The notes under the pieces were generated by a model. That model did no database searches, was not told where the DNA came from, and saw only the letters and a program-made list of their open reading frames with translations. Below, in pieces: positions 1 to 64,000 of a stretch of DNA of 64,000 nucleotides. The translations under genes and the position numbers were made by a program. This DNA comes from Candidatus Woesebacteria bacterium GW2011_GWB1_39_12 (GTDB lineage Bacteria > Patescibacteriota > Microgenomatia > UBA8517). Location: assembly GCA_000993405.1 (NCBI GenBank), contig LBWB01000007.1, positions 8,383-72,382 on the forward strand. The letters are read 5' to 3'. How positions within the stretch are numbered: position 1 is the stretch's first letter; every line of letters starts with the position of its first letter.

Positions 1-2
1 GA

Positions 3-200
3 ATGGAAGGACACGGAGACAAAAATCCTCCTGTAAATATCGAGATTGGTCCCGGTCAAAGCGGAAAAGTAGTAACTCGGTTTGACCCAGCAGCTCATGG
101 ACCTCAAGGAGTTGGACCTTTTGATAGAAGTATTTATCTTACCTTCAGCGATCCGGCAGGAGTGAAGGAATTGAAATTTAATGGAGTGGTTGTCAAATGA
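3..200 (+). CDS. C-terminal fragment of a DUF1573-like protein; the start lies upstream of the window
   Basis: The ORF is open from the window edge. Its C-terminal motif (FDPAAHGPQGVGPFDRSIYLTFSDP) parallels FDPAVHKDDTDIGEVTRFIYVETDNP in the 5560..6048 ORF. Confidence 0.5.
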   Translation: MEGHGDKNPPVNIEIGPGQSGKVVTRFDPAAHGPQGVGPFDRSIYLTFSDPAGVKELKFNGVVVK

Positions 201-724
201 AGAAAGCAATAATATTTATAAAAGTTATAACGATTATAAATATTATATTGCTTGGATTTCCGAAGGAAATCCAAGCGCACTGTCCTTTATGTGTTGCCGG
301 AGCTGCAGCGGGAATAACTTTGACCCGATGGGTTGGGGTTGACGATTCAATAACTGGGATCTGGATTGGCGCGTTTTTAGGTGCCAGTGCCTTTTGGCTA
401 TTAAGGTTGTTAGGTCAAAGAAACAAGATCTTTTTTAATCGTTTCGTGGGGGCCGGAATATATATTTTGATTTTTATTACCACCCTTTGGTCCTTTTATA
501 AATTCAAACTAGTTATAAGGATGGATAGTATATTCGGCTTCGATAAACTCACTTTTGGCATGGTTCTGGGAAGCGCGGTTTTTTATTTAGTTGACCTCGT
601 TAACATTATTCTGAAAAGGAAAAACGGTAAATCTCTTTTTCCATACCAATCGATGGTTTTCAGTTTAGGTTCAATTGTTGTTACAAGTTTAGGAGTTTTT
701 GTTCTCATAAACTATTTTATTTAA
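197..724 (+). CDS. Hypothetical polytopic membrane protein
   Basis: 175-aa ORF with several hydrophobic segments and an HCPLC motif. The ATGA overlap with the upstream ORF suggests translational coupling. Confidence 0.5.
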   Translation: MKKAIIFIKVITIINIILLGFPKEIQAHCPLCVAGAAAGITLTRWVGVDDSITGIWIGAFLGASAFWLLRLLGQRNKIFFNRFVGAGIYILIFITTLWSFYKFKLVIRMDSIFGFDKLTFGMVLGSAVFYLVDLVNIILKRKNGKSLFPYQSMVFSLGSIVVTSLGVFVLINYFI

Positions 725-727
725 AAG

Positions 728-1936
728 TTGCGGCTTAAAAATATGACTATAAAAAAGAAAAAAAATAAAGATTTACTGAAATTTGGTGCCTTTGTTTTAT
801 TGATAATCTTTGGTTTTTTGCTTGGGACAGGTAGACAGAAAATAACAAAGAGTTTATTTTCAGGGAAAGTACTGGTCTCCGAAGAAATTTCGGCAAAGGA
901 ACTAAATAAGCTTCTAAAAAATAAAAACTTCACCTTCATTAATGTCCACACGCCTTATGAAGGAGAGATTGAAAAAACTGACATGTTTATTGACTACGAT
1001 ATGATTACAGCAAGTAAAGATAAATTACCAAAAGATAAAAACGCCGAAATTGTTCTTTACTGCAAGAGTGGCAAAATGAGCGCCGATGCTCTTACAACTT
1101 TAAAAAGTTTAGGATATAAAAACGTACGTCACCTAGCCGGCGGAATGGATTCTTGGAAAGATGAAGGCTTTAATCTCCTTGACTTATCAAATCTTTCCAA
1201 TCAGATATTGCCAGAAGAAGGATTTGAATTGCCGATTTCCTGGAGTGACATGGGGCCCAAGCTCGTTTCTTTGGGCGTTATTGATAAAAGTAAATTTGAA
1301 AAGGCCGTAAAAATGGATGAAGGACAAAAAGAGATTCTATCTGAAGGTTCTAATGATCCTATTAGAATTAATTCCGCCAATTCCCAGTTTGTTGTAGATA
1401 TGCTCTGGGCATTTGGTCTTGCTCAAAAATCAAAAGTTTATGACGAGGGTCCGATGGGTAAAGAATATAATAAGGATATTGGAAATTTCGCTTCCACTGG
1501 AGGTTGGAGTTTGGCAAAGGGCGATGCGGTTAATTACCTTAATAAAGAGAATCTAATTCCTCTTAATGAGGAGCAGCAGGGTAAAGTTGCTGAGATTTCA
1601 AAATACGTTTTCAGGCCATGTTGTGGGAATCCTACTTGGTTTCCAGATTGTAATCACGGAATGGCTGCTCTTGCCGCAATTGAACTCATGGTCTATCGGG
1701 GAATTTCTGATGATGAAATTTACAAAAATGTTCTCAAGTTAAATTCTTTTTGGTTTCCAAGTCATTATTTAACCCTTGGGACATACTTTGCACGGCAAGG
1801 AATAGGCTGGGATAAAGTTGATGCAAAACTTGCTTTGAGCGAAGAATATTCTTCAGGCCAAGCAGCCGGGAAGCTATTACAAAAAGTGGGACCGCTACCT
1901 TTCGATACGAAGTTCGGAGGAGGCTGCGGAGCGTAA
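728..1936 (+). CDS. Rhodanese-domain protein with an uncharacterised Cys-rich C-terminal domain; the true start is probably the ATG at 743
   Basis: The rhodanese active-site region (VLYCKSGKMSADALTTLKSLGYKNVRHLAGGMDSWKDEG) follows an N-terminal TM/signal segment. The C-terminal segment contains CCGNPTWFPDCNHG. Confidence 0.6.
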   Translation: MRLKNMTIKKKKNKDLLKFGAFVLLIIFGFLLGTGRQKITKSLFSGKVLVSEEISAKELNKLLKNKNFTFINVHTPYEGEIEKTDMFIDYDMITASKDKLPKDKNAEIVLYCKSGKMSADALTTLKSLGYKNVRHLAGGMDSWKDEGFNLLDLSNLSNQILPEEGFELPISWSDMGPKLVSLGVIDKSKFEKAVKMDEGQKEILSEGSNDPIRINSANSQFVVDMLWAFGLAQKSKVYDEGPMGKEYNKDIGNFASTGGWSLAKGDAVNYLNKENLIPLNEEQQGKVAEISKYVFRPCCGNPTWFPDCNHGMAALAAIELMVYRGISDDEIYKNVLKLNSFWFPSHYLTLGTYFARQGIGWDKVDAKLALSEEYSSGQAAGKLLQKVGPLPFDTKFGGGCGA

Positions 1937-1975
1937 AGAAAGTTTGGCAAAGAAAACGAGAGGAAGTGAGAGATT

Positions 1976-2245
1976 ATGAAATTTAATGAGAAAGTATGGG
2001 CAAACACGACCGCCGTGTTTGTAGGCGTAGTTTATCTTTTTTGTAGGTTTGCTATTGCACTTTTCCCCGGATTTAGTATGGCGGTTACAAGAAGTTGGTT
2101 CCATGGTTTTGATGTAGCCAGAATATGGACACCTCGCGCATTTTCAGAAAATTTTCTACTGGGATTTGTGACGGCAGTTGCCCTTTCATGGTTGGCAGGC
2201 TGGCTTTTTGCATGGCTATATAACTATTTTTCGGTAAAAAAGTGA
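1976..2245 (+). CDS. Small membrane protein (hypothetical)
   Basis: 89-aa ORF with two or three hydrophobic helices, sitting inside the copper-related gene cluster. Confidence 0.45.
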   Translation: MKFNEKVWANTTAVFVGVVYLFCRFAIALFPGFSMAVTRSWFHGFDVARIWTPRAFSENFLLGFVTAVALSWLAGWLFAWLYNYFSVKK

Positions 2246-2418
2246 CCAGAATTAAGATAGAAAAAGTACGCGATCCTGTTTGCGGGATGATAAAGCCCAA
2301 AAGTAAAATGAGGGCTATTTCTATTTATATGGGGAAAAAGTATTATTTTTGTACGGAAGGTGACAAGAGAATGTTTGATAGACATCCAGAACATTGGATT
2401 CCAAAAGGTGGTGAGTAA
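2242..2418 (+). CDS. TRASH/YHS-domain metal-binding peptide with a GTG start; absent from the ORF track because it is shorter than 60 aa
   Basis: My own translation gives VTRIKIEKVRDPVCGMIKPKSKMRAISIYMGKKYYFCTEGDKRMFDRHPEHWIPKGGE. The CGM...YYFC pattern is typical of the YHS/TRASH copper-handling domain. The GTG overlaps the upstream stop codon. Confidence 0.5.
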   Translation: MTRIKIEKVRDPVCGMIKPKSKMRAISIYMGKKYYFCTEGDKRMFDRHPEHWIPKGGE

Positions 2419-2419
2419 T

Positions 2420-2845
2420 ATGGATAAAACTTTAACTTACGCAATAATTGGGGGGTTGGTGGGTGTTGTCGCGACCCTTCTAATCACTAACTACTCAGTT
2501 AATAACAGGAATTACGGTATGATGAGAATGATGGGTATGGGAGGTGGAATAGAGACTATGATGCAGGGAGAGAAGTGCCCTATGATGAAAGAGGGAGAGA
2601 AAAATGAAAATATGGGAATGAGTATAAATGAAATGACAGGGAGTTTAATCGGAGTGCGCGGTGAGGAATTCGAAAAAGCTTTTATCGAGACAATGATTGC
2701 GCATCATCAGGGGGCAATTGACATGGCAAAGCTCATCCCGTCACGAACAGACAAGCCTGAATTAAATAAACTTGGTGAGGATATCATAAGCGCTCAGTCG
2801 AAAGAGATTGAGATGATGGAAGGTTGGATGGAGGACTGGTTCTAA
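2420..2845 (+). CDS. DUF305-family (metal-binding four-helix) protein; the track ORF starts at 2360 but the likely start is the ATG at 2420
   Basis: MDKTLTYAIIGG forms an N-terminal TM segment. The conserved HHQGAIDMA motif marks DUF305. A ggtggtgag Shine-Dalgarno-like sequence sits just 5' of the 2420 ATG. Confidence 0.55.
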   Translation: MDKTLTYAIIGGLVGVVATLLITNYSVNNRNYGMMRMMGMGGGIETMMQGEKCPMMKEGEKNENMGMSINEMTGSLIGVRGEEFEKAFIETMIAHHQGAIDMAKLIPSRTDKPELNKLGEDIISAQSKEIEMMEGWMEDWF

Positions 2846-2912
2846 AATGGGAATGGATAAGCAAAGCTTGGCCGAGTCAGACTCGGTAAGCAAAGCTTGG
2901 CCATAATAAATT

Positions 2913-3266
2913 ATGGATAAAATTTTAGTTACAACGGTTGGTATGGGATTAATTGGTTTTATCTGGTGGTTTTTCTTTGGAAAAAAAGAAAAAGCTATTG
3001 TTGCAGGTGATGTGTTGGAGATTCTTGTAGATGGGGGATATAAACCTGCCTTGATAAGGCTTAAGAAAGGTAAAAAGACAACCCTAAAAATTACACGGCG
3101 TGATCCTAACAGTTGTTTGGAAGAAATAATATTACCCGATTTTAAGATTAAAAAGTTTTTATCTCTTAACAAAGAAGTGGAAATATCTATTATTCCTCAA
3201 AAAACAGGTGAATTCGGATTTCACTGTGGAATGAATATGTATCATGGAAAAATCATTGTCGAATAA
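2913..3266 (+). CDS. Cupredoxin-like small protein
   Basis: An N-terminal TM segment is followed by a C-terminal ...[15 protein letters not shown], a candidate type-1 copper ligand set (H, C, H, M). It overlaps the start of copA. Confidence 0.5.
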
Positions 3267-5550
3267 TAAGTTTGTTAAGAAATCGTTTCCCATAGTTGGG
3301 ATGCACTGTGCTAGTTGTGCGAAGCTTATTGAAAGAAAACTTACGGGAACTCCAGGTGTTTTAAGCGCTTCCGTGAACTATGGCAGTGAGCAAGCCTCGG
3401 TTGATTTAGATCCAACGGTTACTGATGAGCAACTGGCAAAATCCGTTGAAGAGGCTGGATATAAAGCAATAATAGGGCAAAGCATAGAGGACAAAGGTCA
3501 GAGAACTCCGGAAGAAATAAAAGAGGAAGAGAAGAAGAAAGAACTTAAAAGTCTAAAGAATAAAGTCATATTATCATCCATACTTTCTGCCCTTGTATTC
3601 GTTGGAAGTTTTCCAGAGTGGTTTACTTTTGTACCCAGATTTTTAACCAATCCATATGCACTCCTTTTGTTGTCGACACCCGTACAATTTTGGGCTGGGT
3701 GGGGTTTTTATCAAGCAACTTGGTCTGGACTTCGGAATAGAACGGCCAGCATGGATACTTTAATTGCTATCGGAACCTCAGCGGCATTTGGTTATTCGTT
3801 AATATCCGTATTTTTTGGAGGACATATGTACTTTGATACAGCGGCCGTTATTATAACTTTAATTCTTCTGGGCAGATTTTTAGAAGCGAAAGCAAAAGCC
3901 CATACATCTGACGCTATAAAAAAGCTTCTGGGACTTCAAGCAAAAACTGCCCGTGTCAAGCGCGGTTCGAAAGAAATTGATATCCCAATAGAAGAAGTTG
4001 TAGTGGGGGATTTAATTCGAGTTAGACCGGGAGAGAAAGTTCCTACGGACGGTGTGATTGTGGAAGGCATAAGCTCAATTGACGAATCAATGGTAACTGG
4101 AGAATCTATTCCGGTTGATAAGAAAGCTGGAGACAATGTGATCGGTGCGACCATCAATAAATCCGGAAGCTTCATTTTTAAGGCTACTAAAATTGGGAAT
4201 GACACGATGCTTGCCCAAATTGTAAAAATGGTTGCTGAAGCCCAAAGTTCCCGTGCTCCCATTCAAAGATTGGTGGATGTAATCTCCTCGTATTTTGTAC
4301 CTGCAGTTTTAATGATGGCTGTCGCGACTTTTGTGATTTGGTATGTTATAACCCCGAGCGGAGTCGAGGGGATTTCTTATGCTCTTTCGAACATGATTGC
4401 AGTCCTTATTATCGCTTGTCCCTGTGCAATGGGGCTGGCAACTCCAACAGCCATTATGGTCGGGACCGGAAAAGGTGCAGAAAAAGGAATTTTGATTAAG
4501 GACGCAGAGGCACTTGAGACAGCAAATAAGGTAAAAACAATAATTTTTGACAAAACGGGAACATTAACAGAAGGGAAACCGAAGGTTACAGATGTGATTA
4601 AAGTGGACAGTGGACAGTGGACAGTGGACAGTGTTTTAAGGGTAGCTGCATCGTTGGAAAAGGGATCGGAACATGCTTTAGGTGAAGCCATTTTGAAAAA
4701 AGCTGAAGAGGAAAAGATAGTTTTCAAAAAGGTTGGAAGCTTTCAAGCAATTCCGGGGCACGGTATTGAAGGAAATATCGATGGAAAAAGATATTTTCTT
4801 GGAAATAGAGCCTTAATGGAAAAAGAAGGTGTGGAATATAAAAATTCAGAAAATCAGATCGCAAAATTAGAAGAAGAGGGGAAGACTGTCATGCTACTAG
4901 CCACTGTCAGTCATCCTGAACTTGTTTTAGGGTCTAAGATGCTGAAAAAGTTTCAGCATGACAAAGGAGTAGTATTAGGCATTATTGCTGTTGCTGATAC
5001 TCTTAAAATTGGAGTTGAGGAAGTGATTAAGCGATTAAGTGAGAAGGGAATTGAGGTTTGGATGATAACCGGGGATAACGAAAGGACGGCTAAAGCTATC
5101 TCAGAGGAGGCAGGAATTAAAAACGTCATGGCGGGAGTATTGCCGGATCAAAAAGCAGAGAAAGTTAAAGAATTTAAACACCGATCACTAACCATTGCTT
5201 TTGTTGGCGATGGAGTTAATGATGCACCTGCGTTGGCCGCGTCTGACGTCGGGATAGCAATGGGAACAGGAACTGACGTTGCAATTGAATCCGCTGGGAT
5301 AACTCTTCTTAATCGTGACATTCATTCGGTTTTAACGGCTTTGAATCTAAGCCGTGTGACGCTTTCCGTCATAAAGCAGAATCTTTTCTGGGCATTTGGT
5401 TATAATATTGTTTTGATTCCTGTAGCAATGGGAATTCTTTATCCCTTCTTTGGTTGGCTTCTTAATCCTGCTCTTGCTGCCTTCGCCATGGCCGCAAGTT
5501 CCATTTCGGTTGTTACAAACTCCCTGAGACTTAAAAAAGTTAAAATCTAA
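3244..5550 (+). CDS. copA: Copper-translocating P1B-type ATPase
   Basis: N-terminal HMA domain ([12 protein letters not shown]), membrane CPC motif ([11 protein letters not shown]), phosphorylation site FDKTGTLT and hinge [10 protein letters not shown]. Confidence 0.9.
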
Positions 5551-5559
5551 GATATAATA

Positions 5560-6048
5560 TTGGACATGAACTTTAATAGAATCATCAAACTGATTGTGGT
5601 TATAGTTCTGACTTTCGCAGCCGTGTTTATGGCCAGATCGGTAATAATTCAAAACGATCTGAAGGAGACTAAGAATTCTCCGAGTCAGGAAGCATCTGGG
5701 GAATCAAATTCAATCGTTCTAATTACTCCATCAAGTCAAAACTTGGGAAAGGTTATTTACGGCGATGTTGCCACCACCACGTTTACTTTGACGAATTCTA
5801 CGTCAAAAACCCTGAAGATTACCCGTGTTTCAACGTCATGTGGTTGTACAAAAGCTGAAGTTGAAAAGAAAGACTTGGGTGCCAATGAGATGACGGTAGT
5901 AAAGGTATCCTTTGATCCTGCCGTACACAAAGATGATACAGATATTGGGGAAGTAACTAGGTTTATCTATGTTGAGACTGATAATCCTGACTTTCCTCAA
6001 CTAACAAGTACTATAACCGCAAATGTCATCAAGGAAGCTTCACAGTAA
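5560..6048 (+). CDS. DUF1573 domain protein, N-terminally anchored
   Basis: N-terminal TM, then TSCGCTKAEV...VSFDPAVHKDD...IYVETDNP, typical of DUF1573. Paralogous to the fragment at 3..200. Confidence 0.6.
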   Translation: MDMNFNRIIKLIVVIVLTFAAVFMARSVIIQNDLKETKNSPSQEASGESNSIVLITPSSQNLGKVIYGDVATTTFTLTNSTSKTLKITRVSTSCGCTKAEVEKKDLGANEMTVVKVSFDPAVHKDDTDIGEVTRFIYVETDNPDFPQLTSTITANVIKEASQ

Positions 6049-6161
6049 ACTATCAAAAGACATGGTGGTGCAAAAAGATTAATTACCGGTAGTGGATTTA
6101 GATTACCGAGGGTATCTGGTGGTTGACTTGAAGCTATCCTTAACGGTATAGTGAAAACCGT

Positions 6162-6485
6162 ATGGCTACTCTTGATGTTAGCGATTCAGAATTTGAAGAA
6201 AAGGTTTTGAAATCACAGATTCCCGTCTTGGTAGACTTTTGGGCGGTTTGGTGCGGACCCTGCAAGATGGCTGAACCTGTTCTCAATGAACTTTCAGATG
6301 AATATAAGGACAAACTTGTTATAATGAAATTAAACGTTGACGAGAATCAAGGAAGCACGCTTAAATACCAAGTTATGTCGATTCCTACAACCATTCTTTT
6401 TAAAGGAAGTCAGGAAGTAGGACGTCAAATTGGTTTTGCAGGTAAAAATGCATATGAAGATTTAATCAAGAAGGGGGTGAATTAG
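6162..6485 (+). CDS. trxA: Thioredoxin
   Basis: 107 aa with the WCGPC active site and the thioredoxin fold motifs (VDFWA...PT). Confidence 0.9.
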   Translation: MATLDVSDSEFEEKVLKSQIPVLVDFWAVWCGPCKMAEPVLNELSDEYKDKLVIMKLNVDENQGSTLKYQVMSIPTTILFKGSQEVGRQIGFAGKNAYEDLIKKGVN

Positions 6486-6486
6486 G

Positions 6487-6861
6487 ATGGATCCAAATGA
6501 CACAAAAGTTAAAGGTTCAACTCCCGCAATGGGCACACCATTAGCATCGGATGATACGGGTATGGCGAGCGGTGGTGGACCTACGTCGACAACAGCGGAC
6601 GAACCCAAAATGCCAACGGGGATGCCAACAGGTGGTATGGGAATCAGTGTTCAACCTACGGACGAACCGGTAGCACCACTTCCTGGTGATCAACCTTCGG
6701 GAGGTATGGGTGGTTCAATGGGTGCAGAACCCGCTGAAGAAACACCGGAAACAACGTCTGAAAGTACTCCTTTAGGAGGTCTTCCTCCCACAAAAGAACC
6801 TGAAGAGGGTACTGGTACCGGGGTTCCGCCAGCAGGTGGAATGATGGGAGGAACAGTCTAA
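6487..6861 (+). CDS. Gly/Pro/Thr-rich low-complexity (probably disordered) protein
   Basis: 124-aa ORF that starts 2 nt after the trxA stop. It contains PTGMPTGGMG repeats, and the segment is locally GC-rich. Confidence 0.4.
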   Translation: MDPNDTKVKGSTPAMGTPLASDDTGMASGGGPTSTTADEPKMPTGMPTGGMGISVQPTDEPVAPLPGDQPSGGMGGSMGAEPAEETPETTSESTPLGGLPPTKEPEEGTGTGVPPAGGMMGGTV

Positions 6862-6923
6862 AGATATAGGACTTCATTTGTTTTAGAAATATATTTTTCT
6901 AAAGTTTTGTATGCTCGGAAAGT

Positions 6924-7892
6924 ATGACTGATAAAGACATATTTACGATCAAACCCAAAGAAGGTGAAGCTTGGGATGTGGTAATTATTGGGTCTGGTCC
7001 TGCAGCTTTGACTGCGGCGATATATACCACGCGTGGTGCTGCCTCTACACTAATTTTGGGAGGAGAGAGTTGGGGAGGACAGCTCATGCTGACTACAACG
7101 GTTGATAACTTTCCCGGTTTTCCAGATGGTATTCAAGGGCCTGACTTAATGAATTTGATGAGAAAGCAGGCTGAGCGTTTTGGGGCGGAGTTTGTACAAA
7201 AAAATGTGGAAACAGCGGACTTAGGTAAAAAACCCTTTGAATTAATTGCAGACGGAAAAAAATATTTATCTCGAACAGTAATAATTTCTACGGGAGCGAG
7301 CGATAAATGGCTTGCTATTCCGGGGGAGAAAGAGTTGGTAGGAAGAGGCGTTTCTACTTGTGCTCCATGCGATGCCCCGTTTTTTAAAAATAAAAAAGTA
7401 GCTGTCATTGGAGGTGGAGATTCTGCTTTAACTGAAGCGCTGGTTCTTACCAAATACGCAACCGAAGTTTTTATTATTCATAGAAGAGATCAATTTAGGG
7501 CTTCGGCCGCAATGCAGCAAAAAGTGCTAGATAATAAGAATATTAAGATTTTGTGGAATACTGAGGTTACTGAAATTGTCGGAAAAGACAAGGTAGAGAA
7601 GATACTTATCAAAAGTAATAAAGAGAATACTTCTGGAGAAATGGTTTTGGATGGAGTTTTTGTCGCTATCGGCCATGTTCCTGAAAGCAGGGTGTTCAAA
7701 GGACACATTGAACTTGATGAAAAGGGTTATATAAAAGTTAACGATCACACAAAGACAAACATAGAGGGAGTTTTTGTTGCGGGTGAAGTACATGATCAGC
7801 ATTATAAGCAGGCGATAACAACGGCGGGTTTTGGTTGTATGGCCGGAATGGACGTCCTACGTTACTTAGACAAAAGCGTTCCGAGTTGGTAA
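6924..7892 (+). CDS. trxB: Thioredoxin-disulfide reductase
   Basis: FAD-binding GSGPAALTAAIY, redox-active CAPC, and NADPH-binding GGGDSALTEA. Confidence 0.85.
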   Translation: MTDKDIFTIKPKEGEAWDVVIIGSGPAALTAAIYTTRGAASTLILGGESWGGQLMLTTTVDNFPGFPDGIQGPDLMNLMRKQAERFGAEFVQKNVETADLGKKPFELIADGKKYLSRTVIISTGASDKWLAIPGEKELVGRGVSTCAPCDAPFFKNKKVAVIGGGDSALTEALVLTKYATEVFIIHRRDQFRASAAMQQKVLDNKNIKILWNTEVTEIVGKDKVEKILIKSNKENTSGEMVLDGVFVAIGHVPESRVFKGHIELDEKGYIKVNDHTKTNIEGVFVAGEVHDQHYKQAITTAGFGCMAGMDVLRYLDKSVPSW

Positions 7893-7901
7893 AGGACGGG
7901 G

Positions 7902-8714
7902 TTGACATATTCATTTCTTTCTTGCAGAATAGCTGATATGGCAAAATTGAAAGGCGGACTTCTTGAAAAACTTGTTCCTGTTCTTCTTGTTGCTTCGATA
8001 GGATTAGCATTTGCTGTTGGTGTTTTGTGGCAGAAGGTAAGCCAGTTGGAAGGCGGGGGAACGAAGGTTCCAACGACAACTACTGGAGCTAATGATTCAG
8101 GTAATGCAGCGGCGCAGCCCCAAGCTGCTTCAAAACTCAGTAATTTGGAAGGTGTTGTTTCGACAATAGGAGTTGATGTAAATAAGTATAAATCTTGTGT
8201 TGAAGCCGGAAAATATAAAGATAGAGTAGAGAATGACTATCAAGGTGGAATACAAGCAGGCGTACAAGGAACTCCCGGAAGTTTTATAGTCAACAAAAAG
8301 GGTGAAGTTTGGTTTGTTGCAGGAGCATATCCATACGAGAGTGTCAAACAAGTTATTGATATGGCTTTAGGCAAGGGAACTGGAACACTTCCGCAAGGAG
8401 TAGAGAAATATTCCGCTGATAAGGCGGCAAAGCTTCCTAAACTAACTAGTAGCGATCATGTTCGTGGAGATAGGAATGCGGATGTTCTTTTGATCGAATA
8501 TTCAGACTTTCAATGTCCTTTCTGTCAGAGATTTCATCCGACTGCGCAACAAGCTTTGGACGAAAACAAGGAGGTTGCTTGGGTTTACCGCCATTTCCCG
8601 TTAGATCAACTTCATCCGCTTGCGCGCCCGGCTGCTTTGGCTTCAGAATGTGTAGCTGAAATTGGCGGGGATGAAGCTTTCTGGAAATTTGCAGATGAAG
8701 TATTTGGTAGTTAG
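7902..8714 (+). CDS. DsbA-family thiol:disulfide oxidoreductase, membrane-anchored; the likely start is the ATG near 7941
   Basis: N-terminal TM, CPFC active site (DFQCPFCQRFHP), and the FRHFPL motif of the DsbA fold. Confidence 0.7.
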   Translation: MTYSFLSCRIADMAKLKGGLLEKLVPVLLVASIGLAFAVGVLWQKVSQLEGGGTKVPTTTTGANDSGNAAAQPQAASKLSNLEGVVSTIGVDVNKYKSCVEAGKYKDRVENDYQGGIQAGVQGTPGSFIVNKKGEVWFVAGAYPYESVKQVIDMALGKGTGTLPQGVEKYSADKAAKLPKLTSSDHVRGDRNADVLLIEYSDFQCPFCQRFHPTAQQALDENKEVAWVYRHFPLDQLHPLARPAALASECVAEIGGDEAFWKFADEVFGS

Positions 8715-9235
8715 TTTAAAGATTCTAGAATCTTATAAGCAACAACCGCTGCTGAGCCCCAGACATTAAAGGATCGATTTACTCCAAACATCGGTAATTC
8801 TACAATTAGGTCCGCTTCGTCTAAAACTTTCTGGTCTATACCTTCTGTTTCGTTTCCGACAACTATGGCGCAAGGAAAATAAGGTTTGAGATTTGAGTAA
8901 GAGACAGAGAGGGAGGATTGTTCAACTGCGATGATTTGGATACCTTCTTTTTTAAGTTTTTTAGCTGTTTCTAAAGTTGATTCAGATTTTTCCCAAGGAA
9001 CCCAAGTTTCTGTTCCGACCGCCGCTTTGTGAATTCTTGACGAAGGGGGATATTCCATTTCTCCACATAAATACATTTTGGTAGCTGCAATAGCATCAGC
9101 CAGTCGGAAAAGTGAACCGATATTGTATGTATCGATAATTTGGTCGAGTACCAAATAAATCGGATTTCTTTTAATTTTTTTAAGCTCGTTTTGCGCGGGT
9201 ACAGACTTTCTTAATTGTTTCGCGTTTAATTTCAT
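8711..9235 (-). CDS. SpoU/TrmH-family RNA 2'-O-methyltransferase
   Basis: 174 aa with SPOUT motifs (NIGSLFRLADAIAA, IVVGNETEGI, LPMFGVNRSFNV). Confidence 0.7.
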   Translation of the reverse strand: MKLNAKQLRKSVPAQNELKKIKRNPIYLVLDQIIDTYNIGSLFRLADAIAATKMYLCGEMEYPPSSRIHKAAVGTETWVPWEKSESTLETAKKLKKEGIQIIAVEQSSLSVSYSNLKPYFPCAIVVGNETEGIDQKVLDEADLIVELPMFGVNRSFNVWGSAAVVAYKILESLN

Positions 9236-9256
9236 ATGAAGAGTTAATTAGTAGAG

Positions 9257-9329
9257 TGACCCCACCCGGATTCGAACCGGGGTTTACGGGATGAAAACCC
9301 GCCGTCCTAGGCCTCTAGACGATGGGGCC
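9257..9329 (-). tRNA. tRNA-Glu (anticodon TTC)
   Basis: Folded by hand on the minus strand: acceptor GGCCCCA/TGGGGTC, anticodon loop TTTTCAT, T-loop GGTTCGAATCC. Confidence 0.7.
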
Positions 9330-9386
9330 AAGTCTAACCTGACTCGCTTACAAATACGTCTTCATGCGAAGCCGCGTTTGACGCGG

Positions 9387-9458
9387 TGAGCCCGGAGCGG
9401 ATCGAACGCTCAACCATCACCTTAAAAGGGTGTTGCTCTACCATTGAGCTACGGGCCC
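9387..9458 (-). tRNA. tRNA-Lys (anticodon TTT)
   Basis: Minus-strand cloverleaf: acceptor GGGCCCG/CGGGCTC, D-arm GCTCAATGGTAGAGC, anticodon loop CTTTTAA, T-arm GTTCGATCC. Confidence 0.7.
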
Positions 9459-9754
9459 TCGTCGAAATAGACTACGCTTGCCGCAAACCGCGAACGCTTT
9501 TTGCTTAACGCTTCGTTATTTCTCCTCTCAAAATTTCTTCGAAATTTTGTGTGTTTTTTAAAGAAAGACAGTAGATATTATACAGCACCAAGCTCATATG
9601 GTAAAATATCAAAGCTAGATTTGCTTATTACGGAGTCGTCTGGCGCGAAGCGCAAAGGAAAGACTTTTAGTCTTGACGCCATGGTAAGCAAAGCTTGGCC
9701 ATTTGGAATACTAAATGGTAGGACTCCTGCGAAGCAGGAGTAAAACTATTACGT

Positions 9755-9826
9755 TGCGGAGTCGTCTAATGGTAGGACGTCACCCTTTGGAGGTGAATAT
9801 TCTTGGTTCGAATCCAAGCTCCGCAG
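9755..9826 (+). tRNA. tRNA-Gln (anticodon TTG)
   Basis: Acceptor TGCGGAG/CTCCGCA, anticodon stem TCACC/GGTGA with loop CTTTGGA, T-arm CTTGGTTCGAATCCAAG. Confidence 0.7.
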
Positions 9827-10048
9827 CTCTTCGACAAACTCAGTGCTTTAGCACTAAAGTTGTTGAAGTTATAACTGGGATGAGAAGTTTACCCTGAACA
9901 GAGTCAAGGAGAGTTCTCTTTCCGCAGCAAAACCAGAATGCTCCAGAAGTCTTAATACCCGAAAAAAATCTTAAGGCGTTGTCTCTGAATAAAATTGCCC
10001 TTGACATATATATAGTTATAGATCGATAATTGTCCTATAAGTGAAGTT

Positions 10049-11443
10049 ATGAATAATATAAAAATTTATTTCATCGCGTTACTTCCACTTTTATTGCTTC
10101 TCGCTTCGATTATCTTCCCCCAACCAGTATCAGCAGTGTTAGGTGTTGGGATAGGATCGTTTTATTTAGGAAGTTCAAATAAAACTGAGGGGTCTGGTCG
10201 CTGTGATGTTATGCACTTCAGGCCGGACGGGTGGCAATTATGGAATACTGTAACCACTCTTGGACCCTTGGAAACCAAGGGGTTTGGGAATATTCCTGAA
10301 CTGCCACTAAATCATTATAATAGCCAAATTGTTTGCACTAACGGGACAACCTCAATTATGGGTATTTGGCGAAATCCCACCCAAACTGCTATTGGAGCGT
10401 ACGGAGGTGATCAAGGAGCAATTAATGCCGCCTTTATTCCTGGATTGGTAAAAAATTATTATAATCAGACAAGTAGCGTTTTTGTTTCTGCAGAATTATG
10501 GGACTTGTCACTTCACATATCTTTTTACGATATAAACGGCACCAAAGTCGGTTCCACTTATTTTACAACCGTACCATTTTTAGGAATGGCAGAAATAGAT
10601 TTAAAGGATTACCCTTCTTTACCTGACGGGAGATATTCAGTTGGTATTGGAACGGATGGACTTGATCAATTATTCACAGCCACTGTAGTTACAAGGAATG
10701 TCAGCGGTCCCGATCGGGTAATCGCTTGGCGTGTAGATCCTCTGGGAGGATATAAACTTTACGCACCCAGTGTCAGAAAAAATTATTACGGATATAATTC
10801 CACGCTGGTAATAAATAATTGGACAGATAGCGCAGGATATGTAACTGTTTCTTTATTACCGGGTCCATATTTAGTAAGTTCAGGAAATTTAGCAGGTCAC
10901 GCTACACTTGCACTTAACAGTTCGAATTTTAATATACCGGATGGCGATTATACGGCTGTTGTCACTTCGTCGGGTGCAATGGTCGTTGGGATGAGCTCAA
11001 CTTTTCACTCTACGAATAATTCCCGTGGGGCATATGCTTTGGCATCCCCCACATTTACCTCAAAATACCGAGCATTACCAGCTTTATGGAATTATACCCC
11101 CAATAATGATCCCAGAATTTCATCAGTAAAATGCATGAATACTAGTCAAACCCAGGGAAAAATTAGGTTAACTATTCAGGGCGGGGCATATGCCGAATCA
11201 GGAGATTTGGGCGTTAACCAAGGGCAAGAGTTTGTATTACAGAATATCCCTCAATTTCCACTTCACACCATGTTTGCAGGCTTGGCCGAAAGTATGAGTG
11301 GTGGGACTATTGCTTGTGTAGCCACCTCCAACGTATCCGGCTCGAGTAATGATAGATTCTTCCAATATGAGAGCAATATCTCCAATAATGATAACAACCA
11401 GAATTACTCGTCAAAAATTCTGACTTTATACGACGACCAGTAG
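10049..11443 (+). CDS. Secreted hypothetical protein with an N-terminal signal peptide; N/S/T-rich
   Basis: 464-aa ORF with a hydrophobic signal (IYFIALLPLLLLLASIIFP) and many N-x-S/T sites. A TTGACA...TATAAG promoter-like sequence lies at about 10003-10040. Confidence 0.6.
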   Translation: MNNIKIYFIALLPLLLLLASIIFPQPVSAVLGVGIGSFYLGSSNKTEGSGRCDVMHFRPDGWQLWNTVTTLGPLETKGFGNIPELPLNHYNSQIVCTNGTTSIMGIWRNPTQTAIGAYGGDQGAINAAFIPGLVKNYYNQTSSVFVSAELWDLSLHISFYDINGTKVGSTYFTTVPFLGMAEIDLKDYPSLPDGRYSVGIGTDGLDQLFTATVVTRNVSGPDRVIAWRVDPLGGYKLYAPSVRKNYYGYNSTLVINNWTDSAGYVTVSLLPGPYLVSSGNLAGHATLALNSSNFNIPDGDYTAVVTSSGAMVVGMSSTFHSTNNSRGAYALASPTFTSKYRALPALWNYTPNNDPRISSVKCMNTSQTQGKIRLTIQGGAYAESGDLGVNQGQEFVLQNIPQFPLHTMFAGLAESMSGGTIACVATSNVSGSSNDRFFQYESNISNNDNNQNYSSKILTLYDDQ

Positions 11444-11581
11444 ATCTTAGTTAAGCAAAATGACATCCTCCCCGCTTTAAAATAAGACTGGGTTGTCGTC
11501 ATGAAGAATGTTCGAACCTGGTCCACAGTCCGCAGCCATTCGACTCATTTCATTCACTCATGGCCTTCGGCCCTATAGATA

Positions 11582-11908
11582 ATGTCGAGTGTCTCGAGCG
11601 TAGTCGAGAGAATTTTTCTGATGGAATATTTTCTTTACATTCTCCGAACTTCATCTGACACTCTTTACATTGGCCAAACAAATAATTTAGAAAAACGTCT
11701 AAAAGAACACCAAAGTAAATCCAATAAATCTGCAAAATATATCCGCTATTTTAACTCATTTAATTTAGTTTATTCGGAAAAATACTCAACCAGAAAAGAA
11801 GCAATGCAAAGAGAATGGCAGTTGAAAAAGTGGTCTAGAGAAAAGAAAGAACTATTAATACATGGAACTATAGTCCCAAGCCAAGTCGAGGGGAAAAATA
11901 AGAGTTGA
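11582..11908 (+). CDS. GIY-YIG nuclease-domain small protein (UPF0213/YhbQ-like)
   Basis: YFLYILRTSSDTLYIGQTNNLEKRLKEHQS matches the GIY-YIG motif. The likely start is the ATG near 11621. Confidence 0.65.
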   Translation: MSSVSSVVERIFLMEYFLYILRTSSDTLYIGQTNNLEKRLKEHQSKSNKSAKYIRYFNSFNLVYSEKYSTRKEAMQREWQLKKWSREKKELLIHGTIVPSQVEGKNKS

Positions 11909-12040
11909 TTAATGGTGATAAGATGCATTAAGGAAATCGTAGGTCCCGACCAACCTGCTCAGCATATGAAATACACAATGCATTTACCCGAAAGACCATT
12001 TTATGCAATTAAAAATGGGACTTAACAAGTTGAGGGACGG

Positions 12041-12316
12041 GTGCCGAAGTCCAAAAGGAGCCGATATTTTAAAATCAAATCCGGGGACGCTATCGTTTTT
12101 TTATTAGTGACGGGAAAAGAAAAAGTTTATACAATTGTCCAGTTTGTGCATCATTATCCTGATTTTAGAACAATGCTTCAAAAAGAAGGTCCTAAAAAAG
12201 TTTTATCCAGCGGAGGGAATATTGAGCAAGGTGTGGCAAGCTATAATTCTTTATCAGGATATAAAGAATTGGTTAAAAAATACGGTGTTTTTGCATTCGG
12301 AATTAAAGCGACGTGA
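12041..12316 (+). CDS. Hypothetical small protein
   Basis: 91-aa ORF with no recognisable motif. Confidence 0.35.
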   Translation: MPKSKRSRYFKIKSGDAIVFLLVTGKEKVYTIVQFVHHYPDFRTMLQKEGPKKVLSSGGNIEQGVASYNSLSGYKELVKKYGVFAFGIKAT

Positions 12317-12400
12317 GTAACCCCAAAGGAATGTTCTAAACCCGCTTGCTCAGCCATACGATTTACCGCTCACTTTGTGCTACACTTTTAGTGATTTTCC

Positions 12401-12748
12401 ATGTTAATTTTGACAGTAATATTTGCACAATCAATCAATATACAGCCGGGTGGTCAATTCGGTGGTTTAAATAACATAACGATTGCAAACCTGATAAGCG
12501 CAGGAATTCAGATATTGCTGGTTGTAACCGCCATAATTCTTATTGTTATTCTTGTCGCGGGAGGTATAGCCGTAATGACCTCGGGTGGCGGCGATCCGCA
12601 AAAAAAGGCTGGTGGACAGAAAGCAGTAACAGGTGCGATTATAGGCTTAATGATTGTATTTGGTGCCTGGGCAATTATAAATTTGGTCAATCTTTTCTTT
12701 GGAATAAATATTTTGCAGCTGAATATTCCTAACGCTCAGGCTCCTTAA
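12401..12748 (+). CDS. Small two-helix membrane protein; VirB2/TrbC-pilin-like topology (speculative)
   Basis: 115 aa with a signal-like N-terminus, two long hydrophobic helices and a Gly-rich loop (TSGGGDPQKKAGGQK). Confidence 0.4.
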   Translation: MLILTVIFAQSINIQPGGQFGGLNNITIANLISAGIQILLVVTAIILIVILVAGGIAVMTSGGGDPQKKAGGQKAVTGAIIGLMIVFGAWAIINLVNLFFGINILQLNIPNAQAP

Positions 12749-12762
12749 ACGATCGACATGCT

Positions 12763-13422
12763 TTATCCCAGCCAATTTTCTTTTAGCTTCAGAAGATATG
12801 CGAAGACCTTGTTTCTTCTGGCAAATTTTTTTATGTCTTCCCTCATATGAATTATTCCGGGAAGTACTGAGGCAAAAATTATTACGGCGATTATTGGTAG
12901 GAGATATTTGTCAACATCCGGAATTAAACGCCCAAGATAATATCCTGCAAGTGTCATTCCCGCTCCCCAGAAAAGACCTCCGAATACGTTGTAGCTTATG
13001 AATTTTTTATACTCCATATCTGCCATTCCGGCAACGATTGGGACGAAAGTGCGCACAGCCGGGACAAAACGGGCGAGAATCAATGCCTTTCCTCCGTATT
13101 TGTCATAGAATTTATGGGCGCGTTCAATATATTCTTTTTTGAAGAAAAAACTCTCGCGTCTTTCCATCAGCCATTTTGCGAACTTTCCTCCCATCCAGAA
13201 CCCTGTTGAATCTCCGACAATAGCACCGATGACAACCAGAGGTAATAGAATTTTAATATCAAGAATATTTTGAGACGCTAAAAACCCCGCAGTAAAAAGA
13301 AGTGAATCTCCCGGAAAGAAAAATCCGAAAAATAATCCGCTCTCGGCAAAGATCATAAAAAAGATCCCGGCGTAGCCGATTGTTTTAACAAGCTCGATAA
13401 GGTCAATTCCCAAAAATGACAT
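12763..13422 (-). CDS. DedA/VTT-family membrane protein
   Basis: GYAGIFFMIFAESGLFFGFFFPGDSLLFTAGFLAS matches the DedA/SNARE-associated domain. Confidence 0.75.
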   Translation of the reverse strand: MSFLGIDLIELVKTIGYAGIFFMIFAESGLFFGFFFPGDSLLFTAGFLASQNILDIKILLPLVVIGAIVGDSTGFWMGGKFAKWLMERRESFFFKKEYIERAHKFYDKYGGKALILARFVPAVRTFVPIVAGMADMEYKKFISYNVFGGLFWGAGMTLAGYYLGRLIPDVDKYLLPIIAVIIFASVLPGIIHMREDIKKFARRNKVFAYLLKLKENWLG

Positions 13423-13655
13423 ACAAACTATAATTGTAGGGAACCTTAAATCCTAATACAATGGCATTTGTTATATAATAATCCCAACATGTATCAATAT
13501 GTTAAAGGTTTCTCTTCATCCAAAATCGCGTCCCGGATAGCGGCAAGATCAAAAGTGCATTCATTTCTTGGTCGTTTAAAGTACAGAATTTTTCTCAAAA
13601 AAGTATATGGTAAGAAACAAGATGAAGGTACTATAACGTAATGGTTCCTTATTAG

Positions 13656-14129
13656 CTAAGAGTATTTTTTCTTCTTTTCTTCCAATGCCTTTTCGATAAA
13701 GATAAGTTGGTCTTTGGGAAGAAGGGGAAGGGAATCGAAGGCAAAAAAGGCCGCTTTTGAAACTTCCTTCGAGGGAGTGAATTCTCCTCCTATAAATGTG
13801 CCGACGTAAGTTATATCAAGCCTTGCGCTATCCCTGTCCGTCCTTATCTTTAGTCTTTCATCAGCGCTTACTACTAAACCCGATTCTTCTTTAACCTCCC
13901 TCTCCAATCCTTCTTTGGGGTGTTCTTTGGCTTTAACATAGCCTCCGGGAAGACTCCAACTGTTTGTGTTTCTATAGGTATGTTTGAAAAGAAGTATTTC
14001 GTTACGATCATTCAAAAATATTCCCGTTGCCCCAACCAGGAATTGGTCATTTAGCCTTCGCATTATAAAAAGCTGAAGGTTATAGGGAAGTTTGAGGACT
14101 TTCCAGAAGCTTAGTAATAATCCTTGCAT
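13656..14129 (-). CDS. NUDIX hydrolase
   Basis: Nudix box GGYVKAKEHPKEGLEREVKEESGL. Confidence 0.8.
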   Translation of the reverse strand: MQGLLLSFWKVLKLPYNLQLFIMRRLNDQFLVGATGIFLNDRNEILLFKHTYRNTNSWSLPGGYVKAKEHPKEGLEREVKEESGLVVSADERLKIRTDRDSARLDITYVGTFIGGEFTPSKEVSKAAFFAFDSLPLLPKDQLIFIEKALEEKKKKYS

Positions 14130-14473
14130 TATTGTATTGAGTCTTCATCAAAACCTCGGCCGTTTGTGGCATTTAGTTTAGTATTCTCTAGCTCAAGTTT
14201 GTGAACCATTTTGGTTAGTTCTGCATTTTCTGTCCTCAACTTTTTTAACCCCTTTTTCATATCAGACTCGGTTAGCCTTGCAGATAAATCGCGAGAGACA
14301 TAGATGATAAAAGAAGCTAATAGTCCGACGAGAAGGGGAGTAAGTACAACCAAATAAAGCGGTACGTCGGGAATATAAAATTGACCGAAGTTAAGAGTAA
14401 CGACGTTCGTGTTTTGTGTAGCAAAAATCGCAAATCCTAATCCGAGTATTACTGTAACGATTAGAGTTATCAT
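14129..14473 (-). CDS. LapA-domain (DUF1049) inner-membrane protein
   Basis: N-terminal TM pair with ...NTNVVTLNFGQFYIPDVPLYLVVL... and a C-terminal coiled-coil segment. Confidence 0.55.
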   Translation of the reverse strand: MITLIVTVILGLGFAIFATQNTNVVTLNFGQFYIPDVPLYLVVLTPLLVGLLASFIIYVSRDLSARLTESDMKKGLKKLRTENAELTKMVHKLELENTKLNATNGRGFDEDSIQ

Positions 14474-14518
14474 ATTTTAATAATAACATATGAAAAAAAT
14501 CGATGGAACTTTTTGCCA

Positions 14519-14547
14519 TTGACCCTCTTTACTTCTTTGGTATAATA
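14519..14547 (+). promoter_or_regulatory. Near-consensus sigma70-type promoter (TTGACC, roughly 17 bp spacer, TATAAT)
   Basis: ttgaccctctttacttctttggtataat. The intrinsic-terminator hairpin at 14603-14628 lies downstream. Confidence 0.45.
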
Positions 14548-14602
14548 CGAATGCACATATGGAAAATGGATAGAAACAGATGGTCAATTTCTCGTGCAAC
14601 CC

Positions 14603-14628
14603 ACCCATCTGGTGGGTTTTTTGATTCT
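14603..14628 (+). terminator. Rho-independent terminator-like hairpin (AACCCACC-loop-GGTGGGTTTTTT)
   Basis: aacccacccatctggtgggtttttt. A near-identical hairpin recurs at 17553-17582. Confidence 0.5.
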
Positions 14629-14742
14629 CATCAGGTTGAAGAGCACTTTAACCCCGAATAAAACTTAGCTCGAGCCACGAATTACATTTGTGCTCTCGAG
14701 ATGCGTTTATACGGGGTCTGCAGAGCTCAAATGCCTTGAATT

Positions 14743-14757
14743 TTCGCTCTTTGACAA
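14743..14757 (+). promoter_or_regulatory. boxA-like rRNA antitermination element
   Basis: gctctttgacaa against the boxA consensus GCTCTTTAACAA, about 100 nt upstream of the 16S 5' end. Confidence 0.5.
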
Positions 14758-15016
14758 TTGAAGATTAATTTAGGTTAATAAGCTAATAGCTTATTATTCA
14801 AAATATGGTTGGAAGCGAATCCCATTAATTGCGTAAGCTAATTAATTGGGAACTTTTTGAGGATTTGATCCTGGTCCAGGACGAACGCTAGCGACGTGCT
14901 TTAAGCATGCAAGTAGAGCGAGCCCGCAAGGGCAAGCTGCGAACGGCTGAGTAACACGTAGGAACCTACACTTTGGTGGGGTACAGCTCGCCGAAAGGCG
15001 GGGTAATACCGCATGA

Positions 15017-15204
15017 CCTCGTGCTTTGCACAAGGAAATTACGAATAACACAATAAATTCCAAATAACAAATTACAAACAATTATCAATTAATAAATAAC
15101 AAATAATTAACATTGTTTTTTTCATTGAAAATTGGAACTTGAATTTTGTTTGTATATTGGAATTTGTGATTTGTTACAAGTGATTTTCTCGCGCAGAGTG
15201 CGAG
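15017..15204 (+). repeat. IVS-like quasi-palindromic AT-rich insertion element A1 in 16S (helix 10/V2 region)
   Basis: Bounded by GC hairpins cctcgtgctttgcacaagg and ctcgcgcagagtgcgag. The two halves are complementary (ttccaaat... / ...atttggaa). Same family as the 23S elements. Confidence 0.6.
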
Positions 15205-15809
15205 AAAAGGATGTAACTGTCCGCCGAAGAAGGGGCCTGCGGCCTATCAGCTTGTTGGTGGGGTAACGGCCTACCAAGGCTACGACGGGTAGGGGGCGTG
15301 AGAGCGTGTTCCCCCAGAATGGGACTGAGACACGGCCCATACACCTACGGGTGGCAGCAACTGGGAATCGTGCGCAATGGACGAAAGTCTGACGCCGCGA
15401 CGTCGCGTGTGGGATGACGGCCTTCGGGTTGTAAACCACTTTTGCCAAAGAGTGATTACTTTGGAGAATAAGCACCGGCTAACTACGTGCCAGCAGCAGC
15501 GGTAATACGTAGGGTGCAAGCGTTGTCCGAATTTATTGGGCGTAAAGAGTTCGTAGGCGTTTCCTTACATCTTGTTTCAAATACCGGAGCTCAACTTCGG
15601 GAAGGGGCAAGAGATGGAGGAAATTGGAGAGTGCAGGGGCTACTGGAACTTGCGGTGTAGGAGTGAAATCCGTTGATATCGTAAGGAACACCGAGGGCGA
15701 AGGCAAGTAGCTGGGCACACCTTGACGCTGAGGAACGAAAGCTAGGGTAGCGAAAGGGATTAGAGACCCCTGTAGTCCTAGCCGTAAACGATGCTCGCTA
15801 GGGATTTGC

Positions 15810-16012
15810 CACGCAAAGGATATGTCCTTTGCGGGAATTTCTAAGCACAAATATCTAAATTCTAAGTAATATCCAATTTCCAATTTTCCAAATTCAAAAC
15901 AGACTAAAGTGTTATGTATTTGGAGTTTGGAATTCGAGATATTTGAATTTGTTTAGGATTTCGAATTTGGGATTTAGAGTTTCCACGCAAAAACGACACA
16001 TTTTTTGCGTGG
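15810..16012 (+). repeat. IVS-like quasi-palindromic insertion element A2 in 16S (near position 840, V5 region)
   Basis: Flanked by ccacgcaaagg..cctttgcgg and ccacgcaaaaa..tttttgcgtgg hairpins. The interior is AT-rich with complementary halves. Confidence 0.55.
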
Positions 16013-16070
16013 TGAGTCCCGTAAGCTAACGCGTTAAGCGAGCCGCCTGGGGAGTACGAGCGCAAGCTTA

Positions 16071-16102
<32 letters not shown>

Positions 16103-16398
16103 CCAGTGGAGCATCGCAACCCCTGCCGTATGTTAAATTATTCATACGGGACTGGCCAGCTTAGCTGGCAGGAAGTGGGGACGATGTTAAGTCCGCATGG
16201 CCCTTATGTCTAGGGCAACACACATGCTACAATGGAGCCGACAATGGGTTGCCAAGTGGTAACACGGAGCTAATCCCATCAAACGGCTTCTCAGTTGGGA
16301 TTGAGGGCTGCAACTCGCCCTCATGAACGCGGAATTGGTAGTAATCGGAAATCAGCTAAGTTCCGGTGAATACGTTCTCGGGTCTTGTACACACCGCC

Positions 16399-17278
16399 GA
16401 AATTAAAACGCGCGTGGCAGTCATATTTTCTAACAAGTTAAAATCTTGTCTTTGTTGGATAACTTTAATTGTCTAATGGAGTAGCCAAAAAAATATATAA
16501 GCAGTCCTAGTCGGGTAACTGACTAGGGTGGAGGGCTTGAGGCAAAGAACAGGGATAGAATACAAAAAGATAGACGACTTCTGTTGGGCGGTCAGAAGGA
16601 AGTCGTTTTTACAAATCTTACTATTCATGTTTGGAACAGAAAGTATGATGACCCATGGAGATCCTTACAGGATTGAGGTAATTGCCTGTAAGGAAGTCAG
16701 CTTTTCCATAATAGGTAATTGAGCAAGTCTGACTTGCTTGACATTTTCGGGTTATATTTGTAATCTGAAATTACAATTACTGAAGGGAAAAACGTAAATG
16801 TTATTAACTCCAGATTATATAGTTGGTCTTACTGAAGGGGAAGGATGTTTCTTAGTATGCTTGAGACGCGATAATCGGATTGAATTTCGATTTTTTATAG
16901 CTCAGGCAATAGGGAATAGACCTCTTCTTGAAGAAATTAAAAAGTTTTTCAAAGTTGGAAGTGTTTACCAAAAGTCTAATGTAAAGGGAAAGTTACCGGC
17001 ATATGTCTTTGAAATTTCGAAAAGAGATGACATATATAAAGTACTTATTCCATTTTTTCAAAAAAACAAATTGAAAGGCATTAAATCTAAGTCGTTTGCA
17101 GTTTTTGAAGAAATTGCAAAATTAGTTAAAGGTAGACAAGATAAACGTAAACTAACTTCTGAAGAACTGAACTACATAACCAACTTAAGATTTGGAATGA
17201 ATAAACATTACGGCTCGCTAAGTGCGGAAAAACCGCTCGCTTAGTGGGAACGCGCAATAGCCTTAATGAAGCGCAATC
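16399..17278 (+). mobile_element. Intron in 16S at the site equivalent to E. coli position 1397-1400, carrying a LAGLIDADG homing endonuclease gene; probably group I
   Basis: The conserved tgtacacaccgcc...cgtcaag is interrupted by about 880 nt that contain the 16798..17244 ORF. Boundaries are approximate. Confidence 0.65.
16798..17244 (+). CDS. LAGLIDADG-family homing endonuclease, intron-encoded
   Basis: LLTPDYIVGLTEGEGCFLV matches the LAGLIDADG motif. 148 aa, embedded in the 16S insertion. Confidence 0.75.
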   Translation: MLLTPDYIVGLTEGEGCFLVCLRRDNRIEFRFFIAQAIGNRPLLEEIKKFFKVGSVYQKSNVKGKLPAYVFEISKRDDIYKVLIPFFQKNKLKGIKSKSFAVFEEIAKLVKGRQDKRKLTSEELNYITNLRFGMNKHYGSLSAEKPLA

Positions 17279-17552
17279 CGTCAAGTTAGTGAAGTTGGGG
17301 GCACCCGAATCCCGGATGTTCCGGGGCAAGGTGAAACCAGCGACAAGAATTAAGTCGTAACAAGGTATCCGTTCTGGAAGGAGCGGATGGATCACCTCCT
17401 TTCTAAGGAGTGTGAACTCCGATTAAATCGGAGATTACCCCTCAGTTTTCAGGTCGCAGTTTGCTGATAAACTAAACTGGACTCGCGCCTTCTGCGATAG
17501 TGGGCGTTTCCGACCATATTTTGGAGGCCAACCTAAATTATAAATGTCATAA

Positions 17553-17582
17553 AAAAACCCACCGTTTAAGGTGGGTTTTTTA
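17553..17582 (+). terminator. Terminator-like hairpin immediately downstream of 16S
   Basis: aaaaaacccaccgtttaaggtgggtttttt. It has the same stem as 14603-14628. Confidence 0.45.
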
Positions 17583-18078
17583 GTGGTAGAAATTAATATC
17601 CGAAAGTGTGGGGGCAAACATCCCGACTTCGCTTCCCCGAATTTAACCTCGGGGCGGCAAAGTTGCTTTAGAGGATTTTTAGTTCACCCCCACGCTTCCG
17701 GATACAAAAATAAGTTATATCCTTTCTATATTTATTTTAGCATTTTTAAAGAACCGCCGAGTCAAACTCGGCTGGTGCGTTAGACGCTCCGCACTGTTAC
17801 GGATCGAAAGTATTTCAATCCGTAAGTTGTGCGGCGGATTTAAAAGATTATGGAAAAAAGATGAGTGGTTATTGTGTAGCAGAAGCTACAAAATAATTTG
17901 TTCAGGCGCTTGTGCCCAAACTTCCCATCCCCATATTCTTAATAAATCCTTTGTCCCGATAAAATCGGGACAGCCGCTGTCCCAAGTCAAGCTTGACGTA
18001 AGCCGAGTATGACTCGGGTTGTGCCCCTGAAGTCAGGTTCCTCCTAAGGTCCTTTGGACCTCAGGGGCACTATAAATA

Positions 18079-18336
18079 TTACAAACTTTTCTTCCTCGTG
18101 CTCATAAGAAAAAGAGCAATGAGGATAATAATGACTACGGGCACGCTTATAGATCGCCATGCGTTGGTAGTAAAAAATGGCAGCACATAAGCAGCCCACG
18201 ATTTCCAGCTAAGGAATGAAACTAAAATCCCTAGCCCAAGGAAAATACAAAAAATCTTGTACCCGACACTGTCGGGTTTCCGAACCGGTCTATCGTTCAT
18301 TGCCTTTACTCCTTTTGAAAAAGATTTTTTCCTCAT
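18079..18336 (-). CDS. Small two-TM membrane protein (hypothetical) inside the rRNA spacer
   Basis: 85-aa ORF with two hydrophobic helices. Confidence 0.35.
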   Translation of the reverse strand: MRKKSFSKGVKAMNDRPVRKPDSVGYKIFCIFLGLGILVSFLSWKSWAAYVLPFFTTNAWRSISVPVVIIILIALFLMSTRKKSL

Positions 18337-18853
18337 ACGAGGAGAGAGGGGGGGAAAAGTTTTTTCTTCTCCCTCTTTTTCCTCGCAAGAGGCGAGAAAG
18401 GATTCCTAACACACAAATTTTTAATGTGCTAATTCCGCATTATTGACCCTCAAAATTAATTGAGAATCAAGTGGTGCGGGGGAGAAAGAAAAGATAGATA
18501 GTGGAAAGGGGGTTTTAGGTTGCAATAATAATTGCAAAATAAAATAATGATTTGAACGCAACGTTCAAATCCCCAATTCCTTTTCTTTTCGATCTCCCTG
18601 ATCCGTATTATTGTGTGGCAATCCGCCAGCAAGATGCTTTCGCAATCTCGAGGGCAATTTTGCCTCACTCAACGGATATTTCCGCATTTTCAGGTACCAG
18701 TCGGTACCTGATTTTATTCTTTGTTTTTCTCATCCGAAGATGAGTCTCCCACCAAGCTAAGCTTGGTAAACAAAGAGGGGAGAAGGGGGCGGTACCCTTC
18801 CGAGCTGCGTTTCCAACGCAATTCGGGGTGCTGACCGCCCCATAAGGCTCTAT

Positions 18854-19540
18854 TTATTTGACACGAACAACAATGTTCGCGTCATTTCCTGTTGAGCCAT
18901 CAGGCCCGTGGCCATAGATCGTGTAGGTACCGGGTTCAAGGACGAACCCAAGATATAGCCACCCGATGTGGTGGTTGTCCTTGTTGACCCATACCGCTGG
19001 GGGTTCGAGGGGGATGCAATGCATCCCTTTGGTGCAGATTCGCACCTTCTCGAGGGTCCCAAGCCACGTGATCGTGAGCCCGCCACTACCGCTCGGGTAG
19101 TACGTTGCCCGCTTGGGGGCAACGATTTTTGTGACGTCCTTGTCGGACTTCACATAGACGGGGGGGACGGGGGTGCCGGTCGGAACAGGGGTCGGGTTGG
19201 GGACGGGAGTTGGATCAGGGCAATCAGGGCGCTGAATTTTCAGCTGATCTTTTTCGACGTGAGTCGGATTCGACCATTTAGCCGTCGCATTGACGACTGC
19301 CTGTTTCTGGCCGCCCTGCCAGCTTCCCGACTGGTGATTCCAGTGTATTGAAGCCCCAGAAGGGCTTAACTTGGAAACCCAGGAATCCCAGCCTTGGCAG
19401 TTTGCGTTGCCATCGATCTGAAAAATGTAACCCCCGCCCTTGGCGGACGCTGAATCCGACATAGTGCCGGCCAGCATAACGGTCAGGATTAGAGTGGCGA
19501 CCAGCCACTTTTTAATACGGTTGGCGTTCATTATGAACAC
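18854..19540 (-). CDS. Secreted hypothetical protein with a signal peptide and a Pro/Thr linker (PTPVPNPTPVPTGTPVPP)
   Basis: 228 aa with signal MFIMNANRIKKWLVATLILTVMLAGT. The gene is markedly more GC-rich than its surroundings. Confidence 0.6.
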   Translation of the reverse strand: MFIMNANRIKKWLVATLILTVMLAGTMSDSASAKGGGYIFQIDGNANCQGWDSWVSKLSPSGASIHWNHQSGSWQGGQKQAVVNATAKWSNPTHVEKDQLKIQRPDCPDPTPVPNPTPVPTGTPVPPVYVKSDKDVTKIVAPKRATYYPSGSGGLTITWLGTLEKVRICTKGMHCIPLEPPAVWVNKDNHHIGWLYLGFVLEPGTYTIYGHGPDGSTGNDANIVVRVK

Positions 19541-19865
19541 CTCCTATCGATATTCTCCGCTCTACGGCTGGAGTGAGGCCGACTTTCAAAATTGCTGAAA
19601 GCGGTGTAGAAGCAAATAAAGTTAAATAAGTTAATTAAGTTAACTAAGAGATTAAGTAATATTTAGATTTTTGTGCTCCTAATTAACCGATTAACAGATC
19701 ACTATTCTTGCTCGCAAAGCGAGTACTTACTCCCACAAAGCTTCCAGCAATAATTTGTTAATGTGCGACACCCTCCTTATCTTCGCACTTGGCTTTTCAA
19801 TACTATTCGTATACGCCTCCTGCCAAGATTGGTCGGAGGGTTGTGTACTATTTTTATTTATTAAG

Positions 19866-19885
19866 GAACACAAAAAAGCCGCGGC
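19866..19885 (-). terminator. Hairpin plus T-run when read on the minus strand, downstream of the 20245..22497 gene
   Basis: aaaaaagccgcggcttt on the plus strand, which reads aaagccgcggcttttttt on the minus strand. Confidence 0.35.
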
Positions 19886-20244
19886 TTTAGAGGCCACGGC
19901 TTTAATACAAACCGTTAACGGTTAATCAAAATTTTTGATTAACTTAAATTACTTCACCTCTAAAGCATTTACCCTAAGAATGTATCCTAGAGTATTGGCA
20001 CTATAACACAGTAAGTGCTATTTGTCAAGCCCCCCGTGCTCTTGTGCGAGTAAATATTACATTCAAAACACTTTGAGGGGCGAGTTTTTGCAATACTTTG
20101 AATTCACTCGATAATTGCAAATCAAAAAACACACGGGATTTGAAATCGAAAATTTCTGAGTGCGCCAATACAAAATTAGATTGTACCGGTGGTACAATAA
20201 ACTTGGAGAGTACGTTTTCACGAAGTTTTCACGGTAAACTGAAG

Positions 20245-22497
20245 CTAATTTTCGTCTTCAATCTTGCCCTCAAATATTGTCCCTGAAGACTCATTTTGGG
20301 CAGGTTCGGAATCTGATTTCACTTTCTTGGCATATCTTTCCCTTGATACCCGGATAACTTTATCTTTATTCTGATTTCGGGAAACCGGAAGGGGAAGAGT
20401 ATTGGCCAAGAATGGCCTTGTCGTATGTCCATCTATTGTTAGTTTTAGCGCGATTTGGAAATTTTGCAAGTTCACCAGATCGTTTTGCGAGAACACCTCG
20501 GCAAACTCTTTAAAAATTACGTTTGCGTCTTCCGCCCCAACGGCAAAAGAAATTAAAGTTCCGGCATTTCCCAAAATTGCTTTTTGGACATATTCGGGAA
20601 TTTGTGCCATGTATTGGTTTGCTAAAGTTAACGCCAGGCCGAATTTTCTTGCCTCGGACAAAATTTTTATAAATGAATCGGTTGCAAAATTCTGAAATTC
20701 ATCAACATATAAATAAAAAGGGACCCGGGTCTCTTTGGGAATATCGACACGGTGCATTGATGCCAATTGAAACTTTGTAATAAGCATTGCACCAAGAAGA
20801 CTTGAGTTGTCTTCGCCAAGGCGACCTTGGGAAAGGTTTGCGATGAGAATTTTTTTGCCGTTAATTATTTCATCAATAGAAATGGTTGACTTGGGTGCGC
20901 CGATTATTCTGCGTATCAAAGGAGAAGTCACGAACTGTCCGACTTTATTTTGGATGGGAGCTATTGCTTCTTTTTGAAGGGCCATGGGCATTTTGTCGAA
21001 TTCTTCTTTCCAGAAATGAACTAGTGACGGATCGGTTAGTCTGGCAACGATTTTATTTCTGAAAGACTGGTTTGCAAGCATTTTTAAAACGTCTGCCAAA
21101 GTTGAATTGGGGATTTCGGTCAGCGTTAAAAATGAATTTCTTAAAATGTATTCCATTCGGGCAGACCAGACGTTTGCCCAGACTTTTGTAAATATACTCA
21201 TTAAACCCGAGGCGACGAGTTCTGCTTCCTCGCGATTTGTGACTTCCAGGGGATTTAAAACAATGGGGAAGTCACGGTCGGCCGGGTTAAAGTAAATGGT
21301 ATCGTTGATTCTTGAAGCCGGAATATAGTTTAAGATATCGTCGCAAAGGTCCCCATGCGGGTCAATTACGGCAACACCTCTGCCTTTTTTAAAGTCATCA
21401 ATTGCCATATTGGCAATCATTGTTGATTTACCGGTTCCCGTTTTTCCGACGGTCCAGATATGGCGAAGTCTGTCAGATTCTTTTATGCCGAAGATGCTTT
21501 CTTTATTTTTAAAAGGAGTCTTAGCAAAAAAATTGATTTTTCTTTTTTCCTCGTCAGTAAGCCCTTCAGAAACAGGGAGTTTTTCGGGGGGCTCTGTAAG
21601 AACCGATGTCCCCCAGGTAATTCCCGGAACTTTGATTTTTTCCGAAGGCAAATGCCATAAAGTTGCCAGCTCAATGATATTTAAAATTTGTTTATCGGAA
21701 ACACGCCTTGCCCTTAGAGCTTTAGTTTCCGAGGTTTTGTTAAAACGGTTAGGGGATTTGACAGAAAAAGAATTTGCATCTGATCTGGCAAAGACTCCGA
21801 AGGCGTCTGCAATACCTTTCAGGGTTTTATTTGTATTGCCGGCTATCCTTAAAGTAGTTCTGAAACCTGGGTAAGAAATTTTTTCTTTAATGATATTTGC
21901 GTCCGTCCTTTGGGAAAAAGTTCCATCGGCGTTTTTAGCACCTTTATCAGAGAAAACTTGTCCTTGGGTCTGCCAGTTGGGTGTTATTGACTCCAATGCG
22001 ATTTGGATGAGAACCACTTCATCCGGATCTCCTTTTGAAAGGACAGAAAGAATGGATGATAGAGGATCAACGTCCTGGAAATTAGAGTAAGTTTGGATGG
22101 AGTAAAAACTTCCCTTGGCAAGTTTTAGAAAAAACACTTTGATATCTTGATTCTCCAGAGGGCTCGCCTCGATTCGACCGAGTCGGAGCGGGCTCGCCTC
22201 GCTGAAGCTTTGGCGAAGCGGGTCTTCAATTTTTTCAATTATTACCAAAGGATAGTTTGAGCGGATCTGAGTCTCAATAAAAGATACTAATGACGCATGG
22301 CATGTAACAAGAAACCTGATTTGCTGGTTAACTAATGCAATCTCAAGAGCAAAAGCAGGTGGTTTTTTGCCGAGAAGTTTATCCAATGTTGATGCATAAT
22401 TAATTTGGGTTAAAGCGGCAAGAAATGTTTTTGCCGCCTCAGGAGTGACCTCGATATTTCGAGGTAGTTTAAGAGAAAGAGTTATTAATCCTTCCAC
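20245..22497 (-). CDS. TraD/VirD4-family (T4SS coupling-protein-like) P-loop ATPase; HerA/DUF87-like is the alternative
   Basis: Walker A TVGKTGTGKST, ...AVIDPHGD..., Walker B FYLYVDEFQNF, and ...LALTLANQYMAQ... as found in the conjugative coupling protein / T4SS-DNA-transfer domain. Confidence 0.55.
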   Translation of the reverse strand: MEGLITLSLKLPRNIEVTPEAAKTFLAALTQINYASTLDKLLGKKPPAFALEIALVNQQIRFLVTCHASLVSFIETQIRSNYPLVIIEKIEDPLRQSFSEASPLRLGRIEASPLENQDIKVFFLKLAKGSFYSIQTYSNFQDVDPLSSILSVLSKGDPDEVVLIQIALESITPNWQTQGQVFSDKGAKNADGTFSQRTDANIIKEKISYPGFRTTLRIAGNTNKTLKGIADAFGVFARSDANSFSVKSPNRFNKTSETKALRARRVSDKQILNIIELATLWHLPSEKIKVPGITWGTSVLTEPPEKLPVSEGLTDEEKRKINFFAKTPFKNKESIFGIKESDRLRHIWTVGKTGTGKSTMIANMAIDDFKKGRGVAVIDPHGDLCDDILNYIPASRINDTIYFNPADRDFPIVLNPLEVTNREEAELVASGLMSIFTKVWANVWSARMEYILRNSFLTLTEIPNSTLADVLKMLANQSFRNKIVARLTDPSLVHFWKEEFDKMPMALQKEAIAPIQNKVGQFVTSPLIRRIIGAPKSTISIDEIINGKKILIANLSQGRLGEDNSSLLGAMLITKFQLASMHRVDIPKETRVPFYLYVDEFQNFATDSFIKILSEARKFGLALTLANQYMAQIPEYVQKAILGNAGTLISFAVGAEDANVIFKEFAEVFSQNDLVNLQNFQIALKLTIDGHTTRPFLANTLPLPVSRNQNKDKVIRVSRERYAKKVKSDSEPAQNESSGTIFEGKIEDEN

Positions 22498-22559
22498 AGT
22501 AATTTATTATATATCAGGGGGTTGGAGAAAGAAGAGGGAAACAAACTCGTTGGTTATGG

Positions 22560-22922
22560 CTACCGCCGGAGAATTTCTGCTAGTTTATCAATAAAATCTT
22601 GTGTCTCTTTTGGGTGGGTATATATCCAGTAGGTGGCTGTACTCCCAACGCAGAGAAACGTAAGAAAAGCACTCACAGCAACTATGGCAGCCGATTTTCC
22701 TTCACCGGGTTCTGGTTGGTCTGGAATCACTTCTTTCGATATTTCTGTAGGGTCAAGTTCGTGCATAAAAAACTCGTAGTAAATTATAGGATTAATTGAG
22801 TTCGATGTCAAATTGTGGTAAATTAATCGTACTCGGGTGGTTAGTTCACCGGTTAGAACGCTTACCTGATGACAAACGAAGTTTGACATAACAAAAATTG
22901 CAAACGGGGGCACGTAGTTCAC
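22560..22922 (-). CDS. Possible small membrane protein; overlaps the tRNA-Ile fragment and gene
   Basis: 120-aa ORF with one TM. The overlap with tRNA sequence makes it doubtful. Confidence 0.25.
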   Translation of the reverse strand: MNYVPPFAIFVMSNFVCHQVSVLTGELTTRVRLIYHNLTSNSINPIIYYEFFMHELDPTEISKEVIPDQPEPGEGKSAAIVAVSAFLTFLCVGSTATYWIYTHPKETQDFIDKLAEILRR

Positions 22923-22979
22923 TGGTAGAACGCTTACCTGATAAGTAAGAAGTAGATAGTTCGATTCTATCCGTGCCCA
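22908..22979 (+). tRNA. tRNA-Ile (anticodon GAT) in the 16S-23S spacer
   Basis: Acceptor GGGCACG/CGTGCCC, anticodon stem CTTAC/GTAAG with loop CTGATAA, T-arm GATAGTTCGATTCTATC. Confidence 0.7.
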
Positions 22980-23195
22980 CTCAAAAGTAAGAGGTGTAAG
23001 GCTTGCCCTGAGCGAAGTCGAAGGGTTCGATTCCTTGCGCGCCCACAGAATGGATTTTTTACCTGTTGACGGAGTTCGATATTTTGTAATATAATTCCTT
23101 TTACCTTTTTAAGGCCGTTTACTTAATGAGAATCCGAAAATTAATATTAATCTATAACCCACAGGAATTCTGTGGCTAAATTAGGGAAAGATTAG

Positions 23196-23222
23196 GATCA
23201 TTAGGTAATCCCGCCTTAAAGC
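23196..23222 (+). terminator. Terminator-like hairpin between tRNA-Ile and tRNA-Ala
   Basis: aatcccgccttaaagcgggatttttt. Confidence 0.4.
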
Positions 23223-23283
23223 GGGATTTTTTATTGCACATTTGAAAATTAATATTAGGGAGATAGGGAAGATTAGGGATTAA

Positions 23284-23357
23284 GGGCCCGAAGTTTACCC
23301 GGTTTGAACGCGTCATTTGCAATGACGAGGCAGAGGGTTCGACTCCCTCCGGGTCCA
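23284..23357 (+). tRNA. tRNA-Ala (anticodon TGC) in the spacer
   Basis: Acceptor GGGCCCG/CGGGTCC with the G3:U70 identity pair, anticodon stem CGTCA/TGACG with loop TTTGCAA, T-arm GAGGGTTCGACTCCCTC. Confidence 0.7.
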
Positions 23358-23581
23358 CAACGAAAGAAATTGCTTTGCAATTTCAACGTTGTAGGAACGT
23401 TTAAATTCGAAAGAATTTATTACGTTCCACCCCATTGGTACTTGGAAAGTGGCGGTTGGTGACTGGATATTTTTTCGTCACGAGCCGCCAATTTCCAAAT
23501 ACTAATAATTATATTTGCACTTTGAAATCTGAAGACCATGAAGTGAGCTTTTGCTCTACTTCATGAGGAAAGTAAGGCCAT

Positions 23582-23760
23582 GCCTTGTGCATAGCACAAG
23601 GAATTTCTAATTTCTAATTCCTAATTTCTAAACAAATCCAAAGCACTAAATTCAAATGTTCAAAACTTTTTAATTAGTTTTGAATTTTGGATTTTAAAAT
23701 TTGAGAATTGTTTTGGATTTAGGATTTTGGATTTAGGATTTCCTCGCGCTGTGCGCGAGG
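23582..23760 (+). repeat. IVS-like element B1 at or near the 23S 5' end
   Basis: Hairpins gccttgtgcatagcacaagg and cctcgcgctgtgcgcgagg flank complementary ttctaatttc / ggatttagga halves. Confidence 0.5.
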
Positions 23761-24063
23761 CTATAAGTCTGATATTAACGCAGACAGTGAATGCCTTGGT
23801 GTAAGTTGCCGAAGAAGGACGCACATGGTAGCGATATTCGTCGGGGAGGAGCCACGATCCTGTGATCCGGCGGTGTCCGAATGGAGAAATCCGACCGAGT
23901 TCATACTCGATCACTCCGTGATAAAAATAATTTACGCAAGTAAGTTGTATAGTCGCGGTAGAGGGAACCGTCCAAACTGAAACATCTAAGTAGGGCGAGG
24001 AAGAGAAATCAATAGATATTCCGTCAGTAGCGGAGAGCGAAAGCGGAAAAGCCCAAACCCGCC

Positions 24064-24242
24064 CGTGCGTAGCACTGGAAGTTCCAATTTCCAATCACCA
24101 ATTTCCAAATAATTTCAAATTTCAAATGACAAATTTTCAAAACATTTCTAATCTTAAAGGAGTTTTGAGTTTTTGATTTTGAATTTCGAGTTTGTTTGGG
24201 ATTTGGAATTTGGGTTTTGGAATTTCTCATGCTGCGCATGAG
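24064..24242 (+). repeat. IVS-like element B2 (23S helix-9 region)
   Basis: The 3' hairpin is ctcatgctgcgcatgag. The two halves are complementary (ttccaatttccaa / ttggaatttgg). Confidence 0.55.
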
Positions 24243-24427
24243 TGGGGGTTGTAGGAGCCCGATGTGGGAGTCGACTTGGTAGCAGAATTATCTGGAATGG
24301 TAGATCATAGAGAGTGAAAATCTCGTATGCAAAATTAAGTCGACCTCTAGGGATTTCCTGAGTACCACGATTTAAATCTTCGTGGGAAGCTGGGGGAGTC
24401 ATCCTCCAAGGCTAAATACAACTTGCA

Positions 24428-24468
<41 letters not shown>

Positions 24469-24523
24469 GGGCGAGACGCCCAGTGAAATAGAACCTGAAA
24501 CTGTTTGCGGACAAACCGAGAGA

Positions 24524-24682
24524 GCCTTCGAACAGGAAATTTCAAAAGACAAATAACAAATTACAAACAAGTTCCAAATAACAGAACCCAATATATAGTT
24601 TTAAAAAGTTTTGCAATTTGTGAATTAATTATTGTTTGTATATTGGAAATTGGTAATTGGAGTTTCCCGCTCGGAGAGCGGG
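24524..24682 (+). repeat. IVS-like element B3 (23S helix-25 region)
   Basis: It follows cagtgaaatagaacctgaaac. The 3' hairpin is cccgctcggagagcggg. Confidence 0.55.
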
Positions 24683-24916
24683 TGATCTCGTGCCTATTGA
24701 AGAATGAGCCGGCGAGTTACCGCGTAGCGCATAGTCTAACCGAGTCTGACTCGGGGAGGCGTAGGGAAACCAAGTCTGAATAGGGCGATTAGCGCGAAGT
24801 GGTAGACCCGAAACCGGGTGATCTATCCATGAGCAGGGTGAACCCCGACGAAAGTCGGGGGGAGGCCCGAACCGGTGTAAGTTGCAATTTGCTCGGATGA
24901 CTTGTGGATAGGGGTA

Positions 24917-24950
<34 letters not shown>

Positions 24951-25179
24951 CCCGAAAGGTCTATAGGGACCGTGGTACGTAAGGTGTTGCCGATGGTAGA
25001 GCTACTGAATGGGTAAGCGAGGGTAACCGAGTTTACTCAATCAAACTCCGAATAGCGGTAAACATTAACGTACTAAACAGTCGCATCGGGCTAAGCTGAT
25101 GCGGCGAAAGGGAAACATCCCAGACTCTCAGCTAAGGCCTCTAAATTACAGCTAAGTTTCAAAGGAAGTTCACGTCCGT

Positions 25180-25230
<51 letters not shown>

Positions 25231-25300
25231 CAGCTCACTGGTCGAGGTTGTGGGCGCCGAAGATTTATCGAGGATAAGCTGTATGCCGAAGCTGGAGATG

Positions 25301-25506
25301 CCTGTTCGTAGAACAGGAAATTTCAAATAATAAATGCCAAGTAACAAACCCTTCGATTTTACTCAGGGTCCTGAGCAGGTCGAAGGACAAATTCCAAATA
25401 ATAAAATCCCAATGAATAAAAAAGTTTTTAGATTTTAAGATTTGTGATTTAAATTTTGTTTGTAAATTGGATATTGAAAATTGGAGTTTCCCGCTCTGCG
25501 AGCGGG
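25301..25506 (+). repeat. IVS-like element B4 (23S helix-45 region)
   Basis: 5' hairpin cctgttcgtagaacagg; 3' hairpin cccgctctgcgagcggg. Confidence 0.55.
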
Positions 25507-25746
25507 TGTGGTAGGGGAGCGTTCCGTATCCAGTGAAGTTAAGCCGTAAGGCTTGGTGGAGGATACGGGAGTGAGAATGCCGGCATGAGTAGCGTACTAT
25601 CCCGGAGAGAATCCGGGACACCGAATGCCCGAGGATTCCGTCGCGAGGTTCGTCCCCGACGGGTTAATCGGTACCTAACCTAAGGCCAAATGGCGTAGGG
25701 GATGGATAACTGGTCAAAATTCCAGTATTTATTTTGAATCGAAAGC

Positions 25747-25904
25747 CCTTGTGCTTTGCACAAGGAAATTACAATAAACAAACACCAATTTCCAAACAAA
25801 TTCCAAATTGCAATTAAGAAAAATAAAATAATTGTGATTTGTTAATTAATATTTGTTTGTAATTTGTAAATTGTGTTTTGTGATTTTCTCGCGCAGAGCA
25901 CGAG
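25747..25904 (+). repeat. IVS-like element B5 (23S, domain III region)
   Basis: Its 5' hairpin ccttgtgctttgcacaagg and 3' hairpin ctcgcgcagagcacgag are almost identical to the ends of 16S element A1. Confidence 0.55.
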
Positions 25905-26979
25905 GTAATTGGGGGTTGACTGGATAGGATGGTTGAAGCCTCATAACGATTTGGGGTGTAAGTTATAAGATAGTGTCAGCAGGAAAATCCGCTAATACGT
26001 TTAATCAAGTAGCGATGCAGAGTCTTGCGCAAGCAAGACAATTTCATCCCATTCAATCTACAAGAAAAGACTCGCAGTGAGATTCAAGGTAAGCCGTACC
26101 GCAAACCGACACAGGTGGGCTGGTCGAGAAGACTAAGGTGATCGAGAGAAAGAGGTTCAAGGAACTCGGCAAAAAATCTGGACGTAAGTTCGCAAGATGT
26201 CCTCCCTGAAAAATCTTCGGATTTTTTAGGGTACAACAAAAGAGTGCTAACCGACTGTTTATCAAAAACACAGGTCCGTGCAAAAGCGAAAGCTAAGGTA
26301 TACGGGCTGACGCCTGCCCAGTGCCGGTAAGTGAAGGGGATGGGTTTTACGGATTTATCCGTAAGGCCTTGAACTCAAGCTCCGGTAAACGGCGGCTTTA
26401 ACTATAAGAGTCCTACGGTAGCGAAGTTCCTTGTCGTGTAAGTTACGACCCGCACGAAAGGCGTTACGAGTTAGCAACTGTCTCGAGCCTCTACTCGGCG
26501 AAATTGCGTTGGCTGTGAAGACGCGGCCTACTTCCACCAGGACAAAAAGACCCCGTGGAGCTTTGTTTTGTGCGAGCCAATTGTTTAGAGTAGGAGGGAC
26601 CCTGAGAGCAATCGAAGGGGACACTGAAACACCTCCCTTTGGAACGTGGCAAGACTTACCTAACGTCCTTGCAAACAGGTCGAGGAAAAGTGCTAGGTGG
26701 GCAGTTTTACTGGGGCGGTACCCTGCCAAAAGGTAACGCAGGGGTACAAAGGTTGGCTTAGCACGGATGGACATCGTGCTGAATGTATAAAGGCATAAGC
26801 CAGCTTGATAGCGACTGCGACGGCAGAAGCTAGTACGAAAGTAGGTCTTAGTGATCCTCCGATTGCCTAGTGATAGGCACGGAGCTTAACGGATAAAAGC
26901 TACCCCGGGGATAACAGAGTAGTCGCACCCGAGAGTCCATATCGACGGTGCGGTTCGCTACCTCGATGTCGGCTCACCG

Positions 26980-27010
<31 letters not shown>

Positions 27011-27023
27011 GGTCTGTTCGCCC

Positions 27024-27068
<45 letters not shown>

Positions 27069-27502
27069 GAGTCCGATAACATATCGGACTGACACCAAGC
27101 GGTCTCATCCCTTGACTGACTGAAATACACATCGAAGGATTAGTAACTAATTTGTTATCAACAATCGTTTATAAGGATATATTAAACGGTTTAATTTAAA
27201 TATTTAAATTTGATCTTTTTGTCTAAATAGGAAAGAGGGAATATAAATCTGACTATATGCTGGAAACTCCGGTGTATCCTGTGCTACTCTTGAAAAAGAG
27301 TGAAAAAGCAACAGGTGCGGACAATCAGCAGGAAAGGCCTCATTAGATATGGAATTATCTAATGGGGAATCCTCAACGACTATACGTCAGAATACGTTCA
27401 GTTTACATGAACGTATAAGATATAGTCTGATCTCCATGGCGACTTGGAGGGTTGAAAATCGTTCAGCCGTAAAAACAAGCGGAGTATTGATATACTAAAT
27501 GT
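27069..27502 (+). mobile_element. ORF-less insertion of about 430 nt in 23S just upstream of the sarcin-ricin loop, equivalent to about E. coli position 2590; putative intron
   Basis: The conserved gtcgtgagacagtt ... cggactctatccggtgg...cagtacgagaggacc is interrupted by AT-rich sequence that contains no ORF of 60 aa or more. Confidence 0.45.
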
Positions 27503-27630
27503 CGGACTCTATCCGGTGGAAGCGTTCGAGTCTTGAAGGGAGCTGGCCTCAGTACGAGAGGACCAGGCCGGGGGAATCCCTGGTGTGCCGGTTGTGGCAT
27601 CAGCCGCAACGCCGGGTAGCTACATTCCCA

Positions 27631-27662
<32 letters not shown>

Positions 27663-27847
27663 GCCCCCCCTAAGATTAGGACTCGTTATTAGATCCCTAG
27701 AAGAATACTAGGTTGTTCGACAGGCGGTGGAAGTCGCGTAAGCGATTAAGCCTACCTTGTACGAATCGATCGATTTCAGACTTACTTACTCCTAATGAAG
27801 TATTGTATAAGCTCACTTTATGGTCTTTAGATGAGAAGCAAAGCTTT

Positions 27848-27966
27848 GGTCTGGTGATGATAGCGGTGCGGAACTACCTGATCCCATTCCGAACTCAGTC
27901 GTCAAACACACCTGCGGCGACGATAGTAAGCGGGCAACTGTTTGCGAAAATAGCACGTCGCCAGGC
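27848..27966 (+). rRNA. rrf: 5S rRNA
   Basis: ggtctggtgatgatagcggtgcggaactacctgatcccattccgaactcagtcgtcaaacac...gcacgtcgccagg resembles bacterial 5S. Confidence 0.65.
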
Positions 27967-28165
27967 TAAAGTTTTGCTCTGATAGTTAGGCAAATTTTAG
28001 ATCATCTGATTTAATCCGCTTTCAGCGGATTTGCGAAAATAAGCATAGCTTGGCACCGCTATGCGTTGTAAGTGATCTCTGCTTTGCAGAGCTCCACTTG
28101 GCCAAGTCTGACTTGGTAGCACGTCGCCAGGCTAAAGTTTTGCTTGAACATTAAATTGTAGAAAG

Positions 28166-29317
28166 GTGGTCCCGATTGAATCGGGGCGGTTATGCAAAGT
28201 GGTTTCGAAAAAACATCCAAAAACTTCAAGTAAAAAACGTGGGGAACCTCAGACAATGGAGGAGCTTCTTTCTCTTTATGGAGGTCCGAAGTTTTCTTTT
28301 TCTGTGGGAAATATGATCAAGGGTAAGATTATTCGGATCGAACCACAAAGAGTTGTAGTTGATATTGGAGGGAAAAGTGAAGGAATTGTAGCCGAGAAAG
28401 CTTTTAATGAGGCAGGAGAATTTATTAAAACCCTTAAAGTCGGGGATGAAATAGAAGCAAGAGTTCTGGTTTCCGAGACAAAAGACGGTTATACAATTCT
28501 ATCTTTAAGACGCGCAAAAGAAGAGGCTGTTTGGAAGAGAATTGAGGAAGCTCAAGAAAAACAAACGCCAATATCAGTTGAGGGAAAGGGAGTAACTTCC
28601 GCAGGAGTAACGGTTGATATCGAAGGAATGACAGGGTTCATTCCTGCTTCCCAGCTGGGTAAAGAAGTCTCGGAGAATCTGCAAAGATTAATCGGTCAGA
28701 AATTTGAGGTTATTGTTATTGATTTTGATAAGACGGTAAAAAAAATAATTCTTTCGGAGAAAGAGGTTTCTGAAAAAGAAGAAGTAGCAGCTGCAAGAAG
28801 TGCTATAGAAAATATTAAAGAAGGTGAAACTTTTGAAGGAGAGGTTACGACGATTTTTGACTTCGGAGTTTTCGTTAAAATAGAATGGGGTAGCGGTAAA
28901 ACAAAGATTCCACTTGAAGGTTTGGTGCACATTTCTGAACTTTCTTGGGAAAAGGTTAGTTCTCCTAATGATGTGGCTACTCCCGGAGATAAAGTGAAAG
29001 TCAAAGTTATAGGTAAGAGAAATGGTAAGCTTGCCTTTTCAATAAAACAGGCCTTGGAGGATCCATGGATAAAGGTTGAAGAGAAATATAAAAAGGACAA
29101 AAAAGTGGGGGCAAAAATTACTCGGGTGACGGATTTTGGTGTATTTGTTCAGTTAGAGAGCGGCATTGAAGGTTTAATACATATGACAAAAATTCCGCCT
29201 GGTAAAAAGCTTGTCAGAGGTGACGCGGTAGATGTTTATATAGAGGAAATTGACAAGGAAAATCGAAAAATTGCGCTGGGGTTAGTGTTAACAGAAAAGC
29301 CGGTGGGGTATAAGTAA
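28166..29317 (+). CDS. rpsA: 30S ribosomal protein S1 (short, about four S1 domains); the likely start is the ATG near 28246
   Basis: Repeated S1 OB-fold signatures (GKIIRIEPQRVVVDIGGKSEGIV; GEVTTIFDFGVFVKIEWG; AKITRVTDFGVFVQLESGIEGLIHMTKI). Confidence 0.75.
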   Translation: MVPIESGRLCKVVSKKHPKTSSKKRGEPQTMEELLSLYGGPKFSFSVGNMIKGKIIRIEPQRVVVDIGGKSEGIVAEKAFNEAGEFIKTLKVGDEIEARVLVSETKDGYTILSLRRAKEEAVWKRIEEAQEKQTPISVEGKGVTSAGVTVDIEGMTGFIPASQLGKEVSENLQRLIGQKFEVIVIDFDKTVKKIILSEKEVSEKEEVAAARSAIENIKEGETFEGEVTTIFDFGVFVKIEWGSGKTKIPLEGLVHISELSWEKVSSPNDVATPGDKVKVKVIGKRNGKLAFSIKQALEDPWIKVEEKYKKDKKVGAKITRVTDFGVFVQLESGIEGLIHMTKIPPGKKLVRGDAVDVYIEEIDKENRKIALGLVLTEKPVGYK

Positions 29318-29445
29318 GTGATTAGTGATTGGATATAATTCTTCTTGATGGCTAAGTCTTTATTGTTATTTGTTTGTCAGCAATATATTCACTTATTGAA
29401 ATCATTTGTAAATAGTCCTAAGATGAATTTGTCCGGCTGAATTCT

Positions 29446-30621
29446 ATGGCTAAAAGTAATTTTCAAACTAAATCTTCCTTTATGAGTTTTCTTCTAGTTG
29501 CTTTTCTTCTCGTGGCCTTATTTACAAGTGTTTCTGTTGTAAAACAAAAACAGGATTTGCGAAGCAGGGCCCAAGTTGAATGTTTTGTGTGGCCTATCTT
29601 TGGTCCTGTCTCTCAAAGAGCGGAGTCGCCATCGCTTCAGGATGCTGTGAATTCCCATAATTGTGTGCGTGTGAGAAAGGGAACTTACAATCTTACTGGA
29701 CCTTTAACTTTATGGTCAAATAAAACCTTGAAAGGAGAAAGTAGAGACGAAACTATACTCAAAGCAAGTGGAGCCTGGCCCAATAATGGTTTAGAAGGAG
29801 TTGTACAAATGATTCGCAATGATGTCTCTGGAGTTAACGTCTCAAATTTAACAATTGATGCCAACCAAATTTCCACCCACGCTATAGTTATTCGGGGAGC
29901 TGTTGTGGATAGTGTTAGAGCTAAAAATGGTAAATGTACAGGAATTACAATACCGGGTCCTGCAGCTATAGTTAATAACAGTATTATCGAAAGAAACGGT
30001 AATACTTGTCCTGTGGCACCACCCGGAGCAGGAATTTATGCCGACGGAACCGATGATAAAAGTAAAGTTCCTCCTCAATATGCGCCTCGGATTACCAATA
30101 ATACTATTAGAGACAATTACGGACCGGGAATTGATATTAATACAGTTTGGAATGGCGTTATACAAGACAATACTATAACCAATAATAAAGGATGGGCAGG
30201 AGTTAGTTTGTATTCTTCCAGTTACTGGAACATTAGTGGAAATATAATCAATCAACCCGCAACTAGTGACTATCAGAAATATCACCCACGTTGTGCAGGA
30301 GGACCTAATGGTGCGAAATCTGCCGGGATCTTTCTTTGTGAAGATTATGACCAGAACGAGGGACAACCCAATACTGTAACAATTTATAACACCATAGAAA
30401 ACAATAGGTCAGCAAGTTGGTATGGAATATTATTAATAGGGAATGATGAGCAAACACCTTATCTGGTACCTCGCTTCAATACTATTAAGAATAACAACGT
30501 TTTTGGGTCAACACATGGTTGTGCGGACGATTTCAAGGTGGGTCAATGGATGGATGGAGCCAATACCTGGACGAACAATAATTGTAGCGGTACCTCAAAT
30601 ACTCCACCCTCTTATTATTAG
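29446..30621 (+). CDS. Secreted right-handed parallel beta-helix repeat protein (pectate-lyase fold)
   Basis: Signal peptide followed by repeated NNTIxxNxGxGI units (NNSIIERNGNTC; NNTIRDNYGPGIDIN; DNTITNNKGWAGVSL). Confidence 0.6.
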   Translation: MAKSNFQTKSSFMSFLLVAFLLVALFTSVSVVKQKQDLRSRAQVECFVWPIFGPVSQRAESPSLQDAVNSHNCVRVRKGTYNLTGPLTLWSNKTLKGESRDETILKASGAWPNNGLEGVVQMIRNDVSGVNVSNLTIDANQISTHAIVIRGAVVDSVRAKNGKCTGITIPGPAAIVNNSIIERNGNTCPVAPPGAGIYADGTDDKSKVPPQYAPRITNNTIRDNYGPGIDINTVWNGVIQDNTITNNKGWAGVSLYSSSYWNISGNIINQPATSDYQKYHPRCAGGPNGAKSAGIFLCEDYDQNEGQPNTVTIYNTIENNRSASWYGILLIGNDEQTPYLVPRFNTIKNNNVFGSTHGCADDFKVGQWMDGANTWTNNNCSGTSNTPPSYY

Positions 30622-30724
30622 TTATCCAATAAACCATATTTATATTGCTACAGAATTCGTTTGTACTTAAAAAAACCGCCTCAGTTATTGACAATTATTC
30701 AGTATGACAATATAACAATAAGCA

Positions 30725-32083
30725 ATGGTTAAAACTCGCTCTCATTTTGTTTGCCAACAGTGCGGTTATGAGTCATCCCGTTGGTTCGGTAAGTGTCCCG
30801 AATGCGGAACTTGGGGAAGTGGAGTGGAAACTGTGGCTTCAGATAAAAGGCAAGAGGTAAAAGGTAAAAGAGGAACAGCCTCAAAACCGGTTTCTTTGAC
30901 CTCAATTCCTTCAAAGGCGACTTCAAGAACTTCAACTAAGATATCGGAATTAGATAGGGTTTTGGGTGGAGGATTGGTTCCCGGCCAGGTTGTCTTAATT
31001 GCGGGGGAACCGGGAATCGGAAAGTCAACAATTTTACTTCAACTTGCGGACAAACTCGGAGACTTCTTGTATGTTTCAGGCGAGGAGTCGGTTAGTCAAA
31101 TAAAAATTAGGGCAGAGAGGTTGGGGATTAAAAGTAAATCGATACAAGTACTGGAAGAGACGGATGTGGATGGAATAGTAGAAGCGGTTGAACAGATGAA
31201 CCAAAGAACAAGTAAACCGAAAAACGATTCAACAGTTCAACGGGTAATCAATTTATCAGGTATTGTTATCGATTCGATTCAGACCATGGCAACTTCTGAT
31301 TTATCCGGCATGGCGGGATCCGTCGGTCAGGTTCGGGAATGTGCGTTTCGTCTGGTTCGGTTGGCAAAATCGCAAAATATTCCAATATTTATGGTCGGTC
31401 ACGTTACTAAACAAGGTTCGGTTGCGGGTCCTGCAGTACTCATGCATATTGTCGACACGGTTTTGTGGTTTGAGGGCGATAAAAGCCTGACTCTCAGGCT
31501 TCTGCGGGCGGTTAAGAATCGTTTTGGTCCTACTGACGAGGTAGGGGTTTTTGAAATGGAAGATAAAGGTTTGATATCGGTTAGTGATCCGGAAAAGCTG
31601 TTTCTGACTCTTGATAAAAAAACTACGCCAGGCAGCGTGCTTACTTCAATTCTCCAGGGCACAAGACCGCTTCTTGTAGAAATTCAAAGTTTGGTTGTTC
31701 CAACTAAAATGGCTTTTCCAAAAAGAATTGCTCAAGGAGTTGATGTAAGACGTTTTGAACTTCTTTTAGCAGTACTTCAGCGCCGCTCAGGTCTTCCGCT
31801 TTATGAATTTGACTGTTTTGTGAATATTGCAGGCGGAATAACCATTAAAAATGATCCTTCGGCTGATTTGGCGATATGCTTATCTGTCGCTTCAGCCTAC
31901 TTTGACAAGACCCTACCCAAGGGTTCGATAGCAATCGGCGAGGTAGGACTATTGGGGGACATACGTGAGGTTATCGCTCAAGAAAAAAGAACCAAAGAAG
32001 CAAAGAGATTAGGATATAGAGTAATGATTACAAATAGAGAAGTTAGATATCTTCAGGAAGCGATTAGAAAATACCTGAAGTAA
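30725..32083 (+). CDS. radA: DNA repair protein RadA/Sms
   Basis: N-terminal zinc ribbon CQQCGYESSRWFGKCPECGTWG, Walker A GEPGIGKST, the KNRFG motif, and a C-terminal Lon-like domain. Confidence 0.9.
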   Translation: MVKTRSHFVCQQCGYESSRWFGKCPECGTWGSGVETVASDKRQEVKGKRGTASKPVSLTSIPSKATSRTSTKISELDRVLGGGLVPGQVVLIAGEPGIGKSTILLQLADKLGDFLYVSGEESVSQIKIRAERLGIKSKSIQVLEETDVDGIVEAVEQMNQRTSKPKNDSTVQRVINLSGIVIDSIQTMATSDLSGMAGSVGQVRECAFRLVRLAKSQNIPIFMVGHVTKQGSVAGPAVLMHIVDTVLWFEGDKSLTLRLLRAVKNRFGPTDEVGVFEMEDKGLISVSDPEKLFLTLDKKTTPGSVLTSILQGTRPLLVEIQSLVVPTKMAFPKRIAQGVDVRRFELLLAVLQRRSGLPLYEFDCFVNIAGGITIKNDPSADLAICLSVASAYFDKTLPKGSIAIGEVGLLGDIREVIAQEKRTKEAKRLGYRVMITNREVRYLQEAIRKYLK

Positions 32084-32136
32084 CTGGTGAACGGATAAAC
32101 GGCTTAACTGATGAACTGGATGAATTGTCGGACCTT

Positions 32137-32500
32137 TATTTTTTAAGATTTTTGGCAGTATTTGCAATCAGATAGTTTATTTCTTTTGGTAGTTGATCTA
32201 ATAAATCCTTAATTTCTACATATTCTTTGTCTGCTACTAGTTTTCTAACTTTGGCTTTCTCTAGCCAGTGAATACTTTCAAAAGCAGAGCCTCTAGCTTG
32301 GTAAAAGAATTTCATCTTATCTTTTTTGAAATATCGACCTTCACCCTCAATTATATTTGCGGCAATTGAATCTATAGATCTTACAAACTGTTCACCAAAG
32401 GTCTTTTGTGCTAAAAAGCTCCATTTTATTACTATAAACCAAACCTTATCCGATAAAAATGAAGCTAATTTGTAAGCAGTAATTTTATCTGGGGTGATCG
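32137..32500 (-). pseudogene. Degraded four-helix-bundle protein gene of the 23S-rRNA-intervening-sequence-protein family (TIGR02436-like); no ATG and an N-terminal deletion
   Basis: My own minus-strand translation gives ...KVWFIVIKWSFLAQKTFGEQFVRSIDSIAANIIEGEGRYFKKDKMKFFYQARGSAFESIHWLEKAKVRKLV...* with the family signature S-I-x-x-N-I-x-E-G-x-G-R...D...F...A-x-G-S-x-x-E. It is absent from the ORF track because it has no Met start. Confidence 0.5.
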
Positions 32501-33295
32501 TTATTTTCAGTTTATCAGTTATCTGTTCAGCAGTTCAACAGTTATTCCCAACTTATCCACAAACTTTTTTCCTACCAAATAACTGGCGAAAGTTAGATTC
32601 GGAAATTTTTAGACTTAAACTATGGGAGGATATACTATATATAGTAGTTAGATTATAGGGTTTGACAGAGTTGACAGATGGTGTTAGACTAAATTTGTTT
32701 AAAAATCGCATGTTTTATTGCTCCCTTGCGGGACGGGTGGTGTGTAGGGCAGGCATACTACCCGTTCCTTGAGGGTTCAATCCATGCGATTTTTTTATGG
32801 GAAGACTTCTCGGGTGGCCCCGCACAGCTCTTATTTCTCGCCACGAACTACGTTTGTGCTCTCGAATTGCGAGTGTGCGGGGTAAATGTGTAGGCGAAGT
32901 CCCGCACAATCCTGTAAGGATCTGTGCGGGAGCAGGCATACTACCCGTTCCTTCAGGCTAGAAAAAGCTCGGCTCTTTTTTTATCGCACAAAAAAACCGA
33001 GTCTAACTCGGCTCCACTTGTCTCTAGGCCCTCCTAATTTTAGCACTCGGCTTTTCAATACTATTCGTATACGCCTCGTGCTGCAATTTTAGAAGGGCAG
33101 AGCAGGCAATAGACAAGTATTATCACTATCAGACTATTATCTTAGTTAAGTGTTTGTCAAGTGCCTCTTGTCGCCGAAAGTTTAATTTCTCATTCCTTGA
33201 AAATCCTATAAGAGGTTAAAATAAGCTTGTGTACGGAAACTTGACATGCTTATAACTCTCACATATAATTGGCTTCGAACTGCTCCCAAGTGTGA

Positions 33296-34192
33296 ATGAA
33301 AAATAAGTTTTTCAAACAAGGTGTGATTACTGCTCTTCTTTTGCTCACTTCAGTTTTTTTGGGAAGAATTTTCGGTTACGAAGCTTTTGCCGAAAGTTCA
33401 GTAACTCCGCCAAGCTTTCCGACATGTTCAGAGAAGATATTTGTTGCTGATGGTGATTGGGCTCATTATGATTCCGGGATCCATGGGATCCCTGGGGTAG
33501 GTAACTTCGAAGGAAGCGATGATGTTTATTCGTTGGGTTCTGGAAACTTTTTACAGTGTTTTTGTCCGGCCGGCGGGGGAGAGGGAACTCAAACTAACTG
33601 GTGGGATGTAGAGAATCTTAATCAAGAAGATATTAATTCATTCTTATCACAGAGTTGGTTTTTTGAATCAAGTGGTGATGGATGGAATTTATTAGACGAT
33701 CCATACCTAGTTAAGAATTCAAACTTTAGTTGTGCAGTACCTACCCCGACACCTCCGCCTTCAGGTGGTGGGGGTGGTGGTTCGCCTGGAGCACCTGTTT
33801 GTAATGCACCCGCAGTTACAAAAGCACCTCTTTATTCGAGTGCGAATTTATCAAGAATCGATAGCGATAGTATTAAAATAAGCTGGATAGTAACAGATGA
33901 TCGTGCTCAAAGGTACGGTATTTACTATGGTACGAATTCGGATAAACTTTCTTGGTATACCGAAGTTAAAGGACACGATACAAATGAGGCAATAATTAAT
34001 TTAGTACCCCAGGGTAATATATTTTTTAAGGTTTGTAGTATTGGAGAATGTGGAGATCAGGTGTGTGGGAGTGATATTCCTACAGTTCTGGGGGTGGCCA
34101 AAGGATTACCAGCTACAGGAACCATTGCACTTACTATTTTAGTCTTTGCACCAATTGGATATTATTTATATAGGCGCTTCAGGTTAGTATAA
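33296..34192 (+). CDS. LPXTG-anchored cell-surface protein
   Basis: Signal peptide, Gly/Pro linker (PTPTPPPSGGGGGGSPGAP), and a C-terminal LPATG sorting motif followed by a hydrophobic stretch and RRFRLV. Confidence 0.7.
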   Translation: MKNKFFKQGVITALLLLTSVFLGRIFGYEAFAESSVTPPSFPTCSEKIFVADGDWAHYDSGIHGIPGVGNFEGSDDVYSLGSGNFLQCFCPAGGGEGTQTNWWDVENLNQEDINSFLSQSWFFESSGDGWNLLDDPYLVKNSNFSCAVPTPTPPPSGGGGGGSPGAPVCNAPAVTKAPLYSSANLSRIDSDSIKISWIVTDDRAQRYGIYYGTNSDKLSWYTEVKGHDTNEAIINLVPQGNIFFKVCSIGECGDQVCGSDIPTVLGVAKGLPATGTIALTILVFAPIGYYLYRRFRLV

Positions 34193-34268
34193 AGATATTA
34201 GGATATTAGGAAAAGTTTTGCTAATTACTTAATATCTTAATATCATAATCACTTGATATCCTCAAAAT

Positions 34269-35009
34269 ATGCACCCTAAAGGAATAATTTATCAAAACGG
34301 ACGTTCAGGTACACATGGTGAAATAATTCTGTTTTTACCTGTCATTGCCCGTTTGGTCTTTCATTTCATTCGTGGCTTAGGAGCGGGTCTGATTGCCTTT
34401 TCTTTTTTAACCTTTGCTTTTTCATTCGGACCGGTTATTCAGCAGGAGATATCATACAATCTTGAAAAAACCGGTCTGAAGACGCAGGAGGAGTCAGTTA
34501 ATGAAGGTTTTTCTTTAAGTATTGCAGAAGCGGATAGAATTCTGGCGGTACAGAAAGAAGCGCAAAGCTATGAAGTTAATTCCTATTTTTCCGTTGTTAT
34601 TCCCACAATTGATGCTAAAGCTAATGTAATTGCAAATGTAGATGTGTCAAATAAATCGGATTATCTTGAGGCGTTAAAGAAGGGGATCGCTCATGCGAAA
34701 GGCACTTACTTTCCGGGACAGGGCGGAAGAATATTTCTTTTTTCCCATTCAACGGATTCTCCTTTAAACTTTGCCCGCTACAATGCAATTTTTTATCTTT
34801 TAAAGAAACTTGAAAAAGGTGACACAATTATTGTCTTTTTTGCAGACAAAAAATATGAATACGAGATTGTCGACAAAATCATTGCTGATGCCGGTGATAC
34901 GTCTTGGCTAATGCCCAAGAAAGAGGGAGAGGAATTGATACTCATGACCTGTGATCCGCCGGGTACTACATGGAACAGACTTTTGGTTGTCGCGAAGCCA
35001 AAGGCATGA
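34269..35009 (+). CDS. Sortase-family transpeptidase
   Basis: N-terminal TM and the catalytic LMTC motif (EGEELILMTCDPPG) near the C-terminus. It is adjacent to its putative LPXTG substrate. Confidence 0.65.
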   Translation: MHPKGIIYQNGRSGTHGEIILFLPVIARLVFHFIRGLGAGLIAFSFLTFAFSFGPVIQQEISYNLEKTGLKTQEESVNEGFSLSIAEADRILAVQKEAQSYEVNSYFSVVIPTIDAKANVIANVDVSNKSDYLEALKKGIAHAKGTYFPGQGGRIFLFSHSTDSPLNFARYNAIFYLLKKLEKGDTIIVFFADKKYEYEIVDKIIADAGDTSWLMPKKEGEELILMTCDPPGTTWNRLLVVAKPKA

Positions 35010-35171
35010 CTCTAATCAATAGTTGACAAGTCGGGGAACTTAGGAATACAATACAGTTGTTCCTCGGAAAATATTCACTTCCGCGATTATTCAAATGGAC
35101 TTTTAAGCGTTTGATTTAATATTTACTTTTGTGAGAAAACTTATTAATTGGCTTTCGAAACTTAAGCTATT

Positions 35172-36485
35172 ATGCCTATAAAGAAGAAAGATAAAGATCC
35201 CGGTTTAGATTTACCTCAGAAGGAAACTATTTCGGCAGCAACGTTTACCCAACCACCAGCTTTTACCAGAGAACCTCAAAGATCTTTGGTTGTTGACGAC
35301 CGAGTACTTCCTGATTCAGGTTTACCTACCGAATTTGTTGAGGGAGTTTTGGATATTGCCCAAGAAGGATCGGGTCTTTTACGTCCCAATTTTCATCCCT
35401 CTGATCATGATATTTATATTTCCGCAAGCCAAATAAGAAGATTTAATTTAAGAATTGGAGATGTTATTGGAGGTCAGGCCAGGCACCCCAAAGAAAACGA
35501 GCGCTACTGGGGACTTTTGAAAGTGGAGAATGTAAACGGAGATCCTGCTGAAGAGCTTTTTCAAAGGCCATCTTTTGACGATTTGCTTGCAGTATATCCT
35601 AATGAACATATCGTTCTCTCTACAGAGAAGGAAGTATTGACCACACGAATAATTGATCTTATTGCACCAATTGGATTTGGACAAAGGGGTTTAATTGTTT
35701 CTCCGCCAAAAGCAGGTAAAACCTGGCTAATCAAAGATATTATTGCCGGAATTGCCAAGAATTATATAGTAGGTAAGAAACAAGGGGCGAAAGCTAAAAG
35801 GAAAACAGAGGTACATTTAATGGCCGTACTTATTGGAGAACGTCCGGAAGAAGTAACCGACATAGTAAGACACATGAAGGAAGTTACTGGCGGTCAAGGC
35901 GAGGTTGCTGCTAGTAATTTTGACGAACAAGCAGACGCACAAACTGCTGTGGGAGAACTTGCTCTCGAGAGGGCTAAAAGACTGGTCGAGAAAGGATATG
36001 ATGTTGTTATTGTTCTTGACTCCATAACCAGAATGGCGCGGGCTTATAACTTAGCTCTTCCAACCTCGGGTAGGACTCTATCTGGTGGTTTTGACCCTGC
36101 CGCGCTTTTTCCTGCTAAGAAATTTTTTGGCGCAGCGAGAAAAATTGAGGATAACGGTTCTCTAACAATTATTGGTACGTGCCTTGTTGATACAGGATCC
36201 CGAATGGATGATCTCATCTATGAAGAGTTTAAAGGTACCGGTAATATGGAATTGCATTTGGACAGAAGACTTGCCGATAAAAGGATTTTCCCGGCAATTA
36301 ATGTCACAAGAAGCGGTACAAGACAAGAAGAACTTCTCTACGGCAAAGATGCTTTGCAGCAAATTTATACTTTAAGACGAATGCTTGATATGGTTTCTGA
36401 AGATGAAAGAACAGAGACGCTTCTGGAAAGGCTTAAAAAGTCTGAATCAAATGCGGACTTTTTAGAAAGCCTCAAAACTGCTTAG
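35172..36485 (+). CDS. rho: Transcription termination factor Rho
   Basis: RNA-binding CSD-like region (RFNLRIGDVIGGQAR), Walker A GQRGLIVSPPKAGKT, and the Rho Q/R loops. Confidence 0.85.
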   Translation: MPIKKKDKDPGLDLPQKETISAATFTQPPAFTREPQRSLVVDDRVLPDSGLPTEFVEGVLDIAQEGSGLLRPNFHPSDHDIYISASQIRRFNLRIGDVIGGQARHPKENERYWGLLKVENVNGDPAEELFQRPSFDDLLAVYPNEHIVLSTEKEVLTTRIIDLIAPIGFGQRGLIVSPPKAGKTWLIKDIIAGIAKNYIVGKKQGAKAKRKTEVHLMAVLIGERPEEVTDIVRHMKEVTGGQGEVAASNFDEQADAQTAVGELALERAKRLVEKGYDVVIVLDSITRMARAYNLALPTSGRTLSGGFDPAALFPAKKFFGAARKIEDNGSLTIIGTCLVDTGSRMDDLIYEEFKGTGNMELHLDRRLADKRIFPAINVTRSGTRQEELLYGKDALQQIYTLRRMLDMVSEDERTETLLERLKKSESNADFLESLKTA

Positions 36486-36681
36486 TCTCAGGTACCTTCC
36501 ATTATAGTAATTGGGTACAAAAAGTTCACTTCGCCATTATTTGACCCCGCACGAAGTTAGCATGAATATGCTCCCAAATTTTTATTCAACTTTAATTAAT
36601 GCTTGATTAAATATTTCGAGTCTGACTTCACTTAAACTCAAACTCGGATATTTAAAAATTAGATGCCCATTTGGTGCTGGG

Positions 36682-37947
36682 TTGACCCACAACTCTTCAT
36701 GTGTTATCTTCTTGAGTGTCACTCAATTTTTGGCTATGTTGAAACTACCCTTCAAATTGAAAGTGCGTAAGGCTTTGAAAGAAAAGGAACCATACTCAAA
36801 CGGCCTCTCTGATTCTCAGGCTAAAGAGTACAGAATTCTGACCTTTTTTGAGGACGTATTACCCAGATTAAACGAAATCTTCTCTGAATTTAAGAATTTT
36901 GCCTTCGAACTTACGAATTATCTTGCAAGAATTCTTCACCTGTCTTTTTTAAGGTTTGAAATGGGCAAGAGTTTATTTGCTGCTATTTTGTACCGACAGC
37001 GGGGTAAGTATGCTAAAAGATTTGTTCACTCGGGAATGGCAGGCCTCGCTGCTTTGGGAGTAATGATTGCACCAGTTATTGCAAAGGAATTTCCGGGGAG
37101 AACTTTGGATCCGTGGGATATTCCGTCTCCATCATCGGTACTTTCGGCATCTGTTGAGGAAACAGGGATCTCAACAGATATATCTTCAAAACCCAGAGAT
37201 AAAATTATTGAATACGAAGTGCAAGAAGGAGATACTGTTTCGGGGGTTGCCGATAAGTTTGCTGTCTCGCAGGATACGATTCTTTGGCAAAATGATTTAT
37301 CAGCGAGAGACCGAATAAAACCGGGTCAGACTTTGGAAATCTTGCCGGTATCGGGAATTTCACATAAGGTCGCTAAAGGCGACACAGTATATTCCATTGC
37401 CAAAAAGTATGATTCTTCACCTCAGGCAGTTGTGGACTTTCCTTTTAATACATTTGTTAACGATGAAACCTTTGAACTCGCAATAGGTCAATCGATAATT
37501 GTTCCGGACGGTATTAAGCCGGAGGAGAGACCTACTGCACCTCGTACCAGGAGAATTACTCCGGATGCAGGTACCGTTGTTGCATCAGGCGCTTTTGTCT
37601 GGCCTGCTAGCGGAACAATTTCACAAAACTTTGTTTGGTATCACAAGGGGATTGATATCGCAAATCGAGCCGCTCCGGATATACTGGCTGCGGATGCCGG
37701 AACTGTTATAACTGCCGGGTGGCCGGATAATTATGGGTACGGTAATAGGGTAGTAATAGATCACGGTAACGGCTATAGAACTCTATACGGTCATCTATCA
37801 AGAATATATGTTACTCCCGGGCAAACTGTGGTAAGAGGCGCAGCGGTTGGTAAAATGGGGTCAACTGGTCGTTCTACAGGCATTCACCTTCATTTTGAAG
37901 TTACCAAGGAAGGTGCATATCTAAACCCGCTCAGCGTGCTACGTTAA
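36682..37947 (+). CDS. LysM-domain M23 family metallopeptidase
   Basis: Two LysM motifs (YEVQEGDTVSGVADKF; HKVAKGDTVYSIAKKY) and the M23 motifs HxxxD (IDHGNGYRTLYGH) and HLHFEV. Confidence 0.8.
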   Translation: MTHNSSCVIFLSVTQFLAMLKLPFKLKVRKALKEKEPYSNGLSDSQAKEYRILTFFEDVLPRLNEIFSEFKNFAFELTNYLARILHLSFLRFEMGKSLFAAILYRQRGKYAKRFVHSGMAGLAALGVMIAPVIAKEFPGRTLDPWDIPSPSSVLSASVEETGISTDISSKPRDKIIEYEVQEGDTVSGVADKFAVSQDTILWQNDLSARDRIKPGQTLEILPVSGISHKVAKGDTVYSIAKKYDSSPQAVVDFPFNTFVNDETFELAIGQSIIVPDGIKPEERPTAPRTRRITPDAGTVVASGAFVWPASGTISQNFVWYHKGIDIANRAAPDILAADAGTVITAGWPDNYGYGNRVVIDHGNGYRTLYGHLSRIYVTPGQTVVRGAAVGKMGSTGRSTGIHLHFEVTKEGAYLNPLSVLR

Positions 37948-38046
37948 TTTTCAATATCAATTTTTTAATTTTAATTCAATTGATAATTATTTAATTAGTT
38001 AATTCATTGAAAATTAGTAATTAAAAATTTAAAATTAAGATGTTTT

Positions 38047-38108
38047 AGGGCCGTTAGTATAGTCCCGCCAGAGGCGGGCAGGGGTAATGTAAACCCTTAC
38101 GAATATTC
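38047..38108 (+). other. tRNA-like fragment (GGGCCGTTAGTATAGT...) immediately upstream of tRNA-Ala
   Basis: It shares its first 6 nt (GGGCCG) with the downstream tRNA and contains the hairpins cccgccagaggcggg and gggtaatgtaaaccc. No complete cloverleaf could be drawn. Confidence 0.3.
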
Positions 38109-38180
38109 GGGCCGATAGGTAAACGGTATACCGTACCCTTCGCATGGGTAAGTTCTGGGTTCAATTCCCAGCCGGTCCAC
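38109..38180 (+). tRNA. tRNA-Ala (anticodon CGC)
   Basis: Acceptor GGGCCGA/CCGGTCC with G3:U70, D-arm GGTA-AACGGTA-TACC, anticodon stem TACCC/GGGTA with loop TTCGCAT, T-arm CTGGGTTCAATTCCCAG. Confidence 0.65.
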
Positions 38181-38239
38181 AAAACAGTTTCGTCCAGAGG
38201 ACGATCAATCTTTGGCTGGCGATTCTGCACGGTCCACTT

Positions 38240-38842
38240 TTAGGGAATGGGCGAGATGATTTTGGGTGGAGAGAAGACAATAATTAGAAGAGTAATCAAG
38301 GCGATAAGAGCAATAGTTATAGAAATTGTGACAAGTCCAAATCTTTCATTCGATAGAAGAAAAATTGGTTTTTTAGTTACCTCAGGATTTGTCGATGGTT
38401 CAAGAATTGACGGGTGAGAGAGGGGTGGTGTTGAAATAGAGTCAATATTTGTTGAAAGAGTAAGGAGCTTATCATATTTAGAAGGTCTTTGAACTGTAAA
38501 ATAACGGGGCACTATCAGTTTAGACTTTTCTTCCAGGGGTCGATCGATCTCCGACTTAATCTGATCCGTAACTGTGGCCGTGTCTGCTATTTCTATTTTT
38601 GTAGTTTTTTCATCCGACTTACTTTTAAGATCTACTTTTGCTAATTCATCTCTTTCATATTTACTCCCAAAAAGATTGTCCAGATCTTCCTTCTTAAAAT
38701 ATCTATGACCTCCCGGGGATCTATATACTTCAACTTTTTCTCTTTTTTCCCAACGACGTAACGTGTCTATGGAAATTCCTAGATAGTTTGAAGCCTCTCC
38801 AATACTAAGTAATTTTTTTGCTAAATCTGCCCTTACTTTCAT
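38240..38842 (-). CDS. MerR/excisionase-type HTH DNA-binding protein with a C-terminal membrane anchor
   Basis: LLSIGEASNYLGISIDTLRRWEKREKV forms an HTH_17-type helix-turn-helix. The C-terminal hydrophobic helix reads LVTISITIALIALITLLIIVF. Confidence 0.55.
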   Translation of the reverse strand: MKVRADLAKKLLSIGEASNYLGISIDTLRRWEKREKVEVYRSPGGHRYFKKEDLDNLFGSKYERDELAKVDLKSKSDEKTTKIEIADTATVTDQIKSEIDRPLEEKSKLIVPRYFTVQRPSKYDKLLTLSTNIDSISTPPLSHPSILEPSTNPEVTKKPIFLLSNERFGLVTISITIALIALITLLIIVFSPPKIISPIP

Positions 38843-38960
38843 TTGAGGGTATTGTTTAGAATTTGCATAGATTTGTCAAGTGTTTAAGTGATAAGTCAAT
38901 ATTCCAAATAGCGGGAAGATATCACTTAATGACTGGAGGATTATTCAATCTGTCAAGAAA

Positions 38961-39722
38961 TTATGACAGGCCGGACTTATGTCTTTTTCTTTCGGAAATA
39001 CGATTTAAAAGCAACGTAAATTCAAAAAGTAAAATGAGTGGCAAAGAAAGAAATATATCAGCAATGATTGAGTCGGGAGGAAGAAGAAGGGCAAAGATAA
39101 AAGAACCTAGATAAATCCAGAGGCGCTTTTTACTTAAGGCGTGATGCTTGATGACTCCGATACGCAGAAGAAGTAATAAGACGATAGGAAATTGGAAACC
39201 AATTCCCATAAAAGCCGATGTTAGAAAGACGGTTGTTAAAAGGCCGCTGATATCTAAAATGTTGCCGATACCCAAAGAGATTGACCTGGCTAAAAAAATC
39301 TCGATTTGCCATTTCATGATGACCGCTCCAAGGGAGAACCCCATTAAAAAAAGAAAGATAGAGAAAGGCACGAAGCTAACCACTGTTTTAAACTCTTTTT
39401 TTCTAAGCGCTGGTTTTAAAAAATGCAAAACTTGAAGAATAAAGAGAGGTAGAGCTATAACAAGCCCTGTAACAATACCACAGCTTATGGCAAGGTTGAT
39501 AAACTGGAAAGGTGAGGTAAAGACAATATTAATGCCTTCGAGTGAAAGGGCGCCAATAAAGAATCTAATTATATCTTCATAAAAAGCAAAACCAATTAGT
39601 GTTGAAGCTGCGAAAATTGAAAGCGTAAAAAAGATTCTTTTTCTGACTTCCCTAAAGTAATGTGAATATTTGTTTGTTATTGCAGTTAACTCAGAAGATT
39701 TGAAAGATTTGATATTTTCCAC
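38961..39722 (-). CDS. tatC: Twin-arginine translocase subunit TatC
   Basis: Six predicted TM helices; N-terminal ...HLEELRKR-like region (HYFREVRKRIFF). Confidence 0.7.
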   Translation of the reverse strand: MENIKSFKSSELTAITNKYSHYFREVRKRIFFTLSIFAASTLIGFAFYEDIIRFFIGALSLEGINIVFTSPFQFINLAISCGIVTGLVIALPLFILQVLHFLKPALRKKEFKTVVSFVPFSIFLFLMGFSLGAVIMKWQIEIFLARSISLGIGNILDISGLLTTVFLTSAFMGIGFQFPIVLLLLLRIGVIKHHALSKKRLWIYLGSFIFALLLPPDSIIADIFLSLPLILLFEFTLLLNRISERKRHKSGLS

Positions 39723-39742
39723 GGCAGTAGCGCTCTAATAAA

Positions 39743-39911
39743 TTTAACCTTCAACATTTTTTTCTTGTTCATTATCTTTTGAAGCTTTTTTAAATTCTTT
39801 GACTGCGTCTGCCAAACCTTTAAAAAGTTCCGGGATTTTCTTGCCTCCGAAGAGCAAAATGACTACGGCTGCGATAATAAGTAGTTCAGTAGTTCCTAGT
39901 GATCGAAACAT
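39743..39911 (-). CDS. tatA: Twin-arginine translocase subunit TatA/E; shorter than 60 aa and absent from the ORF track
   Basis: My own translation gives [55 protein letters not shown], a TM helix followed by FGxKKxPE. Coordinates are within about 2 nt. Confidence 0.6.
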
Positions 39912-39917
39912 TTTCTA

Positions 39918-40121
39918 TTATGTCACCTCCTCATTTTTTTTACTTGGTTGATCGTCTTCAATAGCTTCGGTAAAGTTCTTTTTTATTTTTTTGATCTCTT
40001 TGAGACTTTGCCCTGCAGTTCTACCAAACGAGATAAATGCTTTTGCACCAAAAAGTAATATCAAAATTGAAACAAGAATAATTATCTCTGTCGTACTGAT
40101 ATTTTTAAGAAAGCCTGGCAT
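39918..40121 (-). CDS. Second TatA/E-like protein
   Basis: IIILVSILILLFGAKAFISFGRTAGQSLKEIKK has TatA-like topology. Confidence 0.55.
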   Translation of the reverse strand: MPGFLKNISTTEIIILVSILILLFGAKAFISFGRTAGQSLKEIKKIKKNFTEAIEDDQPSKKNEEVT

Positions 40122-40179
40122 CTAATTAATTAGACTATATTACTTGGGGGAATAAAAAACAATAGGTAAAAATGAACAA

Positions 40180-40380
40180 CTATACTTCTGTCATTGACGC
40201 TGCCAGCCAAAAGGATCCGTTATAATATTCCAGACTGTTTGTTTGTGAGTTAAAGCCGATTGTTCCGCGCTTGGGTTTTTTCGGCCTAGCGTCTGTTTCC
40301 CAGGAGCTAATTCTTGGTAAACCAAGCATTAGTGATAAACCTTGGCCTATGTCCATTAAAACTGTGGATTTACTTTCCAT
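40180..40380 (-). CDS. Small protein consisting of the conserved C-terminal module shared with the giant repeat protein
   Basis: ISSWETDARPKKPKRGTIGFNSQTNSLEYYNGSFWL aligns with [36 protein letters not shown] at the end of the 40594..44532 protein. Confidence 0.5.
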   Translation of the reverse strand: MESKSTVLMDIGQGLSLMLGLPRISSWETDARPKKPKRGTIGFNSQTNSLEYYNGSFWLAASMTEV

Positions 40381-40593
40381 CTTGTTGAAATCATTATATC
40401 GATCAAAGTAACTTACATCAAGTGTTAAGGAACCAACTATACTTGCTTTTCTTTAGGTGGTTTAGGTAAAACTTGTAAGGTGTTCACTTGCAAGGTTTAA
40501 GAACAATATTTAAGCATGAAATACCTTGCAAGTTTTGCAATTGAAGACCGATCCTTACAAGATAAGTGAGTTTGAAACTACTACTTGCAAGGA

Positions 40594-43500
40594 TTATATT
40601 TTTTTCATTGGTAGAGTCAGCCAGCTAGATCCGTTCCAAACTTCAATATTATTTGTTTGAAGATTAAATCCAAACGTTCCTGTTTTTGGGTTTTTAGGTC
40701 TGCCTGAGATATTCCAAGAGGGGATTCGTTTCTGGATATTAGACACCGTTGCACCCAAAACCTTTTTATTGTTTGTATTAAAAATCGTATGGTTTCTGAA
40801 AAGAATAGGCGGTTCTGGAATAGGAGCAACATAAGCTTCCGATGGACTTACCGAAGGTGAGACGCTAAAACTTGCTGAGTATATGATAGCAGGAGAAGGG
40901 GAAGGAGATGCAGAGGGGCCGCTTGGGGCCACGGAGGGACTAGCTGATGGTGAAAGAGAAGCTGAACCACTTTCTCCACCTAGAGAAGGACTGGCAGACG
41001 GTGATAATGATCCGGAAGGACTCCCGCTGGCTGACGGACTAAGAGACAGAGATGGGGAGACCGAAGCGCTGATGCTTTCTGACGGTGAGAAAGAGGCCGA
41101 TGGTGAAAGAGAGGCGGATGGTGAAACCGAAGGACTTCCTGATCCAGAAGGACTAAATGAGGCACTTGGTGAAATAGATGCCGACGGCGAGACAGAAGGG
41201 CTAAGGCTTGCTGATGGACTCAAGGAAGCCGAGGGTGATAATGATGCCGACGGCGAGACAGACGGCGAGGCAGATGCACTGGGTGAAAGAGAGGGAGAGA
41301 CGGATGCAGAAGGAGAAATTGACGCACTTCCGGCTTGTGAAGGGCTTACCGATGCGCTGGGAGAAATTGACGGTGACACTGACGCAGACGGACTAACCGA
41401 TGCACTGGGAGAAACAGAAGGAGAAACACTGGCCGATGGCGATTCCGATGGACTTACACTTGCTGATGGAGAAAGAGATGCCGATGGGCTAACAGAAGCA
41501 CTTGGACTAACCGACGGAGAAACTGAAGCAGACGGGCTGACACTAGGACTGATGCTTGCGCTCGGACTGACAGATGCAGACGGACTGGCGCTTGCGCTTG
41601 GAGAGACCGAAGCACTTGGTGAGAGTGAAGCGGACGGTGACATACTTGCTGATGGTGAGACAGAGGCGGATGGACTAATGGATGCACTTGGACTAAGCGA
41701 TGGCGATACGGATGCAGAAGGAGAAACAGAAGGCGATTCCGATGCCGACGGACTCAAACTAACCGAGGGAGAAAGAGAAGGAGAAACAGAAGCTGATGGT
41801 GATACCGATGGACTGAGACTTGCAGAAGGTGAGACTGATTCTGAAGGTGATACCGATGCTGACGGACTTACTGATGCACTAGGCGAGACAGATGCAGACG
41901 GACTCAAAGATGCCGAAGGTGATACTGATGCCGATGGCGATACAGATGCACTAGGACTGACTGATGGAGACACAGAGGCTGAGGGTGAAACGGAAGGACT
42001 TACACTTGCAGATGGGCTAACAGATTCACTCGGACTGACAGAAGCCGACGGAGAAATAGACGCAGACGGCGAGACCGAGGCCGATGGAGAAAGTGATGCC
42101 GATGGTGAAACGGAGGCAGAAGGTGAAAGAGACGCAGACGGGCTAACAGATAGTGAAACCGACGCGCTTTCTGCTTGAGAGGGACTCACAGATGCGCTGG
42201 GGCTGATACTCGCAGACGGCGAGATGGATGCGCTGGGTGACACTGATGCCGACGGGCTAAGCGATGCAGAAGGTGATAAAGATGCTGATGGACTGATGCT
42301 AGCGGAAGGACTAAGTGACGCAGAGGGGGAAACTGATGGAGAAACAGAAGCAGATGGAGACACTGATGGACTTTCACTTGCAGATGGAGAGAGTGATGCC
42401 GATGGTGACACCGAAGCAGAAGGACTAACACTTGCCGAAGGACTGACAGATGCGCTAGGTGAAAGAGAACCTGAGGGGCTGGCACTTGCAGACGGCGAGA
42501 CCGATGCAGATGGACTAATCGATGCACTTGGACTAACCGACGGAGAAATAGATGCTGATGGTGACACCGATGGACTAAGACTGGCAGAAGGAGAGACTGA
42601 TTCAGATGGCGATACTGATGCGGAGGGAGAAACACTGGCTGATGGGCTAAGAGATGCACTAGGCGAGACAGATGCAGACGGGCTAACTGATTCACTTGGT
42701 GACACAGAGGCTGATGGAGAAAGGGATGCACTTGGACTTAAAGAGGGAGAAACAGATGCCGATGGGCTGACAGAAGGCGATTCCGATGCCGACGGACTTA
42801 AAGAGGCCGAAGGGCTGACAGAAGCCGATGGAGATACGGATGCAGATGGAGAAAGACTAGCAGATGGAGACACTGATGCAGATGGACTGACACTTGCCGA
42901 CGGGCTGACTGATTCACTAGGCGAAACTGAAGCTGATGGACTAACAGACCCGCTGGGACTTAGAGAAGGAGAAATAGAGGCAGACGGTGAGACTGATGGA
43001 CTTTCACTCGCAGAAGGACTCAAAGAAGCCGATGGAGAAACTGAGGCAGAAGGCGAAACAGAAGCTGATGGGCTAAGACTCGCAGAAGGACTGACACTTG
43101 CAGATGGGCTAACTGATTCACTTGGTGACACCGACGCAGATGGACTCAAACTTGCAGAAGGACTGAGAGATGGAGAAACAGATGCACTTGGCGAGACAGA
43201 AGGACTCTCACTAGCTGATGGAGAGAGTGAGGCTGATGGTGATACTGATGCGCTAGGCGAGACAGACTCCGACGGTGAAAGAGAAGCAGAAGGAGAAACT
43301 GAAGGGCTAATAGATGCCGATGGTGAAAAAGAAGGTGACTCCGATGCCGACGGACTTAAAGAGGCCGAAGGGCTGACCGATGCCGATGGGCTTACCGAAG
43401 CAGATGGACTAAGGCTAGCGGATGGACTAACCGATGCACTAGGTGATATCGATGCAGACGGACTTAGACTTGCAGAAGGACTGACAGATGGAGACATCGA

Positions 43501-44532
43501 GGCAGAAGGTGAAACAGAAGGACTTTCACTGGCAGATGGGGAGAGTGAGGCAGAAGGAGAGACAGAAGCTGATGGTGACACTGATGCGCTAGGCGAGACA
43601 GACTCCGACGGTGAAAGAGAAGCACTAGGGCTTACTGATGGCGAAATAGAAGCAGATGGAGATATAGAAGGACTTTCACTAGCAGAAGGAGAGAGTGAGG
43701 CAGAAGGACTGAGAGATGCAGATGGACTTAAAGAAGCTGATGGACTGACAGAGGCCGATGGTGACAAAGAAGCACTGGGTGATACCGATTCCGATGGCGA
43801 TACCGAAGCGCTAGGTGATAGTGATGCTGAGGGAGAAAGCGACGCGCTGGGACTCAAAGATGCAGATGGGGAAATACTGGCAGATCCTTGCACCGGTTTA
43901 AGCGCGATGACAACTTCAACAAGTGGGCCGGCAGAGCTACTGCGTACCCAAGATATACTTTGGTTAGCAGGGGGAGTCACGGGTATTGTACTCATTCCCG
44001 AGAAGGTTGTTGCACCTGCAACCGTTACTCGCTCTGTTTGGCCTGCTGTTGCAGTAGAAGTGAGTGTTCCTCCTGTACTGGCCTTCGCGATCATGGCGTC
44101 AACAACCCATGCGTTATCTGTGATTGTTTGCAAGCTGACCGGGGTTGCCGAAGAAGTAGCAGGATTTATAGCTAAAAATGTACTTGCTTCCGGCGCTTGC
44201 TGTGCCACACCGCTTAAGGCGATTGCTCCGACTGAAGTCTCGGTATTAGTATCTGTACTTGCAAAAGTTGCCTGGACGGTGTATGTACCGGTACCAGGCA
44301 ACTGGGCAGACAGCATATAGAAAATGCCGGCGGCATTTACTCCGGCAGCGTTATTGGCACTTTCGGCCGAAGTCATTGCTACACCGTTGAAATTTATGCC
44401 AGTTGGAGGGTTAAAGCCTGCCGCATAGGCAACCACCATATCGTACGCGGAGCCAATCGTGATATCTACACTCGGGCTGGCTGAAGCAGAGGCTGCTGCT
44501 ATTCCTGCCGCTGCGACGAATGCAATTGCCAT
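40594..44532 (-). CDS. Giant (1312 aa) secreted or surface protein made of about 150 tandem SPSAS[VLIE] hexapeptide repeats, with distinct N- and C-terminal domains
   Basis: Continuous minus-strand ORF with a signal-like N-terminus ([18 protein letters not shown]), a non-repetitive domain of about 200 aa, an 18-nt periodic repeat core, and a unique C-terminal module. The plus-strand ORFs are mirror artefacts. Confidence 0.75.
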
Positions 44533-44533
44533 T

Positions 44534-45700
44534 TTAGCGCCCTCCTCCCGCTAAACGGATACTTAGCTTGAGAGAATCTACATAGTATTGATTTTCTTCT
44601 ATTGCTCCAACAATATGTAAAAGCAGCATATTCTTATTCATAAGCTGGGCAACCATATTTCCGAACTCGGTTAACGCCCTTTGGCGTTTTTTGGATCCTT
44701 TCTTTAGGTTTAATAATTTCTTAAGATGTATGTTAATTTGTGCATTCAGGTTAAATGCCTCTGATTGAACTTCTATATATTGCTTTTTAAATGAAAACCG
44801 TGCACCATCAAATTCCCCCACTGAAAATACAGATGCTCCGGCCGTTCCTTCCATTGCGCGGGCCTTCTCCAAGTATCTTTGACTCTCTCTGATCCTTCCA
44901 TTAAGAATTCCGGCTTGTTCACTTCTTTTGTTGAGTTCGTTTAGCTCCTTTTGAATTTCAACACTTGTATCAGCCTTTAAAAGACCAGACAGACTTTCCA
45001 GAAAGATTTTTGCTTCTTGGTTGTAGCGATCCTTATCGTCACCCAGTTCGGTAGTTAATTCGGCAATCCTTTTCTCGATCTTGGTTGTAGGTAATGCCAC
45101 ATCTCCTTCGTAGCCGTACATTGGGGAATCAAAAATTGAATTGTAAAGAATTATTTTTACTCCGAGTGCGGTAAGGTAACCGATCCAAAAGCCGAAACCA
45201 GTTAACTGGTATCGGTATTCGCTTTCCGTCTCCAACTCAATCCCGTGAATCTCAACGCGCTCATAGCGTTTCCCTTGTTTCCACATGTCAGCAACCAGCG
45301 CAAATGCATAGTCCGGTGAAGAACTAAAAAATTTAAAGTTTTTTTCTTCCCCCTTAACGACCACACTGACGTTTTCGGAAAGTGAGAGCACACGCTCAAT
45401 AGGGTATTTTTTTGATTTCGGGATATCAGTGTAGTGCTTTTGCATGTAAACAGTTGGTGTTATACCGGATTTAAGCCAAAGGTAATGCTCTTCGTCGCTT
45501 CTATTTTTTGGATTTTTCCAAATTGCCTCATGGTGCAATTGGAAGACTGTATCGCACTTTGGATATTTCAGTTCGCCATTTTCTTTCTTTGCATTTGGGG
45601 CTTCATTAAACATCCAGATATCGCAGTCGGTTCTTGACCAGTCGAACGTTTTCAATCCGTTCGGGTGCGTACCCATTATTACGAGCGTTTTTTTCATCAC
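44534..45700 (-). CDS. Hypothetical protein in an operon with the giant repeat protein; C-terminal coiled coil
   Basis: 388-aa ORF that overlaps the GIY-YIG gene in ATGA fashion and ends 2 nt before the start of the repeat protein. Confidence 0.5.
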
Positions 45701-45978
45701 GTTAGAAATAGAAAACGTTTCATACGGTTTTTAAGATATCTTCTACCCATTCCAGTCTTGAGGTATTTTTCTCGAGCAACCCCGTCTAATTTATTTTTAC
45801 ATCCTTCAAAATAGATTATTTCGAATGGTCCTCGGCCTTTGGTGTATCTGGACAATCCTTTCTGATGTTCCTGTAAACGTTTTCGAAGATTGTTAGTGCA
45901 ACCAATATACCACTTTCCAGATCTAGTACCTCTTAAAACATAAACATATTGATAATTGAAATTTCTAACGTGATTCAT
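45697..45978 (-). CDS. GIY-YIG nuclease-domain small protein; second copy in the window
   Basis: YVYVLRGTRSGKWYIGCTNNLRKRLQEHQKG. Confidence 0.65.
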   Translation of the reverse strand: MNHVRNFNYQYVYVLRGTRSGKWYIGCTNNLRKRLQEHQKGLSRYTKGRGPFEIIYFEGCKNKLDGVAREKYLKTGMGRRYLKNRMKRFLFLT

Positions 45979-46129
45979 TTTCTTTCAGTCCATTGTTTAT
46001 ATACAACACACTAGCCGTGACTTTCGACGGCTAAAAACTATTTACGCATTCATTATAGTAGAAGTTATCCCCAAAGAATATTAGAAGATTCTTTGATTAC
46101 AGTCCTTTTACTCTATGCTAAAATAAATT

Positions 46130-47878
46130 GTGAAGATTCCTGCAATTCTCCTATTGGTTTTTGTCCTTTTTATTTCTTCCTTTCCAATATTTTCAAGAAG
46201 TGCGACGGGTCAGGAAGGCGGGCCTGTCATTTCTGATATCAGCGTTTCTACTTCGGGAGACTCTGCAACAATAACATGGACAACCGACGTACCAGCCGAG
46301 TCTGACGTTGACTGGGGAACAAATCCAGATGACAATGATTTTACAACTGGAAATGACCATACATTTGTTACTTCTCACTCAGTTACAATATCATCCCTTT
46401 TACCCAGTACGGTATACTACATTAAAATATTCAATAGGAATGAAGCTGGTTATGAGACAATTTCTGATATCCAATCCTTTACGAGCGCCAGTCAAAATCC
46501 TACGGCTACCGAGGCACCGGCTACAAGTACTACCACCACTACCACCGCTTCTACTACGACTACAACGACAAAAAAGGTTGTTGATACCACGGCGCCCAGT
46601 CTTTCTTTAACAACCAACCTTTCTCACCCGTACGTTAAAGCACCGATTCTTACCGGGTCTGCCACTGATGAGATTGATGTAAGCTCTGTTGAGTACTCAA
46701 CCGATGGGGGAGCGAATTGGATTGCTGCAAGTCTTGAAGGAAAGGGTACGAAAAGCGCGACATTTAATTTTTCTTTGGGGGTTTTGGATGATGGAAATTA
46801 TCCTTTTCAGATCCGTGCCAAAGATTCTGCTGGCAACACTTCGGAAACGAAATCCTATACCCTTATTATTGACAGACTTCCGCCTCAGGTTGGCGGGGTT
46901 GTCTTTTCATTAGGTCCCCAGACATTTGCCCCAACCAAAGACGGGACACTTGTAACCGTCGCAGGATTGGAACAAAAACTCACTCTTTCCGCAATTGGCG
47001 GTCCGACTTCGTTAGAAGTTTCGGCGGGTGACAATAAATTTAGTTTGACCAAAAATATTGAGAGCGGTTTATGGTCAGGACTAATTAAATTCGACAGTCC
47101 TGGGGTATATGATCTGACGACAAAATCTATAGACGGAGCCAAAAATGAGACCGACCAGGTCCTCGTTAAGATAGAAGTTTTGCAAGCAGGATCGGTTTCG
47201 TACTCAGGAAAGTCAATTAATGGGGCTGAGGTTTTAGTCTATATTTTTGAGCCCACATTAGGTGAGTTTATTGTCTGGGATGGCGCTTCCTATAGCCAGT
47301 CTAACCCACAAAAAACCGGTGAAAACGGTAACTATAGCCTTCTTTTACCTTTCGGAAAGTATTATCTTGAGGTTAAAATTTCCAGAATAATTAAATTGAG
47401 AAGTCAAATTTTTGAAATTACCAACCCATCTGTTATTAATGCCGACTTTGAAAGCGGTACATTATCTCTACCCTTCATAACTAAAGAAGTTAAAGTCACC
47501 CCAACAAAGGGCTTTACTGAAGTACCTATTGAGAACGGACTTGTTGGCCGCGACTTTCCATTTGAACTTGTCGAATCGGCCAAGGGAAAGCGTCTTATAA
47601 GCTTTGTGGCTACTTGGCTCCCCGATACTGCCCAACAAATTCAAATGTTAGAGGTAGTGGCTGACGATACCAAAAATATCGTTATTGTTCCTCAGGAATC
47701 AGCGGCAACTGTTGAAATCTACCGCAAGAGGGGAGGCTACACCCTGGAAATGTTTTCCGATCCTGATGGGAAGCTTGTTGAACCACTTAGGTTACGTTTT
47801 CTCCCTGTCCATTTTTTCTTAGATGAAGGTGGTAAGATTAGTAAAATAAAATACGGGATATTAAGTTTAGAGCAATGA
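46130..47878 (+). CDS. Secreted fibronectin-type-III / Ig-like repeat protein with a poly-Thr linker
   Basis: Signal peptide, an Fn3-like segment (ATITWTTDVPAESDVDWG...YYIKIF) and a TTTTTTASTTTTTT linker. Confidence 0.6.
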   Translation: MKIPAILLLVFVLFISSFPIFSRSATGQEGGPVISDISVSTSGDSATITWTTDVPAESDVDWGTNPDDNDFTTGNDHTFVTSHSVTISSLLPSTVYYIKIFNRNEAGYETISDIQSFTSASQNPTATEAPATSTTTTTTASTTTTTTKKVVDTTAPSLSLTTNLSHPYVKAPILTGSATDEIDVSSVEYSTDGGANWIAASLEGKGTKSATFNFSLGVLDDGNYPFQIRAKDSAGNTSETKSYTLIIDRLPPQVGGVVFSLGPQTFAPTKDGTLVTVAGLEQKLTLSAIGGPTSLEVSAGDNKFSLTKNIESGLWSGLIKFDSPGVYDLTTKSIDGAKNETDQVLVKIEVLQAGSVSYSGKSINGAEVLVYIFEPTLGEFIVWDGASYSQSNPQKTGENGNYSLLLPFGKYYLEVKISRIIKLRSQIFEITNPSVINADFESGTLSLPFITKEVKVTPTKGFTEVPIENGLVGRDFPFELVESAKGKRLISFVATWLPDTAQQIQMLEVVADDTKNIVIVPQESAATVEIYRKRGGYTLEMFSDPDGKLVEPLRLRFLPVHFFLDEGGKISKIKYGILSLEQ

Positions 47879-47934
47879 CGGACTAATGTCCTTTGGACTT
47901 TGTCCCAGAAATTAGTATTTAGAAATTCTAGATT

Positions 47935-49500
47935 ATGTGGATACAGTTTATTCTTGAAAACTTGAGGTTTGCCATTAGCCTTTTTGCCGGACTGATCTTT
48001 TTTGGCGTCGGCTGGCTCTATTTTGACGCTTGGTTGGAAAAACACGAGAAAAAGGAGCTCTTAAGATATCTTGGTTTTTTCCTGCTTGCTTTCTCTTTTG
48101 CCTTTTCCGCGACCCAGGTAGAATCCACTCTAATTGAGGTACCGTTTTCTGCAATTTTAGGTAACATTCTGGCTTCTACTTCGATTTTAGCCAAGATTTC
48201 CGGCTTGATTTTAATTACCATAAGTTTGGTGATTGATCCGATTCAGCCTCGTCCTGATGTCTCAAAATTTGCGAGTTCTGGTATTTTTGGAATACCTTTG
48301 CCGTTTTCTTTGCTGCACCCTTTTCTTGCACTATCTGTTGGCTTTTTGTACTTCAGGCGCGCAACAATCGGGCTTGAGAGGCACTTAAGGCCGGTTGCCA
48401 TTGCCTTTTTTGTCCTGGGTTTCTCTGAATTCTTATCTCTTGGAAGCTTTTTTAGATCCACGACCAACGTTGGTCTCTACAATCTAGTTGCCGTTTTCGG
48501 ACCAATCTGGTTTGCCCGCTACATTTCACTTGCCGTTGCCACTTTTATTCTTGGTAAGTGGGTATTTGGCTATCTTCTTAAGCGCTTTCTTACTCAACTC
48601 TTTATGATTTTTACCTCCAGCATTTTGGTTATTTTCTTGGTGACAGCGGTTACTTTTAGTGGAATCTTGCTTAATAATATCCAAAAGGAAACGTTTGTTC
48701 GGCTTGAAATTGATGCTCGTGTCCTTGCGTATGCAATTGATGCCAGGAAAGCCCAAACTCTCTCTGATGCCCAGCTGGCTGCCCAAAATTCACAAATTGT
48801 CACATCCCTTGGTTCACGCAAGAGCCTCGCGACTAACTTGGAGAACTTCCTTCTTTCCAAAGATCAAAGTTTCCTTTGGGCACTTGATTCTAGTGGTACG
48901 GTTCTTGCCAGGGGAGAAGATAGTGAAAAATTCGGCGATTCGGTAGCAGGAGATCCCTTGGTCCAAAAAGCTCTTGAGGGCACGGCAGTTACTTCAATTG
49001 GTTCCCGTGATGGTGCTTTTGCACCAATTATTACCATACAGGCAGCCGTGCCGATAAAGTCTCGGGGTGCGATTGTCGCCGGTACAACCATAGATAATGC
49101 CTTTGCCGATGGTATCAAAAAAGCCACTGGTTTTGAGACTTCTATCTATGGTGGAAATACTCTTTCGGCGACAACATTTGTTACGGCTGACGGCAAAACC
49201 AGGCCAGTGGGAATAAAGGAGGAAAATGCTCAGGTAAAATCGCAAGTTCTAGAAAAAGGTGAATCTCTTAATCTAGCTTTAAAAATCCTTGGAGTGCCTT
49301 ATTTGGGAGTATATCTGCCCCTCAAGGACATTACCGAAAAGCCAGTTGGGGTGATATTTGTCGGTGAGCCTCAAACTGAGGTACTCCAGACTGCCGGGGC
49401 GTCAATTGAGTTGACATTCATTTCGACCGTAGCCTTACTCCTCTTGTCGGTCATTCCTTCCTACCTTATTGCCAAGTATATTGCAAAACAAGTAGAGTAG
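47935..49500 (+). CDS. Polytopic membrane protein with an extracytoplasmic sensor-like domain and no output domain
   Basis: About six N-terminal TM helices, a soluble domain of about 230 aa, and a C-terminal TM. It lies upstream of the response regulator. Confidence 0.5.
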   Translation: MWIQFILENLRFAISLFAGLIFFGVGWLYFDAWLEKHEKKELLRYLGFFLLAFSFAFSATQVESTLIEVPFSAILGNILASTSILAKISGLILITISLVIDPIQPRPDVSKFASSGIFGIPLPFSLLHPFLALSVGFLYFRRATIGLERHLRPVAIAFFVLGFSEFLSLGSFFRSTTNVGLYNLVAVFGPIWFARYISLAVATFILGKWVFGYLLKRFLTQLFMIFTSSILVIFLVTAVTFSGILLNNIQKETFVRLEIDARVLAYAIDARKAQTLSDAQLAAQNSQIVTSLGSRKSLATNLENFLLSKDQSFLWALDSSGTVLARGEDSEKFGDSVAGDPLVQKALEGTAVTSIGSRDGAFAPIITIQAAVPIKSRGAIVAGTTIDNAFADGIKKATGFETSIYGGNTLSATTFVTADGKTRPVGIKEENAQVKSQVLEKGESLNLALKILGVPYLGVYLPLKDITEKPVGVIFVGEPQTEVLQTAGASIELTFISTVALLLLSVIPSYLIAKYIAKQVE

Positions 49501-49517
49501 TACTACGATCTAATTGA

Positions 49518-49913
49518 ATGGCAAAAATTCTCATCATTGAAGACGACCCGTTAATGCAGCGGATGTACAATAAGATTTTTACTTTCGAAAAGTACGATGT
49601 AGATGTGGCTGCAAATGGTTCTGAAGGTCTCTCCAAAGTTAAATCAGGCAAACCCACACTTATTCTTCTTGATATCATGATGCCCAAAATGAATGGCCTC
49701 GAGGTTCTCAAATCCCTCAAGGCCAGCGAAGCAACTAAAAAGATTCCTGTCGTCATGTTGACAAACCTTGCCGGCCAAGAAGACGCCGAGACGGCTCTCA
49801 AGCTCGGCGCCGTGCGCTATATTGTCAAATCTGAACACGAGCCCGAAGAGGTAACTAAAATTGTCAAGGGGATTCTCAAGGGTTACACAAGAGAAGAAGT
49901 TCCCACGGGATGA
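49518..49913 (+). CDS. Single-domain (CheY-like) response regulator
   Basis: KILIIEDDP...LILLDIMMPKMNGLEVLK...VVMLTN...K is a receiver domain with the conserved Asp. Confidence 0.8.
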   Translation: MAKILIIEDDPLMQRMYNKIFTFEKYDVDVAANGSEGLSKVKSGKPTLILLDIMMPKMNGLEVLKSLKASEATKKIPVVMLTNLAGQEDAETALKLGAVRYIVKSEHEPEEVTKIVKGILKGYTREEVPTG

Positions 49914-50692
49914 AGTTTATTGTCACCTTCAGATATTTGTTTCATCGACAGGACAGAAATTATGGCCGTTGCAAATAAACCGCCTGCGATTAGGTATAGT
50001 GTGTCTACCACGTCCCCATTCCAGTAAGTATCCTGCAAAGATCTGTAGCTAAATGCAGTATCGGCAATGACCATAAAAAGTGAGGCAAAAACAAAAAGTA
50101 ATAAATTGGGGTGCAAACTTCCTTTAGTGGTTCTGATGCCAGTAATGGCAAGGGCAACTAGAAACGAATCCAACAAAGGGTATGTGATATCTAGAATCCG
50201 CTCAAGTGTCGGCAAACTTTCCAGCCCACTTTCCTGGTTCAAAAAAGAATATAAAATTGCAAACATAATTCCAGATAACACGACGAGCTCGACAACCAGT
50301 CTGAAAGTGAATTTTCCGCCGAGGCTAAATATCAAAAATACGAATCCTAACGATGACATCGGAACAAATAATAACCATAAAATATCGGCTATACTTGGAT
50401 AGGGTACCTCAACATTGAGGACCAAGTTATAGAGTGCCCAAATAAATAGAGCTAAAGTGTAAGAGGTCAAGGCGGTTGCATAAAAGACAAGGCTTTTGCC
50501 CAACCAAGATGAGAATTTGTTTTTCTTCATTCCCCACAAAGCAGCTGCAGCTCCGAAAAGATAGATAATGCCGTAAGAGACATTAAAAAGATAATTAAAT
50601 GGAGTTTGTTTATCCGGGTTTAGAAAAAGTAAAATGTTCCAGATAACGTTTATCAAGACAATAACAATTAGCAAGTTTTTCGCTCGGCTCAT
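49883..50692 (-). CDS. Polytopic membrane protein (hypothetical)
   Basis: 269 aa with about eight hydrophobic helices. Confidence 0.45.
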   Translation of the reverse strand: MSRAKNLLIVIVLINVIWNILLFLNPDKQTPFNYLFNVSYGIIYLFGAAAALWGMKKNKFSSWLGKSLVFYATALTSYTLALFIWALYNLVLNVEVPYPSIADILWLLFVPMSSLGFVFLIFSLGGKFTFRLVVELVVLSGIMFAILYSFLNQESGLESLPTLERILDITYPLLDSFLVALAITGIRTTKGSLHPNLLLFVFASLFMVIADTAFSYRSLQDTYWNGDVVDTLYLIAGGLFATAIISVLSMKQISEGDNKLHPVGTSSLV

Positions 50693-50753
50693 ATTAACTC
50701 ACTTTAATCCTTTTTGTGAAGGCCGTCAATTTTAGGTATATACTTAAAATGTT

Positions 50754-53717
50754 ATGCATGCTGCCCAAAAATTCACGTCAAGTTGGAGAGACTCTCTTGA
50801 TTTTATCGTTCTTATAATAGCTTTGTTGCTGACCTTCTTCGCTTGGAAATTTACCCAGGGTTTTGTCGAAGAACAAGGAGAGAACAAACTGGTTTCTGAA
50901 TTAGACGTGATCGAAAATTCGATTAAGTCTGACATTGCGGGTTACGACAACGCACTCGCGGGAGTGAAGGGCTTGTTTTCGGCAAGTCTTGAAGTTGAGC
51001 GTGATGAATTTGACGCCTATTTTAAGGGGATAGATGTTCCATTCCAATATCCGGGAATATACTCTTTTGTCTACGTAAGTCGTGTTTCCGATACAGATCT
51101 AGCTAATTTTACTGAAAGGCTTAAATCAGAGTTTAGTGAAAAAGAGATCCCTGGGGAATTAAACTTTCAGATTTCCGAAGACCCCGAACACTATATAGTT
51201 AACTTTATTGCTTACCAGCATGAAGCCTACCCTGTTGCATACGGCTTGGATTTGAAATTAGACACAAACAGAAGACAAACTCTTGAGAGAGCCAGAGACA
51301 TCGGAGAGTCGGTGGCTTCGGCGCCTCTAATCCTTCGAGGGCCTGAAAAACCCGGATTTATCATAACTGCCCCGATTTACAAAAATGGCGAGCCAACAGA
51401 GAGTCTTGACGAGAAAAGAGAAGCTATCGTCGGATTCGTCAACGCAACATTTATTTACGAAGATTTGTTAAAAAACGTCTTTGAAGAAAGTAGGCATGCT
51501 GATTTGGAAATTCATATAAAAGACGGTAGTGATTTAATTTATGATTCTATTCCGGCCGAAGACCATACTCCCGATGGAGGACATGTCCCGGGTTTCGAAA
51601 GCGCCGCGAAAAGGCCTATTGAAGTCGCAGGTAGAAACTGGGAAATCGAGTTTTTTGGCGATCCCATGATCCACGTCAGCGAAGTTGAAAGAAGACTTCC
51701 TATTGGAGTTTTGTTGACAGGGATAGCCTTTAGCGTTCTTCTTTTTGGTATTATCTACACCCTTTCCAGCTCTCAAGCGAGGGCCGAAGCGCTTGCCAAT
51801 CAAATGACTGCAACTTTGCGGTCCGAAAGAGACCGAGTAAACTTGATCGTTTCTTCCATGGGCGAGGGACTTTTAGTGGTTGACGATCGTCATGATATTG
51901 TAATGGTGAATCCTGTTGCCGAGAAACTTCTTGAAATTTCTCAAAAAGATGCTTTGGATAAGAGTTGGTCTGAAATTACCTCAACCTTTAAGGGCGACAA
52001 GAAAGTTCCTATCGAAGAACGCTCTTTTACCCAAGCAGTTCAAGAAGGCAAAACGATCATTACCAATTTAGAGGATGATCACTATTATCAAACGTCATCA
52101 AGTAGAAAGTTTCCAATAGTTTCTGTAACTGCGCCCCTAACCTCCGGCGGCAAACAAATTGGCGCGGTCAAAGTTTTCAGAGATGCAACCCACGAGAAAG
52201 ATTTGGAAGGGAAGCTGAAAGGAGAAAGAGATCGCGTAAAGTTAATTATTTCTTCCATGGGCGAGGGACTGATAGTCATCGATAAAGATTACAGAATTTC
52301 AGCAATGAATCCAAAGGCAGAAACTTTACTGGAGGTAAAAGAAGAAGATGTTAAAGGAAAACTCTGGTCAGATTTCACAAGGGCTTACGAGGGTGAGAAT
52401 GAAATAACCTTTGAGAATAGGGTGACTGTGAAGGTAATAAAGACTGGTAAGTCAATTGTTACAAAAATAGACGATGACCATTATTACATGACTTCATCAG
52501 GTAAGAAATTTCCTATATCCTCGATAACCGCACCACTTTTTGCTAGTGATGGAAAAACGATTAGTGGTGCAGTTAAGGTTTTTAGAGACGCAACTCATGA
52601 CAAGGAGGAAAGGGCCCTTATCGAGAAAGAAGTTCAGGATAAAACCTTTGAACTTTCTGAAGAAAAAGCAAGGCTCATTGCCTCAATAAATAGCCTTTCT
52701 GTCGGCTTTTTAGTTGTCGATAGAGAGACTCACTCATTGGTAATTAAAAACCTCGCTCTTGAAAAAATCTTAGGACTTCCACCAGAAGTAAAATTAGAAG
52801 AGATCGAAGAGAAGTTAAAAATAAAAGGCAAAGTTGATTTTCATTCATACGGTCAAGCCAGCATGAGAGATGGAAAACCTTGTGAGTGCAAAGATATCGA
52901 CTACGAAGGAAAAATATTAAGGATCTTTATATCCCCGATTAAAGTACCCGAAACCCATGAAATCATCGGCCTTGTCGCCCTTGTCGAAGATACAACCGAA
53001 ACCAAACTACTCGAGCGTGCCAGAGATGAGTTTTTCTCTATTGCTTCCCATGAACTTAGAACTCCTCTAACTGCAATTCGCGGAAATACCTCAATGATCG
53101 AGCGGTACTTTAAGGCCAAATTAAAAGATCCCGATCTGGTTGAAATGATAGATGATGTAAAAGAGTCTTCTGAAAGGCTTATAAATATCGTAAATGATTT
53201 CTTAGATATCGGGCGCTTGGAGATGAGACGGATGGAGTTTAAAAAAGAGGAAATTGATGTTGTTTCTCTCATTGATGATGCCTTAAAGCAATATCAAGTC
53301 ACAGGTTCCCGTCAAAAACTTTCATTAGCTCTCCAAAAGCCGGAGGTTAATATTCCGAAAGTTAATGCTGATAAAGATAGGGCCCGCGAAGTCCTGGTGA
53401 ACCTCATAGGAAATGGAATAAAATTTACCGAAGTAGGTGGTGTTACAATTTCACTTGTTCCGAAAGAAGGTTTTGTTCAGATTAATATCACAGATACGGG
53501 CCGTGGAATTTCAAAAGAGCTGCAAAAACTGCTATTCAGAAAATTCCAGCAAGCGGGTTCAAGCCTCTACACGCGAGATACGACCAAAGGGACGGGCCTA
53601 GGGCTTTATATAAGTAAACTCATGGTAGAAGGAATGGGTGGAAAAATCTGGCTTGAAAAATCAGAGGTTGGTCGTGGTTCGACCTTCAGTTTTACCTTAC
53701 CAGTATTCCACGCTTGA
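50754..53717 (+). CDS. Multi-sensor histidine kinase with an extracytoplasmic domain, PAS repeats, HisKA and HATPase_c
   Basis: N-terminal TM, repeated PAS-like blocks (VSSMGEGLLVVD / ISSMGEGLIVID), H-box FFSIASHELRTPLTAIRG, and G-boxes (IGNGIKFT; GTGLGLYISK). Confidence 0.8.
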   Translation: MHAAQKFTSSWRDSLDFIVLIIALLLTFFAWKFTQGFVEEQGENKLVSELDVIENSIKSDIAGYDNALAGVKGLFSASLEVERDEFDAYFKGIDVPFQYPGIYSFVYVSRVSDTDLANFTERLKSEFSEKEIPGELNFQISEDPEHYIVNFIAYQHEAYPVAYGLDLKLDTNRRQTLERARDIGESVASAPLILRGPEKPGFIITAPIYKNGEPTESLDEKREAIVGFVNATFIYEDLLKNVFEESRHADLEIHIKDGSDLIYDSIPAEDHTPDGGHVPGFESAAKRPIEVAGRNWEIEFFGDPMIHVSEVERRLPIGVLLTGIAFSVLLFGIIYTLSSSQARAEALANQMTATLRSERDRVNLIVSSMGEGLLVVDDRHDIVMVNPVAEKLLEISQKDALDKSWSEITSTFKGDKKVPIEERSFTQAVQEGKTIITNLEDDHYYQTSSSRKFPIVSVTAPLTSGGKQIGAVKVFRDATHEKDLEGKLKGERDRVKLIISSMGEGLIVIDKDYRISAMNPKAETLLEVKEEDVKGKLWSDFTRAYEGENEITFENRVTVKVIKTGKSIVTKIDDDHYYMTSSGKKFPISSITAPLFASDGKTISGAVKVFRDATHDKEERALIEKEVQDKTFELSEEKARLIASINSLSVGFLVVDRETHSLVIKNLALEKILGLPPEVKLEEIEEKLKIKGKVDFHSYGQASMRDGKPCECKDIDYEGKILRIFISPIKVPETHEIIGLVALVEDTTETKLLERARDEFFSIASHELRTPLTAIRGNTSMIERYFKAKLKDPDLVEMIDDVKESSERLINIVNDFLDIGRLEMRRMEFKKEEIDVVSLIDDALKQYQVTGSRQKLSLALQKPEVNIPKVNADKDRAREVLVNLIGNGIKFTEVGGVTISLVPKEGFVQINITDTGRGISKELQKLLFRKFQQAGSSLYTRDTTKGTGLGLYISKLMVEGMGGKIWLEKSEVGRGSTFSFTLPVFHA

Positions 53718-53729
53718 AACTACAACCCC

Positions 53730-55592
53730 TTAATTAACTCTTTTGTCTTTCCCCAGCCAAGTCAGACTTGGCCAGCCGGGGATATCCGAATCGCTTTCAA
53801 TCCAGCCTTTGAGAAGATTCTGGTTTCGAAATTCGCCTTTCTTCCACCTTTGACCGGTAACATTGCCTGTGTGGCGGATATCTATGTTGGGATATTTGGA
53901 TTTCCAGGTTCCCAGCTTAAACACGTTTTTCCATTTGATCCGATTATGGGTCATCGGCTCAAAACCCATTTTGCGGCTGAAACCTTCTTTTTGAATCAGT
54001 TCGTAGCGTTCTCGGAAATGGGTTAAAAGTTCCTCGCGATATCCGCAAAGGCCGGAAAGCTGATTAACGTCATAATGAAGCGCATGACCGTCGGTAGTTC
54101 TTAAGAACCAGACATTCTGATTATAGTAAAAAGTATTTTTATCCTGCGGAGTAAAGTCAAAATGGGTAGGGTGATAGAGAACATCGTGTTCACAAAAGAA
54201 GATGATATCAGCGGTACTATGTTCTAAAGCAGCCACAATTTGTTTAAACATTGCAGGATAGCCTTTTTTTAAAGAAGGAAAGTGGATGTTTTTAACGCCA
54301 AAATCCATTTTCTTGAGAGTTGCACTGACAATCGGGACACTTTTTTCCTGACTGATCTTGAGAAGCTGATCCCGAACAGGCTTAGCAATTTTTTCATCAA
54401 GTGTACAATCGCTGTAATAGATCATTCCCTTGTTTGGTAAATCACTCTCTACTTCGCTGACTACTGGTTCGGGAGCTTCGGGTAGGGCGGCATAATCCCC
54501 AGCAAAATATATGATACCTTCAATTGGACCATTCTTATTAGGTTCACTTTCAGCAGGATTAATAATTATTTCTTTCGATGAAAATCTGAAAGTATTTGCC
54601 TTTAGTTTTTTTAGGTCTTCCTCAGTCCAGCCCTTGACCGGCCAGAATTTTTCGACTAACCACGAAAGGGGACGCACCTGTTGAGGCCAGTTGTTATTAA
54701 AGAAAAGATTGCGGGCATAAGATTTGGCTTTTTCCTGATCCCTTCCTGAAATTGGGTAGGGGAAGCCAAAATCACCGCCTTGAGTGCGAAACATATGGGC
54801 ATACCAAGTTTTTTTGTTTACCATAACACTTCCTCCGGAGAGCCATGTTTTTACAGCAACTTCAATTCCCTGTGAACCCCAACTACCAAAATTCTCGTCA
54901 CAAACACCAAGTTCCCAATATTTGTTTCGTGTCAGCATCCAGCATGAACCCTGAAGAGACATGGTTTCGGTTATTTCACCTTGCCCTTCAGGACGCTTGG
55001 TCCAATCACCGAAATACTGGAAGTGGGGTTCAGAGTCGAAACAATAAGAAACGCTGTTAGGACTTTTCTTAGGTTGCCAGAGAATGTCCCTGACCGTTTC
55101 TTTTCCGCAATCCCGACATGGGCCGCTTGGTCCCTGGTACCTGTGGTGACCGTCAGGACAAATCCAGTCAAAAGCGTGAAGATTTTTCATCAAGGGAGCC
55201 ATCGTCCAATCGTCGTGCATCTCCTTCATCATTTTTATGTCAAACCCCTTATCAAATGCACAATGTGCATCACACTTCATCAAATATTTTGCCTTTGACA
55301 GTTTAGCCGCCTGATTGGTTGCTGCCCGCTGTCCTATTGACTCGGGGTTATAAATTACTGTTACTCGCTCATGCTGGGGGATGGGAGGATCTGTCCAGTA
55401 GCCGTCCATAACTGCAATAATTTCGGTATTGCCTTCGATATTATTTAGGATATCTTCTATTGTTCTTGCCAGGAACATTTCGTTTCTGGCTGGTATGAGA
55501 ATACTTAAATCGTAATTTGCCCCGTTAGAAATCCGACCCACCTTTGGTGTTTCGGCATTAATTTCAACTGTATTTCTAACGGGGTTTGCCAT
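53730..55592 (-). CDS. Two-domain glycosyltransferase-like protein: an N-terminal GT-A domain with a DxH (CDAHC) motif plus a C-terminal domain related to the 58499 and 59273 paralogues
   Basis: The N-terminus (LSILIPARNE...IAVMDGYW...CDAHCAF) is paralogous to 55675..56550. The C-terminal ADIIFFCEHDVLYHPTHF matches EADFLYPPEYF and DDDTLYVAEHF in the 235-aa paralogues. Confidence 0.5.
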   Translation of the reverse strand: MANPVRNTVEINAETPKVGRISNGANYDLSILIPARNEMFLARTIEDILNNIEGNTEIIAVMDGYWTDPPIPQHERVTVIYNPESIGQRAATNQAAKLSKAKYLMKCDAHCAFDKGFDIKMMKEMHDDWTMAPLMKNLHAFDWICPDGHHRYQGPSGPCRDCGKETVRDILWQPKKSPNSVSYCFDSEPHFQYFGDWTKRPEGQGEITETMSLQGSCWMLTRNKYWELGVCDENFGSWGSQGIEVAVKTWLSGGSVMVNKKTWYAHMFRTQGGDFGFPYPISGRDQEKAKSYARNLFFNNNWPQQVRPLSWLVEKFWPVKGWTEEDLKKLKANTFRFSSKEIIINPAESEPNKNGPIEGIIYFAGDYAALPEAPEPVVSEVESDLPNKGMIYYSDCTLDEKIAKPVRDQLLKISQEKSVPIVSATLKKMDFGVKNIHFPSLKKGYPAMFKQIVAALEHSTADIIFFCEHDVLYHPTHFDFTPQDKNTFYYNQNVWFLRTTDGHALHYDVNQLSGLCGYREELLTHFRERYELIQKEGFSRKMGFEPMTHNRIKWKNVFKLGTWKSKYPNIDIRHTGNVTGQRWKKGEFRNQNLLKGWIESDSDIPGWPSLTWLGKDKRVN

Positions 55593-55674
55593 AAAGATAA
55601 ATTATAGGATTTTCATAAAATTCTAACTTGTAAGGTAATACCTTGCAAGTATATTAGACCTGATAACATAAATA

Positions 55675-56550
55675 CTATAAGCTGTTCTTTTCGCCGACCC
55701 AGGTAGGAACCGGCCAAAATCTCTTGACTAGCCAGGAAAGGGGAAGCGTTTGTTTATGCCAACCCTTATTTTTCCACTTATCAACCGCTGCCAGTGCCTT
55801 TGGTTGGTCATCCCTACTCAAACTATATCCTCGTCCATAGTCGCTACTTTTGTGCCAGTGAGCATACCAAGTATTCTTATTGACCACAACACGCCCTCCC
55901 GATAGCCAGCACTTTAAGCCAATTTCCTGAAATTCATTCCAAAAAGTTCCATAAGTTTTTTCGTCCATAAGCTCAAGCTCATTGAAGTAGTCGTGAGTCA
56001 TAAACCAGACACTTCCTTGATTACTCATGGTTTCATCAATTAATTTCTTCTTAAGTTCAGGATCTTTGTTCTTTTCATTCCAGACGACTCCGTGCAGGTC
56101 CTGAGATAAATACATATAGTCAATGGGATACTTTGGATTGTCAACCAACTCCCATTTTTCAGGGTCCAGTGCATATCTTCTGGGGACGACAACCCAGTTA
56201 TCCGAACAGTCTGCGGCTAATACTGTATCAAATCCATTAGCAAACATACAATGTGCATCAGTTTTCATTAAAAATTTGCCTTTTGCGATGACAGCTCCTG
56301 CATTGATTGCTGCTCGCATTCCAAGGGGTTTTCCGCGGTGAATAATTTTTAGGCGGGTATCTTCAATTAATTGGGGAGTAGGCCAGTAACCGTCGAGGAT
56401 AACGATGACTTCAATATCTCCTTCGGCTTTTGTCAATAAGTCAGTAACGGTTTTTTGAAGAAACAACTCATTTCGGGCGGGGACGATTACACTTAAATCA
56501 CAAGTTGCCATAACACACCCATATTTAGCGTAAATTGAAGTAAAAAGCAA
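55675..56550 (-). CDS. GT-A fold glycosyltransferase (GT2/GT27-like) with a ppGalNAc-T-like DAHC motif
   Basis: LSVIVPARNE, VILDGYW and KTDAHCMF. Confidence 0.5.
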   Translation of the reverse strand: MLFTSIYAKYGCVMATCDLSVIVPARNELFLQKTVTDLLTKAEGDIEVIVILDGYWPTPQLIEDTRLKIIHRGKPLGMRAAINAGAVIAKGKFLMKTDAHCMFANGFDTVLAADCSDNWVVVPRRYALDPEKWELVDNPKYPIDYMYLSQDLHGVVWNEKNKDPELKKKLIDETMSNQGSVWFMTHDYFNELELMDEKTYGTFWNEFQEIGLKCWLSGGRVVVNKNTWYAHWHKSSDYGRGYSLSRDDQPKALAAVDKWKNKGWHKQTLPLSWLVKRFWPVPTWVGEKNSL

Positions 56551-56564
56551 CCTATAGAAAAAGT

Positions 56565-56867
56565 CTATTTTGCAGAAATTTTTGCTTGGAGTTCTCTCTC
56601 AACCCTTTCCGCTAAAAATATTTTCATTAGAGATTGATATGGAACATCGCGGGAATTGGCAATTTCTTTTATTCTCATAAGTAGATATGCAGGAAGTCTT
56701 AAAGATATTGTTTCGGTTGTTGGTTTGAGTTTGGATAGATCCAATTCCACTGGTACAAATTGATCTAAATAGTCAGTTAGGTCGTGATTTGCCCAAAATT
56801 CACGCTCTTCGTCTTCAGTTCTGAACTTTGGGATTTGTTTTGAGATTTTAGCTTTATTCTTTGGCAT
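56565..56867 (-). CDS. brnA: BrnA-family antitoxin (CopG/RHH-like)
   Basis: EDEEREFWANHDLTDYLD matches the BrnA signature. It overlaps the upstream brnT. Confidence 0.6.
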   Translation of the reverse strand: MPKNKAKISKQIPKFRTEDEEREFWANHDLTDYLDQFVPVELDLSKLKPTTETISLRLPAYLLMRIKEIANSRDVPYQSLMKIFLAERVERELQAKISAK

Positions 56868-57144
56868 AATATTTCCTTTCTTTTTTACTTTGATTTCTAG
56901 CTGAGATTATTCTAATATTGCTATTTCTTATAGTAAAGACTATATGTAATTTTCTCTTCTGACTTGTCATACCTAGGGCAATATATCTTTCTTCTGACTG
57001 CGAATGTTTTTTATCCCTAAGCAGGCTTAAGGGTTTATTTAGGAAAGCCTCTTCAGCTTCTTTGTAATGAACTTTATGCTTTTGCCAATTTTTGTCGATA
57101 TTACCTTTGTTCCAATCAAATGATAATGGAACAGGTAATTTCAT
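56854..57144 (-). CDS. brnT: BrnT-family toxin (DUF497 ribonuclease toxin)
   Basis: FDWNKGNIDKNWQKHKVHYKEAEEAF...RYIALGMTSQKRKLHIVFTIRNSNIRIISARNQSKKERKYY matches the DUF497 pattern. Confidence 0.6.
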   Translation of the reverse strand: MKLPVPLSFDWNKGNIDKNWQKHKVHYKEAEEAFLNKPLSLLRDKKHSQSEERYIALGMTSQKRKLHIVFTIRNSNIRIISARNQSKKERKYYAKE

Positions 57145-57364
57145 ATATTCTTAAGTATATGATGGTAATATACATTTGTCAAGAGATCAAATGAATTATT
57201 TTCTTCAGTATTTAGCGTAAATTGAATTAAAAAACAACAAAGAAGTTGCACACGAGGCAATTCTATTTTTTGACAAAATACCAGCAGGGTTGTCTATCGT
57301 CTCTTGAGACAGCGTCCCAATCTTGCTCAGTTGTGTATAAGCGGTAGTCTTTTTTCTTTTAATA

Positions 57365-58021
57365 TCAGCTTTTTACCCACATCCAGGATCTTGTTGCGTC
57401 TCTTACCATACCATTTCCTTTTGCTTTTAATCCCAAGATAAACCAAGGTCTAATATTTTTTTCTTTGATAAATCTTTGTGTTGCATCTATAACGTTACAA
57501 ACAAAATCCTTTCTTCCTCTTCTTGCAGGTTGTATATAATCGTGCCCCGATAAGATGCCTCCGACTCTAAGCTTTTTATACCACTCAGTTATATCTTGGG
57601 TGATATATGGTTCGCTGTGGTTGGCGTCTATATAGACAAAATCCAAAGATTCGTTGGGAAAATCTCGGACGGCATCCATGCTGAGTTTTCGGATTTCTTT
57701 ATAGTTTGGGTAGGGGGCAATAACCTCCTTGAATTTTCTATATAGTTTTTTTAACGTTGCCGCGTCCACGTATTCGATACCGCCCTCGTAAGGAATCCAC
57801 GGATCTATGCCGTAAAATTGCATCTGAGGATTAGTTTTTGCCAGTATGACCCCATACTCTCCGGCTCCGACACCTATCTCCACGCCTGTTTTGAAATTAA
57901 GCTCATTTAACCACTCGGGTATGTTATTTCTGCCAACGTTCGGTATTTCAATTGGCATTAATGACCCTTCGTCATAAATGATTTTAATTTTTTTTAATAT
58001 GTATTCAAGAGTATTAGTCAT
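57365..58021 (-). CDS. TylF/MycF-type class I SAM-dependent O-methyltransferase
   Basis: GVEIGVGAGEYGV...YIDANHSEPYITQDI...GGILSGHDY. Paralogue of 60849..61556. Confidence 0.6.
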   Translation of the reverse strand: MTNTLEYILKKIKIIYDEGSLMPIEIPNVGRNNIPEWLNELNFKTGVEIGVGAGEYGVILAKTNPQMQFYGIDPWIPYEGGIEYVDAATLKKLYRKFKEVIAPYPNYKEIRKLSMDAVRDFPNESLDFVYIDANHSEPYITQDITEWYKKLRVGGILSGHDYIQPARRGRKDFVCNVIDATQRFIKEKNIRPWFILGLKAKGNGMVRDATRSWMWVKS

Positions 58022-58544
58022 TTTTTTTAAGCCATAATAAATCCTTCTTATTGCTTAAAACAGTTGTATTGGGCACAGCTTTTGTATAATCATACCTATA
58101 TTTAAATAGAGGGAATATTTCATCAATATGATAATAATCATATTCTTCACTATCATGGATAATGACGTAGTTAGTATTATTCGCAATTTTTTTAATGACA
58201 GACGCTCTCATTTTCCGCTCGTTATCGACAAAGACCACATCCCACTTTCGATTAAAATCGAAGTCATCCCAGTTTTTGATTAAATGAATTTCGTGTTTTT
58301 CAGATGCAAAGCGGCGATTGAGTTGAATGAATTCCTCATTACTATCGAGTGAAATTAGTTTTCGTCCTTGGTCAAAGCATAACCAGTGCATAATAGGAGT
58401 ACTGAATGGACCCATACCTACTTCAAGAACCGTACCTTTGGTAACCGATAAGACTTTCACTAATACTGGAAAATGTGAACAGTATCTCGGATTAAATTTC
58501 ATAATCCAAACATCGCTTTTCTCATTTCTACTGCTGTCCCCCAA
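58014..58544 (-). CDS. Class I SAM-dependent methyltransferase-like protein
   Basis: LEVGMGPFSTPIMHW...VVFVDNE... is a Rossmann-type MTase motif I / post-I. Confidence 0.4.
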   Translation of the reverse strand: MGDSSRNEKSDVWIMKFNPRYCSHFPVLVKVLSVTKGTVLEVGMGPFSTPIMHWLCFDQGRKLISLDSNEEFIQLNRRFASEKHEIHLIKNWDDFDFNRKWDVVFVDNERKMRASVIKKIANNTNYVIIHDSEEYDYYHIDEIFPLFKYRYDYTKAVPNTTVLSNKKDLLWLKKND

Positions 58545-59203
58545 TAGGGCAAGGAAGGAACGGAATGAGTCGAGATTGCGGAGTATTTATGCAAGGATTG
58601 ACCAGTTTTAAAAGTTACACAGGCGTTATTTCCAGTAAACATCTCAAAACTAATATTTTTGTATGGATCAAGCTTGCGGAAGTGCGGAGAGTCTTCTTCG
58701 AACCACTCCGGGCAGGCTTTAAGGGCATTTTCCAATACGGAAATTAAATACTTGCGACCGGCTATCTGGGCTCCCTCTGAATATTGTTTTGGGAAAAATC
58801 CCCAATGGTACTTATACATAAGTCTTATATTGCCATATCGGTAAATTTTTTCTTCCTCTTTTGGTAGAAATGAAAAGTATTCAGGTGGATATAAAAAATC
58901 AGCTTCGGCATTAGCAACAAATGTTGTTTTTGCGGCTTTTGCTCCGATTAAAAGTTGTCTGTAAAGTGTAAGGTTACTTGGATAATGAACCCCAACACAA
59001 ATATTTCTCCCCAATTTAATAGGTTTATGGGAGACGCTTATAATAGGTATGTTTTTCGCAGTTTCGAGAAGTCTTTGCCGAACTTTATTTTCAAAAGACT
59101 TTTCTTCCCGGTTACACGTATAGTAGATAATTGTAAGATCTTCTCTTTGCATTTTATTAATGCTGTAAATGCCCAAAGAGGAAACCAAATTACTGATGCG
59201 CAA
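58499..59203 (-). CDS. Putative glycosyltransferase-like protein (paralogue family A)
   Basis: About 235 aa. Paralogous to 59273..59992 and to the C-terminal domain of 53730..55592, with the conserved acidic-x-D-x-LY motif. Confidence 0.45.
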   Translation of the reverse strand: MRISNLVSSLGIYSINKMQREDLTIIYYTCNREEKSFENKVRQRLLETAKNIPIISVSHKPIKLGRNICVGVHYPSNLTLYRQLLIGAKAAKTTFVANAEADFLYPPEYFSFLPKEEEKIYRYGNIRLMYKYHWGFFPKQYSEGAQIAGRKYLISVLENALKACPEWFEEDSPHFRKLDPYKNISFEMFTGNNACVTFKTGQSLHKYSAISTHSVPSLPYWGTAVEMRKAMFGL

Positions 59204-59272
59204 GCTGATATCTTAATTCAGGAAGCACAGGAAATAATTAACCACATTTCATTATAGTTCCTCTTTTAGCCT

Positions 59273-59992
59273 TTAGCTTTGATTTCTAACGGGAGACTCA
59301 TCCCAGTACTTCTTTCTTAAGCTTATGGCACTTCCGTAAGGTTCTAAATAATCAGTTTGGTTATCCGGATCAAGGGGGCCAAATCTTTTTCTTTTGCCGT
59401 TAAGTGAGCCTCTGTATTCGAAAGAGATTAGGGGAAATTTTGTAGAAAACTTTTCTACTTTTGCGTTTGGAATACCAAATTCAATATCGAATTTTCCTGG
59501 TTCACCCCAGTGATGGTCATCACGGGGTTTGGTCGGATACATTTTGAACCGAGCGGAGAGGTTTTCTATGAGGGCTTTGGTTGGGGAAATATGACAAAAC
59601 ATTCCAGAAAGCTCTTCTTTCGGGTGCCAGAAAAGTTTATCTCCACCGATCCAGGCATTTGTATTCCAAGTAAATGTGTCTAGCCCGCTTGGGCGATGTT
59701 CAAAATGCTCAGCTACATATAATGTATCATCGTCGATATGGGTAATGTAGTCAGTTTTTACCTTGAGTGCTCCAAGAAGAATTTGTTTGAAAAAGTTGTA
59801 GCAAGATTTGCCGATTTCGCCAACGCAGATATTAGTCCCAAAATCTATAGGTTTTTGGGAGACGCTAATAGTAGGGAATTTAGCTTGCGTAACTTCAAGC
59901 AGGTTCTGTCTGATTTTCTTGGCAGTAATATCTGGAATTACGTTCGCTGTGCAATAAAGTAAAGTTAAATCTACCATAGCGCTAATTTCCAA
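59273..59992 (-). CDS. Putative glycosyltransferase-like protein (paralogue family A)
   Basis: See 58499..59203. Contains THIDDDTLYVAEHFEH. Confidence 0.45.
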   Translation of the reverse strand: MEISAMVDLTLLYCTANVIPDITAKKIRQNLLEVTQAKFPTISVSQKPIDFGTNICVGEIGKSCYNFFKQILLGALKVKTDYITHIDDDTLYVAEHFEHRPSGLDTFTWNTNAWIGGDKLFWHPKEELSGMFCHISPTKALIENLSARFKMYPTKPRDDHHWGEPGKFDIEFGIPNAKVEKFSTKFPLISFEYRGSLNGKRKRFGPLDPDNQTDYLEPYGSAISLRKKYWDESPVRNQS

Positions 59993-60840
59993 AATCCTCT
60001 ACATATTTTTTCCCAGTCGAAATTTTTTTTAACATAGTCTTTTTCAGATTTGCTAACTGGTCTAGCACCTTTCTGGAATAGTTTAATCAGGTTTTCTACT
60101 TTTTTTTTATCCTCGGGAATATACTCGGCAAATTCATTAAACCATTTGCGGTAGTGTGGTTTGTCGAAACAAATCGGCCTGGCTCCGCAAAGAAGTCCTT
60201 CCAAAACAGGTAATTCAAAGCCCTCAATACGTCTTAGTCCGGATACAAACTGACACTGGCTGTAGTATTGGGCAAGAGTCGTATCATTCATACCGTTGCT
60301 GTAAAACACTTCTTTGCTACTCTCTCCGGTACCAAGTTGAAACACAGTTTTTTTGACTGATCTTGCAGCCTCAAGGATTTCATTTTTGCATTCTCTGTTC
60401 CATCTTTTTCCTGTACCTGTACCGGCAATAATAAATCTGCGTTCGGCTTTAGTTTCTTTGAAAATTTCAGCGTCAACCCCCAAAGGTGCCCAGTAAAATT
60501 TAAAATTGGGAGTATTCCCGTCCTCGCGGCAAAGCTCAGGAAGATTATAATAACTCCAGGTCAGTTCTGCCTTTTCCCAAATGGGTAGCCAGTCGAGGGT
60601 GTTAGGATTTGGAGTGCTTCTTACCGAGAGTTGTATAATGGCGTAGCGTTTTTTTTGTTCTATTAATTTTTGAGTGTACCAAAGCGTTTTTCTTCGTCGA
60701 CCATAGTCGCAGACAACAACAAAATCAGCTCCTTCGGGATTTTCAGTAAGTGTGTGCTCTAATGATAAATATTTTTTCAGCGCATTAGTTATTCTTGATA
60801 TTGCGTTATCCGGCAGAAATTTTTCGACGTAAACGTTCAT
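59971..60840 (-). CDS. Hypothetical protein, paralogue family B (possible glycosyltransferase)
   Basis: 289 aa, clearly paralogous to 61541..62407: YTPLGADAAIFKP / YWAPLGVDAEIFKE; FEGFELPAAEGFLCGARPIMFDRPHYRAWFNEFA / IEGFELPVLEGLLCGARPICFDKPHYRKWFNEFA. Confidence 0.5.
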   Translation of the reverse strand: MNVYVEKFLPDNAISRITNALKKYLSLEHTLTENPEGADFVVVCDYGRRRKTLWYTQKLIEQKKRYAIIQLSVRSTPNPNTLDWLPIWEKAELTWSYYNLPELCREDGNTPNFKFYWAPLGVDAEIFKETKAERRFIIAGTGTGKRWNRECKNEILEAARSVKKTVFQLGTGESSKEVFYSNGMNDTTLAQYYSQCQFVSGLRRIEGFELPVLEGLLCGARPICFDKPHYRKWFNEFAEYIPEDKKKVENLIKLFQKGARPVSKSEKDYVKKNFDWEKICRGFWKLALW

Positions 60841-60848
60841 ATTTATAA

Positions 60849-61556
60849 TTAAAATGAATGCGGTCGCAGTATAATTTCAGAATTCTTAACAAACATAAAG
60901 GAGCGAGGCCTGTCTCTTACTTCGCCGTCAACAACACTTTTTCTTCCCAAAATAAACCAGGGTGAGATATTGTAGGCCGCAACATAACCATGAAGTGCAT
61001 CAACAACATGGCTTTGATAGCCGGGATCAGTTTTTTTGATGTAGTCATGTCCGGCTACTATTCCGCCGGGGCGTACTCTTTTGGACCACTCAACTAAGTC
61101 GTGTGCTACATGACTGAATTCGTGACTGGCATCAATATAGACAAAATCGAGGGATTCGTATTTAAAACTTTTGACCGCATCAGCGCTTAATTTTTTTATG
61201 AGTTTGCAATTGTATTTGGCGAGTCTTTTTTTGGCTTCTTTGTAAATCTTGTCCATTGTCTTTTGGTTAGTATGATCCCGGTAGCCATTGTATACCTGCC
61301 AAGCGTCGACAGAAAATAATCTTAGTTTGGGATTGGAACGGAGTAGAATTTCTGAGTATTCTCCTCGTTCTATGCCGACTTCAGTTCCTATTGTAAAGCC
61401 TAATTCGTTAAAGAGTTTAGCCAATTCCACACGGCCAAAGTTAGGAATTTCAATAGGGGATTTTGTTGTCAAGTCTAGATTAAATTTATTGGCAATGTGG
61501 TCCAATGTTTTGTCTATTTCATTCATGATATTTTTCGATGTCATAGTCGTTCCCAA
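60849..61556 (-). CDS. TylF/MycF-type class I SAM-dependent O-methyltransferase
   Basis: GTEVGIERGEYSE...YIDASHEFSHVAHDL...GGIVAGHDY. Paralogue of 57365..58021. Confidence 0.6.
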   Translation of the reverse strand: MGTTMTSKNIMNEIDKTLDHIANKFNLDLTTKSPIEIPNFGRVELAKLFNELGFTIGTEVGIERGEYSEILLRSNPKLRLFSVDAWQVYNGYRDHTNQKTMDKIYKEAKKRLAKYNCKLIKKLSADAVKSFKYESLDFVYIDASHEFSHVAHDLVEWSKRVRPGGIVAGHDYIKKTDPGYQSHVVDALHGYVAAYNISPWFILGRKSVVDGEVRDRPRSFMFVKNSEIILRPHSF

Positions 61557-62407
61557 AAACCGGATGCGATTCGCTCCCAGTTAAAACGTTCTTTAGCAAG
61601 ATTAATTTCGGATGGGGTTATGGGTCTTGCACCATTACGAAAAATGACTTCCAGAGAGTCAATGACTTCAGCCCGGGAGTTTTCCGGAATAAATACGGCA
61701 AATTCATTAAACCAAGCTCGGTAGTGAGGTCGATCAAACATTATTGGCCGAGCCCCGCAGAGAAACCCCTCGGCAGCTGGCAGTTCGAAACCCTCAAATC
61801 TCCGTAATCCGGATACGAATTCGCAGGCGCTGTAATGTTCGGCGAGTAGGTTGTCACTAATTCCTTTGCTGCATTCTACATCTTCCCCCAAGTGGAGTTC
61901 GCGACCGACGTGGAAAACCGGCCTACCAACTTTTCTGGCGGCCTTCACCGCTTCGCGTACACCCTCGGTTAAATAATCCGGGCCGCTTGTGGCTATAATA
62001 AATTTCTTCTCTACATTTGTAGGTTTAAATATAGCAGCATCAGCCCCAAGCGGTGTGTAATAAAAATTAAAGTTAGCCAGTTCTTGGTCTTCACGGCAGA
62101 GTACGGGTAGATTTAGGAAACTAACTACAACCTCAGCTTTTTGCCATAAAGGAAGCCAGCTTTCAGTCGAAGGCTTGAGAGTGCGACGCAAAGCGTGTTG
62201 TAAAACTGCGAATTTTTTACCTTCATTTGCCAAATGTTCAGCCAAGCTTAACACCCGGTCGTGGCGTCCGACTACATGGATGATTACCAAGTCTGCGTTG
62301 TCCCTGTTATCAACTATCTGAATAGATTCGGGTGCATATAGGGTAAATGCGTTATTAATCCGTGCCAGTGCCCGGTCGTCGGGTGGAGTTTCGAAATAGA
62401 CTCTCAT
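61541..62407 (-). CDS. Hypothetical protein, paralogue family B (possible glycosyltransferase)
   Basis: See 59971..60840. Confidence 0.5.
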   Translation of the reverse strand: MRVYFETPPDDRALARINNAFTLYAPESIQIVDNRDNADLVIIHVVGRHDRVLSLAEHLANEGKKFAVLQHALRRTLKPSTESWLPLWQKAEVVVSFLNLPVLCREDQELANFNFYYTPLGADAAIFKPTNVEKKFIIATSGPDYLTEGVREAVKAARKVGRPVFHVGRELHLGEDVECSKGISDNLLAEHYSACEFVSGLRRFEGFELPAAEGFLCGARPIMFDRPHYRAWFNEFAVFIPENSRAEVIDSLEVIFRNGARPITPSEINLAKERFNWERIASGFWERL

Positions 62408-63121
62408 TTAATTTTTCTTCCTTAAAACCAAATGATAACTTTTTCGTTCATTACGGACCCACTGGTTGTCAAAATTTGCTTCGGTTTGGCTATCGCGACG
62501 GAAACCGAGTTTGGAAATTTTATCTAGCCACCAGTTTAAGTCCTCATGGATCCGGTGCATGTCAACCTGATACTTCGGATTTATGGATTTTTTGTTGGCA
62601 ATACTTATCACAAACATTCCGTCTGTCTTCAGGTGATTGGCAACATTGGTAAAAAGTTGTTCTAGGTCAGGTTCGGGGATGTGTTCCATAACTTCCCAGG
62701 CCGTGATAACGTCAAATTGATAAAGCTTTTCATCACCTCGATGGATTATAAATGGTTTGGTAATGTCGCAGGTAAAAAGGTTATCGGGTATTATTGACCA
62801 ATCACCCCAAGCGGTTTTTTGGTATCGATCAGTACCTTCGAGTCCTATCGCTATGCGGCCTTCATCAATACAATCTTTGATAAAACCACCACCGCCACAT
62901 CCCAGGTCTAATACAGAGGCGGTTTTAGGTAGACGAGCATTAAACTTAGAATTACGAGAGTTGTATTTGGTGTGCATTGTCGGCATTGGATAGCGATACT
63001 CGTATGAATCTAGTGCTAAGGGGTAATTTGTCTTTAAGTAGAATTTCATCGCGTTAGAGATCCGACTCGCTTTAGGCGTGTCGGCAAAAATTTCTAATTT
63101 TTTATCTCTAACGGGATTCAT
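62408..63121 (-). CDS. Class I SAM-dependent methyltransferase
   Basis: Motif I VLDLGCGGGGF and motif II region ...FDVITAWEVMEHI. Confidence 0.65.
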   Translation of the reverse strand: MNPVRDKKLEIFADTPKASRISNAMKFYLKTNYPLALDSYEYRYPMPTMHTKYNSRNSKFNARLPKTASVLDLGCGGGGFIKDCIDEGRIAIGLEGTDRYQKTAWGDWSIIPDNLFTCDITKPFIIHRGDEKLYQFDVITAWEVMEHIPEPDLEQLFTNVANHLKTDGMFVISIANKKSINPKYQVDMHRIHEDLNWWLDKISKLGFRRDSQTEANFDNQWVRNERKSYHLVLRKKN

Positions 63122-63125
63122 TTAT

Positions 63126-63842
63126 TTATATTACCTTGAGCATTGTACCCTCCTTGATCATCTTGACTCCATCATTCCATCTACCTAGAGCGATTTTTAC
63201 TCTTGCGCGAAGTCCGTTTTCTGTGTACCTGGCAGTATTGATATATAGTCGCTCTAATGAAGTGTTTCTGGAAATGTAGCGGTAGTGAAGTAGTAGTATC
63301 TTTGCCCAGGAATGACTAGCACCTTTTGGAAGATAAGTAATATGCTTTCCCATATTAAACCTTACATTTATCTCCGGGTTAAAGATGATCATTTTGTCGT
63401 ATAAATGGGACCTAACCCCGAAGTAGCATTCTTCATAAATCTGCCCTTTTGTTGTGGGAAAGTTTTCCGAAAACATTGTCATTCCTGAGGCCTTTATTGC
63501 TTTTATACCCCTTTCTTGTTGTTGCGATAATACGCCGATAATATCTTTGTTGTAGAGAAATTCGTCACCGTCTGGGCACATTACCCAGTTTGCAACACCC
63601 CGGCTGTATTTTTTGTAAAACTTATAGAAGCAGGCATTATGGTATTTACTGAAATCTCCCCTGAAGTTATAACTCAATAACGTGACTTTGGGATTTTTCT
63701 TTGCAATCTCAATGGTTTTGTCTGTGCTGCCGTCATCAGTGATAAATATCCTGTCTGCAAAAGTTGAGTAGTAACGCAAGAAATAGGGGAGTAGACGTTC
63801 CTCATTTTTCATTACACTATAGACGTGTATTATCATTGACAT
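63126..63842 (-). CDS. GT-A fold (family 2-like) glycosyltransferase
   Basis: IIHVYSVMKNEERLLPYFLRYYSTFADRIFITDDGSTDKT has the GT2 N-terminal pattern with a DDG motif. Confidence 0.5.
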   Translation of the reverse strand: MSMIIHVYSVMKNEERLLPYFLRYYSTFADRIFITDDGSTDKTIEIAKKNPKVTLLSYNFRGDFSKYHNACFYKFYKKYSRGVANWVMCPDGDEFLYNKDIIGVLSQQQERGIKAIKASGMTMFSENFPTTKGQIYEECYFGVRSHLYDKMIIFNPEINVRFNMGKHITYLPKGASHSWAKILLLHYRYISRNTSLERLYINTARYTENGLRARVKIALGRWNDGVKMIKEGTMLKVI

Positions 63843-64000
63843 ATTGCTATTGCTACACCTTTATCATCAGGCTTACATGGGTATATGATTCCCAGATCGT
63901 TTTTTTGGATAAACATCTCGGTGTTTGAGAAATGCTTTTTTAAGGCTTCGGAAAACTCGTTCAGTCTATATTCGAATAAATGGAACTTGCTTCTTGCAAA

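What the first reader, a model, noticed from the sequence alone, without database searches (positions are those of the whole stretch)
22836..22890. Partial duplicate of the tRNA-Ile 5' half directly upstream of the intact tRNA-Ile
tcgggtggttagttcaccggttagaacgcttacctgatgacaaacgaag parallels gggcacgtagttcactggtagaacgcttacctgataagtaagaag, covering the D-arm plus anticodon stem. Duplicated tRNA segments are classic footprints of site-specific integration into tRNA genes. A similar tRNA-like fragment, though weaker, precedes tRNA-Ala(CGC) at 38047-38108.
Basis: seen in the sequence. Interest (0 to 1): 0.55.

Follow-up and report, generated by a model that had tools for sequence, protein, structure and literature searches.

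The report
Nested tRNA-Ile gene inside older tRNA-Ile
The fragment is the front half of an older isoleucine tRNA gene that was split in its anticodon loop by a 114-base insert carrying today's working tRNA-Ile, one decayed example of a "Russian-doll" tRNA arrangement that is widespread in this group of ultra-small (CPR) bacteria and that I could not find described.

Summary
22835-22870 copies positions 1-36 of tRNA-Ile(GAU), with 17 nt exact and alignment z about 14.

It is not an att scar of the 17.4-22.8 kb region. That region has no second junction and no integrase. Its TraD-like gene sits next to tRNA-Ile in relatives down to 57% protein identity.

The missing partner lies just downstream of the intact tRNA, at 22985-23045. 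Deleting 22871-22984 and a 23-nt T-arm insertion in silico restores a 75-nt tRNA-Ile cloverleaf. It is 65/74 identical to the uninterrupted tRNA-Ile at the same position in a relative.

The same architecture recurs in 8 of 12 tRNA-bearing species-representative contigs of this tRNA-Ile type and in 33 metagenome contigs (Woesebacteria, Shapirobacteria):
- 5' half ending CCUGAU
- GA
- hairpin P1
- ACAUAU
- helix P2 around an intact tRNA-Ile
- YUAU
- 3' half

Nesting reaches three complete layers. P1 and P2 covary strongly.

Best reading: repeated insertional replacement of tRNA-Ile by a compact tRNA-carrying cassette, with the outer halves as relics. In this window the relic is decayed and serves only as leader and trailer. 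How the cassette inserts, and whether outer tRNAs are ever spliced, is unresolved.

The parts
22796..22824 (+). Candidate promoter of the nested tRNA-Ile unit: -35-like TTGAGT 22796-22801, 17-nt spacer, TG 22816-22817, -10 TAAATT 22819-22824
   Evidence: Read from sequence. Too weak for the consensus scan. However, the extended -10 motif TGnTAAAnT is found upstream in 20 of 25 non-redundant related loci, roughly 10-35 nt before the first G of the outermost 5' half in nested loci or of the intact tRNA in un-nested loci. Function is inferred.
22835..22870 (+). Outer (older) tRNA-Ile, 5' half, positions 1-36, ending with anticodon GAU. This is the feature the finding describes.
   Evidence: 17-nt exact repeat, z=14. 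(forms acceptor, D arm and anticodon stem of a tRNA-Ile cloverleaf with 22985-23045). (33/37 identical to the 5' half of the intact tRNA-Ile of L008 and L002).
22871..22907 (+). 5' linker of the insert: GA 22871-72; hairpin P1 CAAAC-GAA-GTTTG 22873-22885; ACATAA 22886-22891; 5' strand of helix P2 22892-22905; GG
   Evidence: Nearly invariant in L003, L005, L006. The same architecture occurs in 17 distinct linkers. P1 and P2 covariation is shown.
22908..22979 (+). Intact inner tRNA-Ile(GAU), the functional gene, cargo of the insert
   Evidence: ARAGORN. Rfam tRNA 69.9 bits. Identical (72/72) in L003.
22980..22984 (+). Remnant of the 3' linker. The 3' strand of P2 and the YTAT junction are deleted in this genome.
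   Evidence: Alignment with L003 and L005, which keep CAAAAAAGAG...GTTTTC(A/G)CTAT.
22985..23045 (+). Outer tRNA-Ile, 3' half: A37 A38 22985-86; anticodon-stem 3' strand GTAAG 22987-91; variable AGGTG 22992-96; T stem TAAGG 22997-23001 / CCTTG 23033-37; T loop 23026-32; acceptor strand CGCGCCC 23038-44; discriminator A 23045. It is interrupted by a 23-nt insertion at 23002-23024.
   Evidence: D3; virtual removal of 22871-22984 and 23002-23024 gives an ARAGORN tRNA-Ile(gat) of 75 nt with anticodon stem 5/5, D stem 4/4, T stem 5/5 (one G.U, one marked weak by ARAGORN) and acceptor 5/7; 65/74 identical to L008's intact tRNA-Ile.
22783..22811 (-). Divergent promoter (TTGACA-17-TATAAT, 12/12) of the minus-strand operon (small membrane protein from ATG 22766, then the TraD-like gene). 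Context only. It shows that ORF 22560-22922(-), which overlaps the fragment, is not coding beyond 22766.
38049..38108 (+). Tentative 5' remnant of an older tRNA-Ala upstream of tRNA-Ala(CGC) 38109-38180: GGGCCGT UA G..., with a CCCGCC-AGA-GGCGGG hairpin inserted
   Evidence: sequence. (alignment alone not significant). Pairs 7/7 with 38243-38249.
38243..38251 (+). Tentative 3' acceptor strand (ACGGTCC A C) of that older tRNA-Ala
   Evidence: Complementary to GGGCCGT including G3.U70. 8/9 identical to the 3' end of the intact tRNA-Ala(CGC). No relatives examined.

Best explanation
What it is. 22835-22870 and 22985-23045 are the two halves of an older tRNA-Ile(GAU) gene. That gene is of the type still intact at the same chromosomal position in relatives L008, L007 and L002. 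It was split between U36 and A37 of its anticodon loop by a compact cassette, now 22871-22984. The cassette consists of a structured 5' linker (GA, hairpin P1, ACAUAU, 5' strand of helix P2), a complete tRNA-Ile(GAU) gene, and a 3' linker (3' strand of P2, YUAU).

How it works. The cassette destroys the resident gene but brings a replacement of the same isoacceptor, so the insertion is tolerated. The old promoter in front of the old 5' half now drives the new tRNA. The old halves remain as 5' leader and 3' trailer. RNase P and 3' processing then release the inner tRNA.

In the lineage. The process has recurred across the Microgenomates lineage (Woesebacteria, Shapirobacteria). A new cassette enters the anticodon loop of the currently intact, innermost tRNA, giving nested stacks of up to three complete layers (three stacked 3' halves in L065). 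Outer layers then decay: insertions in D and T loops, loss of one half, and deletions between stacked halves.

In this window. The outer layer is already decayed (acceptor 5/7, P2 3' strand deleted, 23-nt T-arm insertion). It has no tRNA function.

Shown versus inferred.
- Shown: homology, collinearity and cloverleaf of the two halves; the conserved cassette architecture; covariation of P1 and P2; multilayer nesting; uninterrupted orthologues; a strain-level layer deletion.
- Inferred: that outer halves are non-functional relics; that the promoter drives the unit.
- Unknown: how the cassette inserts. My preferred reading is spread by homologous recombination using the conserved tRNA halves as arms, after one or a few founding events. 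A dedicated trans-acting nuclease or transposase that recognises the P1/P2 hairpins is possible.
For: Local evidence.
- Repeats and statistics.
- Virtual excision restores a 75-nt tRNA-Ile(gat) cloverleaf.
- The reconstructed outer tRNA is 65/74 identical to L008's and 64/74 to L002's uninterrupted tRNA-Ile, against 58/74 to the window's own inner tRNA. L008 and L007 carry the same TraD-like gene upstream.

Conservation.
- Linker and inner tRNA are nearly invariant in four species, while the outer halves differ.
- Among 14 contigs found in one-genome-per-species GTDB with a tRNA-Ile 19-mer, 12 carry the tRNA. Eight of these have an outer tRNA piece (seven a linker-type 5' half, L013 a shell of a different form), one has a 3' remnant only, and three are un-nested.
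- The metagenome scan gave 33 true loci (30 with the inner tRNA on the contig), with 17 distinct linkers when GTDB loci and the window are counted too.

Nesting.
- L009 45-470 folds as a perfect triple-nested cloverleaf, MFE -156 kcal/mol, z=-8.4.
- Virtual splicing gives ARAGORN-valid 72-76-nt tRNA-Ile in L009, L019, L021, L029, L043, with inter-half pairs 11-12/12 and T stem 5/5.
- L029 has three layers. L065 has three stacked 3' halves whose types match L029's stack plus a new innermost tRNA.

Structure of the linker.
- Matched L5/L3 duplexes average -13.0 against -4.9 kcal/mol for mismatched pairs, permutation p<1e-4.
- 92.3% of cells are paired, against 70% in shuffles and 32-46% in slid controls. 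16 of 24 pairs have changes on both sides. Covariation score 0.56 against 0.15.

Relic behaviour.
- L030 and L025 are 99% identical over 3.5 kb. L025 has lost one layer by deletion between the repeated TTGGCTCAGT of stacked 5' halves, leaving an acceptor that no longer matches its 3' half.
- Orphan halves occur in L043, L019, L065, L006 and L041.
- The window's own unit does not fold better than shuffles (z=-0.33).

Promoter. The extended -10 motif sits at a similar short distance before the outermost 5' half in nested loci and before the tRNA in un-nested loci.
Against: - Perfect acceptor, anticodon and T stems persist in several outer layers even when their D or T loops carry 30-80-nt insertions (L029 layer 3, L013, L014). 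P1 and P2 also covary. This looks more like selection on an RNA (or single-stranded DNA) structure than like free decay. Outer shells may therefore have a role, such as a processing scaffold, or may even be spliced.
- No enzyme or mechanism for the insertion has been identified.
- The junction is ambiguous by 2 nt (CUGAU|...YUAU|AAG).
- The metagenome sample was selected with a pattern taken from the window's own linker, so it is biased towards this linker family.
- The covariation alignment (A2) was assembled by me from anchored segments.
- There are no expression data.
- The literature search covered only the held library.
Confidence: 0.7

Rival explanations
1. Structured leader/trailer scaffold. 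The outer tRNA-like helices plus P1 and P2 are kept by selection because they fold the flanks of tRNA-Ile into a defined multi-helix RNA. That RNA would guide or time processing (RNase III, RNase P, RNase Z) or stabilise the precursor. The outer layers are functional RNA but not tRNAs. In this window the scaffold has been lost.
For: Covariation of P1, P2 and the outer anticodon stem. Outer stems stay intact despite large loop insertions. A z=-8.4 nested fold in L009. The same D-loop hairpin pair (AAGC-AAA-GCTT plus a covarying second hairpin) occurs in outer halves of tRNA-Ile (L041, L003) and of tRNA-Gln in this window.
Against: Orphan halves, and the strain-level deletion that breaks acceptor pairing. 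The window, L006 and L041 lack the 3' partner or P2. Un-nested relatives do without it (L002, L007, L008). Almost no G.U pairs occur on the sense strand (2 G.U against 7 A.C of 312 cells), which is unlike typical RNA-level selection.
Confidence: 0.15
2. True intervening sequence. The cassette is removed at the RNA level, so that outer tRNA-Ile molecules are also matured and one transcript yields several tRNA-Ile. The window would then hold a dead example of a new class of bacterial tRNA intron with a tRNA as cargo.
For: Constant insertion site in the anticodon loop. A conserved three-way junction with covarying helices. Flawless outer tRNAs in L009, L019 and L043. tRNA-less versions of the insert (GAC-hairpin-GACATGT-hairpin-CAT) at the same AT^AAG junction in L029 and L077.
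Against: No known splicing chemistry fits.
- No group I core (Rfam), 3' end U rather than G, size 110-140 nt including the tRNA.
- The junction is at 36/37, not 37/38, and I could not draw a bulge-helix-bulge.
- The hammerhead-like CUGAUGA is not followed by GAAA.

Every locus keeps an intact inner tRNA, so splicing is never required. Many outer layers carry D- or T-loop insertions or lack a half.
Confidence: 0.07
3. First reader's model. The fragment is the displaced att copy left by site-specific integration of the 17.4-22.8 kb segment between 16S rRNA and tRNA-Ile.
For: tRNA fragments next to intact tRNAs are a classic integration scar. The segment separates 16S from tRNA-Ile and carries a conjugation-type coupling protein.
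Against: No repeat of any tRNA-Ile piece at the far end. No integrase. The segment is syntenic in relatives at 57-83% protein identity. The fragment lies 37 nt, not kilobases, from the intact tRNA. Its true partner is downstream of the tRNA. Nesting and 'island' occur independently.
Confidence: 0.03
4. Two independent local partial duplications (slippage or unequal exchange) copied the 5' half upstream and the 3' half downstream of tRNA-Ile. No insertion took place.
For: Start-to-start spacings of 72 and 66 nt are about one tRNA length.
Against: The flanking halves resemble a different tRNA-Ile allele (L008 and L002 type: extra U in the D loop, AGGUG variable loop) more than the adjacent tRNA (65/74 against 58/74). 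Both break at the same anticodon-loop position. The intervening linkers are a conserved, covarying module in many genomes. No tandem array was found by TRF.
Confidence: 0.05

Closest known systems
tRNA-dependent lysogeny of actinobacteriophages (Guerrero-Bustamante & Hatfull 2024, PMC10865867)
   Same: Inserted DNA disrupts an essential host tRNA gene without rebuilding it. [quoted passage not shown]
   Different: In that system a whole prophage with a tyrosine integrase and an attP/attB core does the inserting. Here the insert is 110-140 bp, has no gene other than the tRNA, sits in the anticodon loop, has conserved covarying hairpins, and is nested repeatedly. No integrase was found nearby.
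tRNA-gene-targeting integrative elements that leave tRNA fragments, e.g. the Caldiarchaeum tRNA-Thr 5' fragment 1.8 kb upstream of the intact gene (Sugahara et al. 2012, PMC3293823); genomic islands with a duplicated tRNA 3' end (established knowledge)
   Same: A partial tRNA copy lies beside an intact tRNA of the same kind, as a scar of insertion into the gene.
   Different: Those elements are kilobases long, encode a recombinase, and duplicate only the att core or one part of the tRNA. Here both halves of the old gene flank a complete new tRNA at 37 and 5 nt.
tRNA introns: bacterial group I introns in anticodon loops (Williams 2020, bioRxiv 10.1101/2020.01.27.920355); archaeal/eukaryal bulge-helix-bulge introns at 37/38 (Yoshihisa 2014, PMC4090602); group II introns in chloroplast trnI-GAU and trnA-UGC of the rRNA spacer (established knowledge)
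   Same: An intervening sequence sits in the anticodon loop of a tRNA gene. tRNA-Ile(GAU) of the rRNA region is the host. U lies at -1 of the 5' junction, as in group I.
   Different: No ribozyme core, no omega-G, wrong position and no bulge-helix-bulge for the protein-spliced type, and a complete tRNA as cargo. Nothing shows that it is spliced.
Split and permuted tRNA genes of Nanoarchaeum, Caldivirga and Cyanidioschyzon (reviews PMC4033280, PMC3978253)
   Same: tRNA halves are separated at the anticodon loop. Complementary sequences next to the halves (here P2) can bring them together.
   Different: Those halves are joined by the splicing endonuclease and a ligase into the only functional copy. 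Here an intact copy lies between the halves, and many halves are degenerate or orphaned.

Membership tests
att-site duplication by a tRNA-targeting integrative element or genomic island | Direct repeat of the tRNA segment at both ends of the inserted element | tested here: not met
   No tRNA-Ile-derived repeat anywhere in 17300-22800. The only repeats are 22854-22870/22926-22942 and 22959-22980/23025-23046.
att-site duplication by a tRNA-targeting integrative element or genomic island | Integrase or recombinase gene inside the element, next to the tRNA | tested here: not met
   Pfam finds a TrwB/TraD-type coupling protein, a LAGLIDADG endonuclease (inside the 16S intervening sequence), two proteins with no match and an 85-aa ORF with only a sub-threshold DUF6249 match. 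No integrase.
att-site duplication by a tRNA-targeting integrative element or genomic island | Element variably present: absent from the same site in close relatives | tested here: not met
   The TraD-like gene lies directly upstream of tRNA-Ile in at least 10 distinct relatives at 57-83% protein identity.
Group I intron in a tRNA anticodon loop | Group I catalytic core (P3-P8) detectable by covariance model | tested here: not met
   Rfam at E<=10 over 16300-23800 and at E<=1 over L009 1-520 finds only the inner tRNA. The window's Intron_gpI hit is in 23S.
Group I intron in a tRNA anticodon loop | U at -1 of the 5' splice site and G (omega) at the intron 3' end | tested here: not met
   The 5' junction ...CUGAU| has U. 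The 3' end is ...YUAU| in 12/13 aligned units, so there is no omega-G.
Archaeal/eukaryal protein-spliced tRNA intron | Canonical position 37/38 with a bulge-helix-bulge motif at the exon-intron junctions | tested here: inconclusive
   The junction is between 36 and 37 (ambiguous 34-36). No 3-4-3 bulge-helix-bulge could be drawn by eye from the conserved junction CUGAU-GA-P1-AC-AUA... / ...UAU-AA. No dedicated BHB search was run.
Archaeal/eukaryal protein-spliced tRNA intron | Splicing endonuclease (EndA) and RNA ligase encoded by the organism | not testable with these tools
   Only a 64-kb window of the genome is available.
Hammerhead ribozyme (three-way junction with CUGAUGA) | Core CUGANGA ... 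GAAA ... UH around three stems | tested here: not met
   CUGAUGA is present (anticodon loop plus GA) and the helix order matches type I. However, the strand after P1 is AC, not GAA(A), two A's precede stem I, and there is no Rfam hit.
tRNA-dependent lysogeny-like insertional replacement | [quoted passage not shown] | tested here: met
   Outer tRNA-Ile(GAU) is split at U36/A37. The insert carries an intact tRNA-Ile(GAU).
tRNA-dependent lysogeny-like insertional replacement | Insert is a prophage with integrase and attP core | tested here: not met
   The insert is 114 bp here and 110-140 bp in relatives. There were no hits in IMG/VR for the tRNA 19-mer and no integrase.
Tandem duplication | Head-to-tail array of like units | tested here: not met
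   TRF finds no array over 22600-23100. The flanking halves are a different allele from the central tRNA.

The most novel reading that the evidence does not exclude
Microgenomates (CPR) bacteria harbour a previously undescribed class of compact, structured intervening element. It targets the anticodon loop of tRNA-Ile(GAU) between U36 and A37 and carries a complete tRNA-Ile in the tip of its P2 helix. It is a self-compensating 'tRNA cassette' that can invade the very gene it replaces, building Russian-doll tRNA genes. Either it moves by a dedicated hairpin-recognising enzyme, or it is excised from RNA so that one transcript yields several tRNA-Ile. Similar relic shells around tRNA-Gln and tRNA-Ala(CGC) in this window suggest that the process is not limited to tRNA-Ile.
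Probability: 0.3. Interest if true: 0.9.

Novelty: new variant of a known kind. Interest (0 to 1): 0.72.

Why it matters
- Annotation. tRNA finders and Rfam see only the innermost gene. These nested shells are therefore invisible in annotations of thousands of CPR genomes, and they can be mistaken for integration scars, as happened here.
- Selfish-element strategy. The locus shows that the known strategy of breaking an essential tRNA gene while bringing a spare can be reduced to about 120 bp with no protein gene.
- Evolutionary record. It gives a layered, datable record of successive tRNA-Ile allele replacements and of recombination between lineages of organisms that cannot be cultured.
- If the cassette is mobile on its own or is spliced, it would be a new kind of bacterial tRNA intervening sequence. 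It would also bear on old ideas that tRNAs were assembled from halves joined at the anticodon loop.
- For this window the practical message is modest. The fragment is a dead relic that now forms the 5' leader of pre-tRNA-Ile.

Tried and rejected
- ARAGORN with intron search (-i0,500) did not report any nested tRNA. I therefore spliced in silico and re-ran it. Its default mode tolerates long extra arms, so only products of 72-76 nt were trusted.
- A permissive pair-count 'peeling' script gave many 10-11/12 chance hits in A/T-rich flanks. Only results with T stem 5/5 and tRNA-like sequence were kept.
- A promoter inside the linker (TTGACA at 22884-22889): its distance to the tRNA start (19-24 nt) does not fit a sigma-70 promoter. 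The scan's weak hit at 22869-22898 scores 9/12. Rejected.
- Hammerhead, bulge-helix-bulge, group I and tyrosine-recombinase core-site readings of the junction were all examined. None fits (see membership tests).
- Integron attC-like and IS200/IS605-like hairpin ends were considered from memory. The resemblance (hairpins next to a fixed 4-5-nt target, no clear target duplication) is a lead only.
- Viral origin: there were 0 hits for the tRNA-Ile 19-mer in IMG/VR.
- Nesting of tRNA-Ala(UGC): 0 convincing cases among 17 non-redundant genes in the fetched loci. tRNA-Glu and tRNA-Lys of the window have no flanking copies.
- Literature searches found no description of nested tRNA genes in CPR bacteria. 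This is absence of evidence within the held library only.
Full report
OBSERVATION

The window carries an intact tRNA-Ile(GAU) at 22908-22979 (ARAGORN; Rfam 69.9 bits). Upstream, 22854-22870 is identical over 17 nt to 22926-22942 (D6). The gapped local alignment of 22842-22883 to tRNA positions 8-46 scores 48, against 14.9 +/- 2.3 in 2000 shuffles. It is the best non-self match to this tRNA anywhere in the 64 kb.

Read against the cloverleaf, the copy starts one tRNA length (73 nt) before the real gene. It covers GGGTGGT-UA-GUUC-ACCGGUU-A-GAAC-G-CUUAC-CUGAU, i.e. positions 1-36 at 22835-22870. Homology ends exactly after the anticodon. Only the 3' limit needs correcting: the 'GAAGT' similarity belongs to a hairpin.

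THE MISSING PARTNER

Downstream of the intact tRNA there is a second, weaker tRNA-like piece.
- AAGTAAGAGGTG (22985-22996) is A37-A38, the anticodon-stem 3' strand that pairs 5/5 with CUUAC of the fragment, and a variable loop.
- GGGTTCGATTCCTTGCGCGCCCA (23023-23045) is the T arm plus acceptor strand (D3; score 25, reached by 4 of 2000 shuffles).

I deleted 22871-22984 and a 23-nt insertion in the T arm (23002-23024) in silico. ARAGORN then calls a 75-nt tRNA-Ile(gat) with perfect D and anticodon stems, a fully paired T stem (one G.U, one pair marked weak) and acceptor 5/7. The fragment and the downstream piece are therefore the two halves of one former gene. That gene is interrupted between U36 and A37 by 114 bp that contain the present tRNA-Ile.

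CONTEXT, AND THE ISLAND HYPOTHESIS

The window looks like a CPR/Patescibacteria genome: the related contigs are Woesebacteria and Shapirobacteria MAGs.
- 16S rRNA does not end at 16470 as the Rfam hit suggests. It has an ~880-nt intervening sequence with a LAGLIDADG gene and ends at 17403.
- A strong terminator follows at 17558-17582.
- Between it and tRNA-Ile lie minus-strand genes: a 228-aa protein, a TrwB/TraD-type coupling protein (750 aa) and a small membrane protein. There is no integrase.
- No piece of tRNA-Ile is repeated at 17.3-18.1 kb or elsewhere in that stretch.
- The TraD-like gene lies directly upstream of tRNA-Ile in many relatives at 83 to 57% protein identity. The layout is old.
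- Relatives exist with the 'island' but an uninterrupted tRNA-Ile (L007, L008). Others have 16S directly upstream and a nested tRNA-Ile (L004, L065).

RELATIVES

A scan of one genome per species with the 19-mer shared by fragment and tRNA returned 14 contigs. Twelve of them carry this tRNA-Ile type.
- Eight have an outer tRNA piece in front of the intact gene. In seven it is a 5' half followed by a linker. In L013 the intact tRNA sits inside a shell of a different form.
- One has only a 3' remnant.
- Three are plain.

A metagenome scan with a pattern from the window's linker returned 78 contigs. Of these, 33 are true (a tRNA 5' half, the linker, then tRNA-Ile 37-45 nt later). The rest are chance. 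L039 and L076 are identical to the window.

All true loci share one architecture:
- an outer 5' half ending CCUGAU
- GA
- a hairpin P1
- A(C/U)AUAU
- the A/U-rich 5' strand of a helix P2
- a few nucleotides
- an intact tRNA-Ile(GAU)
- a few nucleotides
- the 3' strand of P2
- YUAU
- an outer 3' half beginning AAG

Supporting results:
- In L009 (Shapirobacteria) three layers are perfect. The 426-nt stretch folds into a triple-nested cloverleaf (MFE -156 kcal/mol, z=-8.4).
- Virtual splicing gives canonical 72-76-nt tRNA-Ile in L009, L019, L021, L029 and L043.
- L029 has three layers. L065 has three stacked 3' halves whose types repeat L029's stack beneath a newer innermost tRNA.
- The same tRNA type is innermost in one lineage and an outer layer in another. 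This is what successive insertion into the currently intact gene predicts.

THE 'BEFORE' STATE

The window's reconstructed outer tRNA has an extra U in the D loop and an AGGUG variable loop. It is 65/74 identical to L008's intact tRNA-Ile and 64/74 to L002's. Those genes sit uninterrupted at the syntenic position. Identity to the window's own inner tRNA is only 58/74. The flanking halves are therefore a different allele, not local copies of the adjacent gene.

THE LINKER IS A CONSERVED STRUCTURE

Duplex energies between a locus's own 5' and 3' linkers average -13.0 kcal/mol, against -4.9 for linkers from different loci (permutation p<1e-4; 11 of 14 rank first). The shape is constant: AUA/UAU, one mismatch, then 11-14 bp.

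On an ungapped alignment of anchored segments from 13 units:
- 92.3% of cells pair, against 70% in shuffles and 32-46% when partners are slid.
- 16 of 24 pairs change on both sides.
- The covariation score is 0.56 against 0.15.

Caveats: I built that alignment, and the sample was chosen with a linker-derived pattern. G.U pairs are almost absent (2 cells, against 7 A.C), so the signal is not clearly RNA-specific. Rfam knows no family for it.

RELIC OR FUNCTION

For relics:
- L030 and L025 are 99% identical over 3.5 kb. L025 has lost a layer by deletion between the repeated TTGGCTCAGT of two stacked 5' halves. Its chimeric acceptor no longer matches its 3' half.
- L037 and L069 are identical up to the T loop of the outer 3' half and then diverge completely.
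- Orphan halves are common.
- Outer layers carry 20-80-nt insertions in D and T loops.
- The window's unit folds no better than shuffles (z=-0.33), and its P2 3' strand is deleted.

For function:
- Several heavily expanded outer layers still have perfect acceptor, anticodon and T stems.
- The linker covaries.

I weigh this as relics of a process whose cassette has a selected structure, needed either for its spread or for processing of its tRNA. Scaffold (0.15) and true intron (0.07) are kept as live rivals.

TRANSCRIPTION

An extended -10 motif (TGnTAAAnT) lies before the outermost 5' half in nested loci, mostly 10-20 nt upstream (up to about 35), and 11-23 nt before the tRNA in un-nested loci. 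It is present in 20 of 25 non-redundant loci. In the window it is TGGTAAATT at 22816-22824, with TTGAGT at 22796-22801. The consensus scan misses it, so it rests on conservation. The old gene's promoter thus appears to drive the whole unit, and the fragment is the first part of the pre-tRNA leader. ORF 22560-22922(-) overlapping the fragment is not real beyond the ATG at 22766. That ATG is served by a perfect divergent promoter at 22811-22783.

MECHANISM

Shown: a cassette with a tRNA-Ile sits at one fixed anticodon-loop position of an older tRNA-Ile, repeatedly.

Inferred: the insertion is tolerated because it brings a replacement. The logic is that of tRNA-dependent lysogeny (PMC10865867), but without a phage or integrase.

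Not known: how the cassette enters. My preferred route is recombination with DNA from a relative that already has a split gene. The two conserved ~36-nt halves would serve as homology arms, and the junction would be inherited rather than re-created. This needs no special enzyme and explains the shuffling of tRNA types among layers. An alternative is a trans-acting nuclease or transposase that reads the hairpins. tRNA-less versions of the insert at the same AT^AAG junction in L029 and L077 hint at such autonomous insertion.

OTHER tRNAs IN THE WINDOW

- tRNA-Ala(CGC) (38109-38180) has GGGCCGTTAG 60 nt upstream and ACGGTCCAC 63 nt downstream. The alignments alone are not significant, and I had no relatives.
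- tRNA-Gln (9755-9827) has copies of its positions 2-13 and 14-24 upstream, separated by a ~70-nt D-loop insertion. That insertion has the same two-hairpin design as in outer tRNA-Ile halves of L041 and L003. A copy of its 3' acceptor strand lies at 9919-9927.
- tRNA-Ala(UGC), tRNA-Glu and tRNA-Lys show nothing.

KNOWN OR NEW

Five full-text searches found nothing on nested tRNA genes in CPR bacteria. The nearest described things are:
- tRNA-dependent lysogeny
- tRNA fragments left by integrative elements (PMC3293823)
- tRNA introns (PMC4090602; bioRxiv 10.1101/2020.01.27.920355)
- split tRNAs

I file the feature as a new variant of insertional tRNA-gene replacement. I give 0.3 probability to the stronger claim that the cassette is a new kind of mobile or spliced tRNA intervening element.

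Noticed in passing
window 16400-17403: 16S rRNA carries an ~880-nt intervening sequence (about 16400-17279) with a LAGLIDADG endonuclease ORF (16798-17244). Rfam's end-to-end hit stops at 16470 by force-fitting the 3' end. The real 3' end GGATCACCTCCTT is at 17389-17401.
   Followed up: partly
window 17558-17582: A strong bidirectional terminator hairpin lies right after 16S. 16S is therefore transcribed separately from tRNA-Ile, tRNA-Ala, 23S and 5S, which lie 5.4 kb away behind minus-strand genes.
   Followed up: no
window 23066-23232: A near-consensus promoter (TTGACG-18-TATAAT, 23066-23095) is followed by ~110 nt and a terminator-like hairpin (23207-23228). It lies between tRNA-Ile and tRNA-Ala and is conserved in L005, L019, L021 and L037. 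It could be an unknown small RNA or a leader/attenuator in front of tRNA-Ala-23S. There is no Rfam match.
   Followed up: partly
window 9631-9735 and 9919-9927: tRNA-Gln (9755-9827) is flanked by a copy of its own acceptor and D-arm sequence. That copy is split by a ~70-nt D-loop insertion (hairpins AAGC-AAA-GCTT and CCATTT...AAATGG), and a copy of its 3' acceptor strand lies downstream (6/7 pairs). The same D-loop insertion design occurs in outer tRNA-Ile halves of L041 and L003.
   Followed up: partly
window 38049-38108 and 38243-38251: tRNA-Ala(CGC) is flanked by GGGCCGTTAG... and ...ACGGTCCAC. These pair 7/7 including the alanine identity pair G3.U70, which is probably a decayed outer tRNA-Ala. 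Not significant by alignment alone, and no relatives were examined.
   Followed up: partly
window 23764-27786: 23S rRNA spans 4023 nt against a 2925-nt model. It contains a group I intron (27196-27449), and there must be further insertions.
   Followed up: no
L030 7620-8030 vs L025 3135-3545 (oriented): Two contigs 99% identical over 3.5 kb differ by one whole nested layer. L025 has a deletion between the repeated TTGGCTCAGT of two stacked 5' halves. This is a population-level polymorphism.
   Followed up: yes
L029 and L077 (3' junction of an outer layer); L005 3' linker: Small tRNA-less inserts (GAC-hairpin-GACATGT-hairpin-CAT, about 40 nt) sit exactly at the CTAT^AAG junction. They are homologous to the start of the tRNA-carrying linker. 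L005 has a different 38-nt insert at the same point.
   Followed up: partly
L003, L005, L014, L013, L029, L077 outer halves; window 23002-23024: Recurrent short palindromes (CCAAGTCTGACTTGG / GGCAAGTCAGACTTGCC; CCTGCC...GGCAGG) are inserted in D loops, T loops and at position 26 of outer tRNA halves. In L014 one is flanked by a CGAAG direct repeat. They could be miniature mobile hairpins or expansion segments.
   Followed up: no
L013 (oriented 1080-1330): This is a different form of nesting. An outer tRNA-like shell (acceptor GCGCATG/CATGCGC 7/7, T stem 5/5 with an ~80-nt T-loop insertion) has its anticodon arm replaced by a 9-bp helix that directly encloses the intact tRNA-Ile. There is no P1/ACAUAU linker.
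   Followed up: no

Follow-up and report, generated by a model that had tools for sequence, protein, structure and literature searches.

The protein encoded in the intervening sequences (IVSs) of rRNA genes has, to our knowledge, had no known function for about thirty years, and most discussion has treated it as a curiosity of rRNA genes. In the IVS of Coxiella burnetii, three to four tandem GACAGAT heptamers stand directly before the start of the S23p gene; these repeats lie in a stem that is cut by RNase III, with the cut at the first repeat, and the IVS protein is unlikely to be produced in vivo (PMC4990558). Open reading frames (ORFs) of the same family, PF05635, occur also in some of the rRNA insertions of CPR bacteria (PMC11270868). 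Homopentamers have been reported for the family structure 2GSC and for the related Avd protein; the latter, a basic barrel of five subunits, binds nucleic acid. The protein family, the presence of family members outside rRNA and the intervening sequences themselves are already known. Outside Coxiella, we found no description of the octamer-array layout, of its core and polarity, of its location inside operons or of its ORF-less counterparts, though the literature that we searched was incomplete and a prior description is possible.

We analysed one member of this family in a stretch of 64,000 nucleotides (the whole of which is called the window). Short tandem repeats flank the gene on both sides, in two arrays that are inverted relative to each other (Table 1). 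The locus is probably an IVS-type gene cassette outside the rRNA genes, which carries a four-helix-bundle protein as its cargo and has recently been disabled at the start codon.

Table 1. Features of the locus and of the rRNA operon in the window (positions in the window; E. coli positions where indicated).
Feature	Position	Strand	Details and evidence
16S rRNA	14853-16470		rRNA operon of the window
23S rRNA	23764-27786		about 1.1 kb of insertions, group I intron included
5S rRNA	27850-27966		rRNA operon of the window
ORF-less hairpin in 23S helix 25 (E. coli ~547), a classical IVS site	24533..24676	+	144 nt; alignment to E. coli rRNA
Similar ORF-less hairpin insertions (E. coli positions in the next four rows)	23S 24061-24262, 25298-25505, 25731-25806; 16S 15024-15211		alignment to E. 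coli, TRF
23S insertion	E. coli ~275		202 nt
23S insertion	E. coli ~1163-1181 (helix 45)		190 nt
23S insertion	E. coli ~1406		76 nt
16S insertion	E. coli ~189-208		169 nt
radA, convergent neighbour and synteny anchor	30725..32083	+	stop (32081-32083) abuts the 3' array; Pfam; synteny in L001-L008, L093, L094
3' array, 5.2 tandem octamers, CAGTT-type units on the gene strand	32082..32124	-	TRF, AACTGATG x5.2
PF05635/TIGR02436 four-helix-bundle ("23S rRNA IVS protein", Avd-like) coding frame, complete	32136..32501	-	121 codons and TAA 32136-32138; HMM, alignment, AF2, Foldseek
ACG at the start-codon position of the relatives	32499-32501	-	alignment; near-cognate neighbours ATA 32502-32504 and ATC 32496-32498
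5' array, 4.8 tandem octamers (minus strand AACTGTTG AACTGCTG AACAGAT AACTGAT AAACTGA)	32507..32543	-	TRF, unit TCAGTTCA x4.8
TTATCCACA, boundary motif on the host side, beyond the 5' array	32553..32561	+	only perfect DnaA-box match in 64 kb

The minus-strand frame is open from 32534 down to its TAA, and its translation contains the peptide SIDSIAANIIEGEGRYFKKDKMKFFYQARGSAFESIHWLEKA, by which a first-pass annotation had recognized the four-helix-bundle family. The HMM search that this annotation had proposed bore the assignment out, since both profiles were matched above their curated cut-offs: TIGR02436 with 72.1 bits (cut-off 24; E = 3.9e-20; profile positions 2-107 of 109) and PF05635 with 69.4 bits (cut-off 33.8; E = 3.6e-19; profile positions 2-105 of 106). 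A database search with the frame returned 48 relatives, mostly of 121 residues and up to 70% identical. The alignment with the 121-residue relatives is gap-free at 49-70% identity, and all 25 clade-invariant residues are kept in the window frame. The AlphaFold2 model (a monomer built on the alignment of the relatives, pLDDT 92.5) has four full helices at 19-35, 40-65, 70-96 and 102-129, in a predicted up-down four-helix-bundle fold that superimposes on 2GSC with a TM score of 0.94 and an rmsd of 1.1 Å. The top Foldseek matches were 2GSC and 2RLD, both pentameric proteins, followed by the Avd structures 4DWL and 8UB7. A sequence-profile search with the frame also matched 2GSC and 2RLD in the PDB; a single-sequence search of the frame product against PDB sequences gave no match, and PADLOC and PHROGs gave no useful matches. 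The full profile coverage, the gap-free alignment and the four modelled helices show that the frame has not, contrary to what had been supposed, lost about 11 residues from its first helix pair. Start codon aside, the frame is a complete gene of the 23S rRNA IVS protein family.

The lack of a Met start had been noted correctly. No ATG, GTG or TTG occurs in frame ahead of an internal MKFFY, and it is for this reason that the ORF list shows just a 59-residue ORF from the internal Met; the gene callers applied to three further assemblies with the identical sequence likewise give only a 59-residue fragment. The N-terminus of the relatives reads MI(K/E)xxKITAYK and that of the window K-I-T-I-T-P-D-K-I-T-A-Y-K, with the ACG codon aligned to the initiator. 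Within the clade, the start is ATG in L001, L004 and L008; a non-ATG start, for which a check in relatives had been suggested, is used as GTG in L003, L006 and L094 and as TTG in L093. Among 165 family loci, when the region from -12 to +4 codons around the conserved N-terminus was tallied, 149 had ATG, 12 GTG and 3 TTG, and the window was the single locus with none. Four independent assemblies, one of them GCA_000993365.1 (contig LBWA01000004.1), are identical at the ACG, which is thus real and not an assembly error; an intact upstream start in the true assembly, which had been named as the mark of a functional gene, was not found.

The rest of the gene has been well preserved. All of eight orthologues have exactly 121 codons without indels, their dN is 0.11-0.43 with saturated dS, dN/dS is about 0.06-0.2, and the branch of the window shows no acceleration. 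By these rates, purifying selection acts on the gene throughout the clade. The intact 121 codons and the non-accelerated branch imply that the start lesion is either recent or tolerated; dating the loss by dN/dS gave no result, because dS is saturated against all relatives. A missing Shine-Dalgarno site was dropped as a sign of decay, since just 8 of the 31 genes in the window have such a site and the genome is mostly Shine-Dalgarno-less. In the one close relative, L176, the sequence ends before the start, and its cassette part is 100% identical to that of the window, which suggests a mosaic radA. The verdict of a decayed gene does not hold beyond a single codon: the copy is of full length with its invariant residues in place, it is not an old eroded pseudogene, and its sole defect is one codon. 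Most likely, the ACG allele has been recently silenced or is weakly translated. For the scanned genome, this means one correctly delimited, start-disabled gene where annotation pipelines give a 59-residue fragment.

The repeats stand close to both ends of this gene. The 5' array ends 5 nt ahead of the ACG codon. The 3' array takes up the 52 nt from the stop of radA to that of the four-helix-bundle gene, and its sequence is the reverse complement of that of the 5' array. A motif search of the 64 kb found this repeat type only at the two flanks. The two arrays alone are predicted to form a duplex of 30 bp at -30.3 kcal/mol (z = -5.7), and none of 500 shuffles was as stable. The terminal stem was seen in both the MFE and the centroid folds of the whole cassette RNA; the whole-cassette fold was not more stable than its shuffles (z = -0.6). 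All relatives in the clade have the arrays in the same arrangement with drifting unit sequences. The first-pass annotation had recommended a look for flanking hairpins of the IVS type, and such an architecture is present as inverted octamer arrays on both flanks. The link to intervening sequences that it surmised therefore stands at the level of architecture, an ORF bracketed by inverted short-repeat arrays as in the Coxiella IVS.

With regard to its genomic position, the gene is not inside rRNA. It lies 4.2 kb past the 5S gene, which is followed by genes for an S1 protein, a beta-helix protein and RadA and then by the four-helix-bundle gene, convergent on radA; beyond it come a non-coding stretch of 800 nt, a sortase substrate, a sortase, rho and an M23 peptidase. 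The order 23S-5S-S1-radA and then a convergent family gene recurs in Woesebacteria-like relatives, with proteins 59-70% identical. The description of the gene as far from the rRNA genes is relative, as its linkage to them is conserved in the relatives. Judged from this gene order, the gene holds a conserved syntenic slot outside rRNA and is no stray relic, which contradicts its reading as a relic of an IVS-borne cargo. Rfam searches at gathering and permissive thresholds gave nothing for the flanks or the upstream island.

The 16S and 23S genes of the window do have ORF-less hairpin insertions of their own (Table 1), at sites that agree with a survey of CPR rRNA insertions (PMC11270868). They consist of 7-nt tandem units in inverted arrays with an ACAAAT-type 5' arm and an ATTGG-type 3' arm, and their folds gave z = -3.7 and -3.1. 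The polarity of their arms is opposite to that of the cassette arrays, and their period is 7 instead of 8. No coding remnant of the family gene was detected by tblastn in the rRNA insertions or elsewhere in the window. ORF-less IVS-like elements had been supposed to occur throughout the genome; this is true for the 16S and 23S genes of the window, but the repeat type of the cassette is restricted to its own flanks. The further idea that the rRNA insertions once carried the gene is not upheld in view of the tblastn result, the period of 7 and the opposite arm polarity.

To see how general the layout is, we can turn to the wider family, for which 80 loci from representative genomes (45-58% identity; Bacteroidota, Ignavibacteriota, Patescibacteria, Peregrinibacteria and others) and 80 from metagenomes were examined. 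Arrays of period 8 were found on both flanks in 64/90 genome loci and 55/71 metagenome loci; loci with an array on one flank or both numbered 84/90 and 70/71, respectively. Cultivable carriers of the cassette include Hymenobacter, Solitalea longa, Thermoflexibacter ruber DSM 9560 and Mucilaginibacter. About 80% of the flanks have arrays (160 loci, many phyla) compared with 4% of control pieces, which were drawn at random from these loci (23 of 612). The period of 8 is dominant, and the unit consensus is A-T-(T/G)-G-(T/C)-T-N-N upstream, that is, a hexamer core ATKGYT conserved across phyla, with the complement downstream. The median arm contains about four units, and the copy numbers of the two arms are uncorrelated (rho = -0.05). 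Cognate arms are predicted to pair better than non-cognate ones (-37.6 vs -29.1 kcal/mol, p = 1.5e-8), and the units of cognate arms agree at 6.54 of 8 positions, a value that falls to 5.55 under permutation. The polarity is nearly invariant, an ATTGTT-type array followed by an AACAAT-type array in 78 cases and the reverse order in 2. This arrangement is identical when read on either strand, so base pairing alone cannot explain it. Mismatches between the arms amount to about 20%. Counted on the gene strand in order to distinguish constraint on RNA from constraint on DNA, they show no excess of G:U-compatible ones (118 sense and 107 antisense, 334 transversions). These mismatches and the uncorrelated copy numbers indicate that a perfect RNA stem is not conserved; as far as the compared arrays tell, the conserved feature is a motif in a fixed inverted arrangement. 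Relatedness among the proteins of the family cuts across phyla.

Most of these cassettes are located in ordinary operons. No rRNA gene contains or lies close to any of the 12 strongest loci or any locus outside the clade of the window. Both neighbours are co-oriented with the family gene in 39/56 loci of the genome set and 32/36 of the metagenome set, and the gaps to the neighbours in the operon copies are only about 80 and 45 nt. The cassettes stand between citE and citF (twice), carboxyltransferase and biotin carboxylase, aconitase and prpD, leuS and an MFS transporter, ftsH and a 5'-3' exonuclease, and GH3 and dxr. The clade of the window is an exception, where the family gene is antisense to its neighbours. 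No transposase or recombinase was found tied to the cassette. The association of the PF05635/TIGR02436 family with type I restriction-modification was not seen in the 10 loci checked. This survey shows that the rRNA copies are a minority of the family and that its usual home is a repeat-flanked cassette in ordinary operons.

The site after radA was found in other states. In L177, whose radA is 71% identical, the spacer after radA contains only the two arrays, as a hairpin whose loop of about 35 nt has no ORF; the TTATCCACA motif and upstream non-coding elements like those of the window come after this hairpin, and a different family gene with its own arrays stands between the rRNA operon and the S1 gene. 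In L178 (radA 70%), a divergent family gene of 33% identity occupies the radA site in the opposite orientation with 7-nt arrays. Twelve more ORF-less array hairpins were found in other loci, and it follows from these and from L177 that the array hairpin exists both with and without a gene. The notion of ORF-less counterparts has thus found support, at the radA site of L177 and in the 12 other loci. As for the DnaA-box motif beyond the 5' array, only the clade of the window has it conserved, at -58 to -72. We rejected TGTGGATAA (the perfect DnaA box) both as an origin and as a part of the cassette: it is the sole perfect box in 64 kb, forms no cluster, is clade-specific and persists beside the ORF-less state of L177 and the opposite-orientation state of L178.

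These features can be put together in a putative mechanism. By analogy with the rRNA IVS, the arrays in a transcript of either strand would pair into a stem of about 30 bp, closing a loop of about 370 nt that contains the ORF, and this stem might be processed by RNase III. The stem may insulate the RNA of the ORF, or release it, from the surrounding transcription. As only 5 nt separate the start from the base of the stem, we propose that the stem would gate translation. The ATKGYT core and the fixed polarity of the arms suggest recognition by a sequence-specific factor, and the most economical candidate would be the encoded pentamer itself. We infer here that the RNA pairs in vivo, that RNase III cleaves it and that the protein binds the arrays; the expression state is likewise inferred.

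Recognition at the level of DNA would fit the fixed polarity and the conserved core equally well, and is a serious rival to this mechanism. The arrays may be the terminal inverted repeats of a cassette that is mobile or can be inverted, or may serve it as multi-site binding platforms; RNA pairing would then be a by-product. Such a role would account for the hexamer core that is conserved across phyla and for the strict polarity of 78 vs 2 left unexplained by pairing alone; it also agrees with the lack of G:U bias in the arm mismatches, the uncorrelated array lengths, the occupation of one chromosomal site by different subfamilies, in both orientations and in an ORF-less state, and protein relatedness that crosses phyla. 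However, no transposase or recombinase accompanies the cassette, its strong co-orientation with host operons points to dependence on host transcription, and in the sole case studied experimentally, that of Coxiella, the repeats are in an RNA stem cut by RNase III (PMC4990558). Taken together, we consider a purely DNA-level role possible but not probable. A relation to diversity-generating retroelements comes into question through the fold and the family relationship to Avd. An Avd accessory gene is hardly credible at this locus, as neither this locus nor that of any syntenic relative has a reverse transcriptase gene nearby, and a search for template/variable repeats found no direct repeat of at least 35 nt in 27000-40000. 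Unless a retroelement elsewhere in the genome acts in trans, the Avd reading is thereby refuted for this locus.

The other alternatives concern the state and the origin of the gene. It may still be functional, with initiation at a near-cognate ATA (-1), ACG (0), ATC (+1) or CTG (-3) that gives low but sufficient protein. The ORF is intact with every clade-invariant residue kept and has neither indels nor accelerated dN, although an intact frame would be equally expected soon after the loss of a start codon. Moreover, the ACG sequence is fixed in four assemblies, weak starts are already present in relatives (GTG in L003, L006 and L094, TTG in L093), and the rules of initiation may be relaxed in a genome mostly free of Shine-Dalgarno sites. 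Against this stand the canonical start kept in 164/165 family loci and the typically poor initiation at ACG and AUA/AUC, which in studied bacteria takes place at a small fraction of that at AUG. We therefore regard continued function through such a start as doubtful. Still less likely, and improbable in our judgement, is a decayed pseudogene left from an rRNA IVS, with the ORF-less rRNA hairpins of the genome as its former carriers. The absent canonical start, the ORF-less hairpins at classical IVS sites in the 16S and 23S genes of the window, those at the radA site of L177 and elsewhere, and the PF05635 ORFs in some CPR rRNA insertions (PMC11270868) would all be consistent with it. The protein is nevertheless of full length with the full predicted fold, purifying selection acts across the clade, the slot outside rRNA is conserved, no coding remnant exists elsewhere in the window, and the rRNA hairpins are built of 7-nt units with the opposite polarity. 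Decay, as a part of this account, is largely refuted. We thus return to an IVS-type cassette outside rRNA, whose start has been lost recently, as the probable nature of the locus.

Beyond this locus, we tentatively propose that PF05635 genes and inverted octamer arrays constitute a widespread class of hairpin-borne cassettes in transcribed spacers. The hairpin would be the basic unit and the pentamer a facultative cargo that recognizes ATKGYT octamers, while the polarity would come from recognition or from propagation. If this is true, the cassettes colonize rRNA helices at their tips, as the known IVSs, and far more often the gaps in ordinary operons. The conserved 8-nt unit, its fixed polarity and the hairpin with or without a gene turn a vague question of function into concrete experiments, namely whether RNase III cuts the array stem in mRNAs, whether the pentamer binds the octamers and how the cassettes move.

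Compared with the known systems, the locus most resembles the ORF-bearing 23S IVSs of Coxiella burnetii (S23p) and Leptospira, with which it has in common the protein family and an inverted repeat that may form a stem enclosing the ORF. Short repeats precede the start in both the window and Coxiella, as AACAGAT and AACTGAT units in the former and GACAGAT (three to four copies) in the latter, and in both the ribosome-binding context is poor and the ORF tends to lose expression (PMC4990558). The predicted terminal inverted-repeat stem and the tandem repeats upstream of the start are thus found in the window cassette as in an IVS, but a position inside an rRNA helix (23S helix 9, 25 or 45; 16S helix 10) is not. 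The window copy is instead outside rRNA, between radA and a non-coding region, antisense to its neighbours and inherited in a fixed chromosomal slot across the clade.

XCC0516 (2GSC) and BT_0352 (2RLD) match in profile and fold (TM 0.94 and 0.84, rmsd 1.1-2.8 Å) and, like the window gene, lie outside rRNA and have no assigned function; in the searchable literature, we came across no account of arrays beside either of them. The bAvd protein of the diversity-generating retroelement of Bordetella phage BPP-1 (4DWL, 8UB7) is close in fold (TM about 0.83) at about 11% identity, but the window has neither the reverse transcriptase nor the template/variable repeats of that system. The ORF-less IVSs and short insertions of CPR rRNA genes (PMC11270868) have counterparts in the 16S and 23S genes of the window, at the classical helix-25 and helix-45 sites; these hairpins of the window are likewise composed of short tandem units in inverted arrays, from which the cassette differs in its period of 8 rather than 7, its opposite arm polarity and the presence of an ORF. 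A further parallel is given by miniature repeats in operon spacers, such as the Correia elements of Neisseria, which form hairpins and are cleaved by RNase III in mRNA. Both they and the cassettes are inverted repeats in transcribed intergenic spacers, and ORF-less array hairpins exist here as well. Unlike the Correia elements, however, the cassette has arms of tandem octamers with a conserved core, and its loop usually holds a protein gene.

The non-coding island, a stretch of about 800 nt between the four-helix-bundle gene and the sortase substrate, contains a conserved promoter-like sequence (GGGTTTGACAGAGTTGACA...TAGACT) that is oriented divergently from the four-helix-bundle gene, and a long hairpin lies about 40 nt downstream of it. 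The outer stem of this hairpin shows covariation between the relatives and encloses an invariant core (GGGACGGGTGG...GGGCAGG...CTACCCGYTCC); the hairpin is followed by a T-run. Its fold z-score was -7.9. An Rfam search of the region gave no matches. The element probably represents a small RNA or leader that has so far gone unannotated. The relatives carry about 300 nt of additional sequence, which includes another conserved hairpin; both are absent from the window. Short dispersed repeats are also present within the island of the window (see table).

Features in and around the non-coding island, the rRNA operon and the repeat-rich ORF (window coordinates)
Feature	Position	Strand	Remarks
LAGLIDADG endonuclease ORF	16798-17244		inside 16S-to-tRNA-Ile gap
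Type IV secretion coupling-protein-like gene	20245-22497	opposite to LAGLIDADG ORF	inside 16S-to-tRNA-Ile gap
Group I intron	27196-27449		near 23S gene 3' end; 80 bits
Perfect DnaA-box sequence TTATCCACA	32553-32561		
Promoter-like element and long hairpin	32659-32800, reaching ~33010	+	divergent from four-helix-bundle gene
26-nt unit, two copies	32749-32774 and 32932-32957		183 nt apart
44-nt stretch	32840-32883 vs 14674-14717		82% identity to sequence just upstream of 16S gene
53-nt stretch	33029-33081 vs 19771-19823		90% identity to copy at 19.8 kb
Repeat-rich ORF	40594-44532	-	1312 residues; rich in tandem repeats

Beside the cassette, which comprises the four-helix-bundle ORF and its two inverted octamer arrays, TTATCCACA is the sole perfect DnaA box in the 64-kb window, and every clade relative keeps it at the equivalent position, also where the cassette is ORF-less or inverted. 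A replication origin at this site was considered and rejected: no DnaA-box cluster surrounds the box in the window, and therefore the site is not an origin.

Hairpins of ATTGTT-type octamer arrays without any ORF were also found at other loci of the family (L129, L047, L143, L154, L036, L043 and L082), with loops of 3-145 nt, in unrelated phyla and no more than a few kb from cassettes that carry the ORF.

With regard to strain variation, a relative's locus (L176) was compared with positions 30725-32360 of the window, and its radA is 91% identical. All 93 nucleotide differences in radA fall within its first ~600 nt; from there on, identity is 100% through the remainder of radA, the 3' array and the final 74 codons of the four-helix-bundle gene. 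This pattern points to a mosaic produced by recombination between strains, or to a chimeric assembly.

Elsewhere in the window, the many tandem repeats of the 1312-residue ORF (18, 36, 72 and 150 nt) encode acidic units rich in Gly/Glu/Asp. The rRNA operon is unusually broken, with about 6.4 kb (16470-22908) separating the 16S gene from the tRNA-Ile, tRNA-Ala and 23S genes. The group I intron in the 23S gene of the window has no endonuclease ORF. The 23S genes of relatives contain LAGLIDADG ORFs.

Follow-up and report, generated by a model that had tools for sequence, protein, structure and literature searches.

A putative sugar-coated surface fibre cassette beside Tat genes in Microgenomates-type CPR bacteria

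Gram-positive serine-rich repeat proteins (SRRPs: GspB, Fap1, PsrP, SraP; with GtfA/B and accessory Sec) have (Ser-x)n stalks, cytoplasmic glycosylation and a dedicated exporter. In the window analysed here (the whole 64,000-nt stretch of Candidatus Woesebacteria DNA), a 1312-aa protein, hereafter the giant, likewise combines a very long (Ser-x)n stalk (x = A, V, E, I or L) with globular, non-repeat sequence of the ligand-domain type at its N-terminal end, and glycosyltransferase genes are adjacent in both cases. In relatives such as L002 and L008 the likeness includes a short repeat, followed by a second domain and then by the long repeat. Cytoplasmic glycosylation ahead of a co-encoded dedicated exporter would be expected for the giant as well. 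However, the giant has no long signal peptide of the KxYKxGKxW type (indeed none at all), and instead of an LPXTG/sortase anchor it ends in a phage-fibre-like beta module that has a free paralogue. Its stalk contains a proline every 4–6 residues, its host is a CPR bacterium, and the locus lacks SecA2/SecY2/Asp and GtfA/GtfB, encoding instead a putative GT42/Maf-like enzyme, GT2s and tatA-tatA-tatC. The best reading, by analogy, is a fibre comparable to the Gram-positive serine-rich repeat adhesins but made of different parts.

Maf glycosylates flagellin ahead of export, so that serines of a secreted filament protein are targeted before it leaves the cell (PMC4065374); the same is predicted for a 388-aa protein encoded next to the giant. 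Both proteins carry an extra helical domain. Unlike Maf and GT42 enzymes, the 388-aa protein has no significant match to PF01973 or PF06002, its putative substrate is a repeat stalk with hundreds of sites, and there are no flagellin or flagellar genes nearby. Its activity is predicted from the fold, and no gene for a CMP-sugar synthetase or the nonulosonic-acid pathway was seen in the 64-kb window.

Phage proteins of the DUF7360 type (Streptomyces Camvirus minor tail proteins, cyanomyovirus T4-GC_349, and proteins named 'glycine-rich domain' or 'sericin-like') share with the giant's C-terminal module a 40-residue motif (W..RP...G..GFN..T...E...G..W) and the same predicted three-stranded sheet, and in both groups the module is fused to fibrous or low-complexity segments as well as to heads of the Gly_rich_2 or LamG type. 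In the phage proteins, of 300–400 aa, the module is N-terminal or internal, whereas in the giants it is C-terminal and duplicated as a 66-aa gene; the cassette, moreover, is chromosomal, lies beside Tat and has no virion genes. As to Tat, Bacillus subtilis phoD-tatAd-tatCd is a substrate-linked operon, and in such operons, as in the cassette, the cargo gene is immediately 5' of tatA-tatC. The B. subtilis and haloarchaeal Tat cargos carry N-terminal twin-arginine signal peptides; the giant does not, so that its recognition by Tat, if any, must be of a new kind. Haloarchaeal Tat-dependent surface filaments (tafi and bundling pili; PMC11821415, PMC12337348) are a precedent for filament subunits that exit through this translocase.

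Gene order and conservation of the cassette

The four minus-strand ORFs described by the first-pass annotation are present at the coordinates claimed for them (Table 1). The GIY-YIG gene shares 4 nt with the beginning of the 388-aa gene, and the stop codon of the latter is 1 nt from the ATG of the giant. However, the GIY-YIG gene does not hold up as an operon member: the equivalent position has none in L002, L004, L014 and L045 (an 86-aa ORF similar to it sits elsewhere in the L045 island), and on this comparison it is an accessory or variable neighbour, outside the conserved cassette.

Table 1. Features of the locus, with coordinates in the window
Feature	Coordinates	Strand	Remarks
tatC, 253 aa	38961-39722	-	
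Second tatA/B-like gene, 55 aa	39744-39911	-	
tatA, 67 aa	39918-40121	-	Directly 3' of small gene
66-aa ORF	40180-40380	-	Stand-alone paralogue of the giant's last ~60 residues
Spacer, giant/small gene	40381-40593		213 nt; palindromes and promoter-like site
Giant ORF, 1312 aa	40594-44532	-	Intact 3.9-kb ORF
Giant, C-terminal non-repeat region, aa 1232-1312	40597-40839	-	Stop codon 40594-40596
Giant, conserved module, aa 1270-1312	40597-40725	-	IPSW..GRPK.PK.GT.GFN.QTN..E.WNGS.WL..PMKKI
Giant, stalk, aa 215-1231	40840-43890	-	(Ser-x)n array of SPSxSx and SPSx units
Giant, head domain, aa 1-214	43891-44532	-	Beta-rich unique domain
388-aa ORF	44534-45700	-	Putative glycosyltransferase, new family
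GIY-YIG domain protein, 93 aa	45697-45978	-	PF01541, E=3e-14
Glycosyltransferase/methyltransferase island	53730-63842	-	Three GT2, two Methyltransf_24, one Methyltransf_23, several unknowns (Pfam)

The conserved unit consists of one or more glycosyltransferase genes, the giant, the 66-aa paralogue of its C-terminus, tatA, tatA and tatC, and some 30 loci of Woese-, Levy-, Roizman- and Daviesbacteria and WWE3 were found to carry it. The giant architecture was found in L002, L004, L007–L009 and, across six candidate phyla, 26 GTDB loci; judged by gene order, the unit is a lineage-wide cassette rather than a single operon. The first-pass annotation had overlooked both the tatA-tatA-tatC continuation and this spread. 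The Tat assignment rests on PF02416 and PF00902 in the precomputed annotation of an identical contig, L036. The spacer between the giant and small genes is only 5–62 nt long in the relatives, versus 213 nt in the window, where it contains three CTTGCAAG palindromes (at 40487, 40525 and 40584) as well as, on the minus strand, a promoter-like site at 40421-40393. The cassette looks like the kind that gene callers routinely miss.

The giant protein and its small paralogue

The stalk is a Ser/Pro hexapeptide array, as had been noticed, although the count of about 150 SPSASx units needs correction: 'SPS' occurs 175 times, with 133 SPSxSx hexapeptides and 34 SPSx tetrapeptides. Serine at every other position was confirmed, being found at 493 of the 509 in-phase positions; the stalk has 501 serines in all, 482 of them consecutive in one odd/even phase. 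Serine makes up 49% and proline 17.5% of residues 215–1231, from which Thr, Lys, Arg and Asp are absent. The block is indeed GC-rich (0.52–0.54, versus about 0.40 in the flanks), which is due to its Ser, Pro and Ala codons. The near-perfect 18-nt periodicity reported earlier applies to the protein but not to the DNA, which is degenerate (identity at lag 18 of 0.52; TRF units 65–88% alike). At each repeat position the TCN and AGY codon families are both represented, with all six Ser codons in use, implying constraint on the amino acid in the giant's frame. The DNA is too degenerate for the easy repeat-number slippage that had been envisaged; by lineage, giants range from about 980 to 2323 aa (complete ORFs only). 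The stalk is presumed to be an O-glycosylation substrate and an extended spacer.

The head domain has no match in Pfam, PHROG or NCBIfam and only three database homologues. Its N-terminus had been described as signal-like, but it is Ala-rich, without a charged n-region, and protein starts vary among orthologues (MAISLVGSTSLTATS or MAIAFVRAAISSAVSDS) and among other head types (MSRFYLTNDAAG and similar). A Sec signal was rejected, there being none in any orthologue, and no signal peptide was found among about 20 complete giant N-termini. Nor can the ORF be extended upstream, because only six codons separate the preceding stop from the ATG. This segment corresponds to the head domain's first strand, not to a Sec signal. 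The MAIAFV.../MAISLV... head type co-occurs with the 388-aa gene: it is also present in L002, L004, L014 and L045, and in each a 388-aa homologue precedes the giant. Across the roughly 30 giants the heads of different lineages are unrelated (Gly_rich_2 and, in L015, LamG are among the types), while the C-terminal module is the only globular part conserved.

Duplication of that module in the 66-aa ORF, as claimed, is borne out by an alignment with invariant W, RPK, GT.GFN.QT, E, G and W. The giant's C-terminal region scores 18.7 bits against DUF7360 (PF24059; cut-off 27.6) and E=1.6e-7 against phrog_1325; the 66-aa protein scores 25.0 bits against DUF7360, also under the cut-off. The latter has 316 homologues, almost all of 58–70 aa, and its AF2 model (pLDDT 81) has six short strands, so it is predicted to be a small all-beta protein. 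Foldseek matches in BFVD were cyanophage tail-fibre-like, glycine-rich and sericin-like proteins, and tblastn matches were Streptomyces phage minor tail proteins. The conserved module, of about 45–60 residues, thus resembles in sequence a beta module otherwise found in phage tail-fibre-like proteins. This likeness, together with its presence at the C-terminus of some 30 giants, favours the anchoring or assembly role proposed earlier. The alternative role of receptor-binding tip is not supported; a tip is more plausibly sought in the variable N-terminal head.

The glycosyltransferase genes

In its AF2 model (pLDDT 90), the 388-aa protein consists of an N-terminal alpha/beta domain (about residues 1–200) and a long helical bundle (residues 205–384). 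The former superposes on Maf (5mu5), an MptE-like protein (8sd5) and CstI (2p56), indicating a putative Maf/DUF115/GT42 sialyltransferase-like fold. With a profile of distant family members, nine of the top ten PDB matches were Campylobacter GT42 sialyltransferases (E 0.045–0.16); these members align with the Cst-II segment TSGVYMCAVAIALGYKEIYLSGID, and one of 42 matched PF06002 (CST-I; E 6.6e-4). The window protein itself had no Pfam or NCBIfam match, hhalign against one MptE-like protein was negative, and the close-family profile retrieved no glycosyltransferase among PDB sequences. At E<=1e-3 the family comprises 2732 cluster representatives.

All complete loci examined have a glycosyltransferase-like gene directly next to the giant gene, be it of the 388-aa type, a 205–213-aa paralogue (L007, L009) or a 588-aa GT2 (L008, L010). 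In both L004 and L046 a CTP_transf_3 cytidylyltransferase is encoded no more than three genes away from the 388-aa gene, in L004 beside a gene for an NAD-dependent epimerase/dehydratase (Polysacc_synt_2-type). Relatives have glycosyltransferase/methyltransferase islands immediately 5' of the giant gene. The window's island is homologous to these (its 620-aa GT2 is 65–72% identical to genes in L008, L010, L032 and L034 by tblastn) but lies roughly 8 kb from the cassette, with sensor-kinase genes and others in between, a point against the glycosylated-fibre reading. This context, namely the abutting sialyltransferase-like gene and the relatives' islands, lends support to the earlier suggestion of an extended, possibly heavily O-glycosylated surface fibre, and the giant looks like an extended, probably O-glycosylated fibre. 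The suggested S-layer stalk found no such backing, as no SLH or S-layer domain was detected.

Proposed mechanism and alternative explanations

We propose that the cassette encodes a surface fibre without a signal peptide, O-glycosylated in the cytoplasm and possibly exported by the adjacent Tat system, and we give this reading a probability of about one half. The giant would be synthesised in the cytoplasm, where stalk serines would be O-glycosylated by soluble glycosyltransferases from adjoining genes. In the window the enzyme would be the translationally abutting 388-aa protein, whose distant structural kinship to Maf and GT42 sialyltransferases makes a CMP-activated nonulosonic or ulosonic acid the most likely donor, and whose helical bundle may serve for docking to heads of the matching type. 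Further sugars could be added or modified by products of the GT2/methyltransferase island. The glycosylated, partly folded giant would then exit by a non-Sec route, the foremost candidate being the Tat translocase, which is invariably encoded alongside. The C-terminal module would oligomerise or dock, probably with the 66-aa paralogue, to form the cell-proximal base. The stalk would act as an extended spacer of some 250–300 nm (at 0.25–0.3 nm per residue), about one CPR cell diameter, and the variable head would be the distal tip, with a host cell, surface or other ligand as its binding partner.

The fibre may also be real while the Tat genes are mere conserved neighbours, export taking place otherwise (by the type IV pilus machinery, by release of a holin or lysis type, or through a C-terminal signal that escaped recognition) and the 66-aa protein having a role apart from Tat, as cap or assembly factor. 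We consider this unlikely, though it keeps appreciable weight. No giant or small protein has a twin-arginine motif, so these are not canonical Tat substrates; in the window, the 213-nt spacer and the promoter-like site set the small and tat genes apart from the giant gene; and the TatC sequences sampled are all close relatives (60–77% identical to the window TatC), so that shared ancestry could explain part of the linkage. However, nearly all loci preserve the order module, small gene, tatA, tatA, tatC even though the flanking genes differ on either side (beyond tatC: MerR, nitroreductase, thioredoxin reductase, AbiEii, Fic), and a reverse search from TatC found the block in 59 of 64 loci. The four TatC loci that clearly lack the block (L092, L106, L108, L109) have another signal-less protein, of 170 aa, in the same slot. 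An intracellular giant, such as a cytoplasmic scaffold, glycan carrier or storage polymer with a Ser array serving, for example, phosphorylation, appears improbable. It would agree with the lack of a signal peptide or membrane anchor and with adjacent enzymes that all appear soluble, but not with the Tat adjacency, nor with a Ser/Pro-rich, charge-poor stalk, lectin-like heads (LamG in L015) and a fibre-type base, all typical of extracellular fibres, and the rapid turnover of heads suggests interaction partners outside.

Similarly low odds attach to a domesticated or resident phage module. On that view the giant would not belong to a cell-surface organelle but would serve a virus or phage-like particle as its tail-fibre or decoration protein, with phage-type enzymes glycosylating it and assembly taking place in the cytoplasm. 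The module does occur in Streptomyces phage minor tail proteins and in proteins of cyanophage structural regions, Gly_rich_2 and LamG heads recall phage fibre-like proteins, and virion proteins normally lack signal peptides; in the phage contig L044, a 35%-identical homologue of the 388-aa protein is flanked by capsid/connector genes on one side and a GT2 gene on the other, so that parts of the cassette may be of viral origin with a different role. Against this, no capsid, portal, terminase, tail or integrase gene was found in the vicinity of the cassette, either in the window or among about 30 relatives, the neighbours being rRNA, Rho, M23 peptidase, Tat and sensor kinases; the chromosomal position beside tatAAC is fixed across several candidate phyla, and the domains come in the opposite order to that of the phage proteins. 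Finally, it seems hardly credible that the array is an assembly-expanded low-complexity sequence or that the true genes are the antisense ORFs, even though many independent contigs of the same population break inside the array or at its edge and gene callers prefer antisense ORFs of the same kind in relatives. Exact repeats reach no more than 45 nt and any given 18-mer is present at most twice, which puts the array within reach of short reads. Over window positions 36117–42552, which take in about 1.7 kb of stalk, an independent JGI assembly (L036) matches at 100% identity, so that independent confirmation covers about half of the giant gene. The sense frame runs unbroken for 1312 codons and joins the unique, conserved head and tail, whereas the antisense ORFs overlapping the stalk are fragmented (431 and 698 aa) and lack unique domains, and similar arrays are present in the assemblies of about 30 genomes, among them a complete chromosome of 916 kb and a contig of 744 kb.

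For the preferred reading, a glycosylated fibre, the adjacent Tat system is possibly the exporter. Since the same layout recurs across the group, the cassette looks like an undescribed sugar-coated surface fibre system of these bacteria.

Conservation of the cassette and its linkage to Tat genes

The four minus-strand ORFs around the giant protein lie exactly where the first-pass annotation had placed them (see the table). We compared loci around homologues of the 388-aa protein, loci around homologues of the 66-aa protein, and 26 loci from GTDB species genomes (Woese-, Levy-, Roizman-, Davies- and Collierbacteria, and WWE3), the latter found with an alignment of the small proteins only. The conserved order was an island of glycosyltransferase (GT) and methyltransferase genes, a glycosyltransferase-like gene abutting the giant, the giant itself, the small protein, and then tatA, tatA and tatC. 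Giant ORFs in the relatives, where complete, span ~980-2323 aa and are rich in Ser and Pro, with 30-46% Ser. Past tatC, and upstream of the island, gene content varies between loci; since these flanks change while the block stays, the cassette is conserved beyond background gene order. All relatives with a reliable taxon name are Microgenomates or WWE3, in which the cassette is widespread. It is a lineage-wide, mostly unannotated arrangement and not a single odd operon.

The Tat linkage was also apparent in the reverse direction. A search of metagenome contigs with a TatC alignment gave 64 TatC loci with an upstream stretch of 800 nt or more, and in 59 of them the C-terminal module of the giant was encoded upstream of tatA-tatA, with both copies (the giant C-terminus and the small gene) present in 46 of the 59. 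The same linkage was found in nearly all loci identified from the module side, and the precomputed annotation of L036, an independent JGI contig identical to part of the window, names TatA and TatC. Four of the five exceptional TatC loci carry in the module's slot another protein of 170 aa, conserved among the four (MAAKLTYD...DLYSDAKEDW...KDIKTKATLASLK) and devoid of a signal peptide. Some genomes have tandem giants, at least two per genome, each with its own C-terminal module; some of these arrays appear split by frameshifts or stops. Among the papers listed by our literature search, none linked Tat to Patescibacteria, and the search returned nothing on serine-rich proteins in CPR.

Features of the window and of related loci (window positions unless a locus handle precedes the coordinates)
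Feature	Location	Strand	Remarks
rRNA region	14853-27966		Unusual layout
750-aa ORF	20245-22497	-	Between 16S and 23S
Group I intron	27196-27449		Within the 23S span
298-aa protein gene and sortase gene	33296-35009		Sortase gene at 34269-35009; ~5 kb from cassette
tatA, tatA, tatC	38961-40121	-
Small protein, 66 aa	40180-40380	-	ORF
CTTGCAAG palindromes	40470-40591		3 copies and 1 degenerate, in the 213-nt giant/small spacer
Giant, 1312 aa	40594-44532	-	ORF
Giant head	aa 1-214		Unique
Giant stalk	aa 215-1231		Repeats
Giant tail	aa 1232-1312		Non-repeat
388-aa protein	44534-45700	-	ORF
GIY-YIG protein, 93 aa	45697-45978	-	PF01541, E=3e-14
582-aa secreted protein	46130-47878	+	Between cassette and sensor-kinase genes
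GT2/methyltransferase island	53730-63842	-
CTTGCAAG, further copy	55642-55649		82-nt gap upstream of the 620-aa GT2 gene
GIY-YIG protein, 86 aa	L045 349-609		Related locus
170-aa slot protein	L092 1124-1633		Directly upstream of tatA
170-aa slot protein	L106 993-1502		Directly upstream of tatA
170-aa slot protein	L108 3182-3691		Directly upstream of tatA
170-aa slot protein	L109 3144-3662		Directly upstream of tatA
Tandem giants	L015 3-9984
Tandem giants	L024 2-9876
Tandem giants	L011 1-10101
Phage locus with 388-aa homologue	L044 1-13575		JGI Ga0310129_0001881

Stalk, heads and C-terminal module of the giant

The stalk comprises 133 SPSxSx hexapeptides and 34 SPSx tetrapeptides. In its (Ser-x) dipeptides, x is P, A, V, L, E or I. 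It holds 501 Ser, with 482 successive Ser in the same odd/even phase and 493 of the 509 in-phase positions occupied by Ser; Thr, Lys, Arg and Asp are absent. The near-perfect 18-nt periodicity described in the first-pass annotation is a property of the protein but not of the DNA, where nucleotide identity at lag 18 is 0.52, TRF units are 65-88% alike and every 18-mer occurs at most twice. At each Ser position of the unit, both Ser codon families are in use, with all six codons. This degeneracy, together with the mixed Ser codons, shows selection on the amino acid in the sense frame, and argues against both an assembly expansion and a slippage-prone array; a slippage-prone microsatellite was therefore rejected. 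L036 is 100% identical to window 36117-42552, a stretch that takes in ~1.7 kb of the stalk, and the longest exact repeat is 45 nt. The array is also the break point of many other contigs from the same population. The GC content of the stalk (0.52-0.54 vs ~0.40 in the surroundings) is accounted for by Ser, Pro and Ala codons, for which reason we rejected horizontal transfer as its source.

In the public annotation of eight related loci (L001, L002, L004, L007-L009, L045 and L046), antisense ORFs rich in G, E, D and T are called over the stalk, and the sense giant is left uncalled. The sense frame is the true gene: it is the sole unbroken frame, it joins the conserved head and tail, it has the orientation of the operon, and it is constrained at the amino-acid level. 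Because gene callers usually report antisense ORFs, the giant family is largely missing from protein databases, which explains why a homologue search with the window head gave only three matches, including a truncated copy of the gene itself.

The heads are of many unrelated types, two of which have Pfam names (LamG/Laminin_G_3 and Gly_rich_2), most being unnamed; the window head matched nothing in Pfam, PHROGs or NCBIfam. Its type (MAIAFV... or MAISLV...) recurs in the related loci L002, L004, L014 and L045, each time with a 388-aa homologue directly upstream. With other head types, the upstream gene encodes a 205-213-aa glycosyltransferase-like paralogue or a 588-aa GT2.

The N-terminus of the giant had initially been taken as signal-like. 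However, the n-region of the window giant is uncharged, and on reading the N-termini we found no signal peptide at the start of any giant head examined; orthologous and non-orthologous heads alike begin with polar beta-strand sequence. An RR motif with a hydrophobic stretch was likewise absent from the N-termini of giant and small proteins at all loci. The giant C-terminus, ending in ...WLTLPMKKI, has neither LPXTG nor a TM segment, so that anchoring by the nearby sortase was rejected; in relatives, the sortase gene shows no linkage to the cassette. Pfam detected neither SLH nor any other wall-binding domain in the giant. An S-layer role, including the S-layer stalk first suggested, was abandoned because neither an SLH domain nor an S-layer-type domain was detected in any of the parts.

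In all giants the last ~60 residues are conserved, and the small protein is homologous to them; its own homologues (316 matches) are nearly all 58-70 aa long. Against DUF7360 (PF24059; gathering threshold 27.6 bits), the small protein scored 25.0 bits and the giant C-terminus 18.7 bits, and some small-protein homologues carry a precomputed PF24059.2 label. Judging from these scores, both are best called borderline relatives of DUF7360, on which our literature search returned nothing. Both also match several PHROG families of unknown function. By tblastn, the module motif was located in structural-region proteins of cyanomyoviruses and in minor tail proteins of Streptomyces phages, the latter inside the baseplate/fibre block. 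AF2 predicts an all-beta small protein (pLDDT 81), and Foldseek against viral models returned cyanophage 'tail fiber-like', 'glycine-rich domain', 'sericin-like' and collagen-associated proteins. These sequence and model matches to phage fibres suggest that the module serves fibres as a base or in oligomerisation; of the roles originally envisaged for the module, they disfavor that of a receptor-binding tip.

The 388-aa family and the gene surroundings

The 388-aa protein of the window has no Pfam or NCBIfam match. In its AF2 model (pLDDT 90), a long helical bundle follows an alpha/beta domain (aa 1-200), and the model shares the catalytic-domain fold of Maf (PF01973, MAF_flag10/MptE-like) and GT42 (PF06002, CST-I) enzymes. 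A close-family profile searched by sequence against solved structures gave coiled-coil noise only, and hhalign of the family against one MptE-like protein, that of the phage contig L044, was negative. With a profile of distant members, nine of the top ten PDB matches were Campylobacter GT42 sialyltransferases (E 0.045-0.16); in that E-value range, the segment SSvayalALAiykGyerIelYGie aligned to Cst-II 131-158, and the N-terminal IVGshp...DiWvfNe to Cst-II IIAGNGPS...DVFRCNQ. PF06002 itself was matched by one of 42 distant family members (E=6.6e-4). From these profiles and the model, the family would form a new and distant branch of the Maf/GT42 sialyltransferase-like fold, its members being putative transferases. 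It has 139 word-indexed homologues, and an exhaustive profile search gave 2732 cluster representatives.

The most distant full-length homologue that we checked (35% identity) is encoded in L044 between capsid/connector genes and a GT2 gene, with MptE-like (PF01973), radical SAM/SPASM and methyltransferase genes upstream. This gene context suggests phage-encoded virion glycosylation with the same enzyme family. A CTP_transf_3 cytidylyltransferase gene lies at most three genes from the 388-aa homologue in the related loci L004 and L046, with an NAD-dependent epimerase/dehydratase gene adjoining it in L004. No homologues of CMP-sugar synthetase, PseB-type dehydratase, DegT aminotransferase or Asn-synthase were found in the 64-kb window.

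Pfam assigned GT2, methyltransferases and sensor kinases to the cassette neighbours. The window island (53.7-63.8 kb), which shares 38-72% identity, gene by gene, with the islands of relatives, is separated from the cassette by ~8 kb of sensor genes. The GIY-YIG gene, at first counted in the operon, does not belong to the conserved cassette: it is absent at this position in L002, L004 and L045. Stand-alone GIY-YIG ORFs occupy differing places in the islands of two genomes, and are possibly mobile or selfish elements. A gene of the MerR family closely follows tatC. With five occurrences in the window against 1.2 expected, CTTGCAAG is a candidate that may act as a shared operator joining the tat/small operon and the glycosylation island.

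The window comes from the chromosome of a CPR bacterium and also carries 16S, 23S and 5S rRNA genes, tRNAs, Rho, an M23 peptidase, a sortase and sensor kinases. The 16S and 23S genes are ~7.3 kb apart with ORFs between them, and the 23S spans 4023 nt. The 582-aa secreted protein combines an Fn3/purple-acid-phosphatase-N-like region, a Thr-rich linker, Big_13 and a weak thioredoxin-like C-terminus; the 298-aa protein whose gene adjoins the sortase gene has a weak Fn3-like match. No phage structural families were found in the flanking ORFs of the window or of its relatives, and a prophage was rejected, there being no virion genes nearby; prophage tail-fibre genes sit among virion and integration genes, whereas the cassette does not.

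Precedents and proposed export route

The closest analogy of the giant system is with Gram-positive serine-rich repeat glycoprotein (SRRP) adhesins, whose long (Ser-x)n region the stalk resembles. The SRRP system combines a (Ser-x)n stalk with cytoplasmic glycosylation and a dedicated exporter. SRRPs, however, have an extended N-terminal accessory-Sec signal peptide, a C-terminal LPXTG with a hydrophobic tail, and adjacent secA2/secY2/asp and gtfA/gtfB genes. The giant has neither terminal feature, and neither Pfam scans of the window neighbours nor the L036 precomputed annotation gave SecA/SecY or a GT4 pair. By analogy, the system would work like an SRRP but is not one, as every defining SRRP feature but the stalk is absent.

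Tat substrates carry a twin-arginine leader, which the giant and small proteins lack, despite the tatA/tatC linkage. The phoD gene of B. subtilis is a precedent for a cargo gene beside tatA/tatC, and its product has an RR signal. Haloarchaea have Tat-dependent surface filaments, again with RR signals (PMC11821415, PMC12337348), so that all these precedents differ from the giant. A second parallel is Maf-dependent flagellin glycosylation, which precedes export (PMC4065374), the order that we propose for the giant too.

The anatomy, the conservation, the signal-peptide absence, the fold similarity and the linkage to glycosyltransferase and Tat genes are observed; the steps that follow are inferred. 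Enzymes of the island, and the one abutting the giant, would O-glycosylate the stalk Ser in the cytoplasm, and the product would leave by a non-Sec route, for which the adjacent Tat system is the foremost candidate. The conserved C-terminal module and its 66-aa paralogue would form the cell-proximal base, the stalk an extended spacer (an estimated 250-300 nm, roughly, at 0.25-0.3 nm/residue), and the variable head the distal binding tip. Of these steps, export through Tat is the least secure, owing to the missing twin-arginine leader. We give a probability of roughly 20% to the complete proposal, namely that a dedicated TatA-TatA-TatC system exports a signal-less, cytoplasmically glycosylated giant fibre, recognized via its phage-fibre-like C-terminal module, with help from the 66-aa paralogue, instead of a twin-arginine leader, yielding cell-length glycoprotein fibres whose swappable heads attach to host cells.

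Among the rival readings the likeliest, though still rather unlikely, keeps the fibre as proposed and makes Tat merely a neighbour; it is favored by the absent RR signal and by a promoter-like site that the small and tat genes have of their own in the window. The phage relatives of the cassette parts would suit a phage-derived particle component, but with virion genes absent nearby and a chromosomal slot fixed across phyla, we consider this improbable. A protein that is never exported, as the lack of both signal and anchor might indicate, seems to us equally improbable, because it is built like an extracellular fibre. An artefact, or a gene on the opposite strand, is very hard to reconcile with the unbroken sense ORF, the degenerate stalk DNA with its mixed Ser codons, and the identity of L036 over ~1.7 kb of the stalk.

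The cassette brings together a tight Tat link, a predicted giant fibre rich in serine whose heads are swappable and whose base module is of phage-fibre type, and a new family of predicted Maf/GT42-like enzymes. The giant would be kin in kind to SRRP fibres, built from other parts. The 388-aa family, with >2700 unannotated cluster representatives and members in phages, would constitute a new enzyme family. CPR bacteria are regarded as living attached to other cells and, to our knowledge, almost nothing is known of their surface molecules apart from type IV pili. The giant is one of the largest proteins in these tiny genomes, and its heads are rapidly exchanged, as expected of an attachment or recognition organelle. 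With a tight Tat linkage but no twin-arginine signal, the cassette poses a concrete question: by which route does folded or glycosylated cargo leave these cells? If true, Tat-coupled export of the giant would be a categorically new Tat targeting mode, and the system a CPR counterpart of the SRRP/accessory-Sec pathway.
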